The notes under the pieces: generated by a model
What the model was told of the DNA's origin: nothing
Database searches by the model: none
What the model saw: only the letters and a program-made list of their open reading frames with translations
Part shown: positions 1 through 58,647 of the stretch, one piece after another
Layout of the letters: each line of letters starts with the position of its first letter
Position numbering within the stretch: the first letter of the stretch is position 1
Made by a program: the position numbers and the translations under genes
Assembly: GCA_945828585.1 (NCBI GenBank)
Contig: CALZRN010000001.1
Location: forward strand, 1 to 58,647
Direction of reading: 5' to 3'
From: an uncultured Bacteroidales bacterium
GTDB lineage: Bacteria > Bacteroidota > Bacteroidia > Bacteroidales > Paludibacteraceae
DNA length: 58,647 nucleotides

Positions 1-287
1 GCACTTGAAATATCGCCATAACATACTATATTTCAATATTGTAGATAATTGGTTTGGATTTTAATGGGACATAAGTGTAATTAAACAATAAATAAAGGTT
101 AGGGGTTGTTTGGGTAGGCAATGGATAGGCAATGGGTAGCGTAACCACTAACAAACCACCAAGGAATCTCCAAGGAATCACTAACGATTCGATCGACGGA
201 GGAGATGTCAGAATAAAATTCCGACGCCAAAAACAAAGTCGGAAGCGGCATGATATGCCGGACAACAGACGCTGTAAAAATTTGCAT

Positions 288-338
288 GAGACACTTGATA
301 CAGTTGAGACAGTTGCGCCCGAGAGTATCAAGTGTCTC
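288..338 (-). terminator. Long hairpin downstream of the DUF3987 gene (possibly bidirectional)
   Basis: 14-bp inverted repeat GAGACACTTGATAC (288-301) / GTATCAAGTGTCTC (325-338), starting 8 nt past the stop codon. T-runs follow on both strands. Confidence 0.45.
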
Positions 339-345
339 AACTGTA

Positions 346-1653
346 TCATGCAATTTTTTTATACACTCCATATTTGATTTTTAGGATCAAGCCGACTGTT
401 TGCCACTCATCATTCCAACGTAGAGCCGTTGCGCGGGAAATACCTTGAGAGGCGGCTTCGGCGACGAGGGTTTTGGATTCAAACTCATCGGGGAGTAGAG
501 AGAGGAGGATCTGCTTCTGGTCGAGGGGTTTGACGGCAGGGGTTTCGATGGGTTTGGAGCCTTGGATGAGCTGGTACGCCTGCGCCATGTGGAGGATGAG
601 TTTGTTACCGATAAGCTCGGCGGTAGCGTAGTCGATATCTGAACAGAGGAGGGGCTCGGAACTAAAGTCCCGAGAACTAGCCGAAGAGGAACCGGAATAC
701 AATTCCGGGCTAATAGACGAAGAGGGAGAAACAGACATACCTCTCAATGCCGTGAGAATCATCGCGATGCGCTCGATATGGACGGCCATACGCAGGATGA
801 CGGAGTGGAAATCCAGACCGAGGAGACGGACGAGCGTGGGGTACGCGGTCTTGAGGTGGGCGCCAAGACGGTCGCGTTGGTCGTGCGTAAGGGCGAACTC
901 ACGGGGCTTGGAAGCGAGCAAGCGCCCATAGAGATGGTAGAGCTGCTCTGCGCAGGTGTGGATGGTCTCGCCGGAAGGGTCCGAAGGCTGCACATAGCGC
1001 TCGGAGAAGGGCTGGACATCCTCCACGATGAGGGTCAGGAGACGCGAGAAATATCCGTTCTCCACCGAAGGCACGAGTGCGCGGTACTGGCTGAAGGTAC
1101 CGGTGAGCACCATCGAGAGTTGGGGATTCTCGATGACCGACGCCTCACGGCAACGGGCACGCGAAATGGGTTCATGCTCGGCTGCCTTGCGAAGAGCGGT
1201 GTTGTAATTCGCAGTAGAGGAGCGCCAGATGTCGGTAATGACGGAGCCCTCGGACTCATGGATGTAGCCGCGGCCGTGCTGACGCGCGAGGGTCTGGTAG
1301 AAAGCCGGATAGGTCGCGTCGCCCGCGATAATAAGAGGAGTAGCCTCATGGATGGGTTTGACGAGTTCGAGGGCGAGGTTGGCGATTCCCTTTCCGCACG
1401 CCGCCGAACCGACGATAAAGAGCTGGAGGGACGGGTAATAGCGCTTGGCGGCGATGCCATAGCGGCAGTAGAGGTTCGGCATGACAGCTCCGCAAGCGGT
1501 CAGAGTAGCCATGAGCAACATGTCTTTCTCGGCGGGCGTTTGCGCGAGCGAGAGAACGGATTGCAGGAACGGCGGCAGGTTGGATCCATCCATGTTCGAC
1601 ACGATGTGGAGGTTAGCCTGCTCCTCCGGGTTTAGGTTTTGATTTTCGTTCAT
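346..1653 (-). CDS. DUF3987-family protein (mobile-element associated, putative primase/helicase-like NTPase with C-terminal HTH)
   Basis: 435-aa ORF with a P-loop-like IVGSAACGKG. Overall resemblance to DUF3987 proteins of Bacteroidota integrative elements. C-terminal HTH-like segment GISRATALRWNDEW. Confidence 0.6.
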   Translation of the reverse strand: MNENQNLNPEEQANLHIVSNMDGSNLPPFLQSVLSLAQTPAEKDMLLMATLTACGAVMPNLYCRYGIAAKRYYPSLQLFIVGSAACGKGIANLALELVKPIHEATPLIIAGDATYPAFYQTLARQHGRGYIHESEGSVITDIWRSSTANYNTALRKAAEHEPISRARCREASVIENPQLSMVLTGTFSQYRALVPSVENGYFSRLLTLIVEDVQPFSERYVQPSDPSGETIHTCAEQLYHLYGRLLASKPREFALTHDQRDRLGAHLKTAYPTLVRLLGLDFHSVILRMAVHIERIAMILTALRGMSVSPSSSISPELYSGSSSASSRDFSSEPLLCSDIDYATAELIGNKLILHMAQAYQLIQGSKPIETPAVKPLDQKQILLSLLPDEFESKTLVAEAASQGISRATALRWNDEWQTVGLILKIKYGVYKKIA

Positions 1654-1997
1654 AACGTTAATAAATAATTATAGGTTATCAGTAGTGTCTACTAAAAATA
1701 CAACAAAAACAAAGATAAACCCTTTGAGTGCTTTAGAAGCGATGCTTCTTTGACAAATTGATACTCAAACCTGCTTGTAAGCAAGCTCACAGACAGCTTT
1801 TACTACCAATTAGCCAACTCTAGCGAGTATAAAGCACTCAAAGACATAAACCGAAAAAAAATTTTCAAATCACATCCGTTCACTCAAAATGTCAGTATGA
1901 GTGGTTGAGTGGACAGTAGTAATAGGTTATAGTTAAAAAATAGTTGATCAGAAAACCCGAAAACGATGAGACACGTGGTTTAGGTTTCTCAAATCGA

Positions 1998-2035
1998 GTG
2001 CAAAGATACTACAAAAAACGTCCTTTGGAAAGGAC
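1998..2035 (-). promoter_or_regulatory. Bacteroidota-type promoter (-7 box TAtcTTTG) upstream of the DUF3987 gene
   Basis: The + strand CAAAGATA at 2001-2008 is TAtcTTTG on the minus strand. It lies about 345 nt upstream of the ATG at 1653, implying a long leader. Confidence 0.45.
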
Positions 2036-2067
2036 AAACAAAAAAAGTGACGTCACGTGACATCACT
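2020..2067 (-). terminator. Tandem intrinsic terminator hairpins after the 365-aa ORF
   Basis: Hairpin AGTGACGTCAC/GTGACATCACT (2046-2067) is followed on the minus strand by a T-run. A second hairpin GTCCTTTGGAAAGGAC (2020-2035) is followed by GTTTTTTG. Confidence 0.55.
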
Positions 2068-2088
2068 TTTGAAGGATTAATGAGGTGA

Positions 2089-3186
2089 TTATTTGAGGTG
2101 ATTTTTACGGTAAGATTTGGGCTTGTAATTCATCCTCTTGCCCAATGAATTGGGGTCAACAGGCCATCCGAAGATAAAGGTCAGTTGGTCGCATAAAACT
2201 GTCCTCTCGTGCAAAGAAACATAATTTTTGAAATTTTCGTCGTATTTCGACCGCTCGCGGATATACTGACACGCTCCTACATAGTCATTTTTCGCGGGAG
2301 CAGGAGTTACCTCATCCAAGAAAAGTTCCTGACGAAGATCTTTTCGTTGAGGTTTTGGGGTATCCAAATGCAGTTGCGCCGTAAGATAGCCCTCCCACTC
2401 CGTCATCCATCGGCGGAAGGAGGCTTGGTCTTCGGGATCGAGGGTAGCCAGTTCGTCGCTCAAAAACACCCAGTCCGTCTCCTGGGAGAGGATGAAGGAG
2501 CGGTCGGCGGAGGTGATTTTGGAGCCGGGTATTCCCTGCTTCATCGCCACATATTCGTCGGAGAGCCAGAGGAGGTACCGCTCCATGATGTCGGCGGCTT
2601 TCTCGCCCTCAAAAAAGAAGGTAGGTTCTTCCGTCTCATCGGGTATATCCGCGAGTTGGATGACAGTCGGGATATCGGTCCAATCGGTTTGGAGCAAACG
2701 CTGGCGGCGTGTCTCGACGCGTGCGGCGTCTATGAGCCATTGGGCGAAAGGCATTTTCCAGGGCATGGCCTCCCATATATGTTCCCCGAAAGGCTCCAGC
2801 ACCAGCCGGCGCATGTAAGTCGTCAGCAGCTCCATCACGAGGGTGAGGAGGCGTCTATTGGGGCATAGATCGATGAGGTTGTTCGGGTCATCGATAAACT
2901 GGACGTAGTTATCGCGCAGTTGGTCTATTTCGGCAGAGAGATAGCCCCAGTCGTCACGCAGGACCTCGCGGTCGTAAAGGGCGAAGAAGGCCTCTTTCTC
3001 GTCGTCCGTATAGAGGCGGATGCCGCGGGCGTTGCCTTCGGGCGTATCGACGAGGAAGACCGCCGCGAGGGCAGCACCGAGAAATCCGCCGAAGACGAAC
3101 TCATCCTCGCCATCGGGGCCGGAGATATAGAGCCGATGCGACTCGTAGCGCATGGAGGAGGAGAAGATGTAGTCGGAGAGGAGCAT
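2089..3186 (-). CDS. hypothetical protein (last gene of the accessory block)
   Basis: 365-aa ORF with coding-like composition and no motif I recognise. A 27-nt spacer separates it from the upstream gene, and terminators lie downstream. Confidence 0.6.
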   Translation of the reverse strand: MLLSDYIFSSSMRYESHRLYISGPDGEDEFVFGGFLGAALAAVFLVDTPEGNARGIRLYTDDEKEAFFALYDREVLRDDWGYLSAEIDQLRDNYVQFIDDPNNLIDLCPNRRLLTLVMELLTTYMRRLVLEPFGEHIWEAMPWKMPFAQWLIDAARVETRRQRLLQTDWTDIPTVIQLADIPDETEEPTFFFEGEKAADIMERYLLWLSDEYVAMKQGIPGSKITSADRSFILSQETDWVFLSDELATLDPEDQASFRRWMTEWEGYLTAQLHLDTPKPQRKDLRQELFLDEVTPAPAKNDYVGACQYIRERSKYDENFKNYVSLHERTVLCDQLTFIFGWPVDPNSLGKRMNYKPKSYRKNHLK

Positions 3187-3233
3187 GGATTAGGGGGGGG
3201 GGGGATTAGGGGATTAGCGATTTTCGATTAGCG
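3187..3233. repeat. GATTAG word repeat with embedded G12 homopolymer
   Basis: Sequence is ggattag-G12-attaggggattagcgattttcgattagcg, with the G run at 3193-3204. It spans the stop of the DUF3737 gene and ends next to the ATG at 3186. Confidence 0.9.
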
Positions 3234-3990
3234 AGCCGGGGAGGGGATCGACGATGGAGGGGAGTTCGCCGAGGATGGTTGCACGGACGGAGGATTTCTC
3301 GAAGGCGCGGTCGGTGTCGGGCGCAAAAGAGCAATCTTCGAGAACGAGGTTCTCGGCATAACAAAGCGGTTGCGTACCGGAGATTCGGCAGCGGACGAGG
3401 CGGAGGTTCTTGGAGTACCAGCCGAGGTACTCGCTCTTGATCTCGGAGTCGTAGAGAGTGCAGTCTTCGCTGTTCCAGAAAGCGTCTTTGGTATCGAGGA
3501 CGGCGTTATGGATCTCGAGATTACGGGCGTACTGGAAGGTGTATTTGCCTTGTAATTGGATATTTGTAATTTGTAATTTGTCGGAATGCATAAAGGCGTA
3601 AGTAGCTTGCTCGATTTGGAGGTCGGAGATCTCGCCGGTACGGCAGTACCAGAAGGCTTCCGCGCCATCGGTTATCTTGATTCGCTCCAGAGTCAGGCGG
3701 TCTATCTCACGGAAGGCTTTGGGCGCATCGATGAGGCAGTCAAAGAGACGGAGATCGCGGCAGTACCAGAGCGGCGCGCGGTCAGAGGATGCGAAATAGC
3801 AGTTGCGGCAGGTGACGTCCTCGCACTCCCAGATGACGTACCTGCCCTCGAAACGGCAGTTGTCAGCGAGGATATGGCGAGACTCTTTGAGTCCCGACTC
3901 GCCTTCACCGATGGTGACGCGGGAGAGTTGGAGATCGCGGGAGGCGTATAAGGGGCGCTCGCCGGAGAAAAAGGTATCAGAGATTTTCAT
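3214..3990 (-). CDS. DUF3737-family protein (beta-helix-like repeat protein)
   Basis: 258-aa ORF. N-terminal FSGERPLYASRDL and a repetitive beta-helix-like pattern resemble the DUF3737 family. The C-terminal LIENR-stop is encoded by the GATTAG repeat. Confidence 0.55.
   Translation of the reverse strand: MKISDTFFSGERPLYASRDLQLSRVTIGEGESGLKESRHILADNCRFEGRYVIWECEDVTCRNCYFASSDRAPLWYCRDLRLFDCLIDAPKAFREIDRLTLERIKITDGAEAFWYCRTGEISDLQIEQATYAFMHSDKLQITNIQLQGKYTFQYARNLEIHNAVLDTKDAFWNSEDCTLYDSEIKSEYLGWYSKNLRLVRCRISGTQPLCYAENLVLEDCSFAPDTDRAFEKSSVRATILGELPSIVDPLPGSLIENR
3550..3581. repeat. GTAATTTG/CAAATT word repeat inside the DUF3737 CDS
   Basis: ttgtaattggatatttgtaatttgtaatttgt is read in frame as LQITNIQLQ. 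Confidence 0.8.
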
Positions 3991-4008
3991 TTTTTCGGGA
4001 TGACGGGA

Positions 4009-5688
4009 TTACGAATAGAGGTAGCGTTTGAGGGTTTGTTTCTCGGTGCGGGCGAGGGGTTGGTCGGTGATCACGACGTCGTAGAGCTGGGAGAAGAGAG
4101 GGAGGGACGGATTGACGGCGCGGAGGATCATGCGGCGGAGAGAGGAAGAGGGACTAGACGCACTAGACGCACTAGACTCACTAGACGCACTAGTCTCACT
4201 AGTCTCACTAGTCTCACTAGAGGGAACAACGATAGCGACGAGATGACCATCGCGGGCAAGGACGATGGATTCGGAGACTTCGGGGAGGGCGTTGATGAGG
4301 GATTCGATGTTGTCCGGGTGGATGTTCTCGCCGTTGGGGAGGACGATGATGTCCTGCTCCAGACGGCCTTCTACATAGAGATAGCCGTCCTCGTCCAAAT
4401 GACCTTTGTCGCCGGTATGGAGCCAGCCGTCGGAGTCAATCTTACGGGCGGTAGCTTCGGGGTCTTTGTAATAGCCGAGCATGACGTTCTCGCCTTTGAC
4501 CAGGATCTCGCCGGCAGGGGAGATGCGGCAAGTCATGCCGGAAACGATTTTGCCACAAGTTCCAAATTTATACTCGGAGCAAACAGAATAACTGATTAAA
4601 GGTCCTGTTTCTGTCATCCCGTAACCTATGGATATAGGGACCTTTTCTGCCATCAATGTTCTTTCTGTATTTTTATCAAATAAGGCTCCTCCTATATATA
4701 TTTGTTTACAGTTTTCTTTCAAAAGCACAACGCAGTCTTGATGCGCACGCATTAAGCCTGATACCAATTGAGGTATCAGTCTTAATGCGTATGGGCGCGT
4801 TATACATATAGACTTATAAAGATTTTCAATGGTTAATAATGAGCACAATATGTATATGTACTTTCCTTTCAACAATTGTCCTATTATCTCTGTCATAAAA
4901 CCGTATATATGAGACATAGGAAGGACAGAAAGAAAAGCATTTATGTCATCATCAGGGTAACCATCTATAATGTTTTGGGAGTTGTTACTCATGTTGCGAA
5001 TAGACAACATTATTCCCTTTGCACTACCCGATGTTCCCGACGTAAAACAGATCATAGCGAGGGAATCGGGAGCGGAGGGAGGGAAGCTGACTATTGAGGG
5101 GCTAGAGGGACTAGAGGGACTAGACGCTCTAGTCTCACTAGTCTCACTAGTCTCACTAGTCTCACTAGACGAACTAGACGAACTAGACGAACTAGATACA
5201 CTAGATGCACTAGATGCATTGGAAGCTATAATGGATGTTCCGGATGCGAGAGATTCAAAATTTTCAAGGGAAATGATATTTGCGACTTGCGGCATAGGCT
5301 GACTCTTTAATTCCGCCCAGATGTCCGGGTCGGTAAAGAGGGCTTTGGCATCGGAGAAAGCGACCAGACGGGCTATCTCATCGGGCATGAGGGTATGCAT
5401 GACGGTGACGGAGACACCTTGCATCTTAGCGATCGCGAGATAAGCGATTGCCCAATGGGCGGAGTTGGCTCCGCAGATGGCAATATGGTCACCCTTTTGC
5501 AGACCAAGGGCGGTAAGGAGATCCGCTACGCGGCAGAGTTCCGCATACATCTCGCCGTAGGTATAGTGGTTGCCACGGGTGGTATCTTGGGCGGTACCGT
5601 CCTCCGTGAGATAGAAGTCCGTGAGGGCGGGAGCATCCCAGTTATTGCGGATAGTTTCCGCGAGGATATTTAAGTAGTTTTCAGTCAT
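4009..5688 (-). CDS. AMP-dependent synthetase/ligase (fatty-acyl-CoA / acyl-AMP ligase-like)
   Basis: 559 aa with adenylate-forming motifs TSGTSGSAKG, GYGMTETG and GWLHTGDKG. It carries two Ser/Glu/Thr-rich in-frame tracts encoded by CTAG arrays. Confidence 0.85.
   Translation of the reverse strand: MTENYLNILAETIRNNWDAPALTDFYLTEDGTAQDTTRGNHYTYGEMYAELCRVADLLTALGLQKGDHIAICGANSAHWAIAYLAIAKMQGVSVTVMHTLMPDEIARLVAFSDAKALFTDPDIWAELKSQPMPQVANIISLENFESLASGTSIIASNASSASSVSSSSSSSSSSSETSETSETSETRASSPSSPSSPSIVSFPPSAPDSLAMICFTSGTSGSAKGIMLSIRNMSNNSQNIIDGYPDDDINAFLSVLPMSHIYGFMTEIIGQLLKGKYIYILCSLLTIENLYKSICITRPYALRLIPQLVSGLMRAHQDCVVLLKENCKQIYIGGALFDKNTERTLMAEKVPISIGYGMTETGPLISYSVCSEYKFGTCGKIVSGMTCRISPAGEILVKGENVMLGYYKDPEATARKIDSDGWLHTGDKGHLDEDGYLYVEGRLEQDIIVLPNGENIHPDNIESLINALPEVSESIVLARDGHLVAIVVPSSETSETSETSASSESSASSASSPSSSLRRMILRAVNPSLPLFSQLYDVVITDQPLARTEKQTLKRYLYS
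4151..4224. repeat. CTAG-N5 array, 8 units, exact 9-bp phase (inside ligase CDS)
   Basis: CTAG at 4154, 4163, 4172, 4181, 4190, 4199, 4208 and 4217. Translated as SSETSETSETSASSESSASSASS. Confidence 0.95.
5099..5218. repeat. CTAG-N5 array, 13 units, exact 9-bp phase (inside ligase CDS)
   Basis: CTAG every 9 bp from 5102 to 5210. Translated as SSASSVSSSSSSSSSSSETSETSETSETRASSPSSPSSPS, just upstream of the TSGTSG motif. Confidence 0.95.
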
Positions 5689-5707
5689 AGGCGATTTTGG
5701 GGGAATA

Positions 5708-5838
5708 GAGGGACTAGTCTCACTAGTCTCACTAGATGCACTAGTCTCACTAGACGCACTAGTCTCACTAGACGCACTAGTCTCACTAGATGGACTAGTC
5801 TCACTAGAGGAACTAGAGGGACTAGCCTATCTAGTAGT
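5708..5838. repeat. CTAG-N5 array, 14 units, exact 9-bp phase (intergenic)
   Basis: CTAG every 9 bp from 5714 to 5831. The last unit supplies the TAG stop of the four-helix-bundle gene. Confidence 0.95.
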
Positions 5839-6472
5839 CTATTCCGTGGGATTGGAGGATGTTTTGCAGGCGGAGAACTTCGCGCTCCAAGAACGCGAGA
5901 CGCTCCTTCTCGGCTTGCCGGTAGCCGGTACGAGCCGCGTGCATGCGCTCTTTGATGCCGCCTTCCTTGACAAACTGCTCTTCCAGTTGGTGCAGGTATG
6001 TGGTCATCATCTTGTCCACCATGTGGCACAGGGTTAGTGCCAGATTGCAAAACTCCTCATCGGATATTTTGTTGATTAGTTCTTTATACTCTTCGAAGGT
6101 ATTATGCTGGCGGCAAAAGGTCAGCATATCCCCATACCGGGCATGCGATTTGTCCCACCGGATAAGATTCTTCCGATTGAGATAATCGTTATAGTCCCGT
6201 TGTAACTCCTGAATACTCGACCGCGCCACATTGAGCAGATTGATCTCCATCTGTGTACTGGTCATACCGTCCTCCGAGCCCTCGACTATATTCTGTTTGC
6301 CGCTCCGGCTCGCCTGCACCATCTGGTCCACCGTGCGGTCGCCATGCTTGGGCAAGAAGCGCTCGCAGAAAATAACCGTCATTTGGAAGAGCGCGTCGGA
6401 TTTCTGGTAGAAATAGAGATTCTTCCAATTGGCAGGGCGGCGAAGAATGGTGTTGTAGGTGTTGTATTCCAT
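5831..6472 (-). CDS. four-helix-bundle protein (23S rRNA intervening-sequence protein family, with C-terminal suffix domain)
   Basis: 213 aa. The N-terminal YQKSDALFQMTVIFCERF...QMVQASRSGKQNIVEG pattern is typical of the family. The C-terminal part is helical. Confidence 0.7.
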   Translation of the reverse strand: MEYNTYNTILRRPANWKNLYFYQKSDALFQMTVIFCERFLPKHGDRTVDQMVQASRSGKQNIVEGSEDGMTSTQMEINLLNVARSSIQELQRDYNDYLNRKNLIRWDKSHARYGDMLTFCRQHNTFEEYKELINKISDEEFCNLALTLCHMVDKMMTTYLHQLEEQFVKEGGIKERMHAARTGYRQAEKERLAFLEREVLRLQNILQSHGIDY

Positions 6473-6485
6473 AGGATGTATTTTT

Positions 6486-6549
6486 TTGCTAGTCGGGCTA
6501 GTCTCACTAGACGCACTAGAGAATCTAGAGGGGCTAGAGGGACTAGATA
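6486..6549. repeat. CTAG-N5 array, 7 units, exact 9-bp phase (intergenic)
   Basis: CTAG every 9 bp from 6489 to 6543. The last unit supplies the TAG stop of the ACP gene. Confidence 0.95.
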
Positions 6550-6782
6550 TTTCGAGCTATGTAGTCGTAGAGGTCCTGGAGGGTAATGAGGGCCTTGATT
6601 TCGGGTTGGATGATGGGGCAGCCAAAGGTCTTTTGCACAAATGTGGCTATCGCTACTGCATCCACACTGGTAATTCCCAAATCACGGCGAAGTTCCGCAT
6701 CGGGAGTTATCTGCGAAGGGTCGAAATCCAGCGTGTCGATGAGAAACGCATTCGTTTGGGATATGATTTGTTGTTTAGTCAT
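6543..6782 (-). CDS. acyl carrier protein (dedicated, second ACP in window)
   Basis: 79 aa with a phosphopantetheine attachment-like DLGITSVDAV. Size and helical pattern fit carrier proteins. Confidence 0.8.
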   Translation of the reverse strand: MTKQQIISQTNAFLIDTLDFDPSQITPDAELRRDLGITSVDAVAIATFVQKTFGCPIIQPEIKALITLQDLYDYIARNI

Positions 6783-6821
6783 ATCGTTTCATAACAAGTA
6801 TTCAGTATTCAATATTTGATT

Positions 6822-6860
6822 GGCAAAGGTACTGCTTTTTTTTGAGATATGCAAGTTTTT
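6822..6860 (-). promoter_or_regulatory. Bacteroidota-type promoter internal to the accessory block (upstream of the ACP gene)
   Basis: The minus strand reads CTTGCATATCTCAAAAAAAAGCAGTACCTTTGCC. The -7 box TAccTTTG corresponds to + 6824-6831. Confidence 0.65.
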
Positions 6861-6869
6861 TTTGGAAAA

Positions 6870-6907
6870 ATCGATTAGGGATTAGCGATTTTCGATTAGA
6901 GGATTGC
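6870..6907. repeat. GATTAG word repeat (near-identical to 3205-3233)
   Basis: gattagggattagcgattttcgattag matches the copy at 3205-3232 except for one G. It encodes the LIENR-stop of the PSD-like gene. Confidence 0.9.
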
Positions 6908-7967
6908 CGACTTTGACGATTTTAGGGGTGATATGCGGGGCCTTGCCGGGTTCGAAGAAAAGGACGATGTCGCTGCCGCCGAAGAGGAAAGAGCCTAACT
7001 CAGTGCCCTGAGTTAATTTATGATTTATGATTTCAGATTTATGATTTATGAAAGTCCACCGGACGGAGGAGACTTGCTGGACGCCGACGGCGACAAGGGC
7101 GATTTTGCCGAAAGCGGGTGTGTCCAGGATGAGGACACCACGCGTCTCCAACATCTGAAAATCGGTCATGCCGAGTTGGTCATAGCGATACCTACCCTGC
7201 TCTTCGTCCCAGATAATGACACCTCCGCCGGCATGAATGCCTTCGATGGTCTTACATTCCAGCACCGTTCCGTCGCAAGGCGCATGGAAACGATGGTAGT
7301 CAAAGACATCGAGGACGATATGCGTCGTCTCGCCGCCAGCGAAGCACTCTCGATACGGGCTATCGCCGAGCAAATCCAGCCAGTTAGCGATAGACGCGGT
7401 CTTGACCGGCGCAAAGGCGATTTCGCCGTCGCAAGGGGAGAGGAAATTTCGTAATGACGTAATTACGTTTTCCCGTAATTCCGTCTTCAGCCCTCTGGCA
7501 AAAAAGTCATTCCACGAATGCCAATGGTCGGGCGACTCATAGCGATCGGTATCGAGTTCAAAGCGCGCGTCCGTACGCGCGATATTATAATAAGAGTCGT
7601 TCCAGCTATCCGGTCCGCTGAGCCATTTACCCCAAGCGGTATTATAGGCCTTGAGCCAAGCCGCCACTCGCGGTTCGTACTGAAGAGAGGGATAGATGTA
7701 GCCCTTATCGCGCAGGGCATCCAGCGGTTGGTCCAAAAGAAAATAGAAATAGCCGATATTCTGGTCAATGCGGCGGAAGAAGGAAGCGTCCTCGCCGATG
7801 TCCATCCCTTGCCAGGGCATACAATGCGCGAAACGCTCCACATAGGCGCACCACTCCTCCACCGTCCGCACGGGGTTCGTCTCCCGATGGGGATTGGCGA
7901 TAGCGGCTTGGTCCAGAGATTGCTTCAGGAGACAACGGAGGGATATGTTTTCTATAAAGGGCTGCAT
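6882..7967 (-). CDS. phosphatidylserine-decarboxylase-family pyruvoyl decarboxylase, long form with extra N-terminal domain (PsiD-like architecture)
   Basis: 361 aa with PSD-like motifs WNDFFARGLK, SPCDG and ELGSFLFGGSDIVLFF. The N-terminal extension of about 140 aa is absent from the short housekeeping psd at 45126. Confidence 0.65.
   Translation of the reverse strand: MQPFIENISLRCLLKQSLDQAAIANPHRETNPVRTVEEWCAYVERFAHCMPWQGMDIGEDASFFRRIDQNIGYFYFLLDQPLDALRDKGYIYPSLQYEPRVAAWLKAYNTAWGKWLSGPDSWNDSYYNIARTDARFELDTDRYESPDHWHSWNDFFARGLKTELRENVITSLRNFLSPCDGEIAFAPVKTASIANWLDLLGDSPYRECFAGGETTHIVLDVFDYHRFHAPCDGTVLECKTIEGIHAGGGVIIWDEEQGRYRYDQLGMTDFQMLETRGVLILDTPAFGKIALVAVGVQQVSSVRWTFINHKSEIINHKLTQGTELGSFLFGGSDIVLFFEPGKAPHITPKIVKVGNPLIENR
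7015..7052 (-). repeat. ATCATAAAT-family element, copy 1 (in frame inside PSD-like CDS)
   Basis: The minus strand reads tcataaatcataaatctgaaatcataaatcataaa, translated as INHKSEIINHKL. Confidence 0.9.
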
Positions 7968-7986
7968 ACTAGATGGATTAGATAGA

Positions 7987-9090
7987 CTAGCTCTCTAGTA
8001 ACCATTCGACATATTTGCGGACAAGGGATGCAAAGCGGCGGATAGAGGATTCTTTATAATGGGTAGCGGAGTAGCGGAACCATAGCGACAAATCCTGCGG
8101 ATGCTCATGAATCTCTACATCGAGGAGGGCATAGGCGTATTTGGGCTCATATTCCATATCCGGTACCCGCAGCACATTCACTGCATAATTCCAACGCTTG
8201 TTATACGGCGCAGTCAGCGTATAGGGATAATCGCTATGCGCTATACCCGATCGGATTTGATTACGAGCCTCGCGGATCAAATCCGATTTAGGATTGGAGA
8301 TTTGAGATTTGATATTTTTTATTTGGAAAGGAATATCGCGATGGAGACTACCGAAGATAGGTTGTTCTTCAGGTGTTTCGCGTCCCTCGTATGCCCATGT
8401 AAGCGCCGCATCGTCTGTGCCGCAATACTCCGCTATCGCCAAGGCGGTACAAAGCGAGAAAAGCCCCTCATAAGAGAGGTAATGCGCCTCAGAGAAGGTT
8501 TGTATTTTCTCCTGCAAATCGGAATAATCCGATTTATAGATTCCCGGTTTGGGAGGAAGAAGAGTGAACAACCTTTTCCGATCAGTCGTCGGACGGACAG
8601 GAACGGAGGTATTGGCGAATTCGTTAATCAGCCAATCTTGGCTGATACGATAATGCGGGTCTGTCTTATGCTGCTCAAAACGCGCTACATAGCCCCAGTA
8701 ATTATCCGGTTCCAAGGGTAAACCTTCGTACGCACGGCGGATATCATCTAATAATATCTCTCCGCTCTTCCCATCGCCTAAGATGCGGCTTATCTGTGCT
8801 TGGATTATTAAATCCTCGTCTTTTATCTTCAGGTCTATATCATGATACGGGCCATGGAGTATATCTTTCAGGGGTGATGGATAATGATTGCCCCCTCCAT
8901 CCACACGTATCTGAAAAACAGGATGGTTCGCCAAAGCAGTACGGATAGCTTGCTCTATACGGTTTTGCTCCTTTGCTCCTCCGCGCCACACGTAGGTGAA
9001 CGGAAAGGAGTACACTCCCGGCAGCCACCTCGTCATATCATAGACGAGTTGAGAAAAAGGAAGAAGCGGATAGGTTAAATAATAGCCCAT
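7987..9090 (-). CDS. condensation (C) domain-like protein with substituted active-site motif
   Basis: C1-like PLLPFSQLVYDM and C2-like ALANHPVFQIRV are present. C3 reads SRILGDGKS where HHxxxDG is canonical. Start chosen at MGYYLTYPLL (9090); the ORF is open to 9150. Confidence 0.5.
   Translation of the reverse strand: MGYYLTYPLLPFSQLVYDMTRWLPGVYSFPFTYVWRGGAKEQNRIEQAIRTALANHPVFQIRVDGGGNHYPSPLKDILHGPYHDIDLKIKDEDLIIQAQISRILGDGKSGEILLDDIRRAYEGLPLEPDNYWGYVARFEQHKTDPHYRISQDWLINEFANTSVPVRPTTDRKRLFTLLPPKPGIYKSDYSDLQEKIQTFSEAHYLSYEGLFSLCTALAIAEYCGTDDAALTWAYEGRETPEEQPIFGSLHRDIPFQIKNIKSQISNPKSDLIREARNQIRSGIAHSDYPYTLTAPYNKRWNYAVNVLRVPDMEYEPKYAYALLDVEIHEHPQDLSLWFRYSATHYKESSIRRFASLVRKYVEWLLES
8285..8326. 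repeat. CAAATCTCCAAT-family word repeat inside the C-domain-like CDS
   Basis: gatttaggattggagatttgagatttgatattttttatttgg is read as QIKNIKSQISNPKS. It shares the 12-mer CAAATCTCCAAT with 10430-10464. Confidence 0.8.
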
Positions 9091-9959
9091 ATTATTCCCC
9101 CTGCAATAATGATTAAGAATAAGACTCCGCATAGTTGCGGAGTGAACCAAGGTTTCTCTACTACCACCGGTTCTGCTTCTACCAAATCGCCCACATACCT
9201 CAGCATCGGTTCACCGTTGATTGTTGCGGTCGACCACACCTCCAACAAATCCGTTGGAAAAATGATTTTTTGCTTAGGCGACTGCATCTGCGACAAAGAC
9301 CTGCCTGCTGTTATACGAAATCCCAATAGCGTCCAGGGGTAATTTTCCACATGCTCCTCCGCTATCTCCATTGCTGATTTAGTCCGGTATTTTTCCGACC
9401 AGTTATACTTGATTTGGGCAGGAGAAAGGGCTTTCTCTACATATCGTAGAATAGTATTCGTACAACCGAATTTCAACAGATCCATCTGCATATCATTCTC
9501 CGTCAACATATGATTATCCATCTGCTCCCAGAGACGTTGCTCAGCATCAGCAGGCATATTAATGCGGTATTCATGCACAGCGCGTTTCCACACACGGTAG
9601 TCCTCAACGTACTCGTTAGTCGGTATTGCAAACATACCCATTTTTAGTTTGCCCGTTAGATAATCCCAGAGTTGTCCTTTGATCTTCTCACTCTCGTAAC
9701 TAAAACAATAATCCAAACCGAACGTAGGGCATTGCAGTCGCAGGAACGCATGACCGGTAATGCCGAGATAATCCTGGCTCTGGTCTGTCGGATCAGCAAC
9801 ACAGAGGGATACGAGAACAAAATCCGGGGCGAGGCGGTCGATGGTATCGTTGAAACCCTGCGCGGCATTCCGCTCCGCGACAGAAAGCGAATCCTGTCCC
9901 TTCGCCACAACGGAAAGGGACAGGATAGCCAAGCTGATTATCGTATGCATCCAACGCAT
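9075..9959 (-). CDS. DUF4105 (Lnb N-terminal periplasmic domain)-like protein, signal peptide plus C-terminal TM helix
   Basis: Start chosen at MRWMHTIISLAILSL (signal-like). GHAFLRL motif typical of DUF4105. C-terminal hydrophobic LCGVLFLIIIAGGIIWAII. Overlaps the next gene by 16 nt. Confidence 0.6.
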   Translation of the reverse strand: MRWMHTIISLAILSLSVVAKGQDSLSVAERNAAQGFNDTIDRLAPDFVLVSLCVADPTDQSQDYLGITGHAFLRLQCPTFGLDYCFSYESEKIKGQLWDYLTGKLKMGMFAIPTNEYVEDYRVWKRAVHEYRINMPADAEQRLWEQMDNHMLTENDMQMDLLKFGCTNTILRYVEKALSPAQIKYNWSEKYRTKSAMEIAEEHVENYPWTLLGFRITAGRSLSQMQSPKQKIIFPTDLLEVWSTATINGEPMLRYVGDLVEAEPVVVEKPWFTPQLCGVLFLIIIAGGIIWAII

Positions 9960-10143
9960 GGTAATCTGCTTTGAGAGATTAGTCAATCTCGCTGCTGACA
10001 CGCTCTGGAGCACCCGGGTGAGGAGGCACGGGAATGGATGTAATAGGACTACCATCCAATAAGCATTGGGTCAAATTAACTTGCTGAATCTCCATGAGAG
10101 GAGTGATATATATTTTCTTTTCCATAAAGCCATTTATTTTCGT

Positions 10144-10168
10144 GATTCGTAATTACGGTATTACGAAC
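10144..10168. repeat. CGTAAT/ATTACG word repeat / hairpin just past the stop of the giant gene
   Basis: gattcgtaattacggtattacgaac forms the stem TTCGTAAT/ATTACGAA. Related words occur at 7448-7483 and 51221-51258. Confidence 0.7.
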
Positions 10169-10169
10169 A

Positions 10170-13100
10170 TTATTTAACTAATTGTCCGTCGATGGTGTAA
10201 ACCTTCTCACCACGGATGATGAAGACTTGATTATTGATCAGCACCTTCTTTGTCTCACCTTGCGCATCCACAACCGCTTCATCGATGCCGGTAGCCACTT
10301 GCGGTGCTTTGGCGCTGACGCGCAAACCGTAGTTAGCGGCAGTGCCCTTCTCCAGATGGAGTACATAATCGCTTTCCGTAAGATTCCAGATAGCTTCGCC
10401 ATTGCGAGTCAGATAGAGGGTATAAGCCTCATTTGACATTTGAGATTGGACATTGGAGATTTGGAACTCACCTGCTCTCGGAACATAGATACCCAATGGG
10501 AACTCGGCCACGTTATTGACAGGAGTCATCGTATTCATACATAGTTTCGCATCATAACGATCCACCCACATCTGCGCAACCGTATTGCTTACGCCGAATT
10601 TCACTACATCCTGACCAAGTGTATAGGTATCTGCTTCTTTATCTTCATTCGTATGGATAAAGAGGCGATCCTGCATTCTGCCATAGGAAGCTATCTCCAC
10701 TTGGAATTCTGCTTTTGGAGCCTCGGAAGCCGCATTGCGACGAACAGGAGCCGGTGCCGGAGGAGTGGTAACAGCCGAAGCCGTTCCGTTGTTAGTAGCC
10801 TGCACGAAGATCGGTTTTGCCACAATGAGTTTGGTGCTCAATGCAACCGGTTCGTAACTCTGGGCAGCGGCATTGAAGACTTGTCCTACCGCAGCACCGG
10901 TATTGCTGAGGTACGCATGGAAGATAGCGGGGTTTGCAATACCATTCCAGTTAGCATTTTTCGGTTCATCCGATCCATACATTGAGACGTTGGTTTCTGA
11001 TGTAAGGATCGGTGCTCCTAATTTCTTCGGGAATCGGAGTACGGAAGCGTCGTTCTGGAGATAGAGCATATAGAGACGACCCGGAACGAGCACATCGCCA
11101 TTCGACAGGTATTTCCAACATGCATCTACTTTATCTTGTGCTGCACGCACAGAGCCATCGTAGTAAGCGAGATAATCGCCACTCATCAGAGAGAGTGCAT
11201 TGCCATTAGCGCGGATATCACTTGCCGTTACTTGCCAAGGTACTGCTACCGCGTACCACTTGCCGGCGGTGAATGTACCGGTAAGGTCGTAATAGCAAAC
11301 ACCCGTGACATTAAGATTATTAATATTACCCGTCAACTGACCGGAAACCGTTCCGTTGGAGTGCAGAACCAGCTGGTTCACGGTAGTTTCCTCCGCGATA
11401 TTCTGCGCTTGACCCAAACCAACCTCCATGATCACTTCCGTAGCAGCAAAATGCGCATAATAAGTTGCATTGGCCGTAGCTTTCGGCGTCATATTGTTCT
11501 TATAGAACGTACCAGCACCATTCGGCTCTGTTGTCCAACCATCGAAAGTGAAAGTAGATTGAGCTGTAGCGGGTTTAGTCGGGATAGTGCCTGTATAGAT
11601 AGTCGCGGTGTTCGCTTTCTGACCAACAGGTTCTACCAAGTTGGCAGAACCATCCTCGTTCTTCCATGTGATTGTATAATCCGGGTTTGACACCGTGAAG
11701 TTAGCTACCAGATTGATATCGCCGGTAATAGCCATCTGACGTATTGTATTCGTACCGCCTTGACCATCACTCCAACCGGTAAAAGTATAACCACTATTCG
11801 GTGTGATAGTAATGGTAACGGCATTTTCAGATGCATTATAATCATAAATACCCGCCCCGGAGATTGCACACGCACCAGAAGGATTACTCATTACGGATAC
11901 CGTATATTTGTTGAGAGTTTCATCAAATACTGCCGTATAAGTAGCATCCCCCATCACGGTTTGGATCTGCGGTTCCCATCTAAGAGCATAGGTGTACTGC
12001 GCATCTGCGTCTTTTGTAGGAGTATTAGCACAAATAGGCGTCTCACCGTATTGGTACTGATGGCTCTCGATAATATCTGCCGGATCGTCCGGGCTACCAT
12101 TTTCCTTTATGAATTTGATTGTATAGGTCTTCGCTACTTCGCGATAAACGGCAGTATAGGACTTGACGCTCGTCGCAGAAACTTCTTCCAAAGCAGGCGA
12201 CCAATGGTCAAACTCATACGTAAACTCGTTCGTAGCAGGTTTGCCGCTCGGATTAGCCGGAGCAACCGGCATAGCACCTACAGCTACCATATACGGTTCT
12301 TCACCCGTCGGTTTGAGTTTGGTAGTACCATCATAGTCAAAGAACGTAACAGCATACTCCGTCGGTGGTTCTTCGAGCCATGTAGCACGATAGATAGCAT
12401 CGCCTGTAACCGCTGCGATAGCCGGTTCCCACTCCAAGGTATGACCTACTTTTGTTGGGGTATTCTCGCAGACAGGCACCTCGTTATGGGTAAGGAACTG
12501 ACGCTCAATCTCCACACCACCTTCGTTTTGGAAGATGATGGTGTACATACGCGGTTTCTGAGTGAACGTAGCCGTATAGGTCACATCGGAAGTTACCTTG
12601 CCCAGCGCCGGAGACCAACCTGCGAAGTCGTAGGTATAGTCGATTGTTGCCTCACGCATCGGGTTGGTTCCAAGGAACTCCGCCATTGTGCCATAGGTAA
12701 CGCTATAACTATCTTGAAGTCCTCCATCTGCATCTGCTGTTTTGATAATAGTACCATCATAGTTTTTCCAAGTGATCGTAAAGCGTTTTTCGTCCCAATG
12801 AGCTGGGATCATTACTTCTGGTTCCATTGGATCTGGGGCTTCTTTTTGCCAGTAATAATAAGTATCATTATTGGGGTGGATGCAATGATAGAGGTTGTCC
12901 TTCTTCTCCACCTCCCACCATTGACAGTTCTCTAGGAGGATGAAGAGACGGCCGGCGCCATCTGCATCGGAATAGGTGTGGTCGGCGTTGGGCGTTGTAC
13001 CGTTCGCCACTGCCACATATTCCTGCGGTTTTGCATAATAGGTATCTCCAGTCTCAGCGTTGTGCTGCACCATGAAACATCCTTCATTCGTCATAGTGGA

Positions 13101-16100
13101 CCATTCGTCATTCTGATAGCAATATGCATCGCCTTCCTGAGCAGTGCTCGTATTAGCGTATGCAGGATCGGAAACGCCGTTCTTCAGTTTAGCAGGGAAG
13201 AAAGTCCGTTCCTCGAAGTTACCGCTTCCTTTTACGTTATTTACCGTTCTTTCACCGGCATCTTCTGCCGATTCATTGAATATAAATGTACCGGCATCTT
13301 CATTATTGGAGAAGATGTTCGCGCCATGCTCAGAACAATACACGAATCCTGTTGCAGTCATGAACGAGCCATGTACATTGATTGCAGCATCAGGCGGACA
13401 AGTTTGTTCATCACGCTTGGTTGGACGCCCATTCCATGATGGTGCATAACGCACCACTTTGGTGTAAGCTGTGTTCTTTTGGAAATTCAAACCATCATAC
13501 TCGTTGCAGTAAGCATATTTATCCCAATCCTCCGCATCGTAAACATAGAGTGCACCGGTATGCTCGGTGTCATCCGGATCCATTGCCACCGTAACTGTAG
13601 CCTCTTTATCTACCTCTACCTCTGCTCCTGGTAACAGGCTGGTGTTCTGTTGGAAGTCCATTGATCCTGAAAGGAGGTGTATCTTAAAGTTACACGTAAG
13701 CGGCAAGTCAAATTTAGCTGAATTCAAGCGAATAGGAATGGTTCCAAATTGTAATAAATTGACATCACCCATATCCAATACCATCGAACCAATATGTGCG
13801 GCACTATTGATATCATATACCTGAATATCATTTTCTGCATCATACCATTTGCGCACCCAAGTATTTTCGGCATCCGCCATCTGATCCATCAGGAAGATAG
13901 CCTGATGTTGACCACTCACGCCTACAATAGCAATATCCGTAGCTGCCATGGAAATACTCATGCCCAAGAGGCCTTCCGACACAGCCGCCGAAGTAGAGAG
14001 CACAGCACCCGGGTGATATTTCACCGGAGACTCAATATTCTGGATGAAATACTGGGTTACAGGGAAGATTTTTTTGTCGCTATGATCAGTCACTATATCG
14101 GGCGCCATACCAGTAATTCCGACAGATGTAAATGCTCCCTTCCAGTCGCCTAACTGGAACATCTCACGTACAGTAGCACCACGACGAGCATCCATCTCGC
14201 CCTTACCGGTTACGAATCCCCAAGCACGCACTTCCGAACCGGATTGCAGTGTTAGATGGCTACCTTCATCCAATACCAAATGGCCGTAAGCACCGCAGGG
14301 TTGCGCCGTGTAAGCCTCGTTGCTAGCGTATTGTGAACAGGTCAGTTCTATATGACCAAACACATCCATATGGACGCCCGGCGCAAAGGTCAGACGACGG
14401 AACTCTGTTGGCTGGATAGTGACGTACGGTGTTGATGGTCTCTGGTCGTTAAACACTACACGCGGAGCAGTCATGTTTACTTCTTTCTCCTGAGAGTCAC
14501 TCATCGGAACTACGATGGTCGCATTAGCAGGAAGTGTATAGTAACCGGCAGGCAAGGTGTAGTTGTTGGTCATGAAGATGACGATATTCTGTACATCAGG
14601 ATTGTTATTCGCGAATGCTATAGCATCTTCCAATTTAGCATAAGACACATTGCCTATACGGCAAACGCCTGCACCGTTAGCCACCGCCGACTCGGCAGTA
14701 CCCAAGAAATAGCGATAGCCCTCATTATATTCCACACCGGTGGAGACCAACATTTCCGTCAACCCCTCGGTGTCAATACCGTAGTTGTTATTCGTTTTGA
14801 AATAACCGGAAGTGAAGTTTATCGTGCCGTCTAACGCGCCGTCGAATTTACCGCTCTCTACGATCAACGTTCCGCTCGTTTGTTGAGCAGAATAGGTTCC
14901 ACCCTTGATAGCGGCCAGTTTTTTTGTAGTAGCCTCACCGCCGGTTACTTTCAGACCGCAAGCAGCACCTTCTATCGTACCGCGATTGATAGCCGCCGTA
15001 CCACCGGAAACGGTCACAGCTGTTTCGCCCTTGAACGTACCGCCATTAAGCACAAGCGTTTTGCTCGATGTCAAACCATCGTTGAAAGCTCCTTCGGTAG
15101 TGGTCAGCGAACCGGCATTGGTTGCTGCACCGGTTATGATAGCACCATTCTGCTCTACTGTACCATCTGCTCCGATAGTTAGCGAACCGAACGTACCGCC
15201 GTTGAGGATTGCTTTACCTCCATTCACAGCCAGCGAAGTAGCCTTTCCTCCAAACTTACTATAGGCGAAAGTCACCTTGCCGCTTGAAACAGTGATAGTC
15301 TGAGTTTCATTACCATTCAAATCCAGCGTGAAGTTCTTGCCGGCGAAAGTAAGATCATCATCCACAGGCTTGTTAAGTTTAATAATAGGATCTGAGTAGC
15401 CCCTGATATCCGTTCCTAAGATTTCAGACAGAGTACCACTTGTCGGACTTGCATCTTCTTTACCTTCTAACAAGAAAGCCGCCGGACGCTCCGGATCCAA
15501 AGCGTTCACTGACAGATTGATATTCAATGACGAAGGACTTACGCCCGCCATGCGGATAGTCATAACGGAATTTTTCAGCCCAACACCGGTATTCTTGTAC
15601 GTATAGGTAACAGGAATAGTGATTCTTGTTTTTTGTGCCGAAACAACCTCTTTAGAAGCCAAAGCCGTTTCCAAATCGTATGCCCATTCATTGCCGTCGT
15701 TATTGGTAAAAGCAAAAGTGCCAAAATCCGCTGCATCCAGCGAAGCGGCATCACCGTTTACTTCGACAGTAACTGTTAGATGGGCTTGCTTGTTCTCCTC
15801 CGCTTCCAAACCGGCACTGGTTGCCACCGAATTTCCCAAGAGATACTTGTTAAACACCGCATAGAGATTATTTGGATTGGTCCCAACAGATGCCGCCAAA
15901 GCTGCAAGTGCTGCACCTCCGTCAATAGGAGGGTAAAGTGTGCTGTTCCCTTTATCCGGAAGCACTTTAAAGCAGGGAGTTTTGTATTCTATATCGCTTC
16001 CATTTCCCATCGGGTCAGCAGGACTCATAGAGCTTGTCATACGTGTGATTGCAAGATCGTTAAACGTCCATTCCGCAAGATAGGAACCAACAGCAGGCTC

Positions 16101-16496
16101 AGCCTCAGCATGAAAGTACAAGAAAGAAGTCATGTAAATTTGAGAATTGGCACCACCAATCTCTACAGGGGTTTCCATTCCATCCAAAGCAATCAGCGTT
16201 CCTCCTGCCAATTGTGCCGTTTCTCCGAAGCCGTCATAGACATACTCTTTGGTAAAGAATGACACGTCTTCCAAAGCCAGATAGTTTATTTGCCGAGCCA
16301 CCTCTACCGCCAAAGGCTTACCCGTGATGTCCAACCACGTCAGTTTAACCCGGCCAGAACCGGTCGATGCCTCGGAAGGTTGGGCTTTTAAGGACGCCAA
16401 ATAAATCGTAGTAGCCTCCTCTTGTCCCCACGCTGCGTTTACGCTCATCGCGAGCAGGATTAGCAGCATTGAAAATTTAATAAATGATTTTTTCAT
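10170..16496 (-). CDS. giant secreted surface protein: signal peptide, beta-helix-like Gly-rich region, Listeria-Bacteroides-type repeats, T9SS C-terminal sorting domain
   Basis: 2108 aa. N-terminal MKKSFIKFSMLLILLAMSVNAAWGQ. Repeated modules such as YTITWKNEDGS...FDGWT...TYYAHF. C-terminal tail KVLINNQVFIIRGEKVYTIDGQLVK is typical of T9SS cargo. Confidence 0.85.
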   Translation of the reverse strand: MKKSFIKFSMLLILLAMSVNAAWGQEEATTIYLASLKAQPSEASTGSGRVKLTWLDITGKPLAVEVARQINYLALEDVSFFTKEYVYDGFGETAQLAGGTLIALDGMETPVEIGGANSQIYMTSFLYFHAEAEPAVGSYLAEWTFNDLAITRMTSSMSPADPMGNGSDIEYKTPCFKVLPDKGNSTLYPPIDGGAALAALAASVGTNPNNLYAVFNKYLLGNSVATSAGLEAEENKQAHLTVTVEVNGDAASLDAADFGTFAFTNNDGNEWAYDLETALASKEVVSAQKTRITIPVTYTYKNTGVGLKNSVMTIRMAGVSPSSLNINLSVNALDPERPAAFLLEGKEDASPTSGTLSEILGTDIRGYSDPIIKLNKPVDDDLTFAGKNFTLDLNGNETQTITVSSGKVTFAYSKFGGKATSLAVNGGKAILNGGTFGSLTIGADGTVEQNGAIITGAATNAGSLTTTEGAFNDGLTSSKTLVLNGGTFKGETAVTVSGGTAAINRGTIEGAACGLKVTGGEATTKKLAAIKGGTYSAQQTSGTLIVESGKFDGALDGTINFTSGYFKTNNNYGIDTEGLTEMLVSTGVEYNEGYRYFLGTAESAVANGAGVCRIGNVSYAKLEDAIAFANNNPDVQNIVIFMTNNYTLPAGYYTLPANATIVVPMSDSQEKEVNMTAPRVVFNDQRPSTPYVTIQPTEFRRLTFAPGVHMDVFGHIELTCSQYASNEAYTAQPCGAYGHLVLDEGSHLTLQSGSEVRAWGFVTGKGEMDARRGATVREMFQLGDWKGAFTSVGITGMAPDIVTDHSDKKIFPVTQYFIQNIESPVKYHPGAVLSTSAAVSEGLLGMSISMAATDIAIVGVSGQHQAIFLMDQMADAENTWVRKWYDAENDIQVYDINSAAHIGSMVLDMGDVNLLQFGTIPIRLNSAKFDLPLTCNFKIHLLSGSMDFQQNTSLLPGAEVEVDKEATVTVAMDPDDTEHTGALYVYDAEDWDKYAYCNEYDGLNFQKNTAYTKVVRYAPSWNGRPTKRDEQTCPPDAAINVHGSFMTATGFVYCSEHGANIFSNNEDAGTFIFNESAEDAGERTVNNVKGSGNFEERTFFPAKLKNGVSDPAYANTSTAQEGDAYCYQNDEWSTMTNEGCFMVQHNAETGDTYYAKPQEYVAVANGTTPNADHTYSDADGAGRLFILLENCQWWEVEKKDNLYHCIHPNNDTYYYWQKEAPDPMEPEVMIPAHWDEKRFTITWKNYDGTIIKTADADGGLQDSYSVTYGTMAEFLGTNPMREATIDYTYDFAGWSPALGKVTSDVTYTATFTQKPRMYTIIFQNEGGVEIERQFLTHNEVPVCENTPTKVGHTLEWEPAIAAVTGDAIYRATWLEEPPTEYAVTFFDYDGTTKLKPTGEEPYMVAVGAMPVAPANPSGKPATNEFTYEFDHWSPALEEVSATSVKSYTAVYREVAKTYTIKFIKENGSPDDPADIIESHQYQYGETPICANTPTKDADAQYTYALRWEPQIQTVMGDATYTAVFDETLNKYTVSVMSNPSGACAISGAGIYDYNASENAVTITITPNSGYTFTGWSDGQGGTNTIRQMAITGDINLVANFTVSNPDYTITWKNEDGSANLVEPVGQKANTATIYTGTIPTKPATAQSTFTFDGWTTEPNGAGTFYKNNMTPKATANATYYAHFAATEVIMEVGLGQAQNIAEETTVNQLVLHSNGTVSGQLTGNINNLNVTGVCYYDLTGTFTAGKWYAVAVPWQVTASDIRANGNALSLMSGDYLAYYDGSVRAAQDKVDACWKYLSNGDVLVPGRLYMLYLQNDASVLRFPKKLGAPILTSETNVSMYGSDEPKNANWNGIANPAIFHAYLSNTGAAVGQVFNAAAQSYEPVALSTKLIVAKPIFVQATNNGTASAVTTPPAPAPVRRNAASEAPKAEFQVEIASYGRMQDRLFIHTNEDKEADTYTLGQDVVKFGVSNTVAQMWVDRYDAKLCMNTMTPVNNVAEFPLGIYVPRAGEFQISNVQSQMSNEAYTLYLTRNGEAIWNLTESDYVLHLEKGTAANYGLRVSAKAPQVATGIDEAVVDAQGETKKVLINNQVFIIRGEKVYTIDGQLVK
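10430..10464. repeat. CAAATCTCCAAT-family word repeat inside the giant gene
   Basis: catttgacatttgagattggacattggagatttgg is read as QISNVQSQMSNE. Confidence 0.8.
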
Positions 16497-16529
16497 CCTA
16501 TTTATGTTTTAATTATTACACATAATGCG

Positions 16530-16570
16530 GCGCAAAGTTACTACTTTTTTTTAAATAAAAAAAGCAATTC
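16530..16570 (-). promoter_or_regulatory. Bacteroidota-type promoter for the giant surface-protein gene
   Basis: The + strand CAAAGTTA at 16533-16540 is TAacTTTG on the minus strand, about 37 nt upstream of the ATG at 16496. Confidence 0.6.
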
Positions 16571-16609
16571 CTAAAAAAAGTGCAAAAAAAATGCGTTTTG
16601 CTACCTAAA

Positions 16610-16645
16610 ACTTGCATATTTCGAAAAAAAGCAGTATCTTTGCAC
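16610..16645 (+). promoter_or_regulatory. Bacteroidota-type promoter for the rRNA methyltransferase gene
   Basis: CTTGCATATTTCGAAAAAAAGCAGTATCTTTGCAC, with the -7 box at 16635-16642. Confidence 0.65.
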
Positions 16646-16681
16646 TCGATTTTGGGAAAAGGTTCAAAGGCAGGCAAAAAG

Positions 16682-18031
16682 ATGCTACCCGTAGAATTCA
16701 TAGAGAGCATGCATCAGCAGTTAGGCGTTGAGGCGGAGCTGCTGATTCGAGCGCTGGAGACGGCGCCGGTGACATCTATCCGACTGAATAACAAGATAGA
16801 CGTCCTGACTTTCGATTGCGACACGGACGAGGTACCGTGGCATGTGGACGGGTACTACCTGAGCGAGCGGCCGGCATTTACCTTGGATCCTTTGTTTCAC
16901 GCAGGTTGCTACTACGTTCAGGAGGCGAGTTCGATGTTCCTCCAGCAGGTATTAGAGCAGTATGTCGATCCCTCGTCAGTCGTGCTGGATCTATGCGCTG
17001 CGCCGGGCGGCAAGAGTACGCTGATTAGCGAATACCTGGATCGGTTCGGCTTGTTGGTCAGCAACGAAGTAGTGCGGCAGCGGGTGTTTGTTCTCTCTGA
17101 GAACATCCAGAAATGGGGCAACGGCAACACAGTCGTGACCCATAACACCGCGGAGGAGTACGGCGAGCGATGCAGGCATTTATTCGACTGCATGGTAGTG
17201 GATGCCCCGTGCTCGGGCGAAGGTATGTTCCGTAAAGACGAGCAGGCCCGCGCGGAGTGGAGTCCGGCAGCGGTACGCAAGTGCGCCGAGCGGCAGCGGA
17301 GTATTATGATGGACGCATGGGATGCGTTAAAGCCCGGCGGCATCCTGATTTACAGCACCTGCACCTTCAATGAGGAAGAGAACGAGAAGAACGTAGAATG
17401 GATCGCCGAGAGTCTCGGCGCTGAGGTGCTGCCGATTGATTATGATCCCTCCTGGGGCATCACCGAAGGGACGATGGGCTACCATTTCTACCCGCATAAG
17501 ACCAAGGGCGAAGGCTTCTATATCTGCGCCCTGAGGAAGAACGACGACGAGCCGTTGAGCATGGTCAATATCAAGCCTAAGAACCGCAAGGAGAACGGCT
17601 CCGGCAGCAAGGCAGAGTACCTGCCGGTAATGCGTTCGTGGCTCCAGCATCCCGACGAGTGGGCTATCCGTTATTCCGACCGTTTCGCTACCGCTTATCC
17701 CATGAAATTCAAAGAGATATGCGAATATCTGTCTGACCAAATGACCTGTATCTCTTTAGGTTTTGGTCTGGGTGAAGAGCGCGGCAAAGGTATCGCTCCG
17801 CAACATAGTCTGAGCATGATAAAAGACCTCCAGAAGGAGGCCTTTCCAACCATCGCTCTGACGCGGGAGCAGGCATTGAGTTATCTTCGTACGGAGGCAT
17901 TGCAGTTAGGCGGCGTGCCCTTAGGACTGCTCCTGCTGACCTACGAGGGGGTACCTCTCGGCTTCGCCAAGAACGTCGGTAACCGTCTCAATAATCTCTA
18001 CCCTAACGAATGGCGTATTCGTAAACTCTAA
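16682..18031 (+). CDS. rRNA cytosine-C5 methyltransferase (RsmB/RsmF, NOL1/NOP2/Sun family)
   Basis: Motifs DLCAAPGGKS, DAPCSGEGMFRK and YSTCTF. Start set at MLPVEFIES, downstream of the promoter. Confidence 0.8.
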   Translation: MLPVEFIESMHQQLGVEAELLIRALETAPVTSIRLNNKIDVLTFDCDTDEVPWHVDGYYLSERPAFTLDPLFHAGCYYVQEASSMFLQQVLEQYVDPSSVVLDLCAAPGGKSTLISEYLDRFGLLVSNEVVRQRVFVLSENIQKWGNGNTVVTHNTAEEYGERCRHLFDCMVVDAPCSGEGMFRKDEQARAEWSPAAVRKCAERQRSIMMDAWDALKPGGILIYSTCTFNEEENEKNVEWIAESLGAEVLPIDYDPSWGITEGTMGYHFYPHKTKGEGFYICALRKNDDEPLSMVNIKPKNRKENGSGSKAEYLPVMRSWLQHPDEWAIRYSDRFATAYPMKFKEICEYLSDQMTCISLGFGLGEERGKGIAPQHSLSMIKDLQKEAFPTIALTREQALSYLRTEALQLGGVPLGLLLLTYEGVPLGFAKNVGNRLNNLYPNEWRIRKL

Positions 18032-19245
18032 GACCGTTTTCGGAATTTTCCTTTTCGTCTTCCGCCTCCTCCTTTATTAGGACGTGAGGCGTACCGGCTC
18101 ATCTGCGGCGCATCGCCCAAGACATCGGGTAATGGGAGACGGGTGATAGGTTGCTTGATAAACGTCTCTATTCGTTTCCAATACCGGGCATCCTCCGGCG
18201 AGACAAGGGTGATTGCCTCTCCGCTATTCTCCGCACGCGCTGTACGACCGATACGATGAACATAATCCTCGGGATCATGCGGCACGTCGTAATTAATGAC
18301 AAGCGGCACGTCCGTCACGTCGATACCCCGGGAGACGACATCCGTCGCTACGAGTACATCTACCTTTCCGTTTCTGAAATCCAGCATCACCTGATCCCTC
18401 TCCGACTGCTCGAGATCGGAGTGCATTGCGCGCGCGCCTATCTTTAAGGTACGCAACGTGCGCGCGAGGTCTTTCACTTTCTGCTTCTTGCCGGCAAAGA
18501 TTATCACCTTCTTCAGATTCCTACCTTCCAGCGCCAGCTGTACAAAACCGGGTTTCTGCGCTTCGTACAGGTACGCAGACATCTGGTTGATGGTCTCCGG
18601 CGGCCGGGAGACGGCAATCTGCACCTCTACGGGACGACGCATGATTGCCTTCGCCATCTGGCGGATCTTAGGCGGCATGGTAGCAGAGAACATGATCGTC
18701 TGGCGGTCTTTAGGCAGCTTGCGGACGATGGTCATGATATCGTCGTAGAAGCCCATATCGAGCATTCGATCCGCCTCGTCCAAGATGAAATACTTCACTC
18801 CGGAGAAATCGATATCGTAGATATTCATCTGGCTCAAGAGCCGTCCGGGGGTAGCGATGACGATGTCCGCACCTTTCTGCAGACCCGTGACCTGTGTGCC
18901 CCACGCACCGTTGTCTTTTCCGCCGTAGATAGGCACAGAAGAGAAGGGCACGTAATATCCGAAGCCCTCCATCTGCTGATCTATCTGCTGCGCCAGTTCG
19001 CGCGTCGGCGCCATGATGATCGCGTTCAGTTTGTCGGGGTCGTGGTCGTCGTACGCGAGGTTCGTCAGCAAGGGCAGTATATACGCCGCGGTCTTACCTG
19101 TACCCGTCTGGGCACAAGCAATCACGTCGTGGCGGTCCAGGATCACCGGGATGGCTTTCTCCTGAACGGGCGTGCATTCATCAAAATGCATGTCCCACAA
19201 GGCGTCTAACACCTCATCCGATAATGCGAGTTCGTCAAAAAACAT
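18028..19245 (-). CDS. DEAD-box ATP-dependent RNA helicase
   Basis: Motifs AQTGTGKT, DEAD, SAT and HRIGRTAR, plus a basic C-terminal tail. Confidence 0.9.
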   Translation of the reverse strand: MFFDELALSDEVLDALWDMHFDECTPVQEKAIPVILDRHDVIACAQTGTGKTAAYILPLLTNLAYDDHDPDKLNAIIMAPTRELAQQIDQQMEGFGYYVPFSSVPIYGGKDNGAWGTQVTGLQKGADIVIATPGRLLSQMNIYDIDFSGVKYFILDEADRMLDMGFYDDIMTIVRKLPKDRQTIMFSATMPPKIRQMAKAIMRRPVEVQIAVSRPPETINQMSAYLYEAQKPGFVQLALEGRNLKKVIIFAGKKQKVKDLARTLRTLKIGARAMHSDLEQSERDQVMLDFRNGKVDVLVATDVVSRGIDVTDVPLVINYDVPHDPEDYVHRIGRTARAENSGEAITLVSPEDARYWKRIETFIKQPITRLPLPDVLGDAPQMSRYASRPNKGGGGRRKGKFRKRS

Positions 19246-19281
19246 TTACCATTTAGTCATTTAGCATTTACCATTTATTTC
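19243..19281. repeat. CATTTACC/CATTTAG word repeat filling a gene junction
   Basis: catttaccatttagtcatttagcatttaccatttatttc spans the helicase ATG (19245) and the SDR stop (19275). Confidence 0.9.
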
Positions 19282-20852
19282 TCCCAGCCTTCAAAAATCT
19301 CCGGGCCATAGATGTTATCTTCATCGGCATCGTGCAGGGGAGTCCATAGTTGCGCAAAGAAGGGGTTTTCTTTAGCCACCTTATCCCAATGCCAAGGAAT
19401 AGTTGAAAGTTGAAAGTTCTCTGCCCAAGGGCACGATCTGAAGGTATGGAAAGTTGAAAGTTGAGCAGTCATCTTCTTGATGGTCTGCTCGTCATACGGG
19501 CAAGGCATGTCAAACGGGCTCCAATGACCACCTAACAAAATCAGTCGACGACCGGCTTTGAAGGTATTGCCGTTGGCGTCCTGCCAGGTATCATCACCGA
19601 GGTACTTACCGCCGCGGAAAGCCGCTGCCTTGTTCAGCTCCTCATCAGTGAGGGTCTCCACGTCCTTGCTCTCGTCGTAGCCGTGATCCAGAAGCACCGG
19701 CGTCTGAGAAGGATGCGAGACATCGAAATGCGCCCAATCGGGGATGGATTGGTATGCCTCCAACGAGCCATAATACGCAGAGATGCGCTGCTCTACTTTG
19801 TTCTTGATCCACCATTGCGTACCATGCTCCTTACTATTCGCCATGAACCACATAGCCGCTTTCACGCAATGCGGGAAGAGTTTGGCGATGCGGGTCTTGG
19901 CGGCGAACTTGATTCCTCCGGGCAGAGACGGCGCCTTTGCCATTTGCGCGAAGTACTCCTTCACCGGCACGTTTGCTCGGAAATGAAGGTAGTTCTCCAG
20001 TTTGTCACCGTCGATGTACCACATGCCATGGAAATTACGGGTGGTGAACCAGTTCGCATTGAAGATCTGCTCGGGTTTCGGACAACCGATACAATCCAAG
20101 AGAAGAGATTCGAACTCATAGTTCGACAACCGGTACTCGGCACCCGAACCGATGTTATAGTAGTTATTCCAGAACTCTGCCGGCACTTCGGGACGGCATA
20201 CGCGTTCCAGGAGCCGACCGCTGTCCTCTACCGTAGCCCATTCCAACACGCCGCGGATAGGCACGTGGAACATGATCGGATCGTAGTTCTTGAGTATCGC
20301 CGGATACAGGACACCCGACTGACGCAGCGACACCCAGGTCTTGATGCCCGAGTCGGTGATGATACGCTCTGCGAGAGCTTTGGTGAGGCCGTAGTGGTCG
20401 TACGCCGAGATGCAGACAGGATCTCCTGCACGTCCCCAATGAAGCGGTTCGCGGCGGTCGCCCATCTGGGCTACCGAACCGATATAGACCACTTTCGGCT
20501 GCTTGCCTTCAGGCTGCGCCAAAACCGCTTTGGTGATATTCTCCGCCGCGGAGATATTCGTGCGGAGGGTTGCCTTTGGTCGATAATCCGCCTGCGGCGA
20601 GACCATGCCGCCTACGTGCAGCACGATATCCGCACCCGTGACTCCTTTCAGTACATCCTCGTACTTCGTGAGGTCGCCCCAGATAACGGTAAGTGAAGGG
20701 TTAGCGGTGAGGGGAGCCAAGAGCTCCTTATTCTTCTTACTCGGTCGCGCCAAGATACGTAAGTCATATTGCTCCGGGTATTTCAGGATCTCTGTCATGC
20801 CTGCATACCCCATCGTACCGGTAGCGCCGGTCAGGAAAACGGTAGTTTTCAT
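19275..20852 (-). CDS. NAD(P)-binding SDR/epimerase-family protein with long C-terminal extension
   Basis: N-terminal Rossmann motif FLTGATGTMG. 525 aa. Contains in-frame GAAAGTT word repeats. Confidence 0.7.
   Translation of the reverse strand: MKTTVFLTGATGTMGYAGMTEILKYPEQYDLRILARPSKKNKELLAPLTANPSLTVIWGDLTKYEDVLKGVTGADIVLHVGGMVSPQADYRPKATLRTNISAAENITKAVLAQPEGKQPKVVYIGSVAQMGDRREPLHWGRAGDPVCISAYDHYGLTKALAERIITDSGIKTWVSLRQSGVLYPAILKNYDPIMFHVPIRGVLEWATVEDSGRLLERVCRPEVPAEFWNNYYNIGSGAEYRLSNYEFESLLLDCIGCPKPEQIFNANWFTTRNFHGMWYIDGDKLENYLHFRANVPVKEYFAQMAKAPSLPGGIKFAAKTRIAKLFPHCVKAAMWFMANSKEHGTQWWIKNKVEQRISAYYGSLEAYQSIPDWAHFDVSHPSQTPVLLDHGYDESKDVETLTDEELNKAAAFRGGKYLGDDTWQDANGNTFKAGRRLILLGGHWSPFDMPCPYDEQTIKKMTAQLSTFHTFRSCPWAENFQLSTIPWHWDKVAKENPFFAQLWTPLHDADEDNIYGPEIFEGWEK
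19400..19466. repeat. GAAAGTT word repeats inside the SDR CDS
   Basis: agttgaaagttgaaagtt (19401-19418) and ggaaagttgaaagttgag (19448-19465) are read as NFQLST and QLSTFH. Confidence 0.85.
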
Positions 20853-20880
20853 TTATGATTTATGATTTCAAATTTATTTC
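20850..20880 (-). repeat. ATCATAAAT-family element, copy 2 (5' of the SDR start codon)
   Basis: The minus strand reads gaaataaatttgaaatcataaatcataaATG. The ATG is the SDR start at 20852. Confidence 0.9.
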
Positions 20881-22487
20881 TTTTTCGGAATCCAAGCCGT
20901 GAGGCGGTTGAAGCGCTCGCGGGCTCTCTCGCGCATCTCTGCCTTCCATTGTGCCTCTTCCTCCGCGTCGTCGATCATCTGCTGATAGGTTGCTTGCGCA
21001 TCTTTGTCAGAGATGACCAAGAGCTGGTCGCCGAGCTTCAGTTCGCTGGAACCGGTGGGTACAAAAAAGTCCTCGCCTCTGCGCACCATGATGACCAGCG
21101 TATGCGGCGGGATAGTGATCTCGCGCAGCGTACTACCCTTCTCTAACATCGACTCTTGCACTTCCACCTCGCGTGCCGAAGACTGAATCTCGTCCGGCAG
21201 GTCCAGGTCGAAATACTGCAAGGACTTCGCCTCTTTCTGCGGTACATCGAGGCTCAGCTTCTTCGCGATGAACGTCAGCGTCGTGCCTTGCGCCAGGAGC
21301 GAGACGATTGTGCAGAGGAAGACCACATTGAAGATCAGATCTGCAGACGGCACCCCTTGCGCCTTGCACATGATAGCGAAGATGATTGGTACTGCCCCTT
21401 TGAGACCGACCCAGCTGAGCATCAGTTTGTCGCGTCCGCGGTACTGCTTGAAAGGCCACATGCAGAGCCAGACTGCCACCGGACGGGAGATACAGATCAT
21501 CACAATACTGATGATCAGACACGGCAGCCATACGCGGTAATTAAGCAGGTCGATAGGGTTCACCATCAGTCCTAACATCAAGAACATCACCAGCTGGCTG
21601 AGCCAGACCAAGCCGCTGAAGAACGACTGCGTCTGGCGCTTTCTCGTGAACTTGTTATTTCCGATAATCAAGCCGCCGACGTACACCGCCAGATAGGTGT
21701 TTCCCCCGAGGTAATACGTCACGGCGAAGATGAAGATACATGCCGTGAGGATCATGATGGGATAGAGGGCTTCGTTACCAAGTTTGACACGCCTCATAAG
21801 CGCCACCAGGCCTTCTCCTAAGGCGAAGCCCAAGACCGTACCCATCACCAGCTGGATGACGATGACCCGCACGATTGACAAAGCAGAGATAGCATGCTCT
21901 GCGCCGGGGAACTTCTGCGCCGTGACCACCCCTATCAGCGTCGTTGTCAGGACGTACGCCATCGGGTCGTTGGCGCCGGACTCCAGCTCCAAGAGCGGCC
22001 GGAGGTTATGCTTCATTCCTATCCCGTTCGTACGGAGGACGGAGAAGACACTCGCGCTGTCCGTACTGCTCATCGTCGCTGCCATGAGCAACGCCACCCA
22101 TATCGACACACTCGCTACGGCGTTGATCCAACCGAAGATATAATAGATGATCACGCCCGTGATGACGCAGGTCAGCAACACACCAAGGGTCGCTAAGGTG
22201 ATTCCCGGCACCAAGACCGACTTGATATCGCTCATCTTGGTCTCCATGCCGCCGGTGAAGAGGATGATACACATCGCCACGGTACTCAGCGCCTCTGCTG
22301 TATCGATACCGATCTCCATGCGGTCGGCATTGAAGAACGCACCTAAGAAGTGCGAACCGAAGAACATTCCCACGACCAGAAAAAGCAACAATGCCGGTAC
22401 ACCGTACCGGTAGCCGATCTTATCCGCAAAAATGCTGAGGAAGAACAATAACGACAATATCAGTAACGCAAACTCTACCTGCATCAC
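20874..22487 (-). CDS. potassium/proton antiporter (CPA1/NhaP2-type) with C-terminal TrkA-C-like domain
   Basis: 537 aa with multiple TM segments and a soluble C-terminal domain (LREITIPPHTLVIMVRRGEDFFVPTGSSELKLGDQLLVI). Confidence 0.8.
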   Translation of the reverse strand: MMQVEFALLILSLLFFLSIFADKIGYRYGVPALLLFLVVGMFFGSHFLGAFFNADRMEIGIDTAEALSTVAMCIILFTGGMETKMSDIKSVLVPGITLATLGVLLTCVITGVIIYYIFGWINAVASVSIWVALLMAATMSSTDSASVFSVLRTNGIGMKHNLRPLLELESGANDPMAYVLTTTLIGVVTAQKFPGAEHAISALSIVRVIVIQLVMGTVLGFALGEGLVALMRRVKLGNEALYPIMILTACIFIFAVTYYLGGNTYLAVYVGGLIIGNNKFTRKRQTQSFFSGLVWLSQLVMFLMLGLMVNPIDLLNYRVWLPCLIISIVMICISRPVAVWLCMWPFKQYRGRDKLMLSWVGLKGAVPIIFAIMCKAQGVPSADLIFNVVFLCTIVSLLAQGTTLTFIAKKLSLDVPQKEAKSLQYFDLDLPDEIQSSAREVEVQESMLEKGSTLREITIPPHTLVIMVRRGEDFFVPTGSSELKLGDQLLVISDKDAQATYQQMIDDAEEEAQWKAEMRERARERFNRLTAWIPKKK

Positions 22488-22909
22488 TTCTTCTCCTTAA
22501 GCAAAAACTCATCGATGATCTTCACGATCTCTTCCTTGGGGTAGAGCCCCTTGAGCAGCATCGGTTTGCCTTCCGTAGGGATATAGAGCACCTGTGGGAT
22601 AGAGTTAATGCCGAAGACGTACGCCAACTCGCGCTCGCGCTCGGTATCGGCCTTGTAGAACACAACCTGATCGCAGTATTTCTGGCTCATCTCCTCCATG
22701 ATCGGCGCGAGGCGTTTGCACGGGCCGCACCAAGTGGTATAGAAATCGATGACGCAGGGTTTGTCGCCCTTGTACGACCATTCCTTCTCGTTCTTATAGT
22801 CGAAGATCCGAGCCTTGAACTGCTCCGTGGTCAGATAGACGACATCCTCTGCCCGAGCGGACGAGAACGTGAGGCAAGTGATGAAAAGTATAAATCCTAA
22901 TTTTCGCAT
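22484..22909 (-). CDS. thioredoxin-family protein with signal peptide
   Basis: 141 aa with a WCGPC active site and a hydrophobic N-terminus. Confidence 0.85.
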   Translation of the reverse strand: MRKLGFILFITCLTFSSARAEDVVYLTTEQFKARIFDYKNEKEWSYKGDKPCVIDFYTTWCGPCKRLAPIMEEMSQKYCDQVVFYKADTERERELAYVFGINSIPQVLYIPTEGKPMLLKGLYPKEEIVKIIDEFLLKEKK

Positions 22910-22933
22910 AATATAGTCGTTCGCAATGTGGGA

Positions 22934-24535
22934 TTACCACACCTCTTGGGGGTGGTGATTATCCGTTCTGGGGTAGTCGATGGAGTAATGCAGACCTCGG
23001 CTCTCTTTGCGCTCCAAGGCCTGACGAGTGATCAGATAACCGACGTTGATCATGTTTCGCAGCTCGCAGATGTCCTTTGTTGCTTTGACGCGTTTGAAGA
23101 GTTCTTCGGTCTCTTCGTAGAGCAGGTCGAGACGCTCCCATGCTCTTCTCAGGCGCAGGTCCGAGCGTACGATACCCACATACGTGGACATGATCTGACC
23201 GACCTCCTTGACGTCCTGGGCGATGAGCACGCGCTCTTCGTTGGAGAGCGTTCCCTCGTCGTTCCACTCGGGCACGGCGCGGTTGAAATCATACTCCTCG
23301 ATGACAGAGAGACTGTGTCTCGCTGCCGCGTCGGCATAAACGACCGCCTCGATGAGGGAGTTAGACGCCAGACGGTTACCTCCGTGCAAGCCCGTACACG
23401 AACACTCGCCTACGGCGTAGAGACGGCGGATCGTACTCTGCCCGTCCAGATCCACCTTGATGCCGCCGCACATATAGTGCGCACAAGGCGCTACAGGGAT
23501 ATACTCTTTGGTGATATCGATGCCGATAGAGAGGCACTTGGCGTAGATATTGGGGAAATGATGTTTGGTCTCTTCGGGATCCTTGTGGGTTACGTCGAGG
23601 CAGACATGATCAATCGCGTGGATCTTCATCTCATTATCTATCGCGCGCGCAACGATATCCCGCGGCGCGAGACTCAGACGCGGGTCGTATTTCTGCATGA
23701 ACTCCTCGCCGTTGGGCAGTCTCAAGATACCTCCGTAGCCGCGCATGGCTTCGGTGATGAGATATGCCGGGTGCGTCTCTGCGGGGTTGAAGAGCGAAGT
23801 CGGGTGGAACTGAACAAATTCCATATCTTTGACCTGTCCCTTGGCGCGATAGACCATCGCGATGCCGTCGCCGGTCGCTATCTCCGGGTTGGTCGTTGTC
23901 GCATACACAGCACCCGTTCCGCCGGTTGCCATGAGCGTGATACGACTCAGATAGGTATCGATCTTCTGCGTCTTGGGATTGAGGATATACGCGCCGTAGC
24001 ACTCGATATCCGGTGTCCGTCGTGTGACGCGCACACCTAAGTGGTGCTGCGTGATGATCTCTACGGCGAAATGGTTCTCCAAGACCTCTATATACGGATT
24101 GCGGCGCACGGCTTCCATCAATCCTCTCTGAATCTCCGCGCCCGTGTCGTCCGCATGGTGAAGAATACGGAACTGAGAGTGACCGCCCTCACGGTGCAGG
24201 TCAAAAGCACCATCCTCCTTCTTATCGAAGTTCACGCCCCACTGCACCAACTCCTCGATGCCTCTCGGCGCGTTGCGCACCACTTGCTCCACGGCTGCCG
24301 GGTCGCTTAACCAATCGCCCGCCACCATGGTGTCGTGGATATGCTTCTCAAAATCATCGACCAAGAGATTGGTCACAGACGCTATACCGCCTTGTGCTTT
24401 GGTCGTGTTCGCCTCATCCAGCGTCGTCTTGCAACACAACGCGATGCGGTACTTACCGGCGCGGGCTACTTGCAGCGCAAAGCTCATGCCTGCTACACCG
24501 CCGCCAATAATCAAAAAATCAAATTCATGTACCAT
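22934..24535 (-). CDS. nadB: L-aspartate oxidase
   Basis: 533 aa with FAD motif IIGGGVAGMS, RLPNGEEFM and HYxxGG-type motifs of the NadB/succinate dehydrogenase flavoprotein family. Confidence 0.88.
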   Translation of the reverse strand: MVHEFDFLIIGGGVAGMSFALQVARAGKYRIALCCKTTLDEANTTKAQGGIASVTNLLVDDFEKHIHDTMVAGDWLSDPAAVEQVVRNAPRGIEELVQWGVNFDKKEDGAFDLHREGGHSQFRILHHADDTGAEIQRGLMEAVRRNPYIEVLENHFAVEIITQHHLGVRVTRRTPDIECYGAYILNPKTQKIDTYLSRITLMATGGTGAVYATTTNPEIATGDGIAMVYRAKGQVKDMEFVQFHPTSLFNPAETHPAYLITEAMRGYGGILRLPNGEEFMQKYDPRLSLAPRDIVARAIDNEMKIHAIDHVCLDVTHKDPEETKHHFPNIYAKCLSIGIDITKEYIPVAPCAHYMCGGIKVDLDGQSTIRRLYAVGECSCTGLHGGNRLASNSLIEAVVYADAAARHSLSVIEEYDFNRAVPEWNDEGTLSNEERVLIAQDVKEVGQIMSTYVGIVRSDLRLRRAWERLDLLYEETEELFKRVKATKDICELRNMINVGYLITRQALERKESRGLHYSIDYPRTDNHHPQEVW

Positions 24536-24559
24536 TTGTTCATGTACTATGTGGTCATT

Positions 24560-25273
24560 TTATTGTGCTTTGCACAATGCAAAGACGCTTATTGTGGTTC
24601 CGCGGAAGGCGCGCATGGCCTGTAGGCATGAGCGCATCGTCTCGCCTGTCGTGATCAGGTCGTCCACCACTAATATCCGCCGGTGGTAGAGTTGCTCGGG
24701 GTGGTTCACGGCAAACGCCCCTGCTACATTCGTCTTTCGCCCCTCGCCGTCCTGCAGCGCCTGTTTGGGTGTATTGCGGGTGCGGGTCAGGTGGGTCGTG
24801 TCGATCGGGAGCCCCGTGATCTCACTGATTCCCCGGGCGATATACTCCGATTGGTTATACCCTCTCTCGCGCAGTCGTTTGGGGTGCAAGGGAACCGGGA
24901 TGATGACATCTATCTCGTCAAAGAACCGCTCGTCGCGCCATCCCAAGACCGCTTGTCGTCCCAAATAAACACCCCACTCCGGTTCGTCGCGGTACTTCAT
25001 CCGGTGGATCACCTGCTGAATCGGGTGCCCTTTCTCATAAAAGAGATATGCTCCTGCGCGGTTAAGATGCAAGGCTTTCTTGATGACTGTCTTGCCTTCC
25101 GTCAGGGCGGTCTCGGTACTGTTTTCCGCTTTGAGGTCCTGCTCCGTGCGGGGCAACCGGCGCCAACAATCCGGGCAGATCCAATCCAGGTAAGTCTCCC
25201 GGATCTGTTGGTCGCTGATATACCTGCCGCAGAACGGGCATGTCCGCGGGAAGAGGAGGTCAGAGAGTAACAC
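24560..25273 (-). CDS. comF: ComF-family phosphoribosyltransferase-like protein
   Basis: N-terminal Cys pairs (CPFCG...CPDCW) and the C-terminal PRTase motif ILVVDDLITTGET. Confidence 0.8.
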   Translation of the reverse strand: MLLSDLLFPRTCPFCGRYISDQQIRETYLDWICPDCWRRLPRTEQDLKAENSTETALTEGKTVIKKALHLNRAGAYLFYEKGHPIQQVIHRMKYRDEPEWGVYLGRQAVLGWRDERFFDEIDVIIPVPLHPKRLRERGYNQSEYIARGISEITGLPIDTTHLTRTRNTPKQALQDGEGRKTNVAGAFAVNHPEQLYHRRILVVDDLITTGETMRSCLQAMRAFRGTTISVFALCKAQ

Positions 25274-26741
25274 CGTTCTTGAAGATAGCTATCTCGTGGT
25301 AGCCGTTCTTCTCGTTGTTGGTCTTCGTGCCGTTAGCGACAGCAATGACGAACTCTGCAAAACGTTTCGCTACCTCCTCCATCGGTTCGCCCTCGGCGAT
25401 GACACCCGCATTGAAATCAATCCAATTGGGTTTGTTCTTCGCCAGGTTCGAGTTCGTAGAGATCTTCATCGTGGGGACATAGGTGCCAAACGGCGTACCG
25501 CGTCCGGTGGTGAAGAGCACCATGTGGCATCCACAGGAAGCGAGCGCCGTGGAAGCCACGAGGTCGTTGCCCGGTGCAGAAAGGAGGTTGAGACCCTTCA
25601 CCTGCAGCCTCTCGCCGTAAGGCATCACACCGCGCACAAGGGACTTACCGCATTTCTGCGTACAACCGAGGGCTTTGTCCTCGAGGGTGGATATACCGCC
25701 GGCTTTGTTACCCGGAGACGGGTTCTCGCCGACAGGCTCGCCGTGAGACAGGAAATAATCCTTGAAGTCGTTGATGAGGCTGACGGTCTGGTCGAAGAGT
25801 TGGCGGTTGGCGCAACGGTCCATGAGGATGGTCTCTGCGCCGAACATCTCCGGCACCTCGGTCAGTACGGTTGTACCGCCTTGTGCTACAAGCCAGTCGG
25901 AAAGCATGCCGAGTAACGGGTTCGCGGTGATACCACTGAAGCCGTCGGAGCCGCCGCATTTGAGTCCCACGCGCAGTTCGGACAGAGGCACAGCGACGCG
26001 TTTGTCGTGCTGCGTCTTGGTATAGAGCTCGCGCAGGATAGGCATGCAGTACTCTACCTCGTCGCCCTCGATCTTCTGGGTTGTCACGAACTTCACGCGG
26101 TCCTCGTCTATCTCGCCGCAGAACTCCTTGAATACATCCGGCTGGTTGTTCTCACAACCGAGGGAAACGACGAGAATAGCACCGGCATTCGGGTGATGGA
26201 TCATATCGCGCAGGATCTTCTTCGTGTTCTCGTGGTCGTCGCCTAACTGCGAGCAGCCGTAGTTATGGGGGAAGGCGAAGATATTATCCGCGCCGGTCTC
26301 CTGACGAAGACGCTCGGCACATTTCTGGATGATACCGTTGACGCACCCTACGGTCGGGATGATCCACACCTCGTTACGGATACCTACCTGGCCGTCTTTG
26401 CGGCGGTAGCCCATGAACGTGCGTCCTTCGTCGGGGATATTGAGAACGACCTCTTTGGGGTGGTACTCATAGGAGAGCAGACCCGCGAGGTTGGTCTTGA
26501 TATTGTTCTCGTTCATCCAGGAACCGGCTTTCTTCGCCTCCTTAGCATGACCGATCGGGAATCCGTACTTGATGACGTTCTCGCCCTCAGCGAGATCGGT
26601 GATGGCTATCTTGTGTCCGGCAGGTACATCTTCCAACACGGTAATCTGCTTGCCGTCCACATCAATAACCGCACCGGCGATCTGCGGTTGTATGGCTACC
26701 ACCACATTATCCGCCGGATTGATTTTTAAGATATTGGTCAT
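25260..26741 (-). CDS. uxaA: altronate dehydratase
   Basis: 493 aa with an N-terminal SAF-like domain (NPADNVVVA) and a UxaA-family core. Adjacent to uxaB. Confidence 0.85.
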   Translation of the reverse strand: MTNILKINPADNVVVAIQPQIAGAVIDVDGKQITVLEDVPAGHKIAITDLAEGENVIKYGFPIGHAKEAKKAGSWMNENNIKTNLAGLLSYEYHPKEVVLNIPDEGRTFMGYRRKDGQVGIRNEVWIIPTVGCVNGIIQKCAERLRQETGADNIFAFPHNYGCSQLGDDHENTKKILRDMIHHPNAGAILVVSLGCENNQPDVFKEFCGEIDEDRVKFVTTQKIEGDEVEYCMPILRELYTKTQHDKRVAVPLSELRVGLKCGGSDGFSGITANPLLGMLSDWLVAQGGTTVLTEVPEMFGAETILMDRCANRQLFDQTVSLINDFKDYFLSHGEPVGENPSPGNKAGGISTLEDKALGCTQKCGKSLVRGVMPYGERLQVKGLNLLSAPGNDLVASTALASCGCHMVLFTTGRGTPFGTYVPTMKISTNSNLAKNKPNWIDFNAGVIAEGEPMEEVAKRFAEFVIAVANGTKTNNEKNGYHEIAIFKNGVTL

Positions 26742-26743
26742 AA

Positions 26744-28231
26744 TTATAAAATGGTCTTAACGGTTTCGAGCATGCCTTTCTTCTCAATCGAGTCGAGGAA
26801 GGAAACAACCATGTCGGTCAGACCCGGAACCTTGTTGAGGTCCTCTTTGGACTCTTTCCAGATGATGTCGGTAGCGCCGAGCACGCCTTCTGCCACCTTG
26901 CGGGTGTCGCCGGTTGCCCAGAGGTCCTTCAAGAGGTCCATGATCTCCTGTGCGTCGTTCGGCTGGATAGGAGCACCGTCCTCACGAACGCCGCCCTTGT
27001 AGTACTCGATGATAGCAGCGAGACCGAGAACGAGGCCCTTCGGCAGCTCGCCCTTGCGCTCTAAGTAAACCTTCAAGCCCGGCAGGTCGCGTGTCTCGAA
27101 TTTCGGGAAGGAGTTCAGCATGATCGAGGTCACCTGGTGATCTACGTACGGGTTGTTGAAACGCTCCAATACGCTCTCGCCGTAAGCCTTCAGTTCGTCT
27201 TTCGGCAGGTTCAGCGTCTCCAGCAACTCATCGAACATCACTTTGTGGATGTACTTGCCGAGGATCTCGTGGTTGCATGCGTCGCGAACGATATTCACGC
27301 CGCTGAGGTAAGTAACCGGCGAAAGCACCGTGTGCGGACCGTTGAGGAGGGTCACCTTACGCTCGTGGTACGGCTTCTCGCTCTCGGCGATGAGGACATT
27401 CAGACCTGCTTTGTTAGCCGGGAACTCAGCCTCGAGTTCAGCGATAGACATGTTCTCCGGTTTCTCGATCACCCAGAGGTGGAAGATCTCAGCCTGTACG
27501 ACGAGGTTGTCGTTATAACCCACTTTCTCCTGGATCTCAGCGATGTCTTTGCGCGGGAAGCCCGGTACGATACGGTCCACGAGGGTAGCACAGACGTAGT
27601 TGTATTTCTCGAACCACTCCTTGAAGCCTGCATAGTCTGCTCCGAAATCGTCTTTCCAGAGCTCGATGTACTTGTGGATGCAGTCTTTGAGGTGGTGACC
27701 GTTGAGGAAAATCAGCTCACACGGCATGAAGATCAGACCCTTGGTCGGATCGCCGTTGAAAGTCTTGTAGCGGCGGAAGAGGAGCTGAACGAGCTTGCCC
27801 GGATACGAAGAAGCGGGAGCGTCGGTAAACTTGCAGCTGTCATCGAAAGTGATACCGGCCTCGGTGGTGTTGGAGATGACGAAACGGATCTCCGGTTGCT
27901 CTGCGAGTGCCATATACGCCCAGTTCTGGGTGTACGGGTTCAGCGCACGCGAGATGACGTCGATACGCTCCAGCGAGTTCACAGCCTTACCGTCCAAACG
28001 CCCCTGCAGGTTGACATGATACAAGCAGTCCTGACCATTCAGCCACTCTACCATGCCTTTGTCGATAGGTTGAACGACAGCTACCGAACCGTTGAAGTTC
28101 GTCTTAGCGTTCATGTTCCATACGATCCAGTCCACAAATGCGCGGAGGAAGTTTCCTTCACCAAACTGAATGATCTTCTCGGGAGCGACACTCTTCGGCG
28201 CGGTCCACTTGTTCAATGCTTTTTTTGCCAT
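26744..28231 (-). CDS. uxaB: tagaturonate reductase (altronate oxidoreductase)
   Basis: 495 aa of the mannitol dehydrogenase family (IIQFGEGNFLRAF). Located directly upstream of uxaA on the same strand. Confidence 0.85.
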   Translation of the reverse strand: MAKKALNKWTAPKSVAPEKIIQFGEGNFLRAFVDWIVWNMNAKTNFNGSVAVVQPIDKGMVEWLNGQDCLYHVNLQGRLDGKAVNSLERIDVISRALNPYTQNWAYMALAEQPEIRFVISNTTEAGITFDDSCKFTDAPASSYPGKLVQLLFRRYKTFNGDPTKGLIFMPCELIFLNGHHLKDCIHKYIELWKDDFGADYAGFKEWFEKYNYVCATLVDRIVPGFPRKDIAEIQEKVGYNDNLVVQAEIFHLWVIEKPENMSIAELEAEFPANKAGLNVLIAESEKPYHERKVTLLNGPHTVLSPVTYLSGVNIVRDACNHEILGKYIHKVMFDELLETLNLPKDELKAYGESVLERFNNPYVDHQVTSIMLNSFPKFETRDLPGLKVYLERKGELPKGLVLGLAAIIEYYKGGVREDGAPIQPNDAQEIMDLLKDLWATGDTRKVAEGVLGATDIIWKESKEDLNKVPGLTDMVVSFLDSIEKKGMLETVKTIL

Positions 28232-28295
28232 AGTCTTAAGTATTAAATGAATTAAATTTTGTTATTTACTTTTTATTGCTCACAATATTTATTAT

Positions 28296-28448
28296 TTACA
28301 ATGCAACGGTAAATGGATCAACATACGTCACTTGCCCGTTCTCGCAGAAAATAAGCGGTTGGTTGTCACGGCGGTGTTGCTCCACCAGCTTGCGATACGA
28401 TTGTTTGAGTCCTATACTCAATTTCGTTTCTAACTCACGTTCACTCAT
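28296..28448 (-). CDS. possible 50-aa ORF overlapping the zeta-like fragment stop by ATGA
   Basis: I translated MSERELETKLSIGLKQSYRKLVEQHRRDNQPLIFCENGQVTYVDPFTVAL by hand. It is below the ORF-track cutoff and has no recognised family. Confidence 0.25.
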   Translation of the reverse strand: MSERELETKLSIGLKQSYRKLVEQHRRDNQPLIFCENGQVTYVDPFTVAL

Positions 28449-28720
28449 ATCTTTTGGATTAATTGGTTCCACATATCCTGTTTATATATCTGTACGTTGC
28501 CTTCTGAATTTCCTTTTTTAGCAACTAAAATAGCTTCTCCATGTGCATTATTATATACCAAAACGCCATCACAGATCGGCAGATACAGATGTAACAAGTT
28601 GTATATACCGCGTTTGAAGCGGCGACGTATGTCATCCTCCGGGATATTATGCCCGCCCATAATATACAAATTCGGTTGTTGCATTTCGTTTCCAAAACCT
28701 TTGCGGGTGCAAAGGTACAA
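28445..28720 (-). pseudogene. C-terminal remnant of a zeta-toxin / COG4185-type P-loop kinase-like gene
   Basis: GGHNIPEDDIRRRFKRGIYNL resembles the C-terminal half of that family. The P-loop half is absent, and the ORF 5' end runs into a promoter-like sequence. Confidence 0.4.
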
Positions 28721-28745
28721 AAAAATATTGATATACGCAAGCGCC
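28708..28745 (-). promoter_or_regulatory. Bacteroidota-type promoter (CTTGCGTAT...TTTTTTTGTACCTTTGCAC class)
   Basis: The + strand CAAAGGTA at 28710-28717. Near-identical in architecture to the promoter at 29405-29445. Confidence 0.5.
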
Positions 28746-28870
28746 CGCGCGATTTTTTTCTTTTTTGTCCTTTTAGCCGTCTTGCCACAAAAAAAGCAGC
28801 AAGGTCTCCCCTGCTGCCTTTCATATGCCCATTTCGCGGGTTGTCTGCGACACCATCGTGACGGTATTTC

Positions 28871-29119
28871 TTACAATGCTACGCCATACTCATAAATAGC
28901 ATCGCTTGGTAAATCAATCTGATCATTCCAATAGATACAAGTACGACTTGCATCCAATTGGGCATTCTCAAACAAACCATGCTCTGTTTGGAGATCGCGG
29001 AAAGCAGGTAGCGTCTTTATATCATCTGCAACATCATAACGAACCTTCCGCCCATCATCAAACGAAACGAGCAGTTGAAAATCCGCAAGCGGTTGATATG
29101 ACTTAATTCGAGGTATCAT
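28871..29119 (-). CDS. DUF2442 domain protein
   Basis: 82 aa. The pattern LLVSFDDGRKVRYDV...IYWNDQIDLPSDAIYE is typical of DUF2442. Confidence 0.75.
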   Translation of the reverse strand: MIPRIKSYQPLADFQLLVSFDDGRKVRYDVADDIKTLPAFRDLQTEHGLFENAQLDASRTCIYWNDQIDLPSDAIYEYGVAL

Positions 29120-29120
29120 A

Positions 29121-29378
29121 TTAGTCTTTCAATGGTGGAAGTTTAAATATTTTTTGAGTCTCCCACATCTCCTGTAGTTCATCTTTATGTTCGTTTAGCC
29201 ATTCTTTGACCATTTTCTGGGCACGATTAGGAAGATCTCCCTCCGTCATCTCAAAAGTATTGATATCGAACACACCCATATATTCTTCATAGAGGGCATG
29301 GATGTGTGCCGGCTCATGCTCCTTGGGTTTAAAGAACATCTTAATGATGATCCCGTAAAAACGACTAACTTCTGGCAT
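29121..29378 (-). CDS. DUF4160 domain protein
   Basis: 85 aa. SRFYGIIIKMFFKPKEHEPAHIHA is typical of DUF4160. A 1-nt gap separates it from the DUF2442 gene. Confidence 0.75.
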   Translation of the reverse strand: MPEVSRFYGIIIKMFFKPKEHEPAHIHALYEEYMGVFDINTFEMTEGDLPNRAQKMVKEWLNEHKDELQEMWETQKIFKLPPLKD

Positions 29379-29404
29379 AATTTTCTTGTATTAGAGATTT
29401 TGCG

Positions 29405-29445
29405 CTGCAAAATTACAAAAAAATATTGACATACGCAAGTGTTTT
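29405..29445 (-). promoter_or_regulatory. Bacteroidota-type promoter for the DUF4160-DUF2442 pair
   Basis: The minus strand reads CTTGCGTATGTCAATATTTTTTTGTAATTTTGCAGC. The -7 box corresponds to + 29408-29415. Confidence 0.6.
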
Positions 29446-29484
29446 ACCATATTTTGCAATTTTTCTTTATTTTTGAGGCTTAAA

Positions 29485-29520
29485 ATTTGGAAATGTCAAG
29501 AAAAGCAGTATATTTGCACC
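29485..29520 (+). promoter_or_regulatory. Orphan Bacteroidota-type promoter with no protein gene downstream
   Basis: AAAAGCAGTATATTTGCACC, with the -7 box TAtaTTTG at 29509-29516. Confidence 0.5.
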
Positions 29521-29522
29521 AG

Positions 29523-29715
29523 ATTTCAGTTTAGGGAACCGAAGGATGGTGATTCTCGGCTTCTGAGACCGATAGAAGGGTGTTCAGGATGTATTCAGCA
29601 TCCATTGAGCACCCATTGCAGGTAAGTGACAAGTAGGTTGCAAATACTACGCGGAAAGGGTATTGAATCAATCCGGGAAAAGCAGGGAAAGGAACTCCGT
29701 AGTCATAATTTTTGC
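29523..29715 (+). ncRNA. candidate small RNA of unknown family
   Basis: Starts just after the orphan promoter. Local hairpins include GGGTG-ttca-GGATG-loop-CATCC-attgag-CACCC, CTTCT/AGAAG and CTACGcGGA/TCCGTAG. Ends at the T-run ATAATTTTT. No credible ORF. Confidence 0.25.
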
Positions 29716-29915
29716 AAATTAATTTGCATATCTCAAAAAAAGCAGTACCTTCGACCTCCTCCCCCATAAATGGGGTCCCCTTCGAAAGTACAGTCGCATC
29801 CTGCGGTACATACGCAAGAATGAGCGGGATTTTTGAAAAGGGCAGTACCCTCTCTTTTAGTGCTAAATAGCCCTCCCTTATGCAAGCATAGTGCCTGCTA
29901 TCTATCCCTAAAAGA

Positions 29916-29939
29916 AGTAGAGAACTCTCTACTTTTTTC
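29916..29939 (+). terminator. intrinsic terminator-like hairpin
   Basis: AGTAGAG-aact-CTCTACT followed by TTTTT. Confidence 0.5.
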
Positions 29940-29957
29940 AAAAATTCCGCTCAAAAA

Positions 29958-29992
29958 CTTGCGTATGTGCAATTTTTGTTGTACCTTTGCAC
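29958..29992 (+). promoter_or_regulatory. Bacteroidota-type promoter for ychF
   Basis: CTTGCGTATGTGCAATTTTTGTTGTACCTTTGCAC, with the -7 box at 29982-29989. Confidence 0.65.
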
Positions 29993-30003
29993 GCTAATTT
30001 GTT

Positions 30004-30033
30004 AAATCATAAATTTGAAATCATAAATCATAC
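30004..30033 (+). repeat. ATCATAAAT-family element, copy 3 (5' of the ychF start)
   Basis: aaatcataaatttgaaatcataaatcatac lies immediately before the ATG at 30034. Confidence 0.9.
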
Positions 30034-31140
30034 ATGTCTTTACAATGTGGAATAGTGGGTCTGCCGAATGTAGGCAAGAGTACCCTTTTTAACTGTCTGA
30101 GTAATGCAAAGGCGCAGAGCGCCAATTTTCCTTTCTGTACGATTGAGCCGAACGTAGGCGTGATCACGGTGCCGGACGAGCGGTTGATCAAACTCGGCGA
30201 GATATGTCATCCCGAGCGCGGCGTGATCCCCACGACCGTGGAGATAGTGGATATAGCGGGTCTGGTGAAGGGCGCGAGCAAGGGTGAAGGATTAGGGAAT
30301 AAGTTCCTGGCGAACATCCGCGAGACGGACGCCATCATCCATGTACTGCGTTGCTTCGACGACGAGAACGTGGTGCATGTCGATGGGACGGTGAACCCCG
30401 TGCGCGACAAAGAGATCATCGACGCGGAGTTGCAACTGAAGGACCTGGAGACGGTGGAGAGCCGTATCCAGAAATGCGAGAAAGCCGCTAAAGCCGGAGG
30501 GGATAAGTTTGCGAAGTTGCAGTTAGAGGTGCTGGTTAAGTACCGCGAGGCGCTGTCGCAGGGCAAGAACGCCCGGACGGTAGAGCCGGAGAACAAAGAG
30601 CAGGAGGCGGCAGCGAGAGACCTCTTCCTGCTGACGAACAAACCCGTGATGTACGTCTGCAACGTCGATGAGAGATCGGCTGTCACCGGCAACGCGTACG
30701 TGGAGCAGGTTCGTGAGGCGGTCAAAGACGAGGACGCACAAGTGCTGGTACTCGCCGCGAAGATAGAGAGCGAGATCGCGGAGTTAGAGAGCTACGAGGA
30801 GCGGCAGATGTTCCTCGAGGAGATCGGTCTGGAGGAGAGCGGAGTAAACCGCTTGATCAAGGCTGCTTACGCGCTACTCAAGCTGCGTACGTTCCTCACC
30901 GCCGGTAGCGATGAGGTACGCGCGTGGACGTTCCGTGAGGGCATGAAAGCGCCGCAATGCGCCGGCGTCATCCACACGGATTTTGAGCGGGGGTTCATCC
31001 GTGCGGAGGTGATCAAATACGAGGACTTCGTGGCGCTCGGCGGCGAGGCGCAATGCCGCGCAGCCGGCAAACTTGGCATCGAGGGCAAGGACTACCTCGT
31101 ACAAGACGGAGATATCATGCATTTCTTGTTTAATGTTTAA
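30034..31140 (+). CDS. ychF: redox-regulated ATPase YchF
   Basis: 368 aa with G1 GLPNVGKST, a TGS-like C-terminus and overall YchF/OLA1 organisation. Confidence 0.92.
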   Translation: MSLQCGIVGLPNVGKSTLFNCLSNAKAQSANFPFCTIEPNVGVITVPDERLIKLGEICHPERGVIPTTVEIVDIAGLVKGASKGEGLGNKFLANIRETDAIIHVLRCFDDENVVHVDGTVNPVRDKEIIDAELQLKDLETVESRIQKCEKAAKAGGDKFAKLQLEVLVKYREALSQGKNARTVEPENKEQEAAARDLFLLTNKPVMYVCNVDERSAVTGNAYVEQVREAVKDEDAQVLVLAAKIESEIAELESYEERQMFLEEIGLEESGVNRLIKAAYALLKLRTFLTAGSDEVRAWTFREGMKAPQCAGVIHTDFERGFIRAEVIKYEDFVALGGEAQCRAAGKLGIEGKDYLVQDGDIMHFLFNV

Positions 31141-31162
31141 CTAGGTAGACCTAGGAAGAATT

Positions 31163-32161
31163 ATGATAGAGTCATTATTAGCTTACGGATGGTGGGCGGC
31201 GGTGATATGCATCGTCGTGGGATTTGCGGCGCTGGTGAGAGGTGCGGACTGCTTAGTCGATGGTGCGAGTGCTATTGCCAAACGGTTCGGCATCTGCGAT
31301 CTCGTGATCGGTCTGACGGTCGTCGCTTTCGGTACGAGTATGCCGGAGTTCGTGGTAAACATGGTCTCCGTAGCAGAAGGCAGTACGGATCTCGCAATCA
31401 CGAATATCTTAGGTTCGAACATCATCAACACCTTTGTCATCCTCGGTCTGACGGCGTTGGTTTATCCGATCGTGTCGCAGAAACGCAGCCGGGACTTTGA
31501 CATCCCGATGTCTATCATCGCCGGGGTGTTGGTATTGATCCTCGTGGCTGTACAATTGCCATTCGGCGAAGCCGGTAAGGGTATCGGTCACCTCGGCGGC
31601 GCGGTACTGCTACTATTCTTCTGCTACTTCCTCTATAACACGTTCCGCCATGCTAAAGACCACCCGGAGGAAGGACCAAGTGACGAAGTACCAAGTACAA
31701 AGGAGATTCCTGTCCGGCGTGCTGTCGCGCTGATTCTCGGCGGATTGGTAGGGCTGGTGGTCGGCGGAGAGCTGATTGTCAAGAGCGCCGTCGATCTGGC
31801 GACACGCATGGGTGTGAGCGAAGCGATTATCGGTCTGACGATAGTAGCTTTAGGAACATCCCTGCCGGAGTTGGCGACCTCCGTCATCGCGGCGGCAAAG
31901 CATAACTCCGACATCGCTATCGGTAACGTCTTCGGTTCGAACATCTTCAACGTCTTCTTCGTCCTCGGCACGAGTGCGGCGATACATCCCCTGCCTGCAT
32001 ACGAAGGGATCGAGTTAGACGCCTGCATGGCGGCGATAGGAAGCATCATCGTCTGGCTGGCGGTCAAGACCAACAAGGCGCGGAAGGTACAACGGTGGGC
32101 AGGCGCGTTGCTGCTGATTGTGTATGGCGCGTATTTAGCCTATCGGCTGTGGACGGTTTAG
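31163..32161 (+). CDS. calcium/sodium antiporter (CaCA family, YrbG-like)
   Basis: 332 aa with two internally repeated alpha-repeat motifs (GSNIINTF and GSNIFNVF) and multiple TM segments. Confidence 0.85.
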   Translation: MIESLLAYGWWAAVICIVVGFAALVRGADCLVDGASAIAKRFGICDLVIGLTVVAFGTSMPEFVVNMVSVAEGSTDLAITNILGSNIINTFVILGLTALVYPIVSQKRSRDFDIPMSIIAGVLVLILVAVQLPFGEAGKGIGHLGGAVLLLFFCYFLYNTFRHAKDHPEEGPSDEVPSTKEIPVRRAVALILGGLVGLVVGGELIVKSAVDLATRMGVSEAIIGLTIVALGTSLPELATSVIAAAKHNSDIAIGNVFGSNIFNVFFVLGTSAAIHPLPAYEGIELDACMAAIGSIIVWLAVKTNKARKVQRWAGALLLIVYGAYLAYRLWTV

Positions 32162-32196
32162 GGGGTTAGAGGGTTAGTGGATTAGAGGTTAGAGGT
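32159..32196. repeat. GTTAGAGG/GATTAG word repeat at the 3' end of the antiporter gene
   Basis: tagggggttagagggttagtggattagaggttagaggt. Confidence 0.85.
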
Positions 32197-32268
32197 ATAA
32201 AAACAAAGAAGGATGTCTCCCGACATCCCAATCTTTTTACTTAACCTTAAATCTAATACCATGAAAAA
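32190..32268 (-). ncRNA. candidate short transcript from an orphan promoter to the terminator hairpin
   Basis: A minus-strand promoter at 32273-32315 points away from trmD into a gene-free gap of about 110 nt that ends in the hairpin plus T-run. Only a 26-codon ORF is possible. Confidence 0.25.
32211..32228. terminator. bidirectional terminator hairpin
   Basis: GGATGTC-tccc-GACATCC is flanked by an A-run upstream and a T-run downstream, so it can terminate both strands. Confidence 0.55.
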
Positions 32269-32272
32269 CACG

Positions 32273-32315
32273 GTGCAAAAGTACTGCTTTTTTGCGATAT
32301 GACCAAATATTTTTG
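32273..32315 (-). promoter_or_regulatory. Orphan Bacteroidota-type promoter
   Basis: The minus strand reads AAAAAAGCAGTACTTTTGCACCG. The -7 box corresponds to + 32276-32283. Confidence 0.5.
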
Positions 32316-32390
32316 AAAAAAAATGTTATAAAACATAAAATTGCAAAATCCAGTTTGCAAAAATCCGTGTTTCTCGCGATATACATCCTT

Positions 32391-33071
32391 TTACTGCTCA
32401 TCTAATAAGTCCGGTCTGCGCTCGCGCGTGTGGGCGACGGACTGCTCGTATTGCCATTCCTCGATCTTCGCCTGATGCCCCGAGAGGAGGATCTCCGGCA
32501 CTTTCCATCCCTTATAGTCCGCCGGGCGGGTATAGACGCCTGCTTCGAGCAAGCCGTCCTGGAAGGAGTCATTGAGGGCAGACTCGACATCGCCGAGCGC
32601 TCCGGGCAGAAGACGCACGATAGCGTCCGTCATCATCGCCGCCGGCATCTCTCCGCCGGTGAGAACAAAATCTCCGATACTATACTCCTTGGTAATCAGG
32701 TGGTCGCGCACGCGCTGGTCCACGCCCTTATAATGTCCGCAAAGGATGATGAGGTTTTGTTTGAGCGAGAGTGCATTCGCTGCTTTCTGGTCAAAACGTT
32801 CTCCATCCGGGGCGGTAAAAATAACCTCGTCGTAGTCCCGCTCGGATTTCAGATGGGAGATGAGGCGGTCGATAGGCTCAATCTGCAGAACCATGCCGGC
32901 ACCGAAGCCAAAGGCATAATCGTCCACCTTGCGGTGTTTATCGAGGGTCCAGTCACGTAAGTTATGCACGTAGATCTCGCAAAGGCCTTTGTCCTTCGCG
33001 CGTTGGATGATAGAGTGATTGAGCGGCGAGTCCAATAACTCCGGGCAACAAGTGATGATATCGATACGCAT
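32391..33071 (-). CDS. trmD: tRNA (guanine37-N1)-methyltransferase
   Basis: 226 aa with the typical [13 protein letters not shown] start, [10 protein letters not shown] and [11 protein letters not shown] motifs. Confidence 0.92.
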
Positions 33072-33117
33072 AGCGGTTTTTCTCCGAAAAACGTTAAATA
33101 GTTAAAAAGTTAAAATG

Positions 33118-33137
33118 GTTTTGTTTGACAACAAAAC
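33118..33137 (-). terminator. hairpin downstream of yidD
   Basis: GTTTTGTT-tgac-AACAAAAC is followed on the minus strand by a T-rich stretch. It is embedded in GTTAAA word repeats (33092-33120). Confidence 0.4.
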
Positions 33138-33146
33138 GTTAAGCTG

Positions 33147-33404
33147 TTAAGGGACGGGGTCATAACCGGAGCCACCCCAAGGATGGCACCGGAGGATACG
33201 TTTGATGCCGAGCCATCCGCCTTTGAAGGGTCCGTACTTGAGGACCGCCTCCACCATGTACTGGCTGCAGGTCGGTGTATAACGGCACGAGGGCGGCGTC
33301 AGGGGTGAGATGAACGCCCGGTAGAAATAAACGGGAAGAAGGAAAACCTTGCGTATGAAAGTTTTCCATTTAGGGGTTGATATTTGGGATTGATTATTTT
33401 CCAT
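33147..33404 (-). CDS. yidD: membrane protein insertion efficiency factor YidD
   Basis: The conserved core [31 protein letters not shown] is present. Start set at MENNQ (33404), overlapping the rnpA stop. Confidence 0.8.
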
Positions 33405-33741
33405 TGATCTTACGCAGCGCCTTCTGCACGGCTTTCTCGATGACGGGGAAGGGTTGTTCCTCTTTGTCGATATAATTGAAGGCAAGCAGCACTTTTTTCT
33501 CCCCTAAGAGCGACTGATTGAGGCGGAAGGCTTCACGCATCAGACGCCTCAGATGATTGCGTTTGACGGCACGCTTGAAGAGCGATTTGGGCGCCCAGAC
33601 GAGGACGCGGGTTTGTTCCTCGGAGATCTCCTGAAAGGTCACGCGAAGAGGCCACGACGTGAATCGCTTGCCGGACTTATAGAACGCTGCTATCTCCTGC
33701 GCTCCGCATAACTTTGCTTCCTTCGGAAAACTATACCCCAT
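33394..33741 (-). CDS. rnpA: ribonuclease P protein component
   Basis: 115 aa and basic, with an RNR-like motif [18 protein letters not shown]. Upstream of yidD, as is usual. Confidence 0.85.
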
Positions 33742-33770
33742 ACCCCTTCGTCTATAACCTTTCGCTTTTA

Positions 33771-34517
33771 TTACTGATTCTTATCCAGATAATCTGCGAT
33801 TGCCATAGGCAGGGACGCAAAAGGTTTGCCTTGTCCTGCCTCTATATCCACGCGATAACCGGCTTCCTCGAGGGCACGGATAGTACCTTCGCCGAAAGCA
33901 GCGATGATGGTCTTGCCTTGTTTCCAATCAGGGAAATTCTCCTTAAGCGAAGTGACGCCGGCAGGAGTGAAGAGAGCGATGAGGTCGTAGTTAAAGTCCC
34001 TATCCTTGGGCCAGGGGGTGCTGACCGTGCGGTACATGATCGCCGGAGTGACCTCGATAGCGTTCTCGGCGAACATATTGATCTGGTCGTCCGTGTGGAT
34101 ATCGGAGAGTACCATGAGGTATTTCTCATTCGGCCGACGGTGCATCGCCGGCAGCAGGTCCTCGAACTTATTTCCTTGCTCGGGGAAGAAGACCTTACGC
34201 TTGCGATAGTTGATAAATTTCTGGAGGTACAGTCCTACCTGCTCGGAGTTGCAGTAGTAATGCATCGAATCCGGCACATTGAGGCGCATCTCTTCGCAAA
34301 GACGGAAGTAATGCTCTGCACCCAGACGGGAGTTGAGGATGACGGCCGTGTAGTCCAGCGGGTTGATACGCTGCTGGCGAAACTCCCTCGCCGTCAGTCC
34401 TTCGATATGAATAAACTGATAGAAATCACACTGGACTCCGTACAACTCTTCCAAACGAGAGTACGGCGTATGCGCAGCCTCCGGACGGGGTTGAGAAAAA
34501 AGAATTCGTTTTATCAT
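33771..34517 (-). CDS. hemD: uroporphyrinogen-III synthase
   Basis: 248 aa. HemD-like two-lobe pattern, and conserved Bacteroidota pairing with the upstream DUF4271 gene. Confidence 0.75.
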   Translation of the reverse strand: MIKRILFSQPRPEAAHTPYSRLEELYGVQCDFYQFIHIEGLTAREFRQQRINPLDYTAVILNSRLGAEHYFRLCEEMRLNVPDSMHYYCNSEQVGLYLQKFINYRKRKVFFPEQGNKFEDLLPAMHRRPNEKYLMVLSDIHTDDQINMFAENAIEVTPAIMYRTVSTPWPKDRDFNYDLIALFTPAGVTSLKENFPDWKQGKTIIAAFGEGTIRALEEAGYRVDIEAGQGKPFASLPMAIADYLDKNQ

Positions 34518-35167
34518 AGAAAAGCTATCATTTTATCAGATAAGTAAAAAAGCGCCATAAGCGGCAAGACCTCTACCGTCGCTATATACAGGACGAGATA
34601 GATCAACGCCGCCGGGGAGACGAGATATGTCCTCGCGCAGCGGTATAGCCACACGCCTAAGAAGAGCACCGCCATAATGCCGATCGTCCACCTCGTAGCG
34701 AGGGTACTACGACAATGCAGGAGGATGAGCAAGACCGGATAAAGAGCTACGGTCGTGACGGTGATGAGGTTGCTGTAGGCCTCATGCGCAGCGCCAAAAC
34801 GGCGCGAGAGGAGGAAGGTATAATCCAGCAGCGCGCATATCCCCGTCTTCACCAAGGTCACTGCCACAATCAGTCCGGCGGTTACCCAGAATGCCAAGAA
34901 AGGCGCATGATTGAGCGTGCAGAAACACAGGCACAGCGCCATCGAAAGCACTCCCAGACGGAAAAGGGAGATGAAGAGCAGCCCGGGGAAATTAGACGGA
35001 GAGTCCTTATAGACACGGTCGCCGCGTGAGAAGACCACCGACGGAGACTGCGTCACGATACCCGGCTGGAAGACCTCTGCGAGGAACGCAAAGAGCAGCA
35101 GACTGAGCATCATCCATGCGCACCACGGCGCAGAGAGCAAGGTGTATATATGCGTTACTCCGTCCAT
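34514..35167 (-). CDS. DUF4271-like integral membrane protein
   Basis: 217 aa with about 6 TM segments. The position upstream of hemD is typical. Confidence 0.65.
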   Translation of the reverse strand: MDGVTHIYTLLSAPWCAWMMLSLLLFAFLAEVFQPGIVTQSPSVVFSRGDRVYKDSPSNFPGLLFISLFRLGVLSMALCLCFCTLNHAPFLAFWVTAGLIVAVTLVKTGICALLDYTFLLSRRFGAAHEAYSNLITVTTVALYPVLLILLHCRSTLATRWTIGIMAVLFLGVWLYRCARTYLVSPAALIYLVLYIATVEVLPLMALFYLSDKMIAFL

Positions 35168-36414
35168 AAATATAGTTTATCGCCGCGACGCACGATACCG
35201 TCCGTCTTGAGCGAGAAGAATTGTCCTTTTTGTATTGTGTGCGCAGGCTTGCCGTGGGTGTCGCGGATGTCCGTCAGCGTCACCTCCATCACGCCGGTCG
35301 TCTCACCGGTGATGAGGCAGGCTTGTCCTTCCTCGACCTGCGGAACGGCCTCCACGAGGAACTCCGCCACGAAGAGGTTCTTGAAGAAATTGGTACACTT
35401 ACCAGCGTAGATCTTCTTCCTCGTCGCCTTATTGCCATACTCATGAGTCCACTCGCCGAGCCGTTGACCCTGGTAGTAACCGTCCCAGAACCCGCGGTTG
35501 AAGACCCGGCTGAGCCGTTCGTCCCAAGCGGCTATCTTCGGTTCGATAACCGCATTATCCGCATACTCGCCTGCCTGCCAAGCCTCCACGGCTTCCTTAT
35601 AGCACCGCACGACCGTATCGACGTACTCCGCCCCGCGGGCACGACCTTCGATCTTCAGCACCCGAACCCCGGCATCCAGCATCTTATTGAGAAAACCGAT
35701 GGTCTTGAGGTCCTTCGGGGACATGATATACTGGTTGTCTATATCAAGCTCCAGATCAGAGGACTTGTCTTTGACCGTATACCCTCGGCGGCAGACCTGT
35801 ACACAGGCACCGCGGTTCGCCGAGAGGCCGTAGTTATTGAGACTCAGGTAACACTTACCGCTAACCGCCATGCAAAGCGCCCCATGGCAGAACATCTCGA
35901 TGCGCAGCAGTTCGCCTTTAGGGCCTTTGATCTGCTGCTCCACGATGTCCCGGTGAATCGATGCCACCTGCTCCATGTTTAGCTCCCTTGCCAAGACGAC
36001 GACGTCCGCAAAACGTGCGTAGAAGCGCAGCGCCGCAGTATTAGCTATATTGAGTTGGGTAGATAGGTGCACCTCCACGCCTTGACTCACGGCATACTCC
36101 ATGACGGCGATGTCCGAAGCGATGATGGCATCGAGACCTGCCGCCTTTGCGTTATCGACGATCTCCCGCATCAAGGGCAGATCCTCGGGGTACATGACCG
36201 TATTGAGCGTCAGGTAGGTCTTCACGCCCGCCTCGCGGCAGGTAGCAACAATCGTATGCAAGTCCTCCGTCGTGAAATTAACCGAACTGCGAGCCCTCAT
36301 ATTCAGGTGCTCGATGCCGAAATAGACCGAGGTTGCCCCAGCCTGTATCGCCGCAGCCAAAGACTCCCAGCACCCAACGGGGGCCATGATATTTACCATT
36401 TGCTCATTTACCAT
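35155..36414 (-). CDS. peptidase U32 family protein
   Basis: APVGCWESLAAAIQAGATSVYFG and the EMFCHGALCMAVSGKC motif. The first 9 codons (MVNEQMVNI) are encoded by the word repeat, so the true start may be the ATG at 36387. Confidence 0.85.
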   Translation of the reverse strand: MVNEQMVNIMAPVGCWESLAAAIQAGATSVYFGIEHLNMRARSSVNFTTEDLHTIVATCREAGVKTYLTLNTVMYPEDLPLMREIVDNAKAAGLDAIIASDIAVMEYAVSQGVEVHLSTQLNIANTAALRFYARFADVVVLARELNMEQVASIHRDIVEQQIKGPKGELLRIEMFCHGALCMAVSGKCYLSLNNYGLSANRGACVQVCRRGYTVKDKSSDLELDIDNQYIMSPKDLKTIGFLNKMLDAGVRVLKIEGRARGAEYVDTVVRCYKEAVEAWQAGEYADNAVIEPKIAAWDERLSRVFNRGFWDGYYQGQRLGEWTHEYGNKATRKKIYAGKCTNFFKNLFVAEFLVEAVPQVEEGQACLITGETTGVMEVTLTDIRDTHGKPAHTIQKGQFFSLKTDGIVRRGDKLYLWTE

Positions 36415-36452
36415 TTGGTCATTTATTTAGCCATTTGGCCATTGAGGTACTC
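36389..36452. repeat. CATTTACC/CCATTTGG word repeat filling a gene junction
   Basis: atatttaccatttgctcatttaccatttggtcatttatttagccatttggccattg spans the U32 start and the asd stop. It encodes MVNEQMVN and NGQMAK-stop. Confidence 0.9.
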
Positions 36453-37430
36453 CGCTATCTGGACGGCATTGAGGGCAGCGCCCTTGCGGATCTGGTCGCT
36501 GACGCACCAGAAACTCAGTCCGTTCTCGTCCGTGAGGTCCTTGCGTACACGGCCGATGAAGACCTCATCCTTGCCGCTTAAAAACAAGGGCATCGGGTAG
36601 ATCTTCTTCTCCGGCTCATCCATCAGCACGCATCCTTCCGCCTTCGAGAACGCCTCTTTGGCTTCCTCTACGGAGATAGGCCGCTCAGTCTCTACCCAGA
36701 CGCTCTCGCTATGCGCCCTGAGCGACGGCACGCGGACGCAGGTAGCGCTGACTTTCACGTCCGAATGCATGATCTTACGCGTCTCGTTATGCATCTTCAT
36801 CTCCTCCTTGGTATAGCCGTTGTCGGTGAAGACATCGATATGAGGGATGACGTTATTGGCTAACTGATACGCAAACTTCTCGACCGTCGGCTCCTCTCCG
36901 TTGAGAAGCTGGCGGTACTGGTTTTGTAACTCCTTCATCGCCTGTGCGCCTGCACCGGAAGCCGCCTGATAGGTCGATACATGCACGCGGCGGATATGAC
37001 TCAGACGTTCGATGGCCTGCAAAGCCACAACCATCTGAATCGTCGTACAGTTTGGGTTAGCAATGATATTCCGCGGCCTTACCAAGGCGTCCGAGGCGTT
37101 CACCTCCGGCACCACCAGAGGTACATCGTCGTCCATACGAAAAGCAGAGGAGTTATCTATCATGATGGCTCCGTAACGGGTGATGGTGTCCGCATACGTA
37201 CGTGACACGCCTGCACCCGCGGAGACAAACGCAATATCGACGCCCTTGAAAGCGTCGTTATCTTGTAGTAGTTGTACTTCGTACTCTTTGCCACAAAAAA
37301 GATATTTCTTGCCGGCACTTCGCTCCGAACCGAACAGTCGCAGTTCGGAGAGAGGAAACTGCCGCTGTGCGAGCACAGCCAACAGTTCCTGTCCGACGGC
37401 GCCGGAGGCGCCTACGATTGCAATAACCAT
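36423..37430 (-). CDS. asd: aspartate-semialdehyde dehydrogenase
   Basis: 335 aa with VGASGAVGQ and [10 protein letters not shown] (active-site Cys region). Confidence 0.92.
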
Positions 37431-37432
37431 AC

Positions 37433-37627
37433 TTAAGCCAGTGCAACAAAGAGGTCTGCCTCTTTCTCCTCGAAAGTCAGTTTACCTTCGCGAGCCAGCC
37501 ATCCCAAAGCCAAGAAGAGCTCATCGTTCTTCAGCTTGGTAGCTTTCTTCAGTGCTTTCAGACCCTGTGCACCATTCTGCAATGCGCCCCATACGAGGCC
37601 TGCGTTTTCGCCAATTTTTGTAATCAT
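37433..37627 (-). CDS. small winged-helix protein (DUF2582-like)
   Basis: 64 aa. The [12 protein letters not shown]...[12 protein letters not shown] pattern is typical. Confidence 0.65.
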
Positions 37628-37683
37628 AATACCTTAATTTTTAAGTGACTAATACAGGGGACAATCAAGGGGCCCCTTCCCTA

Positions 37684-38943
37684 TTATTCTTCCCATTTCT
37701 TAAACACCAGGCAGGCGTTATGGCCGCCAAAACCGAAGGTGTTGCTCAGCGCATACTTGATATCGCGTTTCTGGGCTTTACCAAAGGTAAAGTTAATACG
37801 ATAGTCGATGTTCTCATCCTCGTCCCCGGGGTCATGGTTGATGGTCGGCGGGATGATGCCTTCCTTGAGCGCCATGACGCAAGCGATAGCCTCCACGGCG
37901 CCTGTAGCACCGATGAGGTGACCGGTCATGGATTTGGTCGAATCGAGGTTCATGTCGTACACATGCTCGCCGAAGACACGCTGGATCGCCTTCACCTCCG
38001 TCACGTCGCCCAGAGGAGTCGATGTGCCGTGGGTATTGATAAAATCGATCTGCTCGGGTTGCAGTCCGGCATCCTTCAGCGCCAGACGCATCACGCGCTC
38101 CGCCCCTTTACCCTCAGGATCGGGAGCAGTCATATGGTACGCATCGGAGGTCATTCCTTCGCCTACTATCTCTGCGTAGATCTTCGCTCCGCGTGCCTTG
38201 GCATGCTCGTAGTCCTCCAGGATCAGACAGGCAGCTCCTTCGCCCAAGACGAATCCGTCGCGGGACTTGGAGAACGGACGGCTGGCGGTCGTTGCCTGCT
38301 CGTTATTGGTAGAAAGCGCGTGCAGCGAGTTGAAACCGCCGATACCCGTATAGGTCACATCAGCGTCTGCACCACCGGTCAGCAGCACATCGGCATGCCC
38401 CAGACGGATCTGATCAAAGGCCGAACCTACCGCGTGTGACGAAGACGAGCAGGCGGTGCTGACCGAGAAACTCGGACCACCCAGGCCGAAACGGATGGAT
38501 ATCTGACCGGCTGCGATAGATGGGATCGCCTTCGGAATCATGAAGGGATTGAAACGGGGTACACCGTCACCTTTGGCGAAATCGATGATCTCCTCTTCGG
38601 TAGATTGCAGACCGCCCATGCCACTACCCCAAACCACGCCGACACGGCTGCGGTCCTCCTTGTCGAGATCCAGCCCGCTGTCCTGAAGCGCTTCGTTCGC
38701 CACCCACACGGAGAACTGAGAGTAGCGGTCCATTTTACGCGCTTCCTTGCGATCCATCAGAGGAGAGGGATCAAAGTTCTTCACTTCTCCCGCAAAATGG
38801 GTCTTGAACTTCGTGGAATCAAACGCCGTGATGGGCGCTATTCCGCTAACACCATTAACCATGGCCTGCCAGGTCTCCGGAGCCGAATTACCCACGGGCG
38901 TAAGCGCGCCTAAGCCTGTAATAACTACTCGTTTGAGTTGCAT
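37684..38943 (-). CDS. fabF: beta-ketoacyl-ACP synthase II
   Basis: 419 aa with active-site ACSSS, HGTSTPLGD and the GFGGHNA tail. Confidence 0.93.
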   Translation of the reverse strand: MQLKRVVITGLGALTPVGNSAPETWQAMVNGVSGIAPITAFDSTKFKTHFAGEVKNFDPSPLMDRKEARKMDRYSQFSVWVANEALQDSGLDLDKEDRSRVGVVWGSGMGGLQSTEEEIIDFAKGDGVPRFNPFMIPKAIPSIAAGQISIRFGLGGPSFSVSTACSSSSHAVGSAFDQIRLGHADVLLTGGADADVTYTGIGGFNSLHALSTNNEQATTASRPFSKSRDGFVLGEGAACLILEDYEHAKARGAKIYAEIVGEGMTSDAYHMTAPDPEGKGAERVMRLALKDAGLQPEQIDFINTHGTSTPLGDVTEVKAIQRVFGEHVYDMNLDSTKSMTGHLIGATGAVEAIACVMALKEGIIPPTINHDPGDEDENIDYRINFTFGKAQKRDIKYALSNTFGFGGHNACLVFKKWEE

Positions 38944-39022
38944 AAATCCTGTACGACTATATATAAAAGCATAACGAGTTTACAGTATTCCCGTAAACTC
39001 GCAAACTCAGATGAAAAGAAAA

Positions 39023-39262
39023 TTACTTTCCTGCTTTCTTCTCAACATAAGCGATCGCGTCGCCTACGGTAGCAATCTTCTGGGTGTCCTCGTCCGGGAT
39101 CTCTACGTTGAACTCCTTCTCAAACTCCATGATCATCTCAACAGTGTCCAGCGAATCAGCGCCCAGATCAGTTTGGAAATTAGCCTCGTTGGTAATTTGA
39201 GACTCTTCTACACCAAGTTTATCAGCAATGATTGCTTTTACTTTTGCTTCAATTTCTGCCAT
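39023..39262 (-). CDS. acpP: acyl carrier protein (housekeeping)
   Basis: 79 aa with [10 protein letters not shown]. Lies upstream of fabF. Confidence 0.92.
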
Positions 39263-39347
39263 AATACGAAACGTTTTAGTTTTATTATTTTTTGTGTGTT
39301 TTTAATAATTTCAGTACACTTTTATTTCCGCCTATTTCGGAAAAACG

Positions 39348-39392
39348 GTGCAAAATTACTGCTTTTTTCTCGAATATGCAAATTTTTTTGCC
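39348..39392 (-). promoter_or_regulatory. Bacteroidota-type promoter for acpP-fabF
   Basis: The minus strand reads TTTGCATATTCGAGAAAAAAGCAGTAATTTTGCACCG. The -7 box corresponds to + 39351-39358. Confidence 0.65.
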
Positions 39393-40226
39393 TTATTTTT
39401 CAATTTTGTCACCTAAATATAGCACAATTTTGCCTAAAAAACCTCCTGCCTTGCCCATTTGGCATACAGGAACGCTATCTCCGTCCAAATTAGCGACGCG
39501 TAAATTATCATATAATTTATGGGTATGTCCACCGATCACGGCATCCATCCCGCGCGTGTTTTGGACGAGTTGCACATCGCAGACATCTTCTGCGGCCTTG
39601 CCATACGTACCGAGGTGACTGAGACAAACGACAATGTCGCATTTTTCCGCCCGCAGGGCATCCGCTGCTTTCTGGGCGGATTCATATGGGTCAAGGTACT
39701 TCGCCGGCAGGAAGTTCTTATCAGAGATCAGGCCTTTCGGGTCACAACCAAGACCCAAGATGCCTATCTTCAGCCCACCTTTACGGACAATCACAAAAGG
39801 CTTTGTCTTACCTTCCATCGCTGTGCCGGTAAAATCATAGTTAGCGCATACGACAGGAAACGATGCGGTCTCCAGCACCGCCGCCAAAGTGTCCAGACCA
39901 TTATCAAACTCATGATTGCCGAGGGTCACAGCGTCGTAGCCCATGCGGTTCATGGCATCGATCTCTACACGACCGTGATAAAAATTGAAATACGGCGTAC
40001 CCTGACAGAAATCGCCGGCATCGACCAGCAACAAGTTCTCATCCGCCTGCCGTTCCCGCTCAATCACCCCCATACGCCGCGCGTACCCTCCTTGGCCGTT
40101 AGCCTTGGGTTCTACCTGCGAGTGCGTATCATTCGTATGCAGGATCGTCAGATGATCCGATTTCGGCGTACATGCTATCAAAAAGACAAATGGACAAAGT
40201 ACAAGGTACAAAAGAATTCGTTTCAT
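39393..40226 (-). CDS. metallophosphoesterase (5'-nucleotidase N-terminal type) lipoprotein
   Basis: 277 aa with a lipobox-like LIAC, plus the motifs HTNDTHS, DAGDF, GNHEFD and GGHTH. Confidence 0.8.
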   Translation of the reverse strand: MKRILLYLVLCPFVFLIACTPKSDHLTILHTNDTHSQVEPKANGQGGYARRMGVIERERQADENLLLVDAGDFCQGTPYFNFYHGRVEIDAMNRMGYDAVTLGNHEFDNGLDTLAAVLETASFPVVCANYDFTGTAMEGKTKPFVIVRKGGLKIGILGLGCDPKGLISDKNFLPAKYLDPYESAQKAADALRAEKCDIVVCLSHLGTYGKAAEDVCDVQLVQNTRGMDAVIGGHTHKLYDNLRVANLDGDSVPVCQMGKAGGFLGKIVLYLGDKIEK

Positions 40227-40231
40227 AGTAA

Positions 40232-42040
40232 TTAGAATTTTTTCTCTATCTCCTCGTTGCTCAAAAGCGAGAGAACCGTCTTGCCATCCGGAGTGATGCG
40301 ATGGGTGGGAATTTGCATCAGAGACGAGACCAACTCGCGCATCTCTTTCTCGTTCAGGCTCTTACCCACAGGTATCGCAGCGCTCTGGGCCAACGAGAGC
40401 GCGATCTGCTCCCTCCACTCGGCACGCGTATCTGCACCGCGTTCGCGGACGCAGGAGAGGATCTGCTGCAGTACCGGCACAGGTGACTGAGCAGCGATCT
40501 GCGACGGCACGCCTTGTATCGAGTAGCTGTCCGGCGATAATTGCTCTAACTCAAAGCCTATCGTCCGCAGTTCCTCAGCTATCTGACCGACCAGCACCAT
40601 CTCGTCAGGACTGAGAGAGATCACTTCGGGGAAGAGTAACTGCTGACTCGCACCTTGCGAGTGAGCCATCTGGTCCAGGAACCGATGGTACAATATCGTC
40701 ACATGCGCGCGGTGCTGGTGAATCATCGTCAGCCCCTCTTCGCCCGGCAGGAGGATATACTTTCCGTTATACTGCCAAAGGGGTCCGCTATCTATCTCTG
40801 TCAGCGGCATAGCCGCGGTCTGTGCTCTGTCAGGCGTAGCCGGTCCGTCAGCGAAGCGGTCTGTCCGGGCTCCCTCATACAGGCTCTCCCAACTCTTCGG
40901 AGCCTTGTCGGGGTAGATTGTGCCGCGCGTGTGGAAGGGGTTATACGTCGGATCGACAGCCACCTGCGGACGAGAGACCCGGTCCGTCGACGGCATAGGG
41001 ATATCAATCGCTCCACGGGTGTCGAAATCAATCGTCGGCGCCAAGGTGAACTTACCTAAAGCCTCACGTACCGCCGCCATCAGGATCTGGAAGATAGCCT
41101 GCTCGTCGGCAAACTTAATCTCCGTCTTCGTCGGGTGGATATTCACATCAATCGACTCCGGAGAGATATCGAAATAGATAAAGAAAGACGGCTGATAGTC
41201 CGCCGTGAGCATGCCTGAATAAGCAGTCATGACGGCTTTCTGGAAGTACGGATGACGCATGTACCGGCCGTTCACAAAGAAATACTGCTCGGCCTTGCGC
41301 GTCGCGTTCTCCGGCTTGATGACGAACCCTCGTATAGAGACCAACTCCGTCTCCGTATGCACATCGACGAAAGCGGAAGTAAAAGCATTTCGTTTGGGAT
41401 TGCCAAAGACCGCCTCGATGCGCTGTTTCTCTGTGCCGGCCGGCAGTTCTAACAGGATCTCATCGTTATGAACAAAAGTGAAGTTCACCTTCGGATAAAC
41501 CAACACGATATGGTAGAACTCCGTCAGGAGATTGCGCAACTCCGTCTGGTCGGTCTTAAGGAACTTACGCCGGACGGGGACGTTAAAAAAGAGGTTGGAG
41601 ACCTTGATATTCGTGCCCACGGGACATGAACAAGGCTCCTGACGGACGACGTCCGAGCCGTGTATCTCTATCAGCGTACCGGTCTCATCCTCCGCACGGC
41701 GGGTCATCATCTCCACTTGCGACACCGCGCATATCGACGGTAAGGCTTCCCCGCGAAAACCCATCGTCCGTAACGTAAACAGATCCTGCGCCTCGCGGAT
41801 CTTACTCGTCGCATGGCGTTCAAAAGCCAGACGAGCGTCCATCTCGCTCATGCCGATACCATTATCTATCACCTGCAGCAACGTCCTACCGGCATCACGA
41901 ACGATGACTTGGATACGGGTAGCTCCCGCGTCCAAGCTGTTCTCCACCAACTCTTTGAGGCACGATGCAGGCCGTTGAATGACCTCTCCTGCCGCGATCT
42001 GGTTGGCTACACTATCCGGTAACAGATGAATGATATCCAT
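40232..42040 (-). CDS. mutL: DNA mismatch repair protein MutL
   Basis: Start set at MDIIHLLPDSVANQIAAGEV. GHKL ATPase motifs are present (ELVENSLDAG, DNGIGM). Confidence 0.92.
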   Translation of the reverse strand: MDIIHLLPDSVANQIAAGEVIQRPASCLKELVENSLDAGATRIQVIVRDAGRTLLQVIDNGIGMSEMDARLAFERHATSKIREAQDLFTLRTMGFRGEALPSICAVSQVEMMTRRAEDETGTLIEIHGSDVVRQEPCSCPVGTNIKVSNLFFNVPVRRKFLKTDQTELRNLLTEFYHIVLVYPKVNFTFVHNDEILLELPAGTEKQRIEAVFGNPKRNAFTSAFVDVHTETELVSIRGFVIKPENATRKAEQYFFVNGRYMRHPYFQKAVMTAYSGMLTADYQPSFFIYFDISPESIDVNIHPTKTEIKFADEQAIFQILMAAVREALGKFTLAPTIDFDTRGAIDIPMPSTDRVSRPQVAVDPTYNPFHTRGTIYPDKAPKSWESLYEGARTDRFADGPATPDRAQTAAMPLTEIDSGPLWQYNGKYILLPGEEGLTMIHQHRAHVTILYHRFLDQMAHSQGASQQLLFPEVISLSPDEMVLVGQIAEELRTIGFELEQLSPDSYSIQGVPSQIAAQSPVPVLQQILSCVRERGADTRAEWREQIALSLAQSAAIPVGKSLNEKEMRELVSSLMQIPTHRITPDGKTVLSLLSNEEIEKKF

Positions 42041-42070
42041 ACTCCACGCGCGCGAACGTGCGCGCAATTA

Positions 42071-42307
42071 TTAAAGGAATAGATAGATGCCGAACACGAG
42101 CAGACCAATCAACACAAACCAGATCAGCAGTTTGGACTGCCGTTTCTGCTTCATGATCGTCATGTTCTTCTCATGCTCCTCTCTAAACGCCCCACGACGA
42201 AGACGCGCAAGTCTTTTATCCTTGCGCGCCTCTTTTTCTTCGTCGAAGTAAATGGGGCGATAGTCCCATTCTCGGGGTTTGTTAATTTTCGGAAATAATA
42301 CCGACAT
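42071..42307 (-). CDS. small membrane protein, unknown function
   Basis: 78 aa with a basic region and one C-terminal TM helix. Its start overlaps the stop of the upstream gene by 1 nt. Confidence 0.5.
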   Translation of the reverse strand: MSVLFPKINKPREWDYRPIYFDEEKEARKDKRLARLRRGAFREEHEKNMTIMKQKRQSKLLIWFVLIGLLVFGIYLFL

Positions 42308-43998
42308 TACTTAACGATTGCTTGGAACTCAGCGTCCTCTGCGAACTTAGCGAACTCGATGTCCTTCGCAGCGCGAGCTTTAAGCTGAGCATCCTGAGCT
42401 ACAGCAGCCTTGAGGTTCTCGATCACAGCAGCTTTGTCGTTCGTGCGAGCGCCTACGACAGCTTTCAGATAAGCGGTAGTAGCGTTCGGCTCCTTGATAT
42501 TAGCCAGCGTCTTTGCAGCAGCTGCATAGTCCTCGTCAAGGATCTGCTGAACAGCAGCGTTGTTGGTAGCGGTCTCGCCGTAAGCTTTCTTTGCTGCAGC
42601 GTAGTCACCCTTCTTCGTGTAGAGGGTACCGAGAGCCGCATTCAGGTTAGCCTTCGTGCCGGCTGCCTTGCCAAAGAACGCCTCTGCCTTGTCCAGGTCG
42701 TTGTCTGCCAGAGCAGCTACACCGGCGTTGAAGTTCACGTCCGGATCGTTCGGCTGGATATCCAGAGCCTTTGCATAGCAACGGCGAGCCTCAGCGATAT
42801 TACCCTCCTCGAAGTAGAGTTGGCCGAGGTTGTTATATGCGCGGTAGTCGTTATAGATCTCAGCAGCCTTCTGATAGAGGGCTTTCTTCTCTGCCTTGTC
42901 GTTGGTCAAAGTAGCAGCGTACAACAACTCCTCAACGCTCAGCTGAGCCGGGTCGTTCTTGGCGATCTCGCGGATCTCGTCGTCGCTCTTACCAATCAGG
43001 TCGGTCGTCAGGATCAGGCGGCTGCGACGGAGAGCCGGCAGGATCTCCTCTGCGATAGTGCCATATACAGAACTCAGGTTCTTGATCTGTGCCTCACGCT
43101 CCTCCGGATCGCTGTACATCGACAGCACGCGAAGTACGAGGTCCTTATCCTGCATGTTGCTGTTTTCCATTGCTTTCTGGAAGCCTTCCCAGTCCTCAGC
43201 GGTGATATTAGCCTCTACATCGTTAGCTACTTTGTTCTTCTTGAGGGCTTTCTTTAGGAAGTTAGCAGCTGCTTTCTGACGGTTCTGAGCCAGTTTCTCG
43301 TTCAGATCCATACCACCATCCGGAGATGCGTAACCGGAAACCTCAATCTTATTGATCTCTTTCTTCTCGTTGTCTTTAGCATCCTTGATAGCAGCCTGCA
43401 GCGCCTTTACGCTCTCGCTCTTGGTCTCCGACGAACGGAGCGATGCGCTTTGGATGAGGAACTTAATGTCAGCCTCGGTCAACTCTTGGATCACGCGTTG
43501 GAACTTATCCGGCGTGCAAGCCGTCTTATTGTCTTTTGCGTCTGCCAACTCCGGAGTGGAAACTACGCCGTCAGCAATCTTTACATCAGGGATCTCAATC
43601 ACTTTCTTTCCTACCTTTGCCTCAAAACGCAGATAGAGCTCCGAAACGCGCATCTCAGGTACATAGTCGAACGAGCAAGTCTGGGTATATTTACCACCAT
43701 TACGATAGTTCACGGTCTTACCATTCTCTTTTGCCTTCTCACCTACGTAGGTTACAGGCTCTCCTACTGCTTCCTTGCCGGCATATTTTAGCACCGGAGT
43801 TACAGTCAGTACACCTTTCTTAGCGAATTTCTTTTGAGGGAAAGTACCGGTAATCTCTGCGTTTACCTTACCGCCTTTCAGTACCAGCGGACTCGGATTA
43901 ACGGTGATCTCATCGGGTTTTTGCAACGTCTTGTTGCACGATGCCAACATTACTACAGCAGCAATGAGGCCGAGAAATAAACCTTTTTTCATATGCAT
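42307..43998 (-). CDS. TPR-repeat lipoprotein with OmpA-like segment
   Basis: Lipobox LASC. A central GYASPDGGMDLNEKLAQNRQKAA resembles the OmpA-like motif. The C-terminus holds TPR-like repeats. Confidence 0.65.
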   Translation of the reverse strand: MHMKKGLFLGLIAAVVMLASCNKTLQKPDEITVNPSPLVLKGGKVNAEITGTFPQKKFAKKGVLTVTPVLKYAGKEAVGEPVTYVGEKAKENGKTVNYRNGGKYTQTCSFDYVPEMRVSELYLRFEAKVGKKVIEIPDVKIADGVVSTPELADAKDNKTACTPDKFQRVIQELTEADIKFLIQSASLRSSETKSESVKALQAAIKDAKDNEKKEINKIEVSGYASPDGGMDLNEKLAQNRQKAAANFLKKALKKNKVANDVEANITAEDWEGFQKAMENSNMQDKDLVLRVLSMYSDPEEREAQIKNLSSVYGTIAEEILPALRRSRLILTTDLIGKSDDEIREIAKNDPAQLSVEELLYAATLTNDKAEKKALYQKAAEIYNDYRAYNNLGQLYFEEGNIAEARRCYAKALDIQPNDPDVNFNAGVAALADNDLDKAEAFFGKAAGTKANLNAALGTLYTKKGDYAAAKKAYGETATNNAAVQQILDEDYAAAAKTLANIKEPNATTAYLKAVVGARTNDKAAVIENLKAAVAQDAQLKARAAKDIEFAKFAEDAEFQAIVK

Positions 43999-44094
43999 AT
44001 AAATTAGTTAATTTATGTATATTTTCAAAATTCGCTGCAAAATTAGTAAAAAAAAATGATATACACAAGAGCACACGATACTTTTTGCGATTTT

Positions 44095-44130
44095 TCTTGC
44101 TTAATTCAGAAAAAAGCAGTAAATTTGCAG
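44095..44130 (+). promoter_or_regulatory. Bacteroidota-type promoter
   Basis: CTTGCTTAATTCAGAAAAAAGCAGTAAATTTGCAG, with the -7 box at 44120-44127. Confidence 0.65.
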
Positions 44131-44135
44131 CCGAT

Positions 44136-44624
44136 ATGAGACAGTACACCTTATTATTTATCTTTATTATAGGGATGGTATCGGGATGCCACCGGCCGTC
44201 GAAAGTGGAGCAACATAGGGCCGAGAAACGTGCCCAAGATAGCGTGCGATTGGAGGAGCAGATACGCAGTCTGGCATTCTACGAGAGCCAGCTCGAAGTG
44301 ATGGGTCCGAAAGCCGACAGCCTGCTCGCGCTCTTCTCCTACGAGCGAAACGAGAAATACCAGGACCACGGCTTCTACGTCGTCAAAAACACCTGGCTGC
44401 GGGCGCGGGACTATCGGATACTCGTCCGGGACGACGGAAGGGAGATACTGACCTACCGTAACGGAAAACGCATAGAGCCCGCCGCGGATCCCAAATTTGA
44501 GGAGGCTTACCGGCAGGCAGAGGAGCTCCAAGTGACCATAAAAGACATCAAGGAGCTGGAAAAACGCATCTATCGAACCTCTTTGGAGGTACAAAAATAC
44601 CAAAAACGGTTACAAAACGAATAA
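44136..44624 (+). CDS. hypothetical lipoprotein
   Basis: Start set at MRQYTLLFIFIIGMVSGC (lipobox), downstream of the promoter. The rest is charged and helical. Confidence 0.6.
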   Translation: MRQYTLLFIFIIGMVSGCHRPSKVEQHRAEKRAQDSVRLEEQIRSLAFYESQLEVMGPKADSLLALFSYERNEKYQDHGFYVVKNTWLRARDYRILVRDDGREILTYRNGKRIEPAADPKFEEAYRQAEELQVTIKDIKELEKRIYRTSLEVQKYQKRLQNE

Positions 44625-44627
44625 TCT

Positions 44628-44663
44628 TCTTGCAAGATTCAAAAAAAAGCAGTAAATTTGCAG
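44628..44663 (+). promoter_or_regulatory. Bacteroidota-type promoter
   Basis: CTTGCAAGATTCAAAAAAAAGCAGTAAATTTGCAG, with the -7 box at 44653-44660. Confidence 0.65.
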
Positions 44664-44683
44664 GCGTAAAATTTCAAAAGATC

Positions 44684-45115
44684 ATGAGCGAATCGAAATA
44701 CGAAAGTAAAATAACCTCTTCTTCATGCTCTGCAGCGCAGATATACAAGGTCATCAGCGACATGCAGAACCTGGAGAAAGTGAAGAACCTCATCCCGCAG
44801 GATAAGATCCAGGAGATGGAGATTGAACCCGACCGTGTGCGTATGAAAGTGGACGGATTAGGTCAGAAGATCACCATCGCCATCGTGGACCGCATCGAGA
44901 ACGACACGGTAAAATTCGGTCTTGAAGGCATTCCGATGGACGGTAATTTCTGGATCCAACTCAAAGAGGTGAGCCCGACCGACACGCGAATCAGGCTTAC
45001 CGTCAAGGCGGACATCCCGATGATGTTCAAGTTTATGATAGAGAAAAAATTGCAACAAGGCCTGGATCAGGCGGCTGACATGCTGGCTCAGTTCCCTTAT
45101 AGCCAGTGGAATTAA
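44684..45115 (+). CDS. SRPBCC-like small protein
   Basis: 143 aa starting at MSESKYESK after the promoter. The fold-level call is weak. Confidence 0.5.
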   Translation: MSESKYESKITSSSCSAAQIYKVISDMQNLEKVKNLIPQDKIQEMEIEPDRVRMKVDGLGQKITIAIVDRIENDTVKFGLEGIPMDGNFWIQLKEVSPTDTRIRLTVKADIPMMFKFMIEKKLQQGLDQAADMLAQFPYSQWN

Positions 45116-45125
45116 TCATATCATT

Positions 45126-45797
45126 ATGAAAAGACCAAGAATCCACAGAGAAGGACGCAACATGATTATCATCATCGTGTTGCTCTTGTTTATCATCAAC
45201 ATCCCGGTGTACATGTATTTCTCCCATTGGGTGTTCGGCGTGACGCTGATTCTTACAGCCACGTTACTGGTGTTCGTCACCTATTTCTTCCGTAACCCCG
45301 TACGAGTGCTGGAGATAGATGATCCGAACTTCATCATCGCCCCCGCAGACGGTCGCGTAGTGGTCGTCGAGCCTACGGACGAGAACGAGTATTTCCATGA
45401 GAAGAAGTTGCAGGTGTCCATCTTCATGTCGCCTTTCAACGTCCATGCCAACTGGTACCCCATAGAGGGAAATATCCTCGTCTCCGAGCATCAGAAAGGC
45501 CATCACAAAGGTGCATGGTTGCCTAAGTCCAGCACCGAGAACGAGCGCTCGCTCGTCGTCATCGAGACGCCTTCGAAAATCCAGATCGCCGTGCGGCAGA
45601 TCGCCGGAGCCATGGCACGACGCATCGTCACCTACGCCAAGCCCGGACATCAGGCGCATCGCAACACCCATCTCGGTTTTATCAAACTCGGTAGCCGCGT
45701 GGACATGTACCTACCGCTCGATACGGAGATGTTCGTCACCGTCGGAGAAGCCGTGCGCGGTAATGAGACCATCTTAGGACGCCTCGCCGAGAAATAA
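45126..45797 (+). CDS. psd: phosphatidylserine decarboxylase family protein (short, housekeeping type)
   Basis: 223 aa with N-terminal TM segments, APADGRVV and the FIKLGSRVDMYLP self-processing-type motif. Confidence 0.85.
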   Translation: MKRPRIHREGRNMIIIIVLLLFIINIPVYMYFSHWVFGVTLILTATLLVFVTYFFRNPVRVLEIDDPNFIIAPADGRVVVVEPTDENEYFHEKKLQVSIFMSPFNVHANWYPIEGNILVSEHQKGHHKGAWLPKSSTENERSLVVIETPSKIQIAVRQIAGAMARRIVTYAKPGHQAHRNTHLGFIKLGSRVDMYLPLDTEMFVTVGEAVRGNETILGRLAEK

Positions 45798-45835
45798 TCC
45801 CCTAATCCCCTAACCCGTTAAACCGTCAAATCATC
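45797..45835. repeat. CCCCTAA/CCGTTAAA word repeat between psd and deoC
   Basis: aatcccctaatcccctaacccgttaaaccgtcaaatcatc ends at the deoC ATG. Confidence 0.85.
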
Positions 45836-46717
45836 ATGAATAAGTTTGAAGAATTATTTGCGCAGTACCCCTGCCCGTTTACCGATGAGCAGGTAAAAGC
45901 GCAGGTGGCAGAGATCGAAGCTGCCCATTTTGCAGAGAATAATAACGTAGAAGTATGGAAAGAGTGCCTCCACCAGATTGATTACACGACCCTCTCCGCC
46001 GATGACACCATCGCCAAAGTGGAGAAAATGGCGAATGCGGTCAATAACTTCGAGAAGGACTTCCCCGGAATCCCGAACGTAGCGGCTATCTGCGTGTATC
46101 CCGCCATGGCGGAGTACGTGCGCAAAGCCCTCAACGATCCGAAATTCAATATCGCTTGCGTCAGCGGTGGGTTCCCTGCTTCGCAGACCTTCCTCGAGGT
46201 CAAAGTGGCTGAGACCGCGATGGCCATCAAAGCCGGAGCTACGGAGATAGATATCGTACTCTCCGTTGGTAAGTTCCTCGAAGGCAACTACCAGGAGTGC
46301 TTCGATGAGATCAGCGAACTCAAAGCCGTCTGCGGCGACAAACACCTCAAGGTCATTCTCGAGACAGGACTCCTCAAGACCGCAGAGAACATCTGGAAAG
46401 CATCCATCCTCTCCATGGCTGCAGGTGGTGATTTCATCAAGACTTCAACCGGTAAGATCGCCGTTAACGCGACCCCCGAAGCAACTTTCGTCATGTGTCA
46501 CGCCATCAAAGCTTGGCAGGAGAAAACCGGAGAGAAGAAGTGCTACAAGCCTGCAGGAGGTGTCTCCACAACCGAAGAGGCTGTACAACACTATACCCTC
46601 GTCAAGGAGATCCTCGGCGAAGAATGGCTCAACAACGAGTCCTTCCGCTTTGGTGCTTCACGATTAGCCAATAATTTACTCTCCTCCATCGTAGGAAAAG
46701 AGACGAAATATTTCTAA
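45836..46717 (+). CDS. deoC: deoxyribose-phosphate aldolase (long form)
   Basis: 293 aa with a DeoC-type barrel. FIKTSTGK holds the Schiff-base Lys. Confidence 0.82.
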   Translation: MNKFEELFAQYPCPFTDEQVKAQVAEIEAAHFAENNNVEVWKECLHQIDYTTLSADDTIAKVEKMANAVNNFEKDFPGIPNVAAICVYPAMAEYVRKALNDPKFNIACVSGGFPASQTFLEVKVAETAMAIKAGATEIDIVLSVGKFLEGNYQECFDEISELKAVCGDKHLKVILETGLLKTAENIWKASILSMAAGGDFIKTSTGKIAVNATPEATFVMCHAIKAWQEKTGEKKCYKPAGGVSTTEEAVQHYTLVKEILGEEWLNNESFRFGASRLANNLLSSIVGKETKYF

Positions 46718-46718
46718 T

Positions 46719-49058
46719 ATGAATAAAATCCTTTCTAAGAGATTTTTCTCGGAAAATGTAGCGGAGCTGATTGTTGAGGCTCCGCTCATTGCGCGTAGCC
46801 GTAGAGCCGGACATTTTGTCATTATTCGTGTCGATGACCACTCCGAGCGTGTCCCTCTGACCATCGCCGGAGCCGACATCGAAAAAGGAACCATCACCCT
46901 CGTGGTACAACAGGTGGGCGCTTCGACCCATAAACTCCTCGCCATGAACCCCGGCGATTGTATCCACGACGTAGTCGGTCCGCTCGGACGCGCCACACGT
47001 ATAGAGAAGTACGGTACGGTCGTTTGTGCCTGCGGTGGAGTCGGCGCTGCGCCGATGTTACCTATCGCCGAGGCACTCAAGAAAGCCGGAAACAAAGTCA
47101 TCACCGTCCTTGCGGCGCGTAACAAAGATCTCATCATTCTGAAGGATGAACTATCTAAGTGGTCCGACGAACTGATCGTCATGACCGACGATGGATCCAT
47201 GGGCAAACAAGGTGTCGTAACCGTCGGCGTCGAAGAAGTGATCAACCGCGAGACCGTCAACAAATGTATCACCATCGGTCCGGCGATCATGATGAAGTTT
47301 GTCGCCCTCACGACCGCCAAATATAACATCCCGACCGAGGCTTCCCTCAACACCATCATGGTCGATGGAACCGGCATGTGCGGCGCTTGCCGCGTTACCG
47401 TAGGAGGAAAAACCAAGTTCGTCTGTGTTGATGGACCGGAGTTTGATGCCCATGAGGTGGACTGGACTGAGATGCTCTCTCGCATGAAGTCCTACAAAGC
47501 CGAAGAAGCCGAAGCGCTTACTGCATATTTAAACCCCAAAAACGACAGTCGAACGACGGTCAACCGACGGTCAACCGACGGTCAAAGCCTATGTAAGACC
47601 GAGGTAAGACCGGTAGAACCTTTCGCCGGTACCCCCAAAGACCGCGTAGCGATTCCCCGTGTGCAGATGCCGGAACTCCGTCCGGAGGTACGCGTCAAGT
47701 CCCTGCACGAGGAGGTCAACCAGGGTCTGACCTTCGAACAAGCTATCACGGAGTCCCATCGTTGCCTCAACTGCAAGAACCCCTCTTGCGTACAGGGTTG
47801 TCCGGTGAACATCAATATCCCCGGTTTCATCAAGACCCTGGAGAAAGGCGATATCCTCGGTGCTGCAGCGATCATCAAAGAGTCATCCTCCCTGCCCGCT
47901 GTCTGCGGTCGTGTCTGTCCGCAGGAGAAACAATGCGAGGCAAATTGTATCCACCATAAGATGGGTCATCAGCCTGTCGCCATCGGCTACCTCGAGCGTT
48001 TCTGCGCCGACTACGCAAATGGTCTGTCAGCGGAGCGGTCTGTCAGCAATAGCGGTCTGTCAGGCGAAGCCGGTCTGTCAGTGAAGCGGTCTAAGATTGC
48101 GGTGGTTGGTAGTGGTCCTGCCGGACTTACCTTCGCAGGCGATGCAGCCAAATACGGATACGAAGTGCACGTCTTCGAAGCCCTGCACGAGATCGGCGGT
48201 GTACTCAAATACGGCATCCCGGAGTTCCGTCTGCCGAACGCGATCGTCGATAAAGAGATCGACGGCCTGCGTGCCCTCGGTGTACAGTTCCATACGGACA
48301 CGATCATCGGCAAGACCATCTCTGTCAAGGAACTCGAAGAGCAAGGCTTCAAGGGTATCTTCGTCGGCTCGGGAGCAGGTCTGCCGCGATTCATGAATAT
48401 CCCCGGAGAGAACCTCAACGGCGTCCTCTCCTGCAACGAATACCTGACCCGCGTCAACCTTATGGACGCTTCCAACCCTGCGACCGATACTCCGCTGCTC
48501 TATGGTAAGAACGTAGCGGTCATCGGTGGTGGAAACACCGCCATGGATGCCGTTCGTACCGCCAAAAGGCTCGGTGCCGAGCGGGCGATAATCATCTACC
48601 GCCGCTCCGAAGAAGAGATGCCGGCGCGTATCGAAGAGGTGCATCATGCCAAACAAGAAGGGATCGAGTTCCTGACTCTCCATAACCCCATTGAGTACCA
48701 TGCTGATGAGAACGGACGTGTCTGTGAAGCCGTCCTTCAGGTGATGGAACTCGGCGAACCCGATGAGTCCGGACGTCGCTGCCCGGTGCCCGTAGAAGGC
48801 AAGACCGTCACGCTCCCCGTGGATCTCGTGATCGTCGCAGTAGGCGTCTCCCCGAACCCGCTCATCCCTTCGTCCGTCGAAGGACTCGAGATCAGCAAGA
48901 AAGGTACGATCGTCGTCAATGAAGGGATGCAATCTGCTCTTCCGATGCTCTTCGCCGGAGGCGATATAGTCCGCGGTGGAGCCACCGTCATCCTCGCGAT
49001 GTCCGATGGCCGCAAAGCCGCCAAAGCAATGCACGAGTATTTAAATCATAAATCATAA
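46719..49058 (+). CDS. fusion of PyrK-like FAD/NAD(P)/2Fe-2S electron-transfer subunit and GltD-like NADPH-dependent glutamate synthase small chain
   Basis: The N-terminal part is a ferredoxin-reductase fold with CGACRVTV...CVDGP. The C-terminal part has the 4Fe-4S motif CLNCKNPSCVQGCP and VVGSGPAGL/VIGGGNTAMD Rossmann motifs. Confidence 0.85.
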   Translation: MNKILSKRFFSENVAELIVEAPLIARSRRAGHFVIIRVDDHSERVPLTIAGADIEKGTITLVVQQVGASTHKLLAMNPGDCIHDVVGPLGRATRIEKYGTVVCACGGVGAAPMLPIAEALKKAGNKVITVLAARNKDLIILKDELSKWSDELIVMTDDGSMGKQGVVTVGVEEVINRETVNKCITIGPAIMMKFVALTTAKYNIPTEASLNTIMVDGTGMCGACRVTVGGKTKFVCVDGPEFDAHEVDWTEMLSRMKSYKAEEAEALTAYLNPKNDSRTTVNRRSTDGQSLCKTEVRPVEPFAGTPKDRVAIPRVQMPELRPEVRVKSLHEEVNQGLTFEQAITESHRCLNCKNPSCVQGCPVNINIPGFIKTLEKGDILGAAAIIKESSSLPAVCGRVCPQEKQCEANCIHHKMGHQPVAIGYLERFCADYANGLSAERSVSNSGLSGEAGLSVKRSKIAVVGSGPAGLTFAGDAAKYGYEVHVFEALHEIGGVLKYGIPEFRLPNAIVDKEIDGLRALGVQFHTDTIIGKTISVKELEEQGFKGIFVGSGAGLPRFMNIPGENLNGVLSCNEYLTRVNLMDASNPATDTPLLYGKNVAVIGGGNTAMDAVRTAKRLGAERAIIIYRRSEEEMPARIEEVHHAKQEGIEFLTLHNPIEYHADENGRVCEAVLQVMELGEPDESGRRCPVPVEGKTVTLPVDLVIVAVGVSPNPLIPSSVEGLEISKKGTIVVNEGMQSALPMLFAGGDIVRGGATVILAMSDGRKAAKAMHEYLNHKS
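47543..47587. repeat. CGACGGTCAAC 11-bp tandem repeat in the fusion linker
   Basis: cgacagtcgaacgacggtcaaccgacggtcaaccgacggtcaaag is read as NDSRTTVNRRSTDGQS. Confidence 0.9.
48021..48092. repeat. GGTCTGTCAG core repeated 4x with 6-8-nt variable spacers
   Basis: Units start at 48021, 48037, 48054 and 48072, with a partial unit at 48088. Read as GLSAERSVSNSGLSGEAGLSVKRS. Confidence 0.9.
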
Positions 49059-49075
49059 ATTTGAAATCATAAATG
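49042..49075 (+). repeat. ATCATAAAT-family element, copy 4 (stop of the fusion gene to the start of dacB)
   Basis: aaatcataaatcataaatttgaaatcataaATG encodes NHKS-stop of the upstream gene and supplies the ATG at 49073. Confidence 0.9.
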
Positions 49076-50455
49076 CACTTACTAAGTGCCATAATCCTCT
49101 CCGTCAACTTCCTGACAAGCCACCCCATTACGGGGCAGGCGAATATGTCCGTCTATGTCCAGAACATGACGACCGGCGAAGTGATCGACTCCTACCGCGA
49201 GAACCATGTGGTACCGCCCGCGTCGGTGATGAAACTGCTGACGACGGCTGCCGCACTCGAGACGATGGGACCGGGATTTCGGTTCCCGACGATCATCGAG
49301 TACACCGGCACGATTGAGAACGGTACCCTCCACGGCGACTTATACGTCCGCGGAGGATGCGACCCTTCCTTGGGATGGAAAGGCCGCACGGCGTTCCTCG
49401 ATCAATGGGTCAAGGCGATACAGAAAGCCGGCATCCAACGCATCGACGGCGGTGTAGTAGCCGACATGACGATGCTGGATGGCGAGGCGCAGAACCCGAA
49501 TTGGCTCTGCGAAGATGCCGGTAACTACTACGCACCGGGCATCTTCAGCCTCAACTATCTCGGCAACACGATGAATATCGTCCTCAAGAGCGGAGAGGTA
49601 GGTTCAACGGCTGCGGTCGTGAAGACCGAACCCGAAGTACGAGGCCTCCGATGGATCAACCATGTGCGGTGCGAGAAAATCACCTACGACGGTGCTTTTG
49701 TCACTGGTTTGCCGTACAGCAACGAACGCTACCTTACCGGCGCGGTGCCCTCTAACTTAGGCACTTTCGGCGTCAAGGGCGACCTGCCGAACCCCGGACT
49801 CTTGTTGGCGCAACATCTGCAAGCACGCTTAGCCGCAGCGGGTATCTCCGTCAAACGCGAAGCGACTTACATGGCAGATTATAACCCCTTGACCCCGCCT
49901 CGGACGGAACTATACACCCATTATTCCGAACCCCTGTCGGAGATCATCAAGGAGACGAATGTTAACTCGAATAACCTCTACGCCGAGTCGCTCTTCCGAT
50001 ACTTAGGTACGCGTTATACCCTGCCCGGCACCATCCATAACAGCCAGGACTTGCTGCGCGACTACTGGCGTCGCCGCGGAGTCCCTGTGCAGAACGCGAT
50101 CATCAAAGACGGTTGCGGTCTCGCGCCGCAGGATGCCGTCAGCGCCAAAGCGTTTGTGCAGCTGCTCAGCATCATGTCCAAGAGTCCGAACAAAGAGGCA
50201 TGGATAGCTTCGCTGCCGATAAGCGGAAAGACAGGTACGCTGAAGTCCCTTTGTCCCGGTACACCGCTGGAAGGACGCATCCACGCCAAGAGCGGTACCA
50301 TCGCCGGAACGAAGAATTTTGCAGGCTACATCGACATGCCTAACGGCGATACCTGGGTCTTCGCGATCCTCATCAACTCCGCGCCCGGCAAGGCTCGTAA
50401 CATCCAAACGGTCATCCAACAATACCTGCTCGATGTATATAAGCACCACCTATAG
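49073..50455 (+). CDS. dacB: D-alanyl-D-alanine carboxypeptidase/endopeptidase (PBP4, peptidase S13)
   Basis: 460 aa with PASVMKL (SxxK), a YSNERYL-region SxN-like motif and KSGT(IAG). Confidence 0.85.
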   Translation: MHLLSAIILSVNFLTSHPITGQANMSVYVQNMTTGEVIDSYRENHVVPPASVMKLLTTAAALETMGPGFRFPTIIEYTGTIENGTLHGDLYVRGGCDPSLGWKGRTAFLDQWVKAIQKAGIQRIDGGVVADMTMLDGEAQNPNWLCEDAGNYYAPGIFSLNYLGNTMNIVLKSGEVGSTAAVVKTEPEVRGLRWINHVRCEKITYDGAFVTGLPYSNERYLTGAVPSNLGTFGVKGDLPNPGLLLAQHLQARLAAAGISVKREATYMADYNPLTPPRTELYTHYSEPLSEIIKETNVNSNNLYAESLFRYLGTRYTLPGTIHNSQDLLRDYWRRRGVPVQNAIIKDGCGLAPQDAVSAKAFVQLLSIMSKSPNKEAWIASLPISGKTGTLKSLCPGTPLEGRIHAKSGTIAGTKNFAGYIDMPNGDTWVFAILINSAPGKARNIQTVIQQYLLDVYKHHL

Positions 50456-51218
50456 TACCAACACCCTGCTAAAAGAACTGCTGGCGAAGGGCGAATGGCG
50501 GGAAGGCGAGCGCTTTCTGTACACTGCCTTCCAGACCGCAGGACGCGGACAGGCCGGCAACGGATGGGAGAGCGAAGAAGGAAAGAACCTGCTCTGCTCG
50601 GTGTTAATGAACTATCAGCCGTCAGCCATCAGCCGTCAGCCTTTTTATCTCAACGTCCTCGTCTCCGTCGCAGTCCACAAGGTAATTCGGTCTTTGCTCT
50701 TTGAGCGGAGCGGTCTTTGCTCTTTGAGCGAAGCGGTCTCAATAAAGTGGCCCAACGACATCTACTACGGAGACAAGAAGATCGCCGGCATCCTTGTCGA
50801 GAACGCGATCCTCGGAAACGAAGTAAAATACTCGATTGCGGGTATAGGACTGAACGTCAACCAGACGACTTTCCTCTCCTCCGCGCCGAACCCTGTCTCG
50901 CTTAAGCTCATCAGCGGCAAAGAGACGGACATCGACACCTTGATGCAGGCGCTGATGGCGCAGATAGAGGCCCTCGAAGCAATGGACGAAGCGCAGGTAT
51001 GGGCGTACTACCGAGACCACCTCTACCGACGCGAAGGCTTCTGGCCCTTCGTCGAGCGAGAGGTATCTACCGCACCTACGATGAATGCGGAGAAAGGAGC
51101 AGAAGGCATCTTCCTCGCGAAGATAGAGAATGTGCGGACAAACGGAGAGATAGAACTTCGTGACCAAAACGGCAACCTGCGTATCTACCACTTCAAGCAA
51201 GTGCGGTACGTACTATAA
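50433..51218 (+). CDS. birA: biotin--[acetyl-CoA-carboxylase] ligase
   Basis: Start set at MYISTTYSTNTLL. GRGQAGNGWES and KWPNDIYY motifs are present. Contains two in-frame word-repeat tracts. Confidence 0.8.
   Translation: MYISTTYSTNTLLKELLAKGEWREGERFLYTAFQTAGRGQAGNGWESEEGKNLLCSVLMNYQPSAISRQPFYLNVLVSVAVHKVIRSLLFERSGLCSLSEAVSIKWPNDIYYGDKKIAGILVENAILGNEVKYSIAGIGLNVNQTTFLSSAPNPVSLKLISGKETDIDTLMQALMAQIEALEAMDEAQVWAYYRDHLYRREGFWPFVEREVSTAPTMNAEKGAEGIFLAKIENVRTNGEIELRDQNGNLRIYHFKQVRYVL
50614..50641. repeat. CAGCCGT 7-bp tandem repeat inside birA
   Basis: atcagccgtcagccatcagccgtcagcc is read as QPSAISRQP. Confidence 0.9.
50688..50740. repeat. CGGTCTTTGCTCTTTGAGCG(G/A)AG repeat of about 23 bp inside birA
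   Basis: Two full units plus a partial third, read as RSLLFERSGLCSLSEAVS. Shares the GCGGTCT word with 48021-48092. Confidence 0.9.
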
Positions 51219-51220
51219 CG

Positions 51221-51258
51221 ATTAATTTTTAATTCGTAATTTTTAATTTTTAATTATA
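51221..51258. repeat. TTAATTTT/CGTAAT word repeat upstream of rfbB
   Basis: attaatttttaattcgtaatttttaatttttaattata ends at the ATG at 51259. Confidence 0.85.
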
Positions 51259-52392
51259 ATGCAATCCATCATCATCACCGGCGGAGCCGGATTTATCGGG
51301 AGCCATGTCGTACGGCTCTTCGTCAACAAATACCCGGACTACCGGATCATCAATGTGGACAAGCTGACCTACGCAGGCAACCTCGCTAACCTCAAGGACA
51401 TCGAGGACAAACCCAACTACCGCTTTGTGCGCGCAGACATCTGCGATTTTGACACTATCTACGCCCTCATGCAGGAGGAGCACGTCACCGGTGTCATCCA
51501 TCTGGCGGCAGAGAGCCATGTGGACCGCTCCATCAAGGACCCCTTCACTTTCGCCAAGACTAACGTCATGGGCACCCTCTCCATGCTCCAGGCGGCGAAA
51601 CTCTACTGGGAGTCCCTGCCGGAGAAGTACGAGGGCAAGCGTTTCTACCATATCTCTACGGATGAGGTCTATGGTGCTTTGCAGATGACCCACCCAGAGG
51701 GCATCCAACCGCCGTTCACCACCAAGGCTTCGTCTTCCGAGCACCATCTGGCGTACGGAGAGGACTTCTTCTATGAGACAACAAAATACAACCCACACTC
51801 GCCTTATTCCGCATCGAAAGCGTCCTCCGACCATTTCGTCCGTGCTTTCCACGACACCTACGGGATGCCGACCATCGTGACGAACTGCTCGAATAACTAC
51901 GGTCCCTACCAGTTCCCCGAGAAGTTGATTCCGCTCTTCATCAATAATATCCGTCATCGTAAACCCCTGCCGGTGTACGGCAAGGGAGAGAACGTGCGCG
52001 ACTGGTTATATGTAGAGGATCACGCACGCGCGATAGACCTCATCTTCCATAAGGGCACCATCGCCGAGACCTATAACATCGGCGGTTTCAACGAGTGGAA
52101 GAATATCGATATCATCAAGACGGTTATCAAGACGGTGGATCGTCTTCTGGGTCGTCCCGAAGGAGCCGACCTCGACCTCATCACCTACGTCACCGACCGG
52201 GCAGGACACGATATGCGCTACGCCATCGACTCGACGAAATTGCAGAAAGAGTTAGGCTGGGAACCCTCCTTGCAGTTTGAGGAAGGTATCGAGAAAACCG
52301 TCTGCTGGTACTTGGACAACCAGCCCTGGTTGGATAACATCACCTCCGGCGAGTACGAGAAATACTACGAGGAGATGTATAAAGGTCGGTAA
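51259..52392 (+). CDS. rfbB: dTDP-glucose 4,6-dehydratase
   Basis: 377 aa with GGAGFIGS, YSASKASSD (YxxxK) and the typical RfbB length. Confidence 0.92.
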   Translation: MQSIIITGGAGFIGSHVVRLFVNKYPDYRIINVDKLTYAGNLANLKDIEDKPNYRFVRADICDFDTIYALMQEEHVTGVIHLAAESHVDRSIKDPFTFAKTNVMGTLSMLQAAKLYWESLPEKYEGKRFYHISTDEVYGALQMTHPEGIQPPFTTKASSSEHHLAYGEDFFYETTKYNPHSPYSASKASSDHFVRAFHDTYGMPTIVTNCSNNYGPYQFPEKLIPLFINNIRHRKPLPVYGKGENVRDWLYVEDHARAIDLIFHKGTIAETYNIGGFNEWKNIDIIKTVIKTVDRLLGRPEGADLDLITYVTDRAGHDMRYAIDSTKLQKELGWEPSLQFEEGIEKTVCWYLDNQPWLDNITSGEYEKYYEEMYKGR

Positions 52393-52403
52393 AAAAACGA
52401 TAA

Positions 52404-53465
52404 TCAGAGGGAGAAGAGGTATTCCCAAGCCTCATCGGCTTCGTCAGCAGTGATCGTCAGATTGACCACCGGTGAACCGACAGCCTCAAGGAGCGTGACG
52501 TTGATCTCAGCGGCACGCTCGTTCTTTTTATCCTGTTTCATGAGCGCAATCAGCCGCTCGCGGTCGGAACATTTGCAGGCAGGCTTGCCGTAAGTATGTA
52601 TCATGATCTGCGTCAGCTGTTGCAGCACCTCGCGCTCGCAGCCGAGTTTGGTTACCGACAGGTACAATTCCGCAATCATGCCATACAGCACCGCGTATCC
52701 GTGGCTTAGACCGGCTTCGCCTGACAGACTTAGCTCTTCGAGCGCGTGACCGAAGGTATGGCCGAAATTCAGCACCTTGCGCAGTCCTTCTTCTTTCGGG
52801 TCCGCCGCAACGATCGCCTCTTTGACCGCTACGCACCGCCGGATCAGCGGCGTCAACTCCTCAATCGGCATCGCCTCCAAATCGTAGTTGAGCAGGTCGT
52901 GCCAAAGAGAGCTCTTTTCTCCCTCCCTACGGGGGAGGGTCGGGGTGGGGCTTTCAACAAGCCCCGTCTTCAGCATCTCTGCAAAACCGTTCAGCATCTC
53001 TTTCGCCGGCAGCGTCTGCAGCCATCCGGGCCAGATGAGCGTCTCCACCGGAGGGGCGAACACCCCGATACTGTTTTTGAGACCATGGTAGTTAAAGCCC
53101 GTCTTGCCGCCCGTCGAAGCATCCACCATCGCAAGGAGCGTCGTCGGGACATTGATATAATCCACGCCGCGTTTATAAGTGGCTGCTGCAAAACCTACAA
53201 GGTCCGTCAGTACCCCTCCGCCGATAGCGACCACCACACCGCGACGCGTGAGGCCGATAGAGAAGAAAAAATCCCAAATCTTCTGCACCGTCTCAAGGGT
53301 CTTTTCCGATTCAGACACCGATAGTGTACAGCATGAGAGTCCTATTTGCCCCTTACTTGCCTCCACGATGCCCCTTACTTGCTCATCGACTACAAAACAG
53401 ACCTGATCGGGTTCGTACGAGCTCAGAATCTTCGATAAGGCACTATGTAAATCCTCGTAAATCAT
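52404..53465 (-). CDS. aroB: 3-dehydroquinate synthase
   Basis: Start set at MIYEDLHS, downstream of the promoter. GGGVLTDLVGFAA and HTFGHALE motifs are present. Contains the GC-hairpin insert. Confidence 0.88.
   Translation of the reverse strand: MIYEDLHSALSKILSSYEPDQVCFVVDEQVRGIVEASKGQIGLSCCTLSVSESEKTLETVQKIWDFFFSIGLTRRGVVVAIGGGVLTDLVGFAAATYKRGVDYINVPTTLLAMVDASTGGKTGFNYHGLKNSIGVFAPPVETLIWPGWLQTLPAKEMLNGFAEMLKTGLVESPTPTLPRREGEKSSLWHDLLNYDLEAMPIEELTPLIRRCVAVKEAIVAADPKEEGLRKVLNFGHTFGHALEELSLSGEAGLSHGYAVLYGMIAELYLSVTKLGCEREVLQQLTQIMIHTYGKPACKCSDRERLIALMKQDKKNERAAEINVTLLEAVGSPVVNLTITADEADEAWEYLFSL
52915..52955 (+). repeat. GC-rich hairpin element, copy 1 (in frame in aroB)
   Basis: ctCCCTCCCtacggGGGAGGGtcGGGGTGGGGCttt is read on the minus strand as SPTPTLPRREGE. 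Confidence 0.9.
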
Positions 53466-53473
53466 AAAATCCG

Positions 53474-53512
53474 CTGCAAAGTTACACTTTTTTTTGCGTA
53501 TGTGCAAATTTT
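53474..53512 (-). promoter_or_regulatory. Bacteroidota-type promoter for aroB
   Basis: The minus strand reads TTTGCACATACGCAAAAAAAAGTGTAACTTTGCAGC. The -7 box corresponds to + 53477-53484. Confidence 0.55.
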
Positions 53513-53527
53513 GTTGTAATTTTGTAG
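53497..53527 (+). promoter_or_regulatory. Bacteroidota-type promoter for uvrD (divergent, interleaved with the aroB promoter)
   Basis: TGCGTATGTGCAAATTTTGTTGTAATTTTGTAG, with the -7 box at 53517-53524. Confidence 0.55.
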
Positions 53528-53532
53528 CGATT

Positions 53533-55791
53533 ATGGAATTTTTAGATCAACTCAATACTACCCAACGCGCTGCGGTCACGGCTACGGAAGGGCCGTCGCT
53601 CATCGTCGCAGGTGCCGGTTCGGGCAAGACCAGAGTCTTGACCTACCGCATCGCTTATCTCTTGTCACAAGGCGTACCCGCCGGGAATATCTTAGCCCTA
53701 ACGTTCACCAACAAAGCCGCGCGGGAGATGAAGGAGCGTATTCAGAAACTCGTCGGCAACGACGCGCGTTACCTCTGGATGGGTACCTTCCATAGTATCT
53801 GCGCGAAACTGCTGAGACACGATGCAGAGAAACTCGGCTTCACCCGCGATTTCACTATCTACGACACCTCCGACAGCAAGTCCGTCATCAAAGCTATCTG
53901 CAAGGAGCGCGGGCTGGACGAGAAGATATACAAACCGACAGTGGTCTTAGGACGGATCTCCATGGCGAAGAACAACCTGATCTCCCCTTCCCAGTATGGG
54001 CAGAACCGCGACTTGCTGCAGGCCGACCGCGAGGCACGGCTGTACGACATCACCACCGTCTATGCCCTCTACGAGGCGCGACTCAAAGCAGCCAACGCCA
54101 TGGATTTTGACGACCTGCTGATTAACATGCTACGCCTCATGGACCAGTACCCCGACGTGCGCGAGCAGCTACAACTGATGTTCCGATACGTGCTCGTCGA
54201 TGAGTACCAGGATACGAACTATGTCCAGTACCTCCTCGTCGGCAGACTCGCTGCACCCCAGGATAATATCTGCGTCGTCGGCGATGATGCGCAGAGTATC
54301 TACTCCTTCCGCGGAGCGGACATACGCAACATCCTCAATTTCCGTCAGCAGTACCCCCGGGCGCAACTCTTCAAACTCGAGCGCAACTACCGCTCGACCC
54401 GCAATATCGTCAATGCCGCTAACTCCCTCATCCATAAGAACATCCACCAGATTGAGAAGACCGTCTTCTCCGAGAAAGAGGAGGGACAACCCCTGCGGCT
54501 CAATGCCTATATGGACGACCGCTCCGAAGCCAACGGCGTAGCCGAGCAAATCGCCAAAGCCCATACCCAGTACGACTACGACGACATCGCCATCCTCTAT
54601 CGGACGAACGCGCAGAGCCGTGTCTTCGAGAACGAACTGCGCAAACGCAACATCCCCTACCGCATCTATGGCGGCACCTCCTTCTACCAGCGCAAGGAGA
54701 TCAAGGACGCTCTCGGCTACTTCCGCCTGGCGGTCAACCCCCGCGATAACGAAGCCCTGCTCCGTATCGTCGGCTTTCCCGGTCGTGGCATCGGAGACAC
54801 GACGATGAAGAAAGTGTCGGCAAACGCCATCGCTCACCACCTGTCCTACCTCGAGGTCATGCGCCTGCCCGAAGAGTCCGGGCTGGATGTGAGCGCAGCG
54901 ACCATGAAAAAACTGCAGGCTTTTGCCCTCCTCATGGACCAACTCGCCCAACTCAGCGAAGAGACCGACGCTTATACTTTTGCTGAACAAACGCTCCGCA
55001 CGACAGGTGTCATGACCGCACTCGCTATCGACACCACGCCTGAAGGCATCGACCGCGCGCAGAACGTTCAGGAGCTCCTCAACGCCATCCGTGAGTTCGT
55101 CGTCCAGAGGCAGGAGGAAGGCATCGACTTCACCCCCATCACCGACTTCCTCTCCGAAGTCAGCCTCCAGACCGACCAGGACGAGAACCTCTCTGACACC
55201 ACCGAACGCGTGACGCTGATGACGGTGCACGCCGCCAAAGGTCTGGAGTTCCCCGTCGTCTTCATCGGTGGCATGGAGGAGAACCTCTTCCCCAGCCAGT
55301 TCTGTACCAAACCCGGTGAGATAGAGGAAGAGCGGCGGTTACTCTATGTCGCTATCACCCGAGCTATGGAGCGGTGCTATCTCTCCTACGCCCGCCAGCG
55401 TTTCCGTAACGGTCAGATGGCGTTCAACAGTCCCTCCCGTTTCCTCAATGACATCGACCGACAGTACCTCGACCTTGCCCGACCGGCCTTCGGCCTGCAA
55501 GAACACAGACCGGCTGGTAGTTTTGGTCTCTCTAGTATATCTAGTATATCTAGTCCCTCTAGAATGCCTAGTCCTGCGCGGTTTACACGCGTGGTGTCTT
55601 CCCCCCTCCAAGGGGGGAGTGAGGGGGGCTTCCTTGCCGGCGATAGAGTCACCCACCGCGTCTTCGGAGACGGCACCGTCGTCCGCGTCTATCGGGACGA
55701 GATCACGGAGAATGATAAGATTGAGATTAACTTCGATACCCAGGGCACCAAGACCCTGCTCCTTACCCACGCGAAATTAGAGAAGATCTAA
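53533..55791 (+). CDS. uvrD: ATP-dependent DNA helicase (UvrD/PcrA/Rep family)
   Basis: Start set at MEFLDQLNTTQRAAV. Motifs AGAGSGKT, DEYQDTN and TVHAAKGLEF are present. The C-terminal region carries a CTAG array and a GC-hairpin insert. Confidence 0.92.
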   Translation: MEFLDQLNTTQRAAVTATEGPSLIVAGAGSGKTRVLTYRIAYLLSQGVPAGNILALTFTNKAAREMKERIQKLVGNDARYLWMGTFHSICAKLLRHDAEKLGFTRDFTIYDTSDSKSVIKAICKERGLDEKIYKPTVVLGRISMAKNNLISPSQYGQNRDLLQADREARLYDITTVYALYEARLKAANAMDFDDLLINMLRLMDQYPDVREQLQLMFRYVLVDEYQDTNYVQYLLVGRLAAPQDNICVVGDDAQSIYSFRGADIRNILNFRQQYPRAQLFKLERNYRSTRNIVNAANSLIHKNIHQIEKTVFSEKEEGQPLRLNAYMDDRSEANGVAEQIAKAHTQYDYDDIAILYRTNAQSRVFENELRKRNIPYRIYGGTSFYQRKEIKDALGYFRLAVNPRDNEALLRIVGFPGRGIGDTTMKKVSANAIAHHLSYLEVMRLPEESGLDVSAATMKKLQAFALLMDQLAQLSEETDAYTFAEQTLRTTGVMTALAIDTTPEGIDRAQNVQELLNAIREFVVQRQEEGIDFTPITDFLSEVSLQTDQDENLSDTTERVTLMTVHAAKGLEFPVVFIGGMEENLFPSQFCTKPGEIEEERRLLYVAITRAMERCYLSYARQRFRNGQMAFNSPSRFLNDIDRQYLDLARPAFGLQEHRPAGSFGLSSISSISSPSRMPSPARFTRVVSSPLQGGSEGGFLAGDRVTHRVFGDGTVVRVYRDEITENDKIEINFDTQGTKTLLLTHAKLEKI
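55529..55575. repeat. CTAG-N5 array, 5 units, exact 9-bp phase (inside uvrD)
   Basis: CTAG at 55532, 55541, 55550, 55559 and 55568. Read as SSISSISSPSRMPSP. Confidence 0.95.
55598..55633 (+). repeat. GC-rich hairpin element, copy 2 (in frame in uvrD)
   Basis: cttCCCCCCtccaaGGGGGGagtgaGGGGGGCttcc is read as SSPLQGGSEGGFL. Confidence 0.85.
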
Positions 55792-56396
55792 GCGTAAATA
55801 AGGTACCCGGCTACGCCGGCAAGAATAATCAATATGATAGGATGACTGAGAAAAGATAAGCCTACCCCAAGCCCCTCCCTTAAAGGAGGGGATGTTTTTT
55901 GTATCAGCTCTTTCGTCATCTCCGGCAGGATGGTGAAGAGTGCCACAAGCGCGAAGATAAGCCAGGATATCCCGTCGATAAAGGTCTCCGGTCTGACGAG
56001 CATCAGGGCTGCCGAGGCGATCAGACCGATTACCGTGAAACGCAGCATCCGAAGTGTCCGGGTAAAATACGGGTTGTCGTGAAACCGCTTGTCAATCCAG
56101 AAATACGCCCTGCAAACCGATAGCATGATGATGAGACTCGGCAGAACGATCGCCGTCGTCGTCAGGACCGATCCCCAGACCGAACCCGTGGCGGTGTAAC
56201 CGACGTACGTCGCGCAGTTGATACCTATCGGACCCGGAGTCACCTGACTCACCGCCACGATATCCACGAACTCCTGCGGACTCATCCATCCGTACCGCTC
56301 TACCTCCATCTGGATAAGCGACGTGATTGCCAAGCCTCCTCCAAAACCGAAGAGACCTATCTTAAAGAACGAAAGAAACAACTGCAGATAGAGCAT
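55788..56396 (-). CDS. chrA: chromate transporter family protein (second half of split ChrA)
   Basis: Start set at MLYLQLFLSFFKIGLFGFGGG. CHR domain motifs are present. Contains a GC-hairpin insert. Confidence 0.8.
   Translation of the reverse strand: MLYLQLFLSFFKIGLFGFGGGLAITSLIQMEVERYGWMSPQEFVDIVAVSQVTPGPIGINCATYVGYTATGSVWGSVLTTTAIVLPSLIIMLSVCRAYFWIDKRFHDNPYFTRTLRMLRFTVIGLIASAALMLVRPETFIDGISWLIFALVALFTILPEMTKELIQKTSPPLREGLGVGLSFLSHPIILIILAGVAGYLIYA
55858..55894 (-). repeat. GC-rich hairpin element, copy 3 (inverted orientation, in frame in chrA)
   Basis: The + strand aaGCCTACCCCaaGCCCCTCCcttaaaGGAGGGGatg is the reverse complement of the family consensus. Read as SPPLREGLGVGLS. Confidence 0.9.
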
Positions 56397-56932
56397 ACAA
56401 TCGTGATTAGAATGACCCAAACGGGATTAACATGACCGAGCCAGATAGCCAGCGCGGCGGCTAACGAAATCAGCAAGGGCGCTGCGTTGCGCCACTCCCT
56501 TCCCTTTACGGAGGGGCTGGGGGTAGGCCTCTTCATGGCGTTCCTCGCCAACTTCACCAGTGGCGCTGCGATCAGCGCCACTACAGCCGGACGAATACCC
56601 TTGAACACCGCTTCCACCGCCGGCAACTCTTTCCATTCGCTGAAGACCATAGCGATCAGCAGGATGATGACGAATGACGGCAGTACAGCCCCTAAGACCG
56701 CACCGACCACACCCTTCCATCCGCCTATACGCCAACCGATGAAGATAGCGCTATTGACTGCGATGATGCCCGGAGCAGCTTGCGCCAAGGCGATCATGTT
56801 CAGAAACTCCTCTTCGTCGATCCATCCTCTCCGGTCCACCACCTCACGCTGGATCAAAGCCAACATCGCGTAACCTCCACCTATCGTGAACGTCCCGATC
56901 TTCAAATATGTCAGAAATAAACTCCAGAACAA
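56357..56932 (-). CDS. chrA: chromate transporter family protein (first half of split ChrA)
   Basis: MFWSLFLTYLKIGTFTIGGGYAM and CHR domain motifs. Contains a GC-hairpin insert. Confidence 0.8.
   Translation of the reverse strand: MFWSLFLTYLKIGTFTIGGGYAMLALIQREVVDRRGWIDEEEFLNMIALAQAAPGIIAVNSAIFIGWRIGGWKGVVGAVLGAVLPSFVIILLIAMVFSEWKELPAVEAVFKGIRPAVVALIAAPLVKLARNAMKRPTPSPSVKGREWRNAAPLLISLAAALAIWLGHVNPVWVILITIVCSICSCFFRSLR
56495..56534 (+). repeat. GC-rich hairpin element, copy 4 (in frame in chrA)
   Basis: ctCCCTTCCctttacGGAGGGGctGGGGGTAGGCctc is read on the minus strand as RPTPSPSVKGREW. Confidence 0.9.
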
Positions 56933-56934
56933 CC

Positions 56935-57552
56935 CTAATCCCTCTCCCTCAGCTGCTGCTTGACGAATTTCGCCAGCATGTTGATCGCTGCGTTATTATG
57001 TCCGCCTTGCGGTACGATGACGTCAGCAAAACGCTTGCACGGCTCAATGAACTGCTCGTGCATGGGCTTGAGCACACGCTGGTAACGCTCGATCACCTGT
57101 TCGGCACTTCGTCCGCGCTCTACCACGTCACGTTTCATCACGCGTATCAGACGGTCATCAGCGTCGGCTTCGACAAAGATCTTCAGATCCATCTGCGCGC
57201 GCATCTTCGGTTCGCGCAGCGCCATGATTCCTTCTACGACAATCACGTCTTTCGGCTCAATATGGATCGTCTCTTTCTGCCGCGTACAGGTGATATATGA
57301 GTATATCGGCTGCTCGATGGGCTGACCCTCTTTGAGCATACCTATATGCTTCGTCAGCAGCGCCCAATCGAAGGCATCGGGGTGGTCGAAGTTGATGTTC
57401 TGACGCTCCTCCACGGGAACGTTACTGCTGTCCTTGTAATACGAGTCCTGAGGGATGACTACTACCTCGTTCTTTGGGAGGCGCTCGATGAGCTTCTTGA
57501 CTACCGTTGTTTTACCCGAGCCGGTACCGCCCGCAATGCCGATGATAAACAT
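56935..57552 (-). CDS. udk: uridine kinase
   Basis: 205 aa with the P-loop GIAGGTGSGKTT and typical Udk length and motifs. Confidence 0.92.
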   Translation of the reverse strand: MFIIGIAGGTGSGKTTVVKKLIERLPKNEVVVIPQDSYYKDSSNVPVEERQNINFDHPDAFDWALLTKHIGMLKEGQPIEQPIYSYITCTRQKETIHIEPKDVIVVEGIMALREPKMRAQMDLKIFVEADADDRLIRVMKRDVVERGRSAEQVIERYQRVLKPMHEQFIEPCKRFADVIVPQGGHNNAAINMLAKFVKQQLRERD

Positions 57553-57577
57553 AAAGTGGAATTGTTTGTCTTTCGGG

Positions 57578-57615
57578 CTGCAAAGGTACTGCTTTTTTTT
57601 GATATATGCAAGCGC
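57578..57615 (-). promoter_or_regulatory. Bacteroidota-type promoter for udk
   Basis: The minus strand reads CTTGCATATATCAAAAAAAAGCAGTACCTTTGCAGCC. The -7 box corresponds to + 57581-57588. Confidence 0.65.
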
Positions 57616-57635
57616 GCACGCGTTTTTTTCCTTTT

Positions 57636-57673
57636 TTCCTTGCGTATCTCGTTTTTTTATTGTACCTTTGCGG
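57636..57673 (+). promoter_or_regulatory. Bacteroidota-type promoter pointing into the antisense of a decayed gene
   Basis: CCTTGCGTATCTCGTTTTTTTATTGTACCTTTGCGGC, with the -7 box at 57663-57670. No convincing + strand gene follows. Confidence 0.45.
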
Positions 57674-57689
57674 CATGATTGGTAAGCGA

Positions 57690-58151
57690 TGGATCATAGG
57701 ATGCTGGATAGCTGCGATGGGAGGATGCCTCATGGCGGAGTCGATAAATCCCGGCTCGTCGGTCAGGTACCTGCTTCAAAATTGCGGTTGGCTGCAGATT
57801 TCATGCCCATCCCTGCTCCAGTCATGTTTGCTGAACCAATATAGACAATCTCACTGTCGATGTATGAACAAGCGGGCAAAGCCGACGTTCCAGATGCTTC
57901 CAAAGCAACGGGTATCTATCAAAATCCTCACGGAAAGCCGTTCCCGGTTCTTTGGCATGAAGCAAACGCACCTCTACGCCGCGTTTCAGCAGATCGCGGA
58001 GTACTTGCAGAAAAGGCACAGCATCGCCCTTTCCCTGCATGACATACAGGTCTTTGAGGTCCGCGGTAGCTATCCACAGCAACCGTCTTGCTTTGCACAT
58101 CCGCGCAACGACCTCCGAATAATGCTCCGTATCGGCTATATAGGTGGTCAT
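57690..58151 (-). pseudogene. frameshifted phospholipase-D-like (HKD nuclease/PLD superfamily) gene
   Basis: The 109-aa ORF ends after ...CPLVHTSTV. The next frame continues DSEIVYIGSANMTGAGMGMKSAANRNFEAG (PLD GSxN region), then stops again. At least two frame disruptions. Confidence 0.5.
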
Positions 58152-58173
58152 AGTGCATAGTGTATATCATCCA

Positions 58174-58623
58174 TCAGATAGTAGTAATTACTTTATTCGT
58201 GCTTCTATTTTTATTCATTGCGACTAGTCCCAAAAATGCCACAACACCCCCTATTGCATAAATAGCAGATCTTAGGGTTTTATGTTTCTCTTTAATTCTA
58301 GTAGTTTCTATGTCATGAAGAGAATTATTAGCATTATTCAATATGTCAAATAATCGCATTCTTTCTTCTTTAGATAGATCCGTTTTTGAAAGAACTTCTC
58401 TTAATACTCCAAGCAGATTTTGTATCTGTTTCATATTTTCCGCATGTTCATCTTTCTCGGAGCATACAAACTCCTTCAAAAAATCAAACAATGCGATCAT
58501 AAATTCTTGAGTTAGCGGAACCAATTTGGCAAGTGCTTCTACCGATAATTGTCCATCCTTCAGTAGTTCCATAAACTGCTCCACTTGCTCTTTAGGCGAA
58601 CCCTGTATATTCTGTGTAGCCAT
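58174..58623 (-). CDS. hypothetical coiled-coil protein with C-terminal TM helix, in a visibly AT-rich segment
   Basis: 149-aa ORF with helical heptad-like content and IYAIGGVVAFLGLVAM near the C-terminus. Its composition differs from the flanking DNA. Confidence 0.5.
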   Translation of the reverse strand: MATQNIQGSPKEQVEQFMELLKDGQLSVEALAKLVPLTQEFMIALFDFLKEFVCSEKDEHAENMKQIQNLLGVLREVLSKTDLSKEERMRLFDILNNANNSLHDIETTRIKEKHKTLRSAIYAIGGVVAFLGLVAMNKNRSTNKVITTI

Positions 58624-58647
58624 AATAAAATTATGTTTATAGTTTCG

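Follow-up and report, generated by a model that had tools for sequence, protein, structure and literature searches.

A conserved gene cluster of uncultured gut and rumen Bacteroidales with a possible route to an acyl-amine or aminolipid

Organization and conservation of the cluster

We found that four proteins encoded by a compact gene cluster from an uncultured rumen Paludibacteraceae bacterium (Bacteroidales), namely an adenylate-forming ligase, a dedicated carrier protein (ACP), a stand-alone Condensation-like (C-like) protein and a long decarboxylase-like protein of the phosphatidylserine decarboxylase (PSD) family, form a recurrent functional unit. They may constitute an NRPS-like pathway from acyl-ACP to an amine (or aminolipid), completed by a periplasmic Cys/His acyltransferase step; we hold this reading, drawn from sequence, tentatively and rate its chance slightly short of even. 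The cluster is widely conserved yet undescribed, and is a candidate route to a membrane lipid or acyl-amide. A literature search returned no published description of it, in agreement with the first-pass annotation, which had not recognized a described pathway.

The locus comprises eight genes in one direction on the minus strand (2089-9959 of the window, i.e., the whole 58,647-nt stretch analyzed here). The gene coordinates proposed in the first pass were confirmed by the open reading frames and by independent gene calls on two metagenome contigs (L001 and L002) carrying proteins identical to those of the window, and its four junctions proved exact (16-nt overlap at 9075-9090; gaps of 19 nt at 7968-7986, 18 nt at 3991-4008 and 27 nt at 3187-3213). 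The tandem terminators it had placed at 2020-2067 correspond to two minus-strand terminator-like hairpins after the last gene (2019-2070), with a 12-bp stem (2070-2043) and a 7-bp stem (2036-2019), each followed by a T-run. In profile searches, the Lnb_N/DUF4105, Condensation, PS_Dcarbxylase, PP-binding, AMP-binding and DUF3737 assignments all exceeded the Pfam curated cut-offs.

Gene-neighborhood analysis revealed the order Lnb-like, C-like, PSD-like and ACP in 38 species-representative genomes, usually with the ligase gene next and the DUF3737 gene last, and with C-like identity as low as 41%. Carriers so far are only uncultured gut and rumen Bacteroidales, mostly Paludibacteraceae. Distant metagenome contigs keep the set in rearranged form: DUF3737, Lnb-like, C::PSD, ACP, KS, ACP and ligase in L048; PSD, Lnb-like, C-like, then KS and ACP in L050; and Lnb-like, C::PSD and ligase in L047. 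C-like::PSD-like fusions occur in five separate 50%-identity clusters (P0242, P0247, P0252, P0253 and P0255/P0513), one of which has four member sequences on different contigs, and C-like::AMP-binding::PP-binding fusions form two further clusters. These natural fusions indicate that the fused proteins work together, and with the conserved order and the rearranged sets they support the earlier proposal that ligase, ACP, C-type and PSD-type proteins act as one unit. In many relatives, genes for KR, KS, FabD-like and dehydratase proteins lie between the PSD-like and ACP genes, and the cluster in the window is the minimal, reduced form of a variable cluster.

Properties of the encoded proteins

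The C-like protein (7987-9090, 367 aa) matches the Condensation family (PF00668, 49.1 bits; cut-off 30.6), which upholds the family assigned in the first pass. The condensation activity implied there is not assured, however, because an invariant Arg replaces the catalytic His: SRILGDG stands where C domains have HHxxxDG, and profile alignments to PDB entries place SRILGDGKS opposite HHIISDGWS and HHLVVDGVS. All 31 family representatives and 116 of the 120 close homologues carry this Arg, whereas every characterized catalytic C domain, including that of the fatty-acid-amide type (DHxxxDS), has His. An Arg at this position is known from the non-catalytic X domain of glycopeptide synthetases, and given this substitution the C-like protein may be a scaffold. 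Other core motifs are strongly conserved in the family (C4-like YW.Y, C5-like GSLHRD.PF and C6-like AHSDYPY), which argues for a working active site over a mere scaffold. The AlphaFold models were both of low confidence (pLDDT 57 and 49), and Foldseek searches with the low-confidence C-like model matched NRPS C, E and Cy domains only.

The PSD-like protein (6882-7967, 361 aa) has a clear PS_Dcarbxylase match (PF02666, 103.5 bits; cut-off 22), and its motifs LDVFDYHRFH and FGGSD are invariant in the family, with self-cleavage predicted at G331|S332. Its top PDB sequence matches are the tryptophan decarboxylase PsiD (E = 3.6e-5) and Escherichia coli PSD (E = 2.3e-4), at about equal distance; it aligns to PsiD up to the cleavage point, where the PsiD chain end ...FHFGG lies opposite FLFGG. 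Membership of the long PSD family, as first annotated, thus stands, but the protein is neither a standard PSD nor a demonstrated PsiD type, because it reaches none of the NCBIfam PSD equivalog cut-offs and the Pfam and NCBIfam profile search detected no PSDC domain. Its N-terminal domain (~150 aa) shows high conservation and no match to any known family.

The ACP (6543-6782, 79 aa; PF00550 PP-binding, 33.1 bits, cut-off 20.8) is likewise below all AcpP equivalog cut-offs. As the first-pass annotation had reported, housekeeping copies lie elsewhere in the window: a canonical AcpP gene (39023-39262), fabF (TIGR03150, 592 bits; cut-off 494) and psd (NF003678, 262 bits; cut-off 225). Their presence implies that the cluster genes are dedicated copies, and supports the view of the ACP and PSD-like genes as extra paralogues. 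Ahead of the ACP gene, a promoter-like element of Bacteroidetes type (CTTG-N20-TACCTTTG, 6855-6824, minus strand) ends 42 nt upstream of the start codon. It differs by one base from the TTTG/TAnnTTTG pattern and is nearly identical to the site ahead of the housekeeping acpP (39351-39382), which matches TTTG-N-TAnnTTTG exactly; the internal promoter earlier placed at 6822-6860 is plausible as a near-consensus site.

The ligase (4009-5688, 559 aa) is a class I adenylate-forming enzyme of the acyl/aryl-AMP ligase type (PF00501 AMP-binding, 205 bits, cut-off 29.9; AMP-binding_C_3, 28.8 bits). Its best NCBIfam match, a long-chain fatty-acid-CoA ligase subfamily, scores 232 bits, below the cut-off of that subfamily. 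The PDB search gave 4-coumarate-CoA ligase (139 bits), malonyl-CoA synthetase and FadD13 as its best matches; the scores of 4-coumarate ligase, malonyl-CoA synthetase and the fatty-acyl-CoA ligases are close to one another. Two in-frame inserts of CTAG-nonamer arrays (residues about 157-197 and 491-517) are lineage-specific.

The Lnb_N/DUF4105-like protein (9075-9959, 294 aa; PF13387, 28.7 bits, cut-off 22.2) combines a Sec-type signal peptide with a periplasmic domain like NlpC/P60 and a single TM helix at the C-terminus (residues 271-289). In every locus, the distant L047, L048, L049 and L050 included, its gene directly precedes the C-like gene. Of 45 cluster homologues, 43-45 retain residues H70, E89 and C166. 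Lnb N-acylates lipoproteins via an essential Cys that is equivalent to the conserved Cys of this protein (PMC11573676). The identification with Lnb suggested in the first pass was not borne out, since the protein scores 50 bits against the Lnb equivalog NF051878 (cut-off 550) and has one TM helix rather than the five of Lnb. Relatives occur in a short form (~300 aa, 1 TM) and a long form (~400 aa, 4-6 TM), and by its sequence features the protein is not Lnb but a distant paralogue, in most cases with a single TM.

Proposed pathway and alternative explanations

In the pathway that we tentatively favor, the ligase would adenylate a carboxylic acid, fatty or aromatic, in the cytoplasm and load it onto the dedicated ACP, a step suggested by the domain families and the C-A-T fusions. 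Many relatives also encode KS and KR, in some cases together with FabD-like and dehydratase proteins, which could extend the acid to a 3-hydroxy or longer chain. The PSD-like enzyme is predicted to self-cleave at Gly331|Ser332 into a pyruvoyl enzyme and would convert an alpha-amino acid, or a serine-type head group, into a primary amine; this step is suggested by the conserved motifs and by the free amine that pyruvoyl decarboxylases require on their substrates. Beside the decarboxylase, to which it is fused in relatives, the C-like protein would dock the acyl-ACP and join the acyl group to the amine, giving a predicted acyl-amine or aminolipid that is membrane-active. This product may next be handled by the periplasmic, inner-membrane-anchored Lnb-like enzyme of the Cys/His (NlpC/P60) type, through a further acyl transfer or a transfer to an envelope acceptor. 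A similar logic of free-standing C, A and ACP proteins is established for fatty-acid amides of gut Clostridia (PMC13310621). Of the acyl-amine or aminolipid reading first put forward for the locus, the functional unit is thus retained, while the Lnb identity, an assured condensation, a standard PSD or PsiD activity and the membership of all eight genes are not.

The constant pairing of the Lnb-like and C-like genes in every context would also suit a Dlt-like envelope acylation relay, in which the ligase and ACP provide an activated acyl or aminoacyl group, a membrane-tethered C-like/Lnb-like pair moves it through or along the inner membrane, and the periplasmic Cys/His enzyme delivers it to a lipoprotein N-terminus, LPS or the neighboring giant secreted protein, so that the end product is a modified macromolecule and not a free small lipid. 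The Cys-dependent lipoprotein N-acylation by Lnb (PMC11573676) fits such a relay, as does one representative (P0241) in which Lnb_N, a TM helix, an RRRK stretch and a C-like domain are fused in a topology obeying the positive-inside rule, although this fusion occurs only once, on a contig of 2.7 kb, and may reflect a frameshift artefact. The C::A::T gene of L049 lies between a membrane-anchored protein with a sulfatase fold (LtaS/EptA-type architecture) and a weak PMT_2 match. Giant secreted Flg_new-repeat proteins adjoin the cluster in at least 18 of the 38 genomes and in the rearranged L048 and L050, but the giant gene is a frequent, not an obligatory, upstream neighbor, and many loci do not have it beside the cluster (e.g., L006, L009, L044 and L047). 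With a single TM helix in the Lnb-like protein of the window, no MBOAT-type or other obvious trans-membrane acyl conduit, and no role left for the invariably linked decarboxylase, we consider the relay unlikely.

The invariant Arg, the recurrent C-like::PSD-like fusions and the conserved N-terminal region of the PSD-like protein would be compatible with a different chemistry, in which a non-catalytic C-like docking scaffold hands acyl-ACP to the fused or adjacent pyruvoyl enzyme for decarboxylative C-C (Claisen-type) acylation of an amino acid. Such an enzyme would do with a pyruvoyl group what alpha-oxoamine synthases (e.g., serine palmitoyltransferase) do with PLP, and would yield an amino-ketone or sphingoid-like base; on chemical reasoning only, a pyruvoyl Schiff base gives the same carbanion equivalent as PLP. 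We judge this improbable: the retained C4-, C5- and C6-like motifs favor a working active site, and we know of no pyruvoyl enzyme that forms C-C bonds. Already disfavored, and in our estimate very improbable, is the absence of any dedicated pathway, with redundant housekeeping paralogues merely side by side (a second PSD for phosphatidylethanolamine, a fatty-acid recycling ligase with its ACP, and a second Lnb). The public annotation of the decarboxylase as "phosphatidylserine decarboxylase" and the resemblance of the ligase to fatty-acid-CoA ligases speak for it, but all three fall far under equivalog cut-offs, true housekeeping copies reside in the same window, strict synteny in the 38 genomes survives rearrangement and fusion, and KS, KR and DH genes co-vary with the cluster.

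Accessory and passenger genes

The DUF3737 protein (3214-3990, 258 aa; PF12541, 323 bits, cut-off 23.9) has no signal peptide, and no sequence relative of it was found in the PDB. In most genome loci of sufficient length its gene comes last in the cluster, and in the rearranged L048 cluster it is found at the 5' end; DUF3737 is a conserved accessory. Upstream of the cluster, the giant gene at 10170-16496 had been labeled a T9SS cargo, a label that we could not confirm: HMM searches gave Flg_new and Flg_new_2 repeats only and no T9SS C-terminal-domain match. By eye, we take the tail of the protein (…KKVLINNQVFIIRGEKVYTIDGQLVK) to be CTD-like.

The inclusion of all eight genes in one module did not hold, as two are passengers. 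The 213-aa protein encoded at 5831-6472, left unnamed in the first pass, combines a four-helix bundle with a suffix domain (TIGR04258, 72 bits; cut-off 40). Its gene, with tandem arrays of CTAG nonamers on its flanks, makes up what the sequence comparisons identify as a passenger cassette (5690-6546): the gene is 91-97% identical in DNA to same-position copies in L011, L034, L035 and L044, compared with 63-65% for the neighboring ACP gene and 82-86% for the 5' end of the ligase gene, and the cassette is missing at that site in most related loci. The 365-aa protein (2089-3186) has no family match in Pfam or NCBIfam. Its gene is confined to closer relatives, always near DUF3987 (346-1653 in the window), and is probably a passenger tied to DUF3987, not a pathway member; the two genes are found upstream of the cluster in L032.

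Gene content and putative transcription signals

The block of eight co-directional minus-strand genes at 2089-9959, proposed in the first-pass annotation as an acyl-amine, aminolipid or envelope-acylation operon, was recovered in an ORF listing and in independent gene calls on two metagenome contigs (L001 and L002) whose encoded proteins are identical to those of the window, and its junctions agreed exactly with those first described. Each domain named for it was likewise supported by Pfam above the curated cut-off. On the minus strand, Lnb_N (PF13387) was found in the product of 9075-9959 (28.7 bits, cut-off 22.2), Condensation (PF00668) in that of 7987-9090 (49.1 bits, cut-off 30.6), PS_Dcarbxylase (PF02666) in that of 6882-7967 (103.5 bits, cut-off 22), PP-binding in the ACP encoded at 6543-6782 (33.1 bits, cut-off 20.8), AMP-binding in the ligase of 4009-5688 (205 bits, cut-off 29.9) and DUF3737 in the product of 3214-3990 (323 bits, cut-off 23.9). 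The first three proteins are hereafter called Lnb-like, C-like (367 aa) and PSD-like (361 aa). The other two minus-strand genes are that of a four-helix-bundle protein with a TIGR04258 suffix domain (5831-6472), which had been left unnamed, and the last gene (2089-3186), whose 365-aa product matched no family. Housekeeping fabF, acpP and psd are present elsewhere in the window, as first noted, and the housekeeping psd (45126-45797) scored 262 bits, passing the NCBIfam PSD equivalog cut-off of 225.

Two terminator-like hairpins were found 3' of the last gene (2070-2019), where tandem terminators had been proposed. The suggested internal promoter 5' of the ACP gene (CTTG-N20-TACCTTTG; 6855-6824) is plausible, because it is one base off the Bacteroidetes -33/-7 pattern and has almost the same sequence as an exact match 5' of the housekeeping acpP. 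Three promoter-like sites (6824-6855, 32276-32307 and 39351-39382, all minus) share an extended near-identical sequence (TTGCATAT/TTGGTCATAT…AAAAAAGCAGTAnnTTTG), a likeness that reaches well past the minimal TTTG/TAnnTTTG consensus; one of them lies 5' of the housekeeping acpP and one 5' of the cluster ACP. A scan with the sigma-70 consensus, which is uninformative for Bacteroidota, gave 14 sites against 10.3 expected.

Conservation and rearrangement of the cluster across relatives

Members of the Paludibacteraceae are abundant in the rumen and hindgut and are known there almost solely from metagenome-assembled genomes. The cluster proteins were found only in metagenome assemblies and MAGs, all genomes carrying the cluster are uncultured, and the nearest is the uncultured rumen Bacteroidales bacterium RUG225 (96% identity in the C-like protein). 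Among the 38 genome loci recovered, 37 came from Paludibacteraceae or unclassified Bacteroidales MAGs, with ruminant gut or horse faeces as the stated sources, and the single exception was a 2.4-kb contig binned to Candidatus Nanosyncoccus; the Bacteroidales-only distribution is to be read within the limit that the genome scan patterns recognise members of the family only. Public annotations, where given, name the products 'hypothetical protein', 'DUF3737 family protein' or 'phosphatidylserine decarboxylase'.

Synteny, suggested earlier as a check on the operon, was conserved in 38 species-representative genomes as far as each contig extends, even where identity in the C-like protein falls to 41%. 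The Lnb-like, C-like and PSD-like genes come first; after a variable insert of 0-5 kb they are followed by ACP, usually by the AMP-ligase, and finally by DUF3737. About half of the loci carry a KR gene and one to three KS genes in the insert, and some carry a FabD-like acyltransferase, a FabA/ApeI-like dehydratase, a second ACP or an amine-oxidase-type flavoenzyme; the AMP-ligase was not found in loci with this flavoenzyme. KS (and CLF), KR and DH genes, present in many relatives, are absent from the cluster of the window, including the interval between 6782 and 6882. Since relatives hold this variable insert, the window carries the minimal architecture of a variable cluster, an architecture found in some twelve other genomes as well.

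When 1.84 billion representative proteins were searched by profile, the C-like family proved compact, with about 45 clusters at 50% identity before ordinary NRPS C domains are reached. Within it we found C-like::PSD-like fusions in five clusters (one with four member sequences from different contigs, another in a 61-kb JGI contig), C-like::AMP-binding::PP-binding fusions in two clusters, and an Lnb_N::TM::C-like fusion in one singleton. The gene order is also rearranged in distant loci: DUF3737, Lnb-like, C::PSD, ACP, KS, ACP and AMP-ligase in L048; PSD, Lnb-like and C-like, followed by KS, ACP, flavoenzyme and KS, in L050; and Lnb-like, C::PSD and AMP-ligase in L047. That the core set is retained even where its genes are rearranged or fused argues strongly for one functional unit, to which DUF3737 belongs. 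Of the eight-gene module first proposed, the four-helix-bundle gene is a passenger and the 365-aa gene probably is too.

In a further distant locus (L049, 169-9091), the neighbours of a C::A::T fusion are an Lnb-like gene, a weak PMT_2 (ArnT-like) match and the gene of a protein with LtaS/EptA-type architecture, in which an N-terminal region of ~290 aa precedes a sulfatase-fold domain; a PSD-like gene is not seen in this stretch. This context hints at a link to envelope modification.

Sequence features of the core proteins

The condensation-domain assignment held at the level of superfamily, through PF00668 and PDB profile matches, but the catalytic His is replaced by Arg. In the profile alignment, SRILGDGKS aligns on HHIISDGWS and HHLVVDGVS of solved C and E domains, and Arg occupies the position of the catalytic second His in all 31 family representatives (NR in 27, SR in two, HR in two) and in 116 of 120 close homologues; HH is kept in the nearest outgroup, A-T-C proteins of ~980 aa. 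Other core motifs (YW.Y, GSLHRD.PF and AHSDYPY) are strongly conserved. Foldseek with the low-confidence model of the protein returned C, E and Cy domains only; this AlphaFold2 model (pLDDT 57) is too poor for inference of active site or substrate. Judged from these alignments, the C-like protein is a superfamily member without the defining catalytic feature, since Arg stands in place of the second His. A subfamily (representatives P0249, P0252, P0255-P0259 and P0264-P0271) has an N-terminal extension of 60-80 residues (…IEQRI…GLT.E.V..G.TP..IA..WLH…), which matches no Pfam family and may be a docking domain.

The PSD-like protein belongs to the proposed family by its PS_Dcarbxylase domain, His motif and self-cleavage site, but it falls below all NCBIfam equivalog cut-offs for a bona fide PSD, the best match being NF001941 with 81 bits against a cut-off of 371. 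Its LDVFDYHRFH motif is invariant (DYHRFH checked in 25 homologues), as is FGG|SD in 34, so self-processing to a pyruvoyl enzyme is likely. PsiD, the L-tryptophan decarboxylase of psilocybin biosynthesis, was by a narrow margin the top PDB sequence match (E = 3.6e-5, against 2.3e-4 for E. coli PSD); the alignment spans the insertion-bearing C-terminal half, with the end of the PsiD chain falling precisely on the aligned GG. Common to all three proteins are the PF02666 fold family, a YHRxH motif and a G|S site at which self-cleavage gives rise to the pyruvoyl group. The PSD-like protein nevertheless differs from both in that its similarity to them is marginal (E = 1e-4 to 1e-5), it has its own conserved N-terminal region of ~150 residues, which matched no known family, and it is genetically coupled to the C-like protein, whereas PsiD and Psd are not. 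Pfam gave no PSDC domain match at E ≤ 0.01. The AlphaFold2 model (pLDDT 49) is unusable for inference of active site or substrate, and its Foldseek matches are meaningless.

The Lnb_N periplasmic domain proposed for the first gene was upheld. With a score of 50.3 bits against an NF051878 cut-off of 550, the protein is a paralogue and not Lnb itself. It has 294 aa, a signal peptide, the DUF4105 domain and one predicted C-terminal TM helix, and its relatives have either this short form or a ~400-aa form with 4-6 TM helices, or in some cases both. Of 45 cluster homologues, 43-45 keep H70, E89 and C166, whose spacing resembles that of H49, N66 and C148 of Lnb. Lnb itself is 398 aa long, with five TM helices, and its Cys148 is essential (PMC11573676). 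The two have in common the DUF4105/Lnb_N periplasmic domain, inner-membrane anchoring and, probably, His and Cys spaced as in the Lnb/TseH-type NlpC/P60 triad (PMC11573676); in contrast to Lnb, the Lnb-like protein is encoded inside a biosynthetic cluster, where two paralogous forms occur.

The AMP-ligase belongs to the class I adenylate-forming enzymes and has every core motif; 4-coumarate, malonyl and fatty-acyl ligases resemble it to about the same degree. For DUF3737, we found no sequence relative in the PDB and no paper in a full-text literature search on the term, and the best 120 of its 5241 homologues were all close relatives that gave no functional lead.

Comparison with described systems and possible function

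Literature searches, including those on Paludibacteraceae BGCs, yielded no description of this gene combination, in line with its first reading as an undescribed pathway. Among described systems, the nearest is the fatty-acid-amide (FAA) pathway of gut Clostridia, with its free-standing C, A and ACP. In the system of Chang et al. 2021, as described in PMC13310621, free-standing C (OaaC), A (OaaA) and ACP proteins transfer acyl-ACP to a small amine taken from the environment, and the C domains use DHxxxDS with the catalytic His kept. Both systems combine a separate adenylating ligase, a small carrier protein and a stand-alone condensation-family protein in one small gut-anaerobe cluster, and both have a non-canonical C3 motif. 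The motif is (N/S/H)RxLGD with Arg here, whereas FAA C domains have DHxxxDS with His, and this cluster has an invariably linked, sometimes fused, pyruvoyl-type decarboxylase where FAA amines are environmental. It further differs by the Lnb-like periplasmic enzyme, by DUF3737, by the KS/KR/DH/AT genes of relatives, and by its phylum, Bacteroidota. A PDB profile search with the C-like protein returned two NRPS C/E-domain chains only, OaaC not being among them.

Relatives of the cluster also resemble aryl-polyene/flexirubin type II PKS-FAS systems in their KS pairs, KR, FabA/ApeI-like dehydratase, ACPs, AMP-ligase and amine-oxidase/phytoene-desaturase-like flavoenzyme, whereas the window version has no KS, KR or DH genes. 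Such clusters occur in Bacteroidota and Proteobacteria, and to our knowledge none of them, whether aryl-polyene or flexirubin, contains the core of C-like, PSD-like, Lnb-like and DUF3737 proteins.

We tentatively read the cluster as an NRPS-like acyl-amine or aminolipid pathway, a reading that we consider possible though short of probable. From the observed domain identities, linkage and motifs, we infer candidate substrates, an order of steps and a product. The ligase would load an acid onto the ACP, with elongation by KS and KR in relatives, and the pyruvoyl enzyme would turn an amino acid or serine-type head group into a primary amine; the substrate of a pyruvoyl decarboxylase must, by established chemistry, carry a free amine. 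The C-like protein, adjacent or fused, would then join acyl group and amine, and the resulting lipid would be acted on by the membrane-anchored periplasmic Lnb-like Cys/His enzyme. A conserved envelope-lipid or acyl-amide pathway of this kind, if real, would point to an unfamiliar class of gut microbial lipids. These might be signalling amides similar to the GPCR ligands of Clostridia, or else new lipids of the membrane or for anchoring.

The Dlt D-alanylation system, composed of the ligase DltA, the carrier DltC, DltB and DltD, combines like this cluster an adenylating ligase and a small carrier protein with a membrane component and an extracytoplasmic transferase. The cluster differs from Dlt in having no MBOAT homologue, in having a C-like protein and a decarboxylase, and in a ligase that DltA resembles less than acyl/aryl-CoA ligases do. 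We consider unlikely a Dlt-like relay in which an envelope macromolecule, perhaps the giant secreted neighbour, would be acylated. That the His-less C-like domain is invariably paired, and often fused, with the pyruvoyl enzyme raises the further idea of new chemistry, for which we see a slim chance. It could be a pyruvoyl-dependent, PLP-free decarboxylative acylation to an amino-ketone or sphingoid-type base, or else the synthesis of a free-amine lipid that the periplasmic Lnb-like enzyme would use as dedicated anchor or acyl donor for the neighbouring giant secreted (T9SS-type) surface proteins. Either version, if true, would constitute a way of lipidating or anchoring proteins not known before in Bacteroidota. 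That a C-like domain of scaffold type feeds a pyruvoyl-dependent decarboxylative C-C condensation seems very improbable to us. Mere housekeeping paralogues are disfavoured and hardly credible given the failed equivalog cut-offs, the true housekeeping copies in the window, the fusions and the conserved order.

The cluster is real, conserved and tractable, and it has two unusual enzymological features. These raise the questions of how a condensation-family protein works with Arg replacing the catalytic His, and what role a PSD/PsiD-family pyruvoyl enzyme plays when hard-wired to it. The minimal six-gene version (3214-9959 minus the four-helix-bundle cassette) is small enough for synthesis and expression.

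Passenger genes, repeat arrays and flanking regions

The four-helix-bundle protein was ruled out as a pathway component, being absent from most loci and having DNA far more conserved than its neighbours. Its gene behaves as a mobile or recombining cassette (5690-6546, minus; also in the related loci L011, L034, L035, L041 and L044) with CTAG-nonamer arrays on both sides. Copies that occupy this ACP/ligase junction in different loci are 91-97% identical in DNA, against 63-65% for the ACP gene and 82-86% for the 5' end of the ligase; this identity, far above that of the flanking genes, suggests that the cassette spread recently to a single specific site or underwent gene conversion there. Most related loci have no four-helix-bundle gene at that junction, and two have a divergent copy downstream of the ligase.

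Arrays with CTAG every 9 bp occur at 4154-4220, 5102-5213, 5714-5834, 6489-6546 and 55532-55571, and CTAG-N5 x4 had 32 matches in the window against 0 expected. Two arrays lie in frame within the AMP-ligase ORF and are translated as SETSETSET and SSASSASS runs located in variable loops. In the array that separates the four-helix-bundle gene from the ligase, L001 and L002 differ by 18 nt (two units) despite their otherwise identical proteins, which shows the copy number to be unstable. Heptanucleotide tandem arrays (TAAATCA, CATTTAG, ATTTATG and CGATTAG; 3-5 copies) were seen at many gene junctions (3212-3234, 6872-6899, 19243-19277, 20851-20868, 30003-30032, 36391-36416, 49042-49074 and 51222-51255) and inside coding loops (3550-3581, 7016-7051, 8292-8317 and 10430-10463), and TRF gave 18 arrays of period 7, where 1.1 would be expected from shuffled sequence. 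Both the PSD-like gene and the DUF3737 gene terminate in ...LIENR*, read from a heptanucleotide array, and homologues have 7-aa-periodic loop inserts such as INHKSEIINHK and ITNHQSQITN. A 7-nt unit within an ORF could cause frameshift switching.

The 365-aa gene was ruled out as a pathway member, as it travels with DUF3987: it occurs only in closer relatives, always near a DUF3987 gene, and in L032 the pair lies upstream of the cluster (5310-7852). The pair, at 346-3186 (minus) in the window, moves independently of the cluster and often occurs with a 133-aa gene on the opposite strand. Further downstream, L001 has HipBA-like and AAA-ATPase genes, and the 3' flank of the cluster looks like a mobile or defence islet.

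On the other side, the giant gene at 10170-16496 (minus) encodes a secreted protein of 2108 aa that contains Listeria-Bacteroides repeats (Flg_new, Flg_new_2). Its label as T9SS cargo was not supported by HMMs, which gave no CTD match in Pfam or NCBIfam, although a Sec signal peptide and a CTD-like tail are discerned by eye. A giant Flg_new-repeat gene adjoins the cluster in at least 18 of 38 genomes; many loci are without it, and it was ruled out as an obligatory member. Rearranged distant clusters are also flanked, by an Flg_new protein in L048 (2247-3440) and by a 2892-aa gene in L050 (20255 onward). Between the giant gene and the Lnb-like gene lies a 48-aa ORF (9979-10125, minus; MEKKIYITPLMEIQQVNLTQCLLDGSPITSIPVPPHPGAPERVSSEID), which is among the genes called in L001; recognisable homologues (MEKKxYxxPLxEV...GAPxR) come after the giant gene in L003, L021, L022, L034 and L035, with weaker matches in L004, L005, L011 and L018. 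In many relatives (L003-L046), HipBA, AbiEii, Fic, Bro-N and ATPase_2/AAA_14 ATPase genes are inserted between the biosynthetic genes; these toxin-antitoxin, defence-type or selfish inserts (e.g., L007 12343-13733, L016 12306-13433, L022 12299-13813 and 17792-18670) leave the biosynthetic genes undisrupted.

What the first reader, a model, noticed from the sequence alone, without database searches (positions are those of the whole stretch)
4151..6549. Phase-locked 9-bp CTAG-N5 arrays in coding and intergenic DNA (fifth array at 55529-55575)
Seen: 47 CTAG tetranucleotides fall into five arrays, each with an exact 9-bp register. The arrays are 8 copies (4154-4217), 13 copies (5102-5210), 14 copies (5714-5831), 7 copies (6489-6543) and 5 copies (55532-55568). 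The 5-nt spacers vary (TCTCA, ACGCA, ATGCA, AGGGA, ACGAA, TATAT and others). The period equals three codons, so the three intragenic arrays stay open. Two in the AMP-ligase gene give SETSETSET/SSASS tracts flanking the catalytic core, and one in the uvrD C-terminal region gives SSISSISSPS. All three use a frame that avoids the TAG. The two intergenic arrays end exactly on genes, so that their last CTAG supplies the TAG stop of the four-helix-bundle gene (5831-5833) and of the ACP gene (6543-6545). Established: CTAG is a palindrome, it is the BfaI recognition site, and it is generally under-represented in bacterial genomes. Dense phased arrays are therefore unexpected. Inference: possibilities include iteron-like protein-binding arrays, copy-number-variable linkers, or a selfish in-frame microsatellite that spreads by recombination. 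I know of no described element with this structure.
Basis: partly seen in the sequence, partly recalled or inferred. Interest (0 to 1): 0.8.

Follow-up and report, generated by a model that had tools for sequence, protein, structure and literature searches.

The report
Hypervariable CTAG arrays with partner gene
Five runs of a 9-base unit built on the otherwise avoided word CTAG are real, change length between strains and belong to a repeat family spread through gut Bacteroidales, and two of them bracket a small four-helix-bundle gene that turns up inside such arrays again and again, a repeat-gene pairing I could not find described.

Summary
Of 58 CTAGs in the window, 47 sit in five arrays in exact 9-bp register; shuffles give none. 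Outside the arrays CTAG is the most depleted palindromic tetramer (observed/expected 0.05).

The arrays are constrained at the DNA level, not as protein linkers:
- Serine codons inside them are 93% AGT or TCT, against 27% elsewhere.
- The three coding arrays lie in insertion-tolerant loops or linkers.
- Ten independent assemblies of the same species differ by whole units, and CTAG is always kept.

The same build, a fixed CTAG core with a free spacer, recurs mainly in Bacteroidales, mostly filling spacers between co-directional genes.

The new result is that the two intergenic arrays bracket a "four helix bundle suffix" gene (TIGR02436+TIGR04258, PF05635).
- Strains lacking the gene carry one solo array at the same site.
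- In 80 independent loci of this gene family, CTAG density is 25- to 100-fold above background within 100 bp of the gene ends.
- Two array classes, [T/A]CTAG[A/T] at 9 bp and CCTAGG at 10 bp, track protein clades.

Best reading: a hairpin-prone, self-expanding repeat family partnered with a cassette-like gene, working like REP-RAYT but not a member of it. Function is unproven.

The parts
6489..6546 (-). CTAG array of 7 units in the spacer between the ACP gene and the four-helix-bundle gene. Its first unit on the sense strand supplies the ACP TAG stop (6543-6545). This is the left half of the bracketing pair.
   Evidence: Strains carry 7-8 units here. Its left flank equals the left flank of the solo array in strains that lack the gene.
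5831..6472 (-). Four-helix-bundle-suffix gene, 213 aa (PF05635 / TIGR02436 plus TIGR04258). It lies nested between the two intergenic arrays.
   Evidence: The AlphaFold2 model is all-helical with pLDDT 86.9. The best fold matches are 2gsc and 2rld, both of the S23p family. The gene is absent in strains L218, L225 and L226.
5714..5834 (-). CTAG array of 14 units in the spacer between the four-helix-bundle gene and the ligase gene. Its first unit supplies the four-helix-bundle gene's TAG stop (5831-5833). This is the right half of the bracketing pair.
   Evidence: Strains carry 9-14 units here. Units 2-4 and the right flank match the solo array of the empty allele.
5695..5703 (-). Homopolymer tract (C5A4 on the sense strand) between the array and the ligase ATG. 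It varies between strains, which breaks any fixed reading-frame link between array and gene.
   Evidence: C5-7 and A4-9 in different strains.
5102..5213 (-). CTAG array of 13 units inside the AMP-ligase gene, at about residues 159-195. It encodes an S/T/E/P-rich loop.
   Evidence: The site varies greatly in length among homologues. Strains carry 9-13 units. L136 and L137 carry 3-4 units of the same types at the same site.
4154..4220 (-). CTAG array of 8 units inside the AMP-ligase gene, in the C-terminal domain at about residues 517-540.
   Evidence: Strains carry 7-8 units. L136 carries 5 units at the same site.
4009..5688 (-). AMP-binding acyl ligase gene that hosts two of the arrays.
6543..6782 (-). 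Acyl-carrier-protein gene upstream of the array-gene-array module.
   Evidence: The identical protein was used to find the empty sites.
55532..55571 (+). CTAG array of 5 units inside uvrD. It encodes SSISSISSPS in the linker between the helicase core and the C-terminal domain.
   Evidence: PcrA aligns up to residue 663 and again from residue 700, so the tract falls between the two aligned parts.
7969..7998 (-). Decayed CTAG array (CTAG, CTAA, CTAG, plus one CTAG off register) that overlaps the start of the PSD-like gene.
   Evidence: Strains L122, L124 and L127 have 4-5 intact units here.

Best explanation
The five arrays belong to a repeat family found mainly in Bacteroidales. Each unit has a fixed palindromic CTAG core, here [T/A]CTAG[T/A] with a 9-bp period, and a free spacer. 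A sister class has the core CCTAGG and a 10-bp period.

Shown:
- The arrays are constrained at the DNA level.
- They gain and lose whole units between strains.
- They sit where extra sequence is tolerated: spacers between genes of an operon, and disordered protein loops read in one of the two TAG-free frames.
- The two intergenic arrays of the window are the two sides of one array that holds a four-helix-bundle-suffix gene. Strains without the gene have a single solo array at the same place.
- This gene family is specifically embedded in CTAG arrays, and the array class follows the protein clade.

Inferred:
- Neighbouring palindromic cores pair into mini-hairpins with 3-4-nt loops. This would promote slippage and favour units that keep the core.
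- Recombination within arrays lets the gene enter and leave as a cassette, leaving solo arrays behind.
- Repeat and gene form a selfish partnership that works like REP-RAYT.

Whether the protein binds or spreads the arrays is not shown.
For: DNA-level constraint:
- Of 42 Ser codons in the arrays, 39 are AGT or TCT; these two make up 27% of Ser codons elsewhere.
- CTAG is invariant while the spacers differ. In Bacteroidales arrays 79% of spacers are distinct and they differ at 2.1 of 5 positions on average, against 0.47 of 5 in other phyla.

Whole-unit variation:
- The four arrays of the operon carry 7-8, 9-14, 9-13 and 7-8 units across ten assemblies that encode the identical four-helix-bundle protein.

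Permissive sites:
- Both ligase tracts lie at sites that vary greatly in length among homologues. The UvrD tract lies in a linker.

Distribution:
- The scan for five phased CTAGs gave 119 or more genome loci, of which 97 are Bacteroidales or unclassified gut bacteria.
- Of 128 arrays, 50 lie between co-directional genes and 34 are intragenic.
- The flanking genes are ordinary housekeeping genes.

Gene link:
- Close homologues of the four-helix-bundle gene adjoin arrays in 5 genome loci. This is the only flanking family that recurs across more than two loci.
- At 80 loci fetched through the protein alone, CTAG density is 52 and 29 per kb in the first 100 bp downstream, 13 and 22 per kb upstream, and about 0.5 per kb in the background.
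- 52 of these 80 genes have an array nearby.
- The gaps between neighbouring CTAGs there are 9 bp (205 cases) and 10 bp (150 cases).
- A locus carries one array class only: 28 loci have period 9, 23 have period 10 and 1 has both.
- Protein identity is 0.70 within an array class and 0.59 between classes, with 0 of 2000 permutations reaching that difference. The nearest-neighbour protein has the same class in 50 of 52 cases.
- 51 of 73 of these genes end in TAG, and 29 of 73 in CTAG.

Empty and occupied alleles:
- L218, L225 and L226 have the identical ACP protein, no four-helix-bundle gene, and one array of 5-6 units. That array has the left flank of window array 6489-6546, and the right flank and units of window array 5714-5834.

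Hairpins:
- Folded as single strands, the arrays form tandem or nested hairpins between cores. The z-score is -6.4 for a CCTAGG array and -3.1 to -3.75 for the long window arrays.

Precedent:
- S23p ORFs of the same Pfam family lie in a selfish 23S rRNA intervening sequence, preceded by tandem heptamers whose number varies between strains (PMC4990558).
Against: - No recombinase, transposase or nuclease domain is detected in the gene.
- The protein family is about neutral in charge (median pI 6.9), unlike a typical non-specific nucleic-acid binder.
- About 95% of the sampled Bacteroidales arrays of 5 or more units have no four-helix-bundle gene within reach.
- 28 of the 80 genes have no array nearby.
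- The match between array class and protein clade could reflect host phylogeny rather than co-evolution.
- The direction of the event is unknown: insertion into an array, or deletion between two arrays.
- The strains with the empty site also have a mosaic ligase allele, so they are not isogenic with the window.
- The ligase arrays are old and also occur in L137, which shows no adjacent gene of this family.
- Two of the window's arrays fold no better than shuffles at a convincing level (z -1.3 and -1.8), and one array from another locus folds worse than its shuffles.
Confidence: 0.55

Rival explanations
1. The arrays are operator-like binding sites on DNA. An oligomeric protein reads CTAG cores spaced about one helical turn apart and thereby regulates or insulates operons. 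The binder could be the four-helix-bundle-suffix protein, whose relatives form toroidal pentamers, or a host factor. CTAG is kept by selection for binding.
For: CTAG is invariant while the spacers vary freely. The spacing is 9-10 bp. Array class follows protein clade, with four class-specific residues: Q23/R, L77/I, L117/R and R121/H. CTAG is strongly avoided elsewhere, as expected for a signal. Relatives 2gsc and 2rld crystallise with five chains, and a homopentameric toroid is reported for the Xanthomonas S23p (PMC4990558).
Against: No DNA-binding domain is detected. The protein is not basic. Arrays also sit inside coding regions, where a regulatory role is unlikely. Copy number is free to vary from 5 to 30 units.
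Confidence: 0.2
2. The arrays act at the RNA level. Tandem mini-hairpins in spacers between cistrons stabilise or process polycistronic mRNA, as REP elements do in E. coli operons. Alternatively they form a repeat RNA that is handled by the four-helix-bundle protein, as in type III toxin-antitoxin systems.
For: Most arrays lie between co-directional genes and fill the spacer. The sense strand is A-rich in the spacer positions. Cores pair into hairpins with 3-4-nt loops. Arrays are most frequent just downstream of the gene.
Against: Arrays next to the four-helix-bundle genes show no consistent strand orientation of the spacers. Arrays also occur between convergent and divergent genes (19 of 128). 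The hairpins are weak in the 9-bp class. The units are far shorter than the 34-36-nt repeats of type III antitoxins (my knowledge). No Rfam family matches.
Confidence: 0.15
3. The arrays are ordinary coding microsatellites for serine-rich linkers plus neutral slippage products. The four-helix-bundle gene sits beside them by chance.
For: Three of the five arrays encode S/T-rich loops. Homogeneous 9-bp repeats that contain CTAG occur by chance in other phyla and in viral contigs.
Against: Ser codon use in the arrays is almost only AGT and TCT. Most related arrays are non-coding. A 10-bp class exists, and periods 6, 12 and 15 are absent in Bacteroidales flanks. CTAG is enriched up to 100-fold at the gene ends in loci chosen through the protein alone. 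Permutation of array classes gives 0 of 2000.
Confidence: 0.05
4. The intergenic arrays are translated. They would link ACP, the four-helix-bundle protein and the ligase into fusion proteins through a +1 frameshift at the TAG, or they would be N-terminal extensions of the downstream genes.
For: In the window, the serine frame of both intergenic arrays is open and in frame with the downstream ATG (worked out).
Against: The poly-C/poly-A tract between the array and the ligase ATG changes length by amounts that are not multiples of three among strains, so the frame relation is not conserved. There is no start codon in the open stretch. The chance of both arrays being in frame is about 1 in 9.
Confidence: 0.02

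Closest known systems
REP/REPIN elements and their RAYT genes (repetitive extragenic palindromes with IS200/IS605-like Y1 transposases)
   Same: Short palindromic units are dispersed in intergenic regions of operons. One gene family is found flanked by the repeats. Repeat class follows gene clade, which is the argument originally used to link REP and RAYT (my knowledge). Here the same pattern appears.
   Different: The partner gene is a four-helix bundle with no HUH/Y1 transposase domain. The units are 9-10 bp in head-to-tail arrays with free spacers, not palindromes of about 20-40 bp in inverted doublets. The arrays also colonise coding loops.
S23p ORF within the 23S rRNA intervening sequence (Coxiella, Leptospira)
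   Same: The protein belongs to the same Pfam family (PF05635). The ORF sits inside an inserted selfish element. In Coxiella it is preceded by tandem heptamers whose number differs between strains (PMC4990558).
   Different: The host site there is an rRNA helix excised by RNase III, not an operon spacer. The repeats are GACAGAT heptamers on one side only. The Coxiella protein lacks the TIGR04258 suffix domain.
Avd of diversity-generating retroelements
   Same: Four-helix-bundle fold of the PF05635-like family. Homology between Avd (4DWL) and 2GSC is noted in PMC10053308.
   Different: No sign of a reverse transcriptase or template/variable repeat pair was seen at the locus, though I did not search for them specifically. 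The family here is about neutral in charge. Arrays of 9-10-bp units are not part of these retroelements.
Variable-number tandem repeats and contingency loci
   Same: Whole-unit gain and loss between strains. In-frame tolerance within genes.
   Different: The units are not homogeneous: only the 4-6-bp core is kept. The same build recurs at many loci and in many genera, and it comes with a partner gene.
Tandem operator arrays (MetJ metboxes, TrpR CTAG half-sites)
   Same: Short palindromic units are repeated head to tail with a period just under one helical turn. CTAG is the TrpR core (my knowledge).
   Different: Those arrays have 2-5 units at specific promoters and an 8-bp period. Here there are 5-30 units at operon spacers and in coding DNA, and no repressor has been identified.
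Cyanobacterial STRR heptamer repeats
   Same: Short tandem repeats dispersed through intergenic and coding DNA of one lineage.
   Different: The units and the lineage differ. STRR have no fixed-core-plus-free-spacer build, and no partner gene is known for them (my knowledge).

Membership tests
REP-RAYT | The partner gene encodes an IS200/IS605-type Y1 (HUH) transposase. | tested here: not met
   The Pfam and NCBIfam scans of the gene give only PF05635, TIGR02436 and TIGR04258.
REP-RAYT | The repeat is an imperfect palindrome of about 20-40 bp, often in inverted pairs. | tested here: not met
   The units are 9-10 bp, arranged head to tail, with a 4-6-bp palindromic core.
REP-RAYT | The gene is flanked by the repeats, and repeat class matches gene clade. 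| tested here: met
PF05635 / TIGR02436 four-helix-bundle (S23p, Avd-like) proteins with the TIGR04258 suffix | Profile matches above the curated cut-offs, and a four-helix-bundle fold. | tested here: met
   TIGR04258 scores 72.1 bits (cut-off 40) and TIGR02436 scores 33.5 bits (cut-off 24). PF05635 scores 31.7 bits, just under its cut-off of 33.8. The model is all-helical and its best fold matches are 2gsc and 2rld.
Diversity-generating retroelement | A reverse transcriptase and a template/variable repeat pair next to the Avd-like gene. | not tested
   The neighbours of the gene in the window and in strains are ACP, ligase, a PSD-like gene and DUF3737, with no reverse transcriptase among the called genes. 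I ran no specific search for template and variable repeats.
Plasmid or phage iterons | Direct repeats of about 17-22 bp at a replication origin, next to a Rep initiator gene. | tested here: not met
   The units are 9 bp. The arrays lie inside a biosynthetic operon and in uvrD, with no rep gene nearby.
CRISPR array | Repeats of 23-47 nt separated by spacers of similar length, usually with cas genes. | tested here: not met
   The core is 4-6 nt and the spacer 3-5 nt.
Type III toxin-antitoxin | Tandem repeats of about 34-36 nt upstream of an endoribonuclease toxin gene, separated from it by a terminator. | tested here: not met
   The units are 9-10 nt and lie on both sides of the gene. PADLOC gives no hit.
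Serine-rich coding microsatellite (protein-level linker) | The repeat is kept for the peptide, so synonymous codons vary and the repeats are confined to ORFs. | tested here: not met
   Ser codons in the arrays are 93% AGT or TCT. Two of the five window arrays and most related arrays are intergenic.
Known RNA families (Rfam 15) | A covariance-model match. | tested here: not met
   Positions 3500-8500 of the window give only chance-level hits, all far below their gathering scores.

The most novel reading that the evidence does not exclude
CTAG-core arrays and four-helix-bundle-suffix genes form a previously unrecognised repeat-protein system of gut Bacteroidales. In this reading a toroidal Avd/S23p-like protein recognises phased palindromic cores, with separate classes for 9 bp [T/A]CTAG[A/T] and 10 bp CCTAGG. 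The protein drives the spread of the arrays and its own cassette-like entry and exit without any canonical recombinase. It leaves on the order of a hundred solo arrays per genome in operon spacers and protein loops.
Probability: 0.2. Interest if true: 0.9.

Novelty: new variant of a known kind. Interest (0 to 1): 0.78.

Why it matters
Bacteroidales dominate gut and rumen communities. A repeat family that fills operon spacers, inserts variable peptide loops into enzymes such as an acyl ligase and UvrD, and changes length between strains would be a widespread and so far unannotated source of strain-level variation and of assembly breaks.

The specific embedding of four-helix-bundle-suffix genes in these arrays gives the first testable lead on a very large family of unknown function. 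The capped search returned 7,992 sequence clusters. Its relatives include the DGR protein Avd and the S23p ORFs of rRNA intervening sequences.

If the protein recognises or mobilises the arrays, it would be a second repeat-and-partner-gene system beside REP-RAYT, with an unrelated protein fold.

Tried and rejected
- **Frameshift, fusion or N-terminal extension.** Both intergenic arrays are in frame with the downstream ATG in the window. I rejected this reading because strains shift that frame.
- **Assembly artefact.** Rejected, because independent assemblies and cultured isolates carry arrays.
- **Known RNA family.** The Rfam scan gave nothing.
- **Defence system.** PADLOC gave no hit.
- **Period spectrum in viral contigs.** Generic coding repeats dominate that collection, most hits are homogeneous repeats, and none has a four-helix-bundle gene. 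The result is uninformative for the Bacteroidales class.
- **More empty sites.** I compared the flanks of the four-helix-bundle loci with the array loci. This gave no usable orthologous pair.
- **Cargo genes.** I asked whether other genes bracketed by two arrays are cargo. They are housekeeping genes such as SufE, EngA and UPF0029, so arrays simply occupy successive spacers.
- **Sequence search of the PDB.** It gave only a weak hit to 2gsc.
- **Literature.** Seven searches found no description of the arrays or of the suffix-domain family.
Full report
**Observation**

The window holds 58 CTAGs. Three phased CTAGs occur 37 times in the window and never in 100 dinucleotide-preserving shuffles. 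Tandem Repeats Finder recovers the arrays independently. Outside the arrays CTAG occurs 11 times, against about 227 expected from base composition or 89 from a Markov model. It is the most depleted palindromic tetramer in the window, with observed/expected 0.05.

**Gene context**

The genes of the region lie on the minus strand:

| Gene | Coordinates |
|---|---|
| condensation-like | 7987-9150 |
| PSD-like | 6882-7967 |
| ACP | 6543-6782 |
| 213-aa four-helix-bundle protein | 5831-6472 |
| AMP-binding ligase | 4009-5688 |
| DUF3737 | 3214-3990 |

UvrD lies on the plus strand at 53494-55791.

**The constraint is on DNA, not on protein**

- In the coding arrays, 39 of 42 serine codons are AGT or TCT. 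None is TCC, AGC or TCA, although those three make up half of all serine codons elsewhere in the window.
- Both ligase tracts sit at two positions where homologues differ widely in length. Some homologues have no insert and others carry unrelated inserts.
- The UvrD tract falls between the helicase core (aligned to PcrA up to residue 663) and the C-terminal domain (from residue 700).

So the peptide tracts are tolerated insertions, not conserved features.

**Strain variation**

Ten contigs from different samples encode the identical four-helix-bundle protein. They carry the same four arrays with 7-8, 9-14, 9-13 and 7-8 units and with reshuffled unit types. CTAG is kept in every unit. Mutated cores (CTAC, CTAA) appear only at array edges or in decayed arrays.

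A poly-C/poly-A tract between the array and the ligase ATG also varies in length. This breaks the in-frame relation seen in the window and rules out a fusion or frameshift reading.

More distant lineages (L136, L137) have 3-5 units of the same types at the same two ligase sites, so those arrays are old and have expanded here. A lineage with 79% ligase identity (L132) has no CTAG arrays at all. There the spacer between ACP and ligase is built from heptamer repeats.

**Distribution**

My own estimate of the chance expectation for 20 fixed bases in 596 Gb is below one.
- 97 of the loci are Bacteroidales or unclassified gut bacteria (Prevotella, Bacteroidaceae, Muribaculaceae, Paludibacteraceae), and they include cultured isolates. 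Eight are gut PVC taxa and 14 are from other phyla.
- The hits from other phyla are ordinary homogeneous repeats, whose spacers differ at 0.47 of 5 positions. In the Bacteroidales arrays only the core is kept: 79% of spacers are distinct and they differ at 2.1 of 5 positions on average.
- Of 128 arrays, 50 lie between co-directional genes and usually fill the whole spacer. A further 34 are intragenic, 14 lie between convergent genes and 5 between divergent genes.
- The flanking genes are housekeeping genes.
- In the flanks of these loci, further CTAG arrays have periods of 9 bp (23 arrays), 8 bp (6) and 10 bp (3). None has a period of 6, 12 or 15 bp, so the arrays do not simply follow codon periodicity.
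- From 23 extra arrays in 873 kb, I estimate very roughly 80 arrays per 3-Mb genome in carrier genomes. This is my inference.

**The gene link**

The four-helix-bundle protein is TIGR02436 plus the TIGR04258 "four helix bundle suffix" domain. Its AlphaFold2 model is all-helical (pLDDT 86.9), and its best structural matches are the S23p-family proteins 2gsc and 2rld.

*In the genome loci chosen for their arrays.* Close homologues adjoin arrays in five of the genome loci. This is the only flanking family that recurs across more than two loci. In four of six cases the gene's stop codon is the first CTAG of the downstream array.

*In loci chosen through the protein alone.* I then fetched 80 metagenome loci by similarity to the protein.
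- CTAG density is 52 and 29 per kb in the first two 50-bp bins downstream of the gene, and 13 and 22 per kb upstream. The background is about 0.5 per kb.
- 51 of 73 of these genes end in TAG, and 29 of 73 in CTAG.
- Spacing in this unbiased set is 9 bp (205 gaps) or 10 bp (150 gaps).
- There are two classes: [T/A]CTAG[A/T] plus three free bases, and CCTAGG plus four free bases. A locus has one class only (28 loci with period 9, 23 with period 10, 1 with both).
- Protein clades follow array class. Identity is 0.70 within a class and 0.59 between classes, and 0 of 2000 permutations reach that difference. The nearest-neighbour protein has the same class in 50 of 52 cases.

**Empty and occupied alleles**

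Three contigs (L218, L225, L226) encode the identical ACP protein but lack the four-helix-bundle gene. Between ACP and ligase they carry a single array of 5-6 units. Its left flank is that of window array 6489-6546. Its right flank and units (CTAGTCCCT CTAGTTCCT CTAGTGAGA) are those of window array 5714-5834.

The occupied allele is therefore array-gene-array, and the empty allele is a solo array. This fits either insertion into an array or deletion between two arrays. The direction is not known, and the ligase allele of these strains is mosaic.

Homologues of the four-helix-bundle gene at 85-88% nucleotide identity have unrelated flanks on both sides, which fits relocation or paralogy. Other selfish genes inserted in the same operon (HipA, AbiEii, an AAA ATPase) are not bracketed by arrays.

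**Mechanism (inferred)**

A 6-bp palindrome followed by 3-4 free bases is the minimal hairpin geometry. Folded as single strands, CCTAGG arrays form strings of hairpins with 4-nt loops (z -6.4). The 9-bp arrays form hairpins with 3-nt loops or nested hairpins (z about -3 for the long window arrays). Two short window arrays and one GC-rich array from another locus are not distinctive.

Pairing between neighbouring cores would promote slippage. It would also favour units that keep the core, which could explain core conservation without a binding protein.

Binding of the protein to the arrays is untested, and the family is about neutral in charge.

**Comparison with known systems**

The system works most like REP-RAYT: dispersed palindromic repeats, a partner gene flanked by them, and repeat class matched to gene clade. 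It fails that family's defining features, because it has no Y1 transposase and the repeat is built differently.

The nearest relative by protein family is the S23p ORF of the Coxiella 23S rRNA intervening sequence. That is a selfish element whose ORF is preceded by tandem heptamers that vary in number between strains (PMC4990558). PF05635 proteins are also regarded as Avd-like (PMC10053308).

Seven literature searches and an Rfam scan found no description of these arrays or of the suffix-domain family.

**Verdict**

The arrays form a real family, found mainly in Bacteroidales, that is hypervariable and constrained at the DNA level. Their specific association with four-helix-bundle-suffix genes is statistically strong and appears to be undescribed. 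How the arrays spread, and what the protein does, remain inference.

Noticed in passing
window 19243-19277, 20851-20868, 36391-36443, 45795-45813, 49042-49074, 51222-51255, 3212-3234, 6872-6899: Tandem arrays of 7-8 bp fill the spacers between genes almost exactly. Their units contain a stop triplet (TAAATCA, CATTTAG, TAATCCCC, TTAATTT, GATTAGC). They often supply the stop codon of the upstream gene and sometimes the start of the next gene. Two unrelated proteins end in ...IENR because of the GATTAGC array.
   Followed up: partly
window 7016-7051, 8292-8317 and 10430-10463 (inside ORFs): Heptamer arrays also sit inside coding regions and give 7-residue peptide repeats, for example INHKSEIINHK in the PSD-like protein. 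The same peptide style appears at the variable sites of ligase homologues P0012 and P0016.
   Followed up: partly
L016:1508-1532, L054:6736-6774, L090:4250-4281 and 11 more: Bacteroidales loci carry AATT-anchored heptamer arrays with free 3-nt spacers. This is the same palindromic-core-plus-free-spacer build as the CTAG arrays. I found 14 arrays of 4 or more units and 19 of 3 or more units.
   Followed up: partly
window 5695-5703: A homopolymer tract (C5A4 on the sense strand) just upstream of the ligase start varies between strains, with C5-7 and A4-9. It may affect translation initiation.
   Followed up: no
window 6783-6881 and orthologous spacers in L128, L129, L132, L134, L136, L137, L218: The spacers of this lipid-type biosynthetic operon are hot spots for inserted accessory genes in different lineages. 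The inserts are HipA/HTH, AbiEii with a partner, an ATPase_2/AAA_14 gene, and a second PF05635 gene with a Zn-ribbon after the ligase.
   Followed up: partly
window 4009-5688 compared with L218:3319-4914: Ligase alleles are mosaic between strains that share an identical ACP protein. Identity is about 93% in the first 300 nt, 45-66% in the middle, and above 90% again near nt 1300-1500. This points to recombination within the gene.
   Followed up: no
L002, L036, L049, L050, L078, L082, L098, L100: Gut and rumen PVC bacteria (Victivallales, Kiritimatiellia, Lentisphaeria, a Verrucomicrobia MAG) also carry CTAG arrays with moderately varied spacers. L050 has arrays of 18 and 14 units. No four-helix-bundle homologue was seen next to them.
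   Followed up: partly
L179:206-290 and 957-1221: The most extreme case found is a four-helix-bundle-suffix gene with 10 CTAG units upstream and 30 units downstream, on a 1.6-kb contig. Many proteins of this family sit on contigs of 1-5 kb, as would be expected if the arrays break short-read assemblies.
   Followed up: no

Follow-up and report, generated by a model that had tools for sequence, protein, structure and literature searches.

The window, by which we mean the whole 58,647-nt stretch of GCA_945828585.1 contig CALZRN010000001.1, comes from a rumen-type Bacteroidales bacterium and carries, in frame in four neighbouring genes, a repeat of about 38 bases made up of a GC-rich hairpin and a G-tract (Table 1). 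The genes encode a 3-dehydroquinate synthase (aroB), a UvrD/PcrA-type helicase (uvrD) and a pair of chromate-transporter-family proteins (chrA1 and chrA2), identities that a first-pass annotation had proposed and that Pfam backs. In the gene calls of two related contigs (L003 and L006; L-numbers label the related loci and strains compared with the window), chrA1 starts at a Met at about 56866. The same annotation had reported the four hairpin and G-tract sequences, and all were found where it had placed them and in frame, with the stop-free translation and the quoted peptide right for each of the four. It had noted stems of 6-7 bp; every copy can form a hairpin, with stems that measure 7-8 bp (7 bp in aroB, 8 bp in uvrD, one G:T pair in chrA1), and the chrA2 stem lies at 55872-55891, not at 55873-55892. 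Loops span 3-7 nt, and the DNA hairpin energies are modest, at -7 to -9 kcal/mol with z-scores of -0.2 to -3.6. Among the four, only the aroB copy is a canonical G-quadruplex motif, with a regular-expression match at 52931-52950.

Table 1. Genes, repeat copies and indel blocks in the window, by position
Feature	Coordinates	Strand	Sequence or basis
aroB (3-dehydroquinate synthase)	52404..53465	-	Pfam PF01761 and PF24621; PDB homologues; AlphaFold model
aroB indel block, 36 nt (hairpin and left flank)	52908..52943	+	DNA alignment
Copy 1	52916..52954	G-rich strand +, gene aroB on -	G-rich strand TCTCCCTCCCTACGGGGGAGGGTCGGGGTGGGGCT; encodes PTPTLPRREGEKSS
uvrD (UvrD/PcrA-type helicase with C-terminal Tudor domain)	53533..55791	+	Pfam PF00580, PF13361, PF21196
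Copy 2 (divergent)	55598..55633	G-rich strand +, gene uvrD on +	CTTCCCCCCTCCAAGGGGGGAGTGAGGGGGGC; encodes SSPLQGGSEGGFL
chrA2 (second chromate-transporter-family gene of the pair)	55788..56399	-	Pfam PF02417
chrA2 replacement block, 58 nt	55853..55910	-	Alignment with empty alleles L006, L127-L133
Copy 3	55856..55894	G-rich strand -, gene chrA2 on -	ATCCCCTCCTTTAAGGGAGGGGCTTGGGGTAGGCTT; encodes TSPPLREGLGVGLS
chrA1 (first chromate-transporter-family gene of the pair)	56357..56932	-	Pfam PF02417
Copy 4	56493..56532	G-rich strand +, gene chrA1 on -	CTCCCTTCCCTTTACGGAGGGGCTGGGGGTAGGCC; encodes RPTPSPSVKGREW

A strict pattern matched twice in the window and never in 100 shuffles. A more generic descriptor, composed after the copies were known and asking for a C-rich arm, an arm complementary to it and a G-rich tail, returned exactly the four copies against a mean of 0.26 and a maximum of 2 in 200 dinucleotide-preserving shuffles, so the proposed four-way similarity holds against composition-matched sequence. 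MAFFT misplaces the 5' arm because loop lengths vary, and we therefore used, in place of a covariance model, a profile HMM built from a hand-anchored alignment of 57 copies from other Bacteroidales genomes. Over the 58.6 kb it recovered the chrA2 (E = 1.2e-8), aroB (8.7e-7) and chrA1 (1.5e-4) copies and nothing else. Because the uvrD copy scores E = 5.4, which is not significant, it is best called, on its sequence, a divergent or degenerate relative whose relationship to the other three is weak. All four copies are singletons, all lie inside genes, and two stand in each orientation relative to the gene. They are alike at about 75-85% by eye, so no recent burst is visible; GC skew does not switch near the cluster, which is therefore not linked to an origin or terminus. 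An AGAGCT motif lies 9-20 nt upstream of three copies, and we treat it as chance because conservation in the wider family ends 3 nt past the unit.

That these segments are a DNA-level element, as the first-pass annotation had argued, is borne out by orthologues that lack the residues, by indels between strains and by the loop and linker positions of the copies. Alignments of AroB, ChrA1 and ChrA2 find no homologous residues in distant orthologues, and in-frame indels (36, net 42 and 9 nt) distinguish strains at three of the four sites. The expected loop locations are seen in the ChrA loops, the UvrD inter-domain linker and a coil of AroB. In AroB, relatives have 3-4 residues at the insert site, and in the AlphaFold model the insert (residues 175-186, pLDDT about 56) is a low-confidence coil joining two helices (154-170 and 187-192), a permissive place. 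In uvrD, Pfam domains stop at residue 621 and restart at 703, and the copy falls between them, in the linker from the UvrD_C domain to the Tudor domain; this linker is hypervariable, and two types of allele are seen across strains.

The history of the copies differs from site to site. The chrA2 copy, in the loop preceding the last hydrophobic segment, is present in L003 and L004 and missing in L006, and L006 together with the 13 closest relatives aligned from a metagenome scan have ChrA2 without the insert, reading PEMTKNKMTEVLSHP. Here 58 nt stand in place of 16 nt of ancestral sequence, so that the gene is longer by 42 nt, or 14 codons; this is the one gain that can be dated, and it is not a clean insertion but a replacement. 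Where the chrA1 copy sits in the loop of the first chromate transporter, orthologues of 45-75% identity have no insert and a short loop that reads SAKI-TW. Alleles of related strains have lost one arm of this copy or the other: L003-type alleles lack 9 nt including one arm, and L006 lacks 9 nt including the other. The 36-nt aroB block is present in the window, L005 and L006 and missing in the L001 and L002 alleles. These "empty" alleles might be taken for pre-insertion sites, a reading we reject because they retain the GGTGGGGCT tail of the element (52944-52952) and are nested among filled alleles in the aroB tree, where alleles are mosaic; judged by sequence, they are probably deletions, or were spread through recombination. 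The aroB indel shows no target-site duplication, with a boundary ambiguity of at most 1 nt. Relatives from the metagenome scan reach at most 86% identity and so provide no more strain-level pairs.

The window copies belong to a large family: at least 120 genome stretches and at least 120 viral contigs contain a match to the element. Among the matches listed, hosts include Prevotella, Paludibacteraceae, other Bacteroidales and phage contigs, with a look-alike in Sphingomonadales; at least one carrier, Segatella maculosa DSM 19339, is cultured. The family consensus is CTC-CCCTCCC-loop-GGGAGGGG-YY-GGGGGTGGG-TCT, that is, a CCCTCCC/GGGAGGG hairpin of 7-8 bp, then a G-tract reading GGGGGTGGG or GGGGTAGGC; three further bases are conserved on either flank, and the whole unit measures about 38 nt (36 to 40 nt across copies). 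One L003 copy has the compensatory stem CCCTTCC/GGAAGGG, an anecdote from a retrieval pattern that fixes both arms. Copies occur singly, in inverted pairs (49 nt in L124, 51 nt in L032, 84 nt in L077 and 110 nt in L015) and in tandem arrays, including a 38-nt array; most Bacteroidales copies are singletons. Among the matches listed, 42 of 59 family copies lie outside genes, usually just past a gene 3' end. In-frame copies are found elsewhere in Bacteroidales with Pfam domains on both sides in GlmS, ManC, MurI, PriA (an inverted doublet, in L124), GH97 and a SpoU methylase, and, from ORF sequence only, in MetH and an apparent GH2-type glycosidase (by eye); a further one lies in an unannotated 478-aa ORF of L003. 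Coding copies lie in either orientation and are read in two or more frames.

We favour the reading that the element is a REP-like dispersed repeat of 36-40 nt in rumen and gut Bacteroidales, with three clear copies and one degenerate copy in the window, and that its coding copies are tolerated insertions; we put the probability of this at roughly two in three. A copy landing in a gene would survive if it added a multiple of three nucleotides to a tolerant loop or linker, and coding copies can survive because stop codons are nearly absent from every frame of the element. The four survivors in the window would then be those that reached the AroB inter-helix coil, the flexible UvrD/PcrA linker and two chromate-transporter loops, and later erosion would proceed by in-frame deletions that take one arm or the whole hairpin. 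The foremost candidate for the source of new copies is a single-strand-DNA transposase of the HUH/Y1 (RAYT-like) type, which would act in trans and recognise the hairpin. Enzymes of this class do not duplicate their target, which the aroB indel would fit. RAYT genes are usually single-copy. An HUH...Y regular expression found no HUH/Y1 transposase-like ORF in the window or 126 loci, clustering of ORFs within 1.5 kb of copies gave no recurrent gene family (phage structural genes and chance pairs only), and no RAYT lies between the copies in L072, L043, L083 and L032, which contain an HU-like gene (by eye), lipoproteins, a transporter and truA. TnpA_REP subclasses 1.2, 2.4 and 2.6 are present in Bacteroidetes (PMC6006769). 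The data show that the copies form a family, that they are insertions relative to orthologues, that strains differ in them, that they sit in loops, and how the family is distributed in genomes. We infer the labels "selfish" and "mobile", and with them the mode of spread, because the loci yielded neither a transposase nor a target duplication, and no transposition event that was clean.

One point against the dispersed-repeat reading is a strong polarity relative to gene ends. It hints that more than neutral insertion is at work, be it function or selection, and because of this polarity we keep open the alternative of a structural signal. The main role of the element could be that of a cis-acting signal at the 3' ends of genes, with coding copies as by-products, a view that is compatible with mobility. 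It might stabilise mRNA as a hairpin, load Rho through its C-rich tract, or switch between a hairpin and a G-quadruplex or i-motif form. On the crude gene calls used, and among the matches listed, the 36 intergenic copies with called genes on both sides comprise 24 in same-direction and 12 in convergent intervals, and low-GC viral contigs give 17 unidirectional and 1 convergent, so that 0 of 54 intergenic copies (36 + 18 viral) separate divergent genes. Within 30 nt after a stop codon, and again among the matches listed, the C-rich strand is in the mRNA for 12/12 Bacteroidales copies and for 7/9 copies in low-GC viral contigs. A canonical G-quadruplex motif (four G-runs of 3 or more, 1-7 nt apart) is predicted in 50 of 57 family copies, overlapping the 3' hairpin arm, and Bacteroidales and Sphingomonadales have a near-identical 20-nt core in common, although the retrieval pattern enforces part of this likeness. 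But where copies stand after stop codons in their favoured orientation, GAG and mixed sequence come after the hairpin instead of a U-tract, so it is not a classical intrinsic (Rho-independent) terminator; in the opposite orientation a G-tract lies between the stem and TCTTT. Rfam has no family for the window region or ten other copy-bearing loci. The window copies are all intragenic and in both orientations, where a signal could not act alike, and coding copies are eroding through arm deletions. On balance we consider the 3'-end signal, as the main role, unlikely, if a serious contender.

One could speculate further that a hairpin with a G-quadruplex/i-motif switch forms a cross-phylum repeat common to Bacteroidales, their phages and Sphingomonadales, placed with fixed polarity directly behind stop codons, where it would mark transcript 3' ends (perhaps by loading Rho on its C-rich tract or as a template-strand G4), and spread by an unrecognised enzyme. 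In-frame copies and other mini-repeats would then make the AroB, ChrA and UvrD-linker loops of these housekeeping proteins hot spots of protein variation between strains of rumen bacteria. This broader picture strikes us as a long shot.

It is also conceivable, if improbable in our judgement, that the segments arose locally, by slippage, template switching at hairpins and recombination of alleles in unconstrained loops, and owe their likeness to mutational bias. Unrelated mini-repeats (heptamer tandems, other hairpins) do occupy the same ChrA2, ChrA1 and AroB loops in other lineages, the window holds other short in-frame repeats (an acyl-CoA ligase has 9-mers, a phosphatidylserine decarboxylase has heptamers), and both the mosaic aroB alleles and the replacement at chrA2 would be expected from such events. 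However, local origin does not explain a 38-nt consensus with defined ends at dozens of unlinked sites, in several genera and in phages, nor does it account for both orientations and inverted doublets, and no adjacent template was noticed at the four sites in strain alignments. That the segments are ancestral or selected features of the host peptides, or assembly artefacts, is hard to credit: several strains retain them, but the orthologue alignments contradict ancestry, genes for unrelated proteins carry the same DNA in either orientation and in two or more frames, and copies recur in independent ENA, Logan, JGI and NCBI assemblies.

In practical terms, the inserts give conserved enzymes indels that differ from strain to strain and unusual G/P-rich peptides. 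Gene calling, the alignment of orthologues and the binning of metagenomes can all be misled by them, and they could be used as strain markers. The post-stop polarity and the core common with Sphingomonadales suggest that the element may act at 3' ends or be mobilised by an unrecognised enzyme. In-frame palindromic colonisation of housekeeping genes has been described for Rickettsia, some Proteobacteria and Verrucomicrobia, and the same phenomenon seems widespread among rumen and gut Bacteroidales (Prevotella, Paludibacteraceae) and their phages. Six 18-19-mers of the element had no occurrence in the papers searched, a search on Prevotella and REP found nothing relevant, and we found no account of in-gene palindromic repeats in Bacteroidales; the kind of element is already known from other bacteria, and its occurrence in rumen and gut Bacteroidales is new to judge by these searches.

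Among known systems, REPs and REPINs (Di Nocera et al. 2013, PMC3733652; Bertels and Rainey 2011, PMC3116915) come close. Like the element, they are short imperfect palindromes of 20-40 nt with many dispersed copies, mostly extragenic and in same-direction or convergent, not divergent, gene intervals; they too occur as singles, inverted doublets and arrays, with no target-site duplication. The element matches REPs in palindrome size and, at the family level, in extragenic dispersal. REPs have occasional in-frame copies, including some in replication and repair genes, as here in UvrD/PcrA and PriA. Di Nocera et al. 2013 (PMC3733652) report intragenic REPs from several phyla, often within genes for replication and repair, which corrects the first-pass statement that in-frame palindromic repeats are rare beyond Rickettsia. 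The superfamilies of Di Nocera 2013 have a conserved GTAG or CGTC tetranucleotide at the palindrome end, a tag that most copies of the element lack: its ends are CTC and GGGGGTGGG-TCT, GTAG occurs in the smaller part of the copies, among them window copies 3 and 4, and lies 3' of the stem past a G-run, and CGTC is in none of the copies. Other differences are the host clade, new for this kind of element (rumen and gut Bacteroidales and their phages), and a G-rich strand that is also a G-quadruplex motif. No RAYT gene flanked by copies, as in a REPtron, was seen in the loci read. A REPIN consists of two inverted REPs and a short spacer that replicate as a unit; pairs of the element exist, but most Bacteroidales copies are single.

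The Sphingomonadales look-alike has nearly the same core, CCCTCCC-loop-GGGAGGGG-YY-GGGGGTGGG, with C(T)C on the 5' side, a likeness that the retrieval pattern partly enforces, and like the element it forms inverted pairs, often 35-70 nt apart. It differs in its longer stems such as CCCTCCCGC/GCGGGAGGG, a 3' flank that is not conserved and hosts of about 65% GC, and it is unlike the CGTC-1 REP reported for Sphingopyxis. MITEs (Correia/NEMIS, RUP, Nezha) are likewise small non-autonomous repeats beside or inside genes, but they are 70-300 bp long with terminal inverted repeats and target-site duplications, and the element shows none of these. Rickettsia palindromic elements (RPEs) are about 100-150 bp, AT-rich and, to our knowledge, confined to Rickettsia. 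The element is set apart from these descriptions by its 36-40 nt, its GC-rich sequence, its free-living or gut Bacteroidales hosts and its mostly extragenic copies, and kinship in sequence with RPEs is not expected. The analogy to RPEs drawn in the first-pass annotation nonetheless holds for in-frame insertion at permissive sites: as the work of Ogata et al. 2002 and Claverie and Ogata 2003 is cited in PMC3733652, RPEs too are in-frame palindromes in unrelated housekeeping genes, at fold-compatible sites, in varied frames, and present or absent between relatives.

The first-pass annotation had claimed four hairpin copies read in frame without a stop, and we find all four at its positions, each open throughout and each with a stem of 7-8 bp (one G:T pair in the chrA1 copy). 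By Pfam, the host genes encode a 3-dehydroquinate synthase (aroB), a UvrD/PcrA helicase that ends in a Tudor domain (uvrD), and two adjacent Chromate_transp proteins (chrA1 and chrA2). A strict pattern matches twice in the window and never across 100 shuffles, and a looser descriptor, drafted post hoc once the copies were known, matches precisely the four (mean 0.26, maximum 2 in 200 dinucleotide-preserving shuffles). More independent than this descriptor is a profile HMM trained on 57 copies from other Bacteroidales genomes, which found no match beyond the four over the 58.6-kb window and gave E-values of 1.2e-8 (chrA2), 8.7e-7 (aroB), 1.5e-4 (chrA1) and 5.4 (uvrD). On these scores the first three clearly belong to the family, and the uvrD copy, at only 5.4, is related to it but divergent. 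The copies lie inside 3.6 kb; the related locus L003 holds five inside 5 kb, and clusters occur at further loci too, a pattern that would fit local hopping or local duplication.

Element copies and other repeats (window positions unless a locus is named)
Feature	Position	Strand	Sequence or detail
aroB copy	52916-52954		TCTCCCTCCCTACGGGGGAGGGTCGGGGTGGGGC
uvrD copy	55598-55633		CTTCCCCCCTCCAAGGGGGGAGTGAGGGGGGC
chrA2 copy	55856-55894	reverse	ATCCCCTCCTTTAAGGGAGGGGCTTGGGGTAGGC
chrA1 copy	56493-56532		CTCCCTTCCCTTTACGGAGGGGCTGGGGGTAGGC
aroB 36-nt difference	52908-52943		window versus related loci L001, L002
AroB loop, hairpin in relatives	~52905-52955		CCGTCAAATGTCAGAAGTCAGCATTCAGACGG
Copies <=30 nt after stop	L011, L043, L064, L067, L071, L072, L083, L084, L099, L118, L126; viral L207 onwards
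Apparent signal-peptide genes, L043	2380-4722, 4834-5665	-	e.g. ...LAPLLLGGVGGGLFLSSC
Tandem 9-bp CTAG repeats	4128-4266, 5076-5241	ORF 4009-5688, -	CTAGTCTCA, CTAGACGCA, variants
Same, other sites	5661-5853, 6471-6549, 7968-7990, 55531-55575
Heptamers	7011-7053	ORF 6882-7967, -	ATTTATG, ATTTCAG
Same, other sites	20848-20877, 30002-30036, 49041-49079
GCGAAGC family	52706-52730 (aroB), ~54564 (uvrD); L006 aroB and uvrD linker; L003 uvrD		TCTGTCAG-GCGAAGC-CGGTCT or GACAGACCGC
G-run repeats	3187-3216, 45795-45824		GGATTAGGGG type; run of 12 G at 3193-3204
TTTTTTG motif	6814-6863, 16519-16551, 28708-28741, 32266-32315, 39341-39390, 44036-44133, 53467-53524, 57571-57620	both	TGCAAAGGTAC...TTTTTTG.TATATGCAAG

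The inserts occupy permissive sites (a coil in the AroB model, loops in ChrA1 and ChrA2, a linker in UvrD), and those in AroB, ChrA1 and ChrA2 are not present in distant orthologues. An alignment of 120 AroB homologues has a hypervariable spot between TGL(I/V) and LW, with ESPT-PTLPRREGEKSS-LW in the window and ESPT-LW in three relatives; a large group, at 91-93% identity, carries a different insert (EPSDVRSQHSDG), and more distant relatives have just 3-4 residues. The AlphaFold model (mean pLDDT 85.8) gives residues 171-186 as a coil of pLDDT ~56, flanked by helices 154-170 and 187-192. Strains differ by in-frame indels in aroB, chrA1 and chrA2. In aroB the difference from L001 and L002 is exactly 36 nt, with an ambiguity of at most 1 nt and no target duplication in this DNA alignment. 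The 'empty' aroB alleles, which lack this hairpin-containing block, still carry the element tail GGTGGGGCT and nest within filled ones in a mosaic gene tree; we take them for probable deletions, or for one deletion spread by recombination, and not for pre-insertion sites. The chrA2 insert, 58 nt in place of 16 nt (net gain 42 nt), is carried by the window and the related loci L003 and L004 (95.6% nucleotide identity over the region) and is missing from L006 (93.4%); the 13 closest relatives that were aligned out of a metagenome scan lack it too, and most of these show PEMTKNKMTEVLSHP or something very near it. In ChrA1 the loop is short (SAKI-TW) in orthologues at 45-75% identity, and inserts of diverse kinds, 11-19 residues long, occur in the clade around the window. 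The chrA1 element is complete in the window, and because L003-type alleles and L006 each lack 9 nt including a different arm, the sequences point to a full-length ancestor eroding in frame. The chrA2 copy was gained in one sub-lineage, and the chrA1 and aroB copies were lost piecemeal in others. The uvrD copy sits between the end of UvrD_C (residue 621) and the start of Tudor (703), in a hypervariable linker with two equal-length allele types made of different short repeats.

A search beyond the window used the pattern CCCTCC-N3-8-GGAGGG-N1-4-GGGGTRGG, and species-representative genomes yielded at least 120 matching stretches. Among the matches listed, one large group is from Sphingomonadales, often as inverted pairs, another is from rumen and gut Bacteroidales (Prevotella, Prevotellaceae, Paludibacteraceae, Bacteroidaceae, Alistipes, Segatella maculosa DSM 19339), and a few are from cyanobacteria, Cytophagia and Oscillospiraceae; the likeness of the Bacteroidales and Sphingomonadales cores is partly imposed by the search pattern itself. 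The Bacteroidales consensus is (t)CTC-CCCTCCC-loop-GGGAGGGG-YY-GGGGGTGGG-TCT(t), with conservation gone 3 nt past either end, and a tandem array in locus L083 has a period of 38 nt. At least 120 IMG/VR viral contigs (L207-L326) contain the element; 41 of those listed have less than 56% GC, and the copies inspected in these are flanked as in Bacteroidales. The repeat is thus either carried by phages or colonises them. These data show a defined 38-nt unit that occurs in either orientation at many unlinked sites, across several genera and in phages.

Inside genes the element is always in frame and placed in loops or linkers. Pfam domains lie on both sides of the copies in GlmS, mannose-1-phosphate guanylyltransferase, glutamate racemase, a GH97 glycosidase and a SpoU methylase, and of an inverted doublet in PriA; MetH and an apparent GH2-type glycosidase, identified from ORF sequences only, have in-frame copies as well. 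The encoded peptides recur among these Bacteroidales genes: one sense gives PPLREGLGVG or PLQGGAGGG, the opposite sense PTPNPSLKGGE. In L043, a Prevotella MAG, the element seems to code for the hydrophobic core of lipoprotein signal peptides, a possible co-option.

We infer that a trans-acting enzyme recognising the hairpin DNA makes the copies, and that selection afterwards keeps only stop-free copies of 3n length at permissive sites. The natural candidate would be a RAYT-like HUH/Y1 transposase; by analogy with the IS200/IS605 relatives of such enzymes, target duplication is not expected. The chrA2 gain counts against this mechanism, as it is not a clean insertion. Also against it, no HUH/Y1 transposase was found in the window or in 126 loci, nor any recurring gene family among ORFs near the copies, and no REPtron came to light there. 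REPs are considered to be mobilised by RAYT-like HUH/Y1 enzymes (PMC3733652). Bacteroidetes have TnpA_REP subclasses 1.2, 2.4 and 2.6, and next to some of these lie 'atypical secondary structures' that recur in the genome (PMC6006769).

A functional 3'-end signal, whether an RNA stabiliser, a Rho-loading C-tract or a G4 switch, is compatible with mobility and is supported by the polarity data, but it leaves the coding copies unexplained; these would be by-products. Counted with a crude caller based on ORFs, 42 of the 59 Bacteroidales copies are extragenic; where a gene was called on each side (36 copies), 24 lie between same-direction genes, 12 between convergent and none between divergent ones; low-GC viral contigs give 17, 1 and 0, so that on these crude calls none of the 54 intergenic copies in the genome and viral sets separates divergent genes. 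Within 30 nt past a stop codon, again by these calls, the C-rich strand is in the mRNA for 12/12 Bacteroidales and 7/9 viral copies, laid out as stop, A-rich, AGA-CCCACCCCC-NN-CCCCTCCC-loop-GGGAGGG-GAG; intragenic copies take either orientation. In 50 of 57 family copies the G-rich strand fits the canonical G-quadruplex motif, which overlaps the 3' arm; among the four in the window only the aroB copy does. The many unrelated mini-repeats at the same AroB, ChrA1 and ChrA2 loops, and further in-frame repeats within the window, suggest purely local generation through slippage and recombination, but this cannot account for a common consensus with defined ends over genera and phages. An ancestral peptide or assembly artefact is excluded, since the orthologue alignments contradict it and the copies recur in assemblies made independently.

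The AroB and ChrA loops bear unrelated short inserts in other lineages (L003, L004, L129, L134-L138), including CTCTCAA or CGTCCAT heptamer tandems and a TCCACTG...CAGTGGA hairpin in ChrA2 and a KAKGEGL triple repeat in ChrA1; judged from these alleles, mini-repeats seem to land or turn over there again and again. The 9-bp CTAG repeats are in frame in an AMP-binding acyl-CoA ligase (SETSETSET, SSASS runs) and in the uvrD linker (SSISSISS), with further arrays between adjoining ORFs, and the heptamers are in frame in a phosphatidylserine decarboxylase gene (INHKSEIINHK). A second mini-repeat family, with a GCGAAGC mini-hairpin motif, adds 39 nt to L006 aroB, takes the place of uvrD sequence in L003 and L004, and occupies the uvrD linker of L006-type alleles. 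The 12-G site is one of three canonical G4 motifs in the window. The 35-50-nt TTTTTTG motif, one copy of which (53467-53524) is in the aroB-uvrD spacer, is probably a Bacteroidetes promoter region (TTTG / TAnnTTTG type) with a conserved leader.

The observation is confirmed and its original interpretation supported, and the phenomenon is not new in principle. What merits follow-up is the host clade, the spread in phages and among housekeeping genes, and a polarity tied to transcription along with a cross-phylum core. Rfam held no matching family for the window region and ten other loci with copies, and the core sequence is absent from the literature searched. Membership of the classical GTAG/CGTC superfamilies is not supported because the consensus has no such tag; the element is not the CGTC-1 REP reported for Sphingopyxis, and it is not a MITE because it has no terminal inverted repeats and no target duplication. 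The comparison with Rickettsia RPEs holds for in-frame palindrome insertions in coding genes, but size and host reject the element as an RPE itself. In behaviour it is like a REP or REPIN, and its coding copies are like Rickettsia RPEs and like the REPs that Di Nocera et al. 2013 (PMC3733652) listed inside genes.
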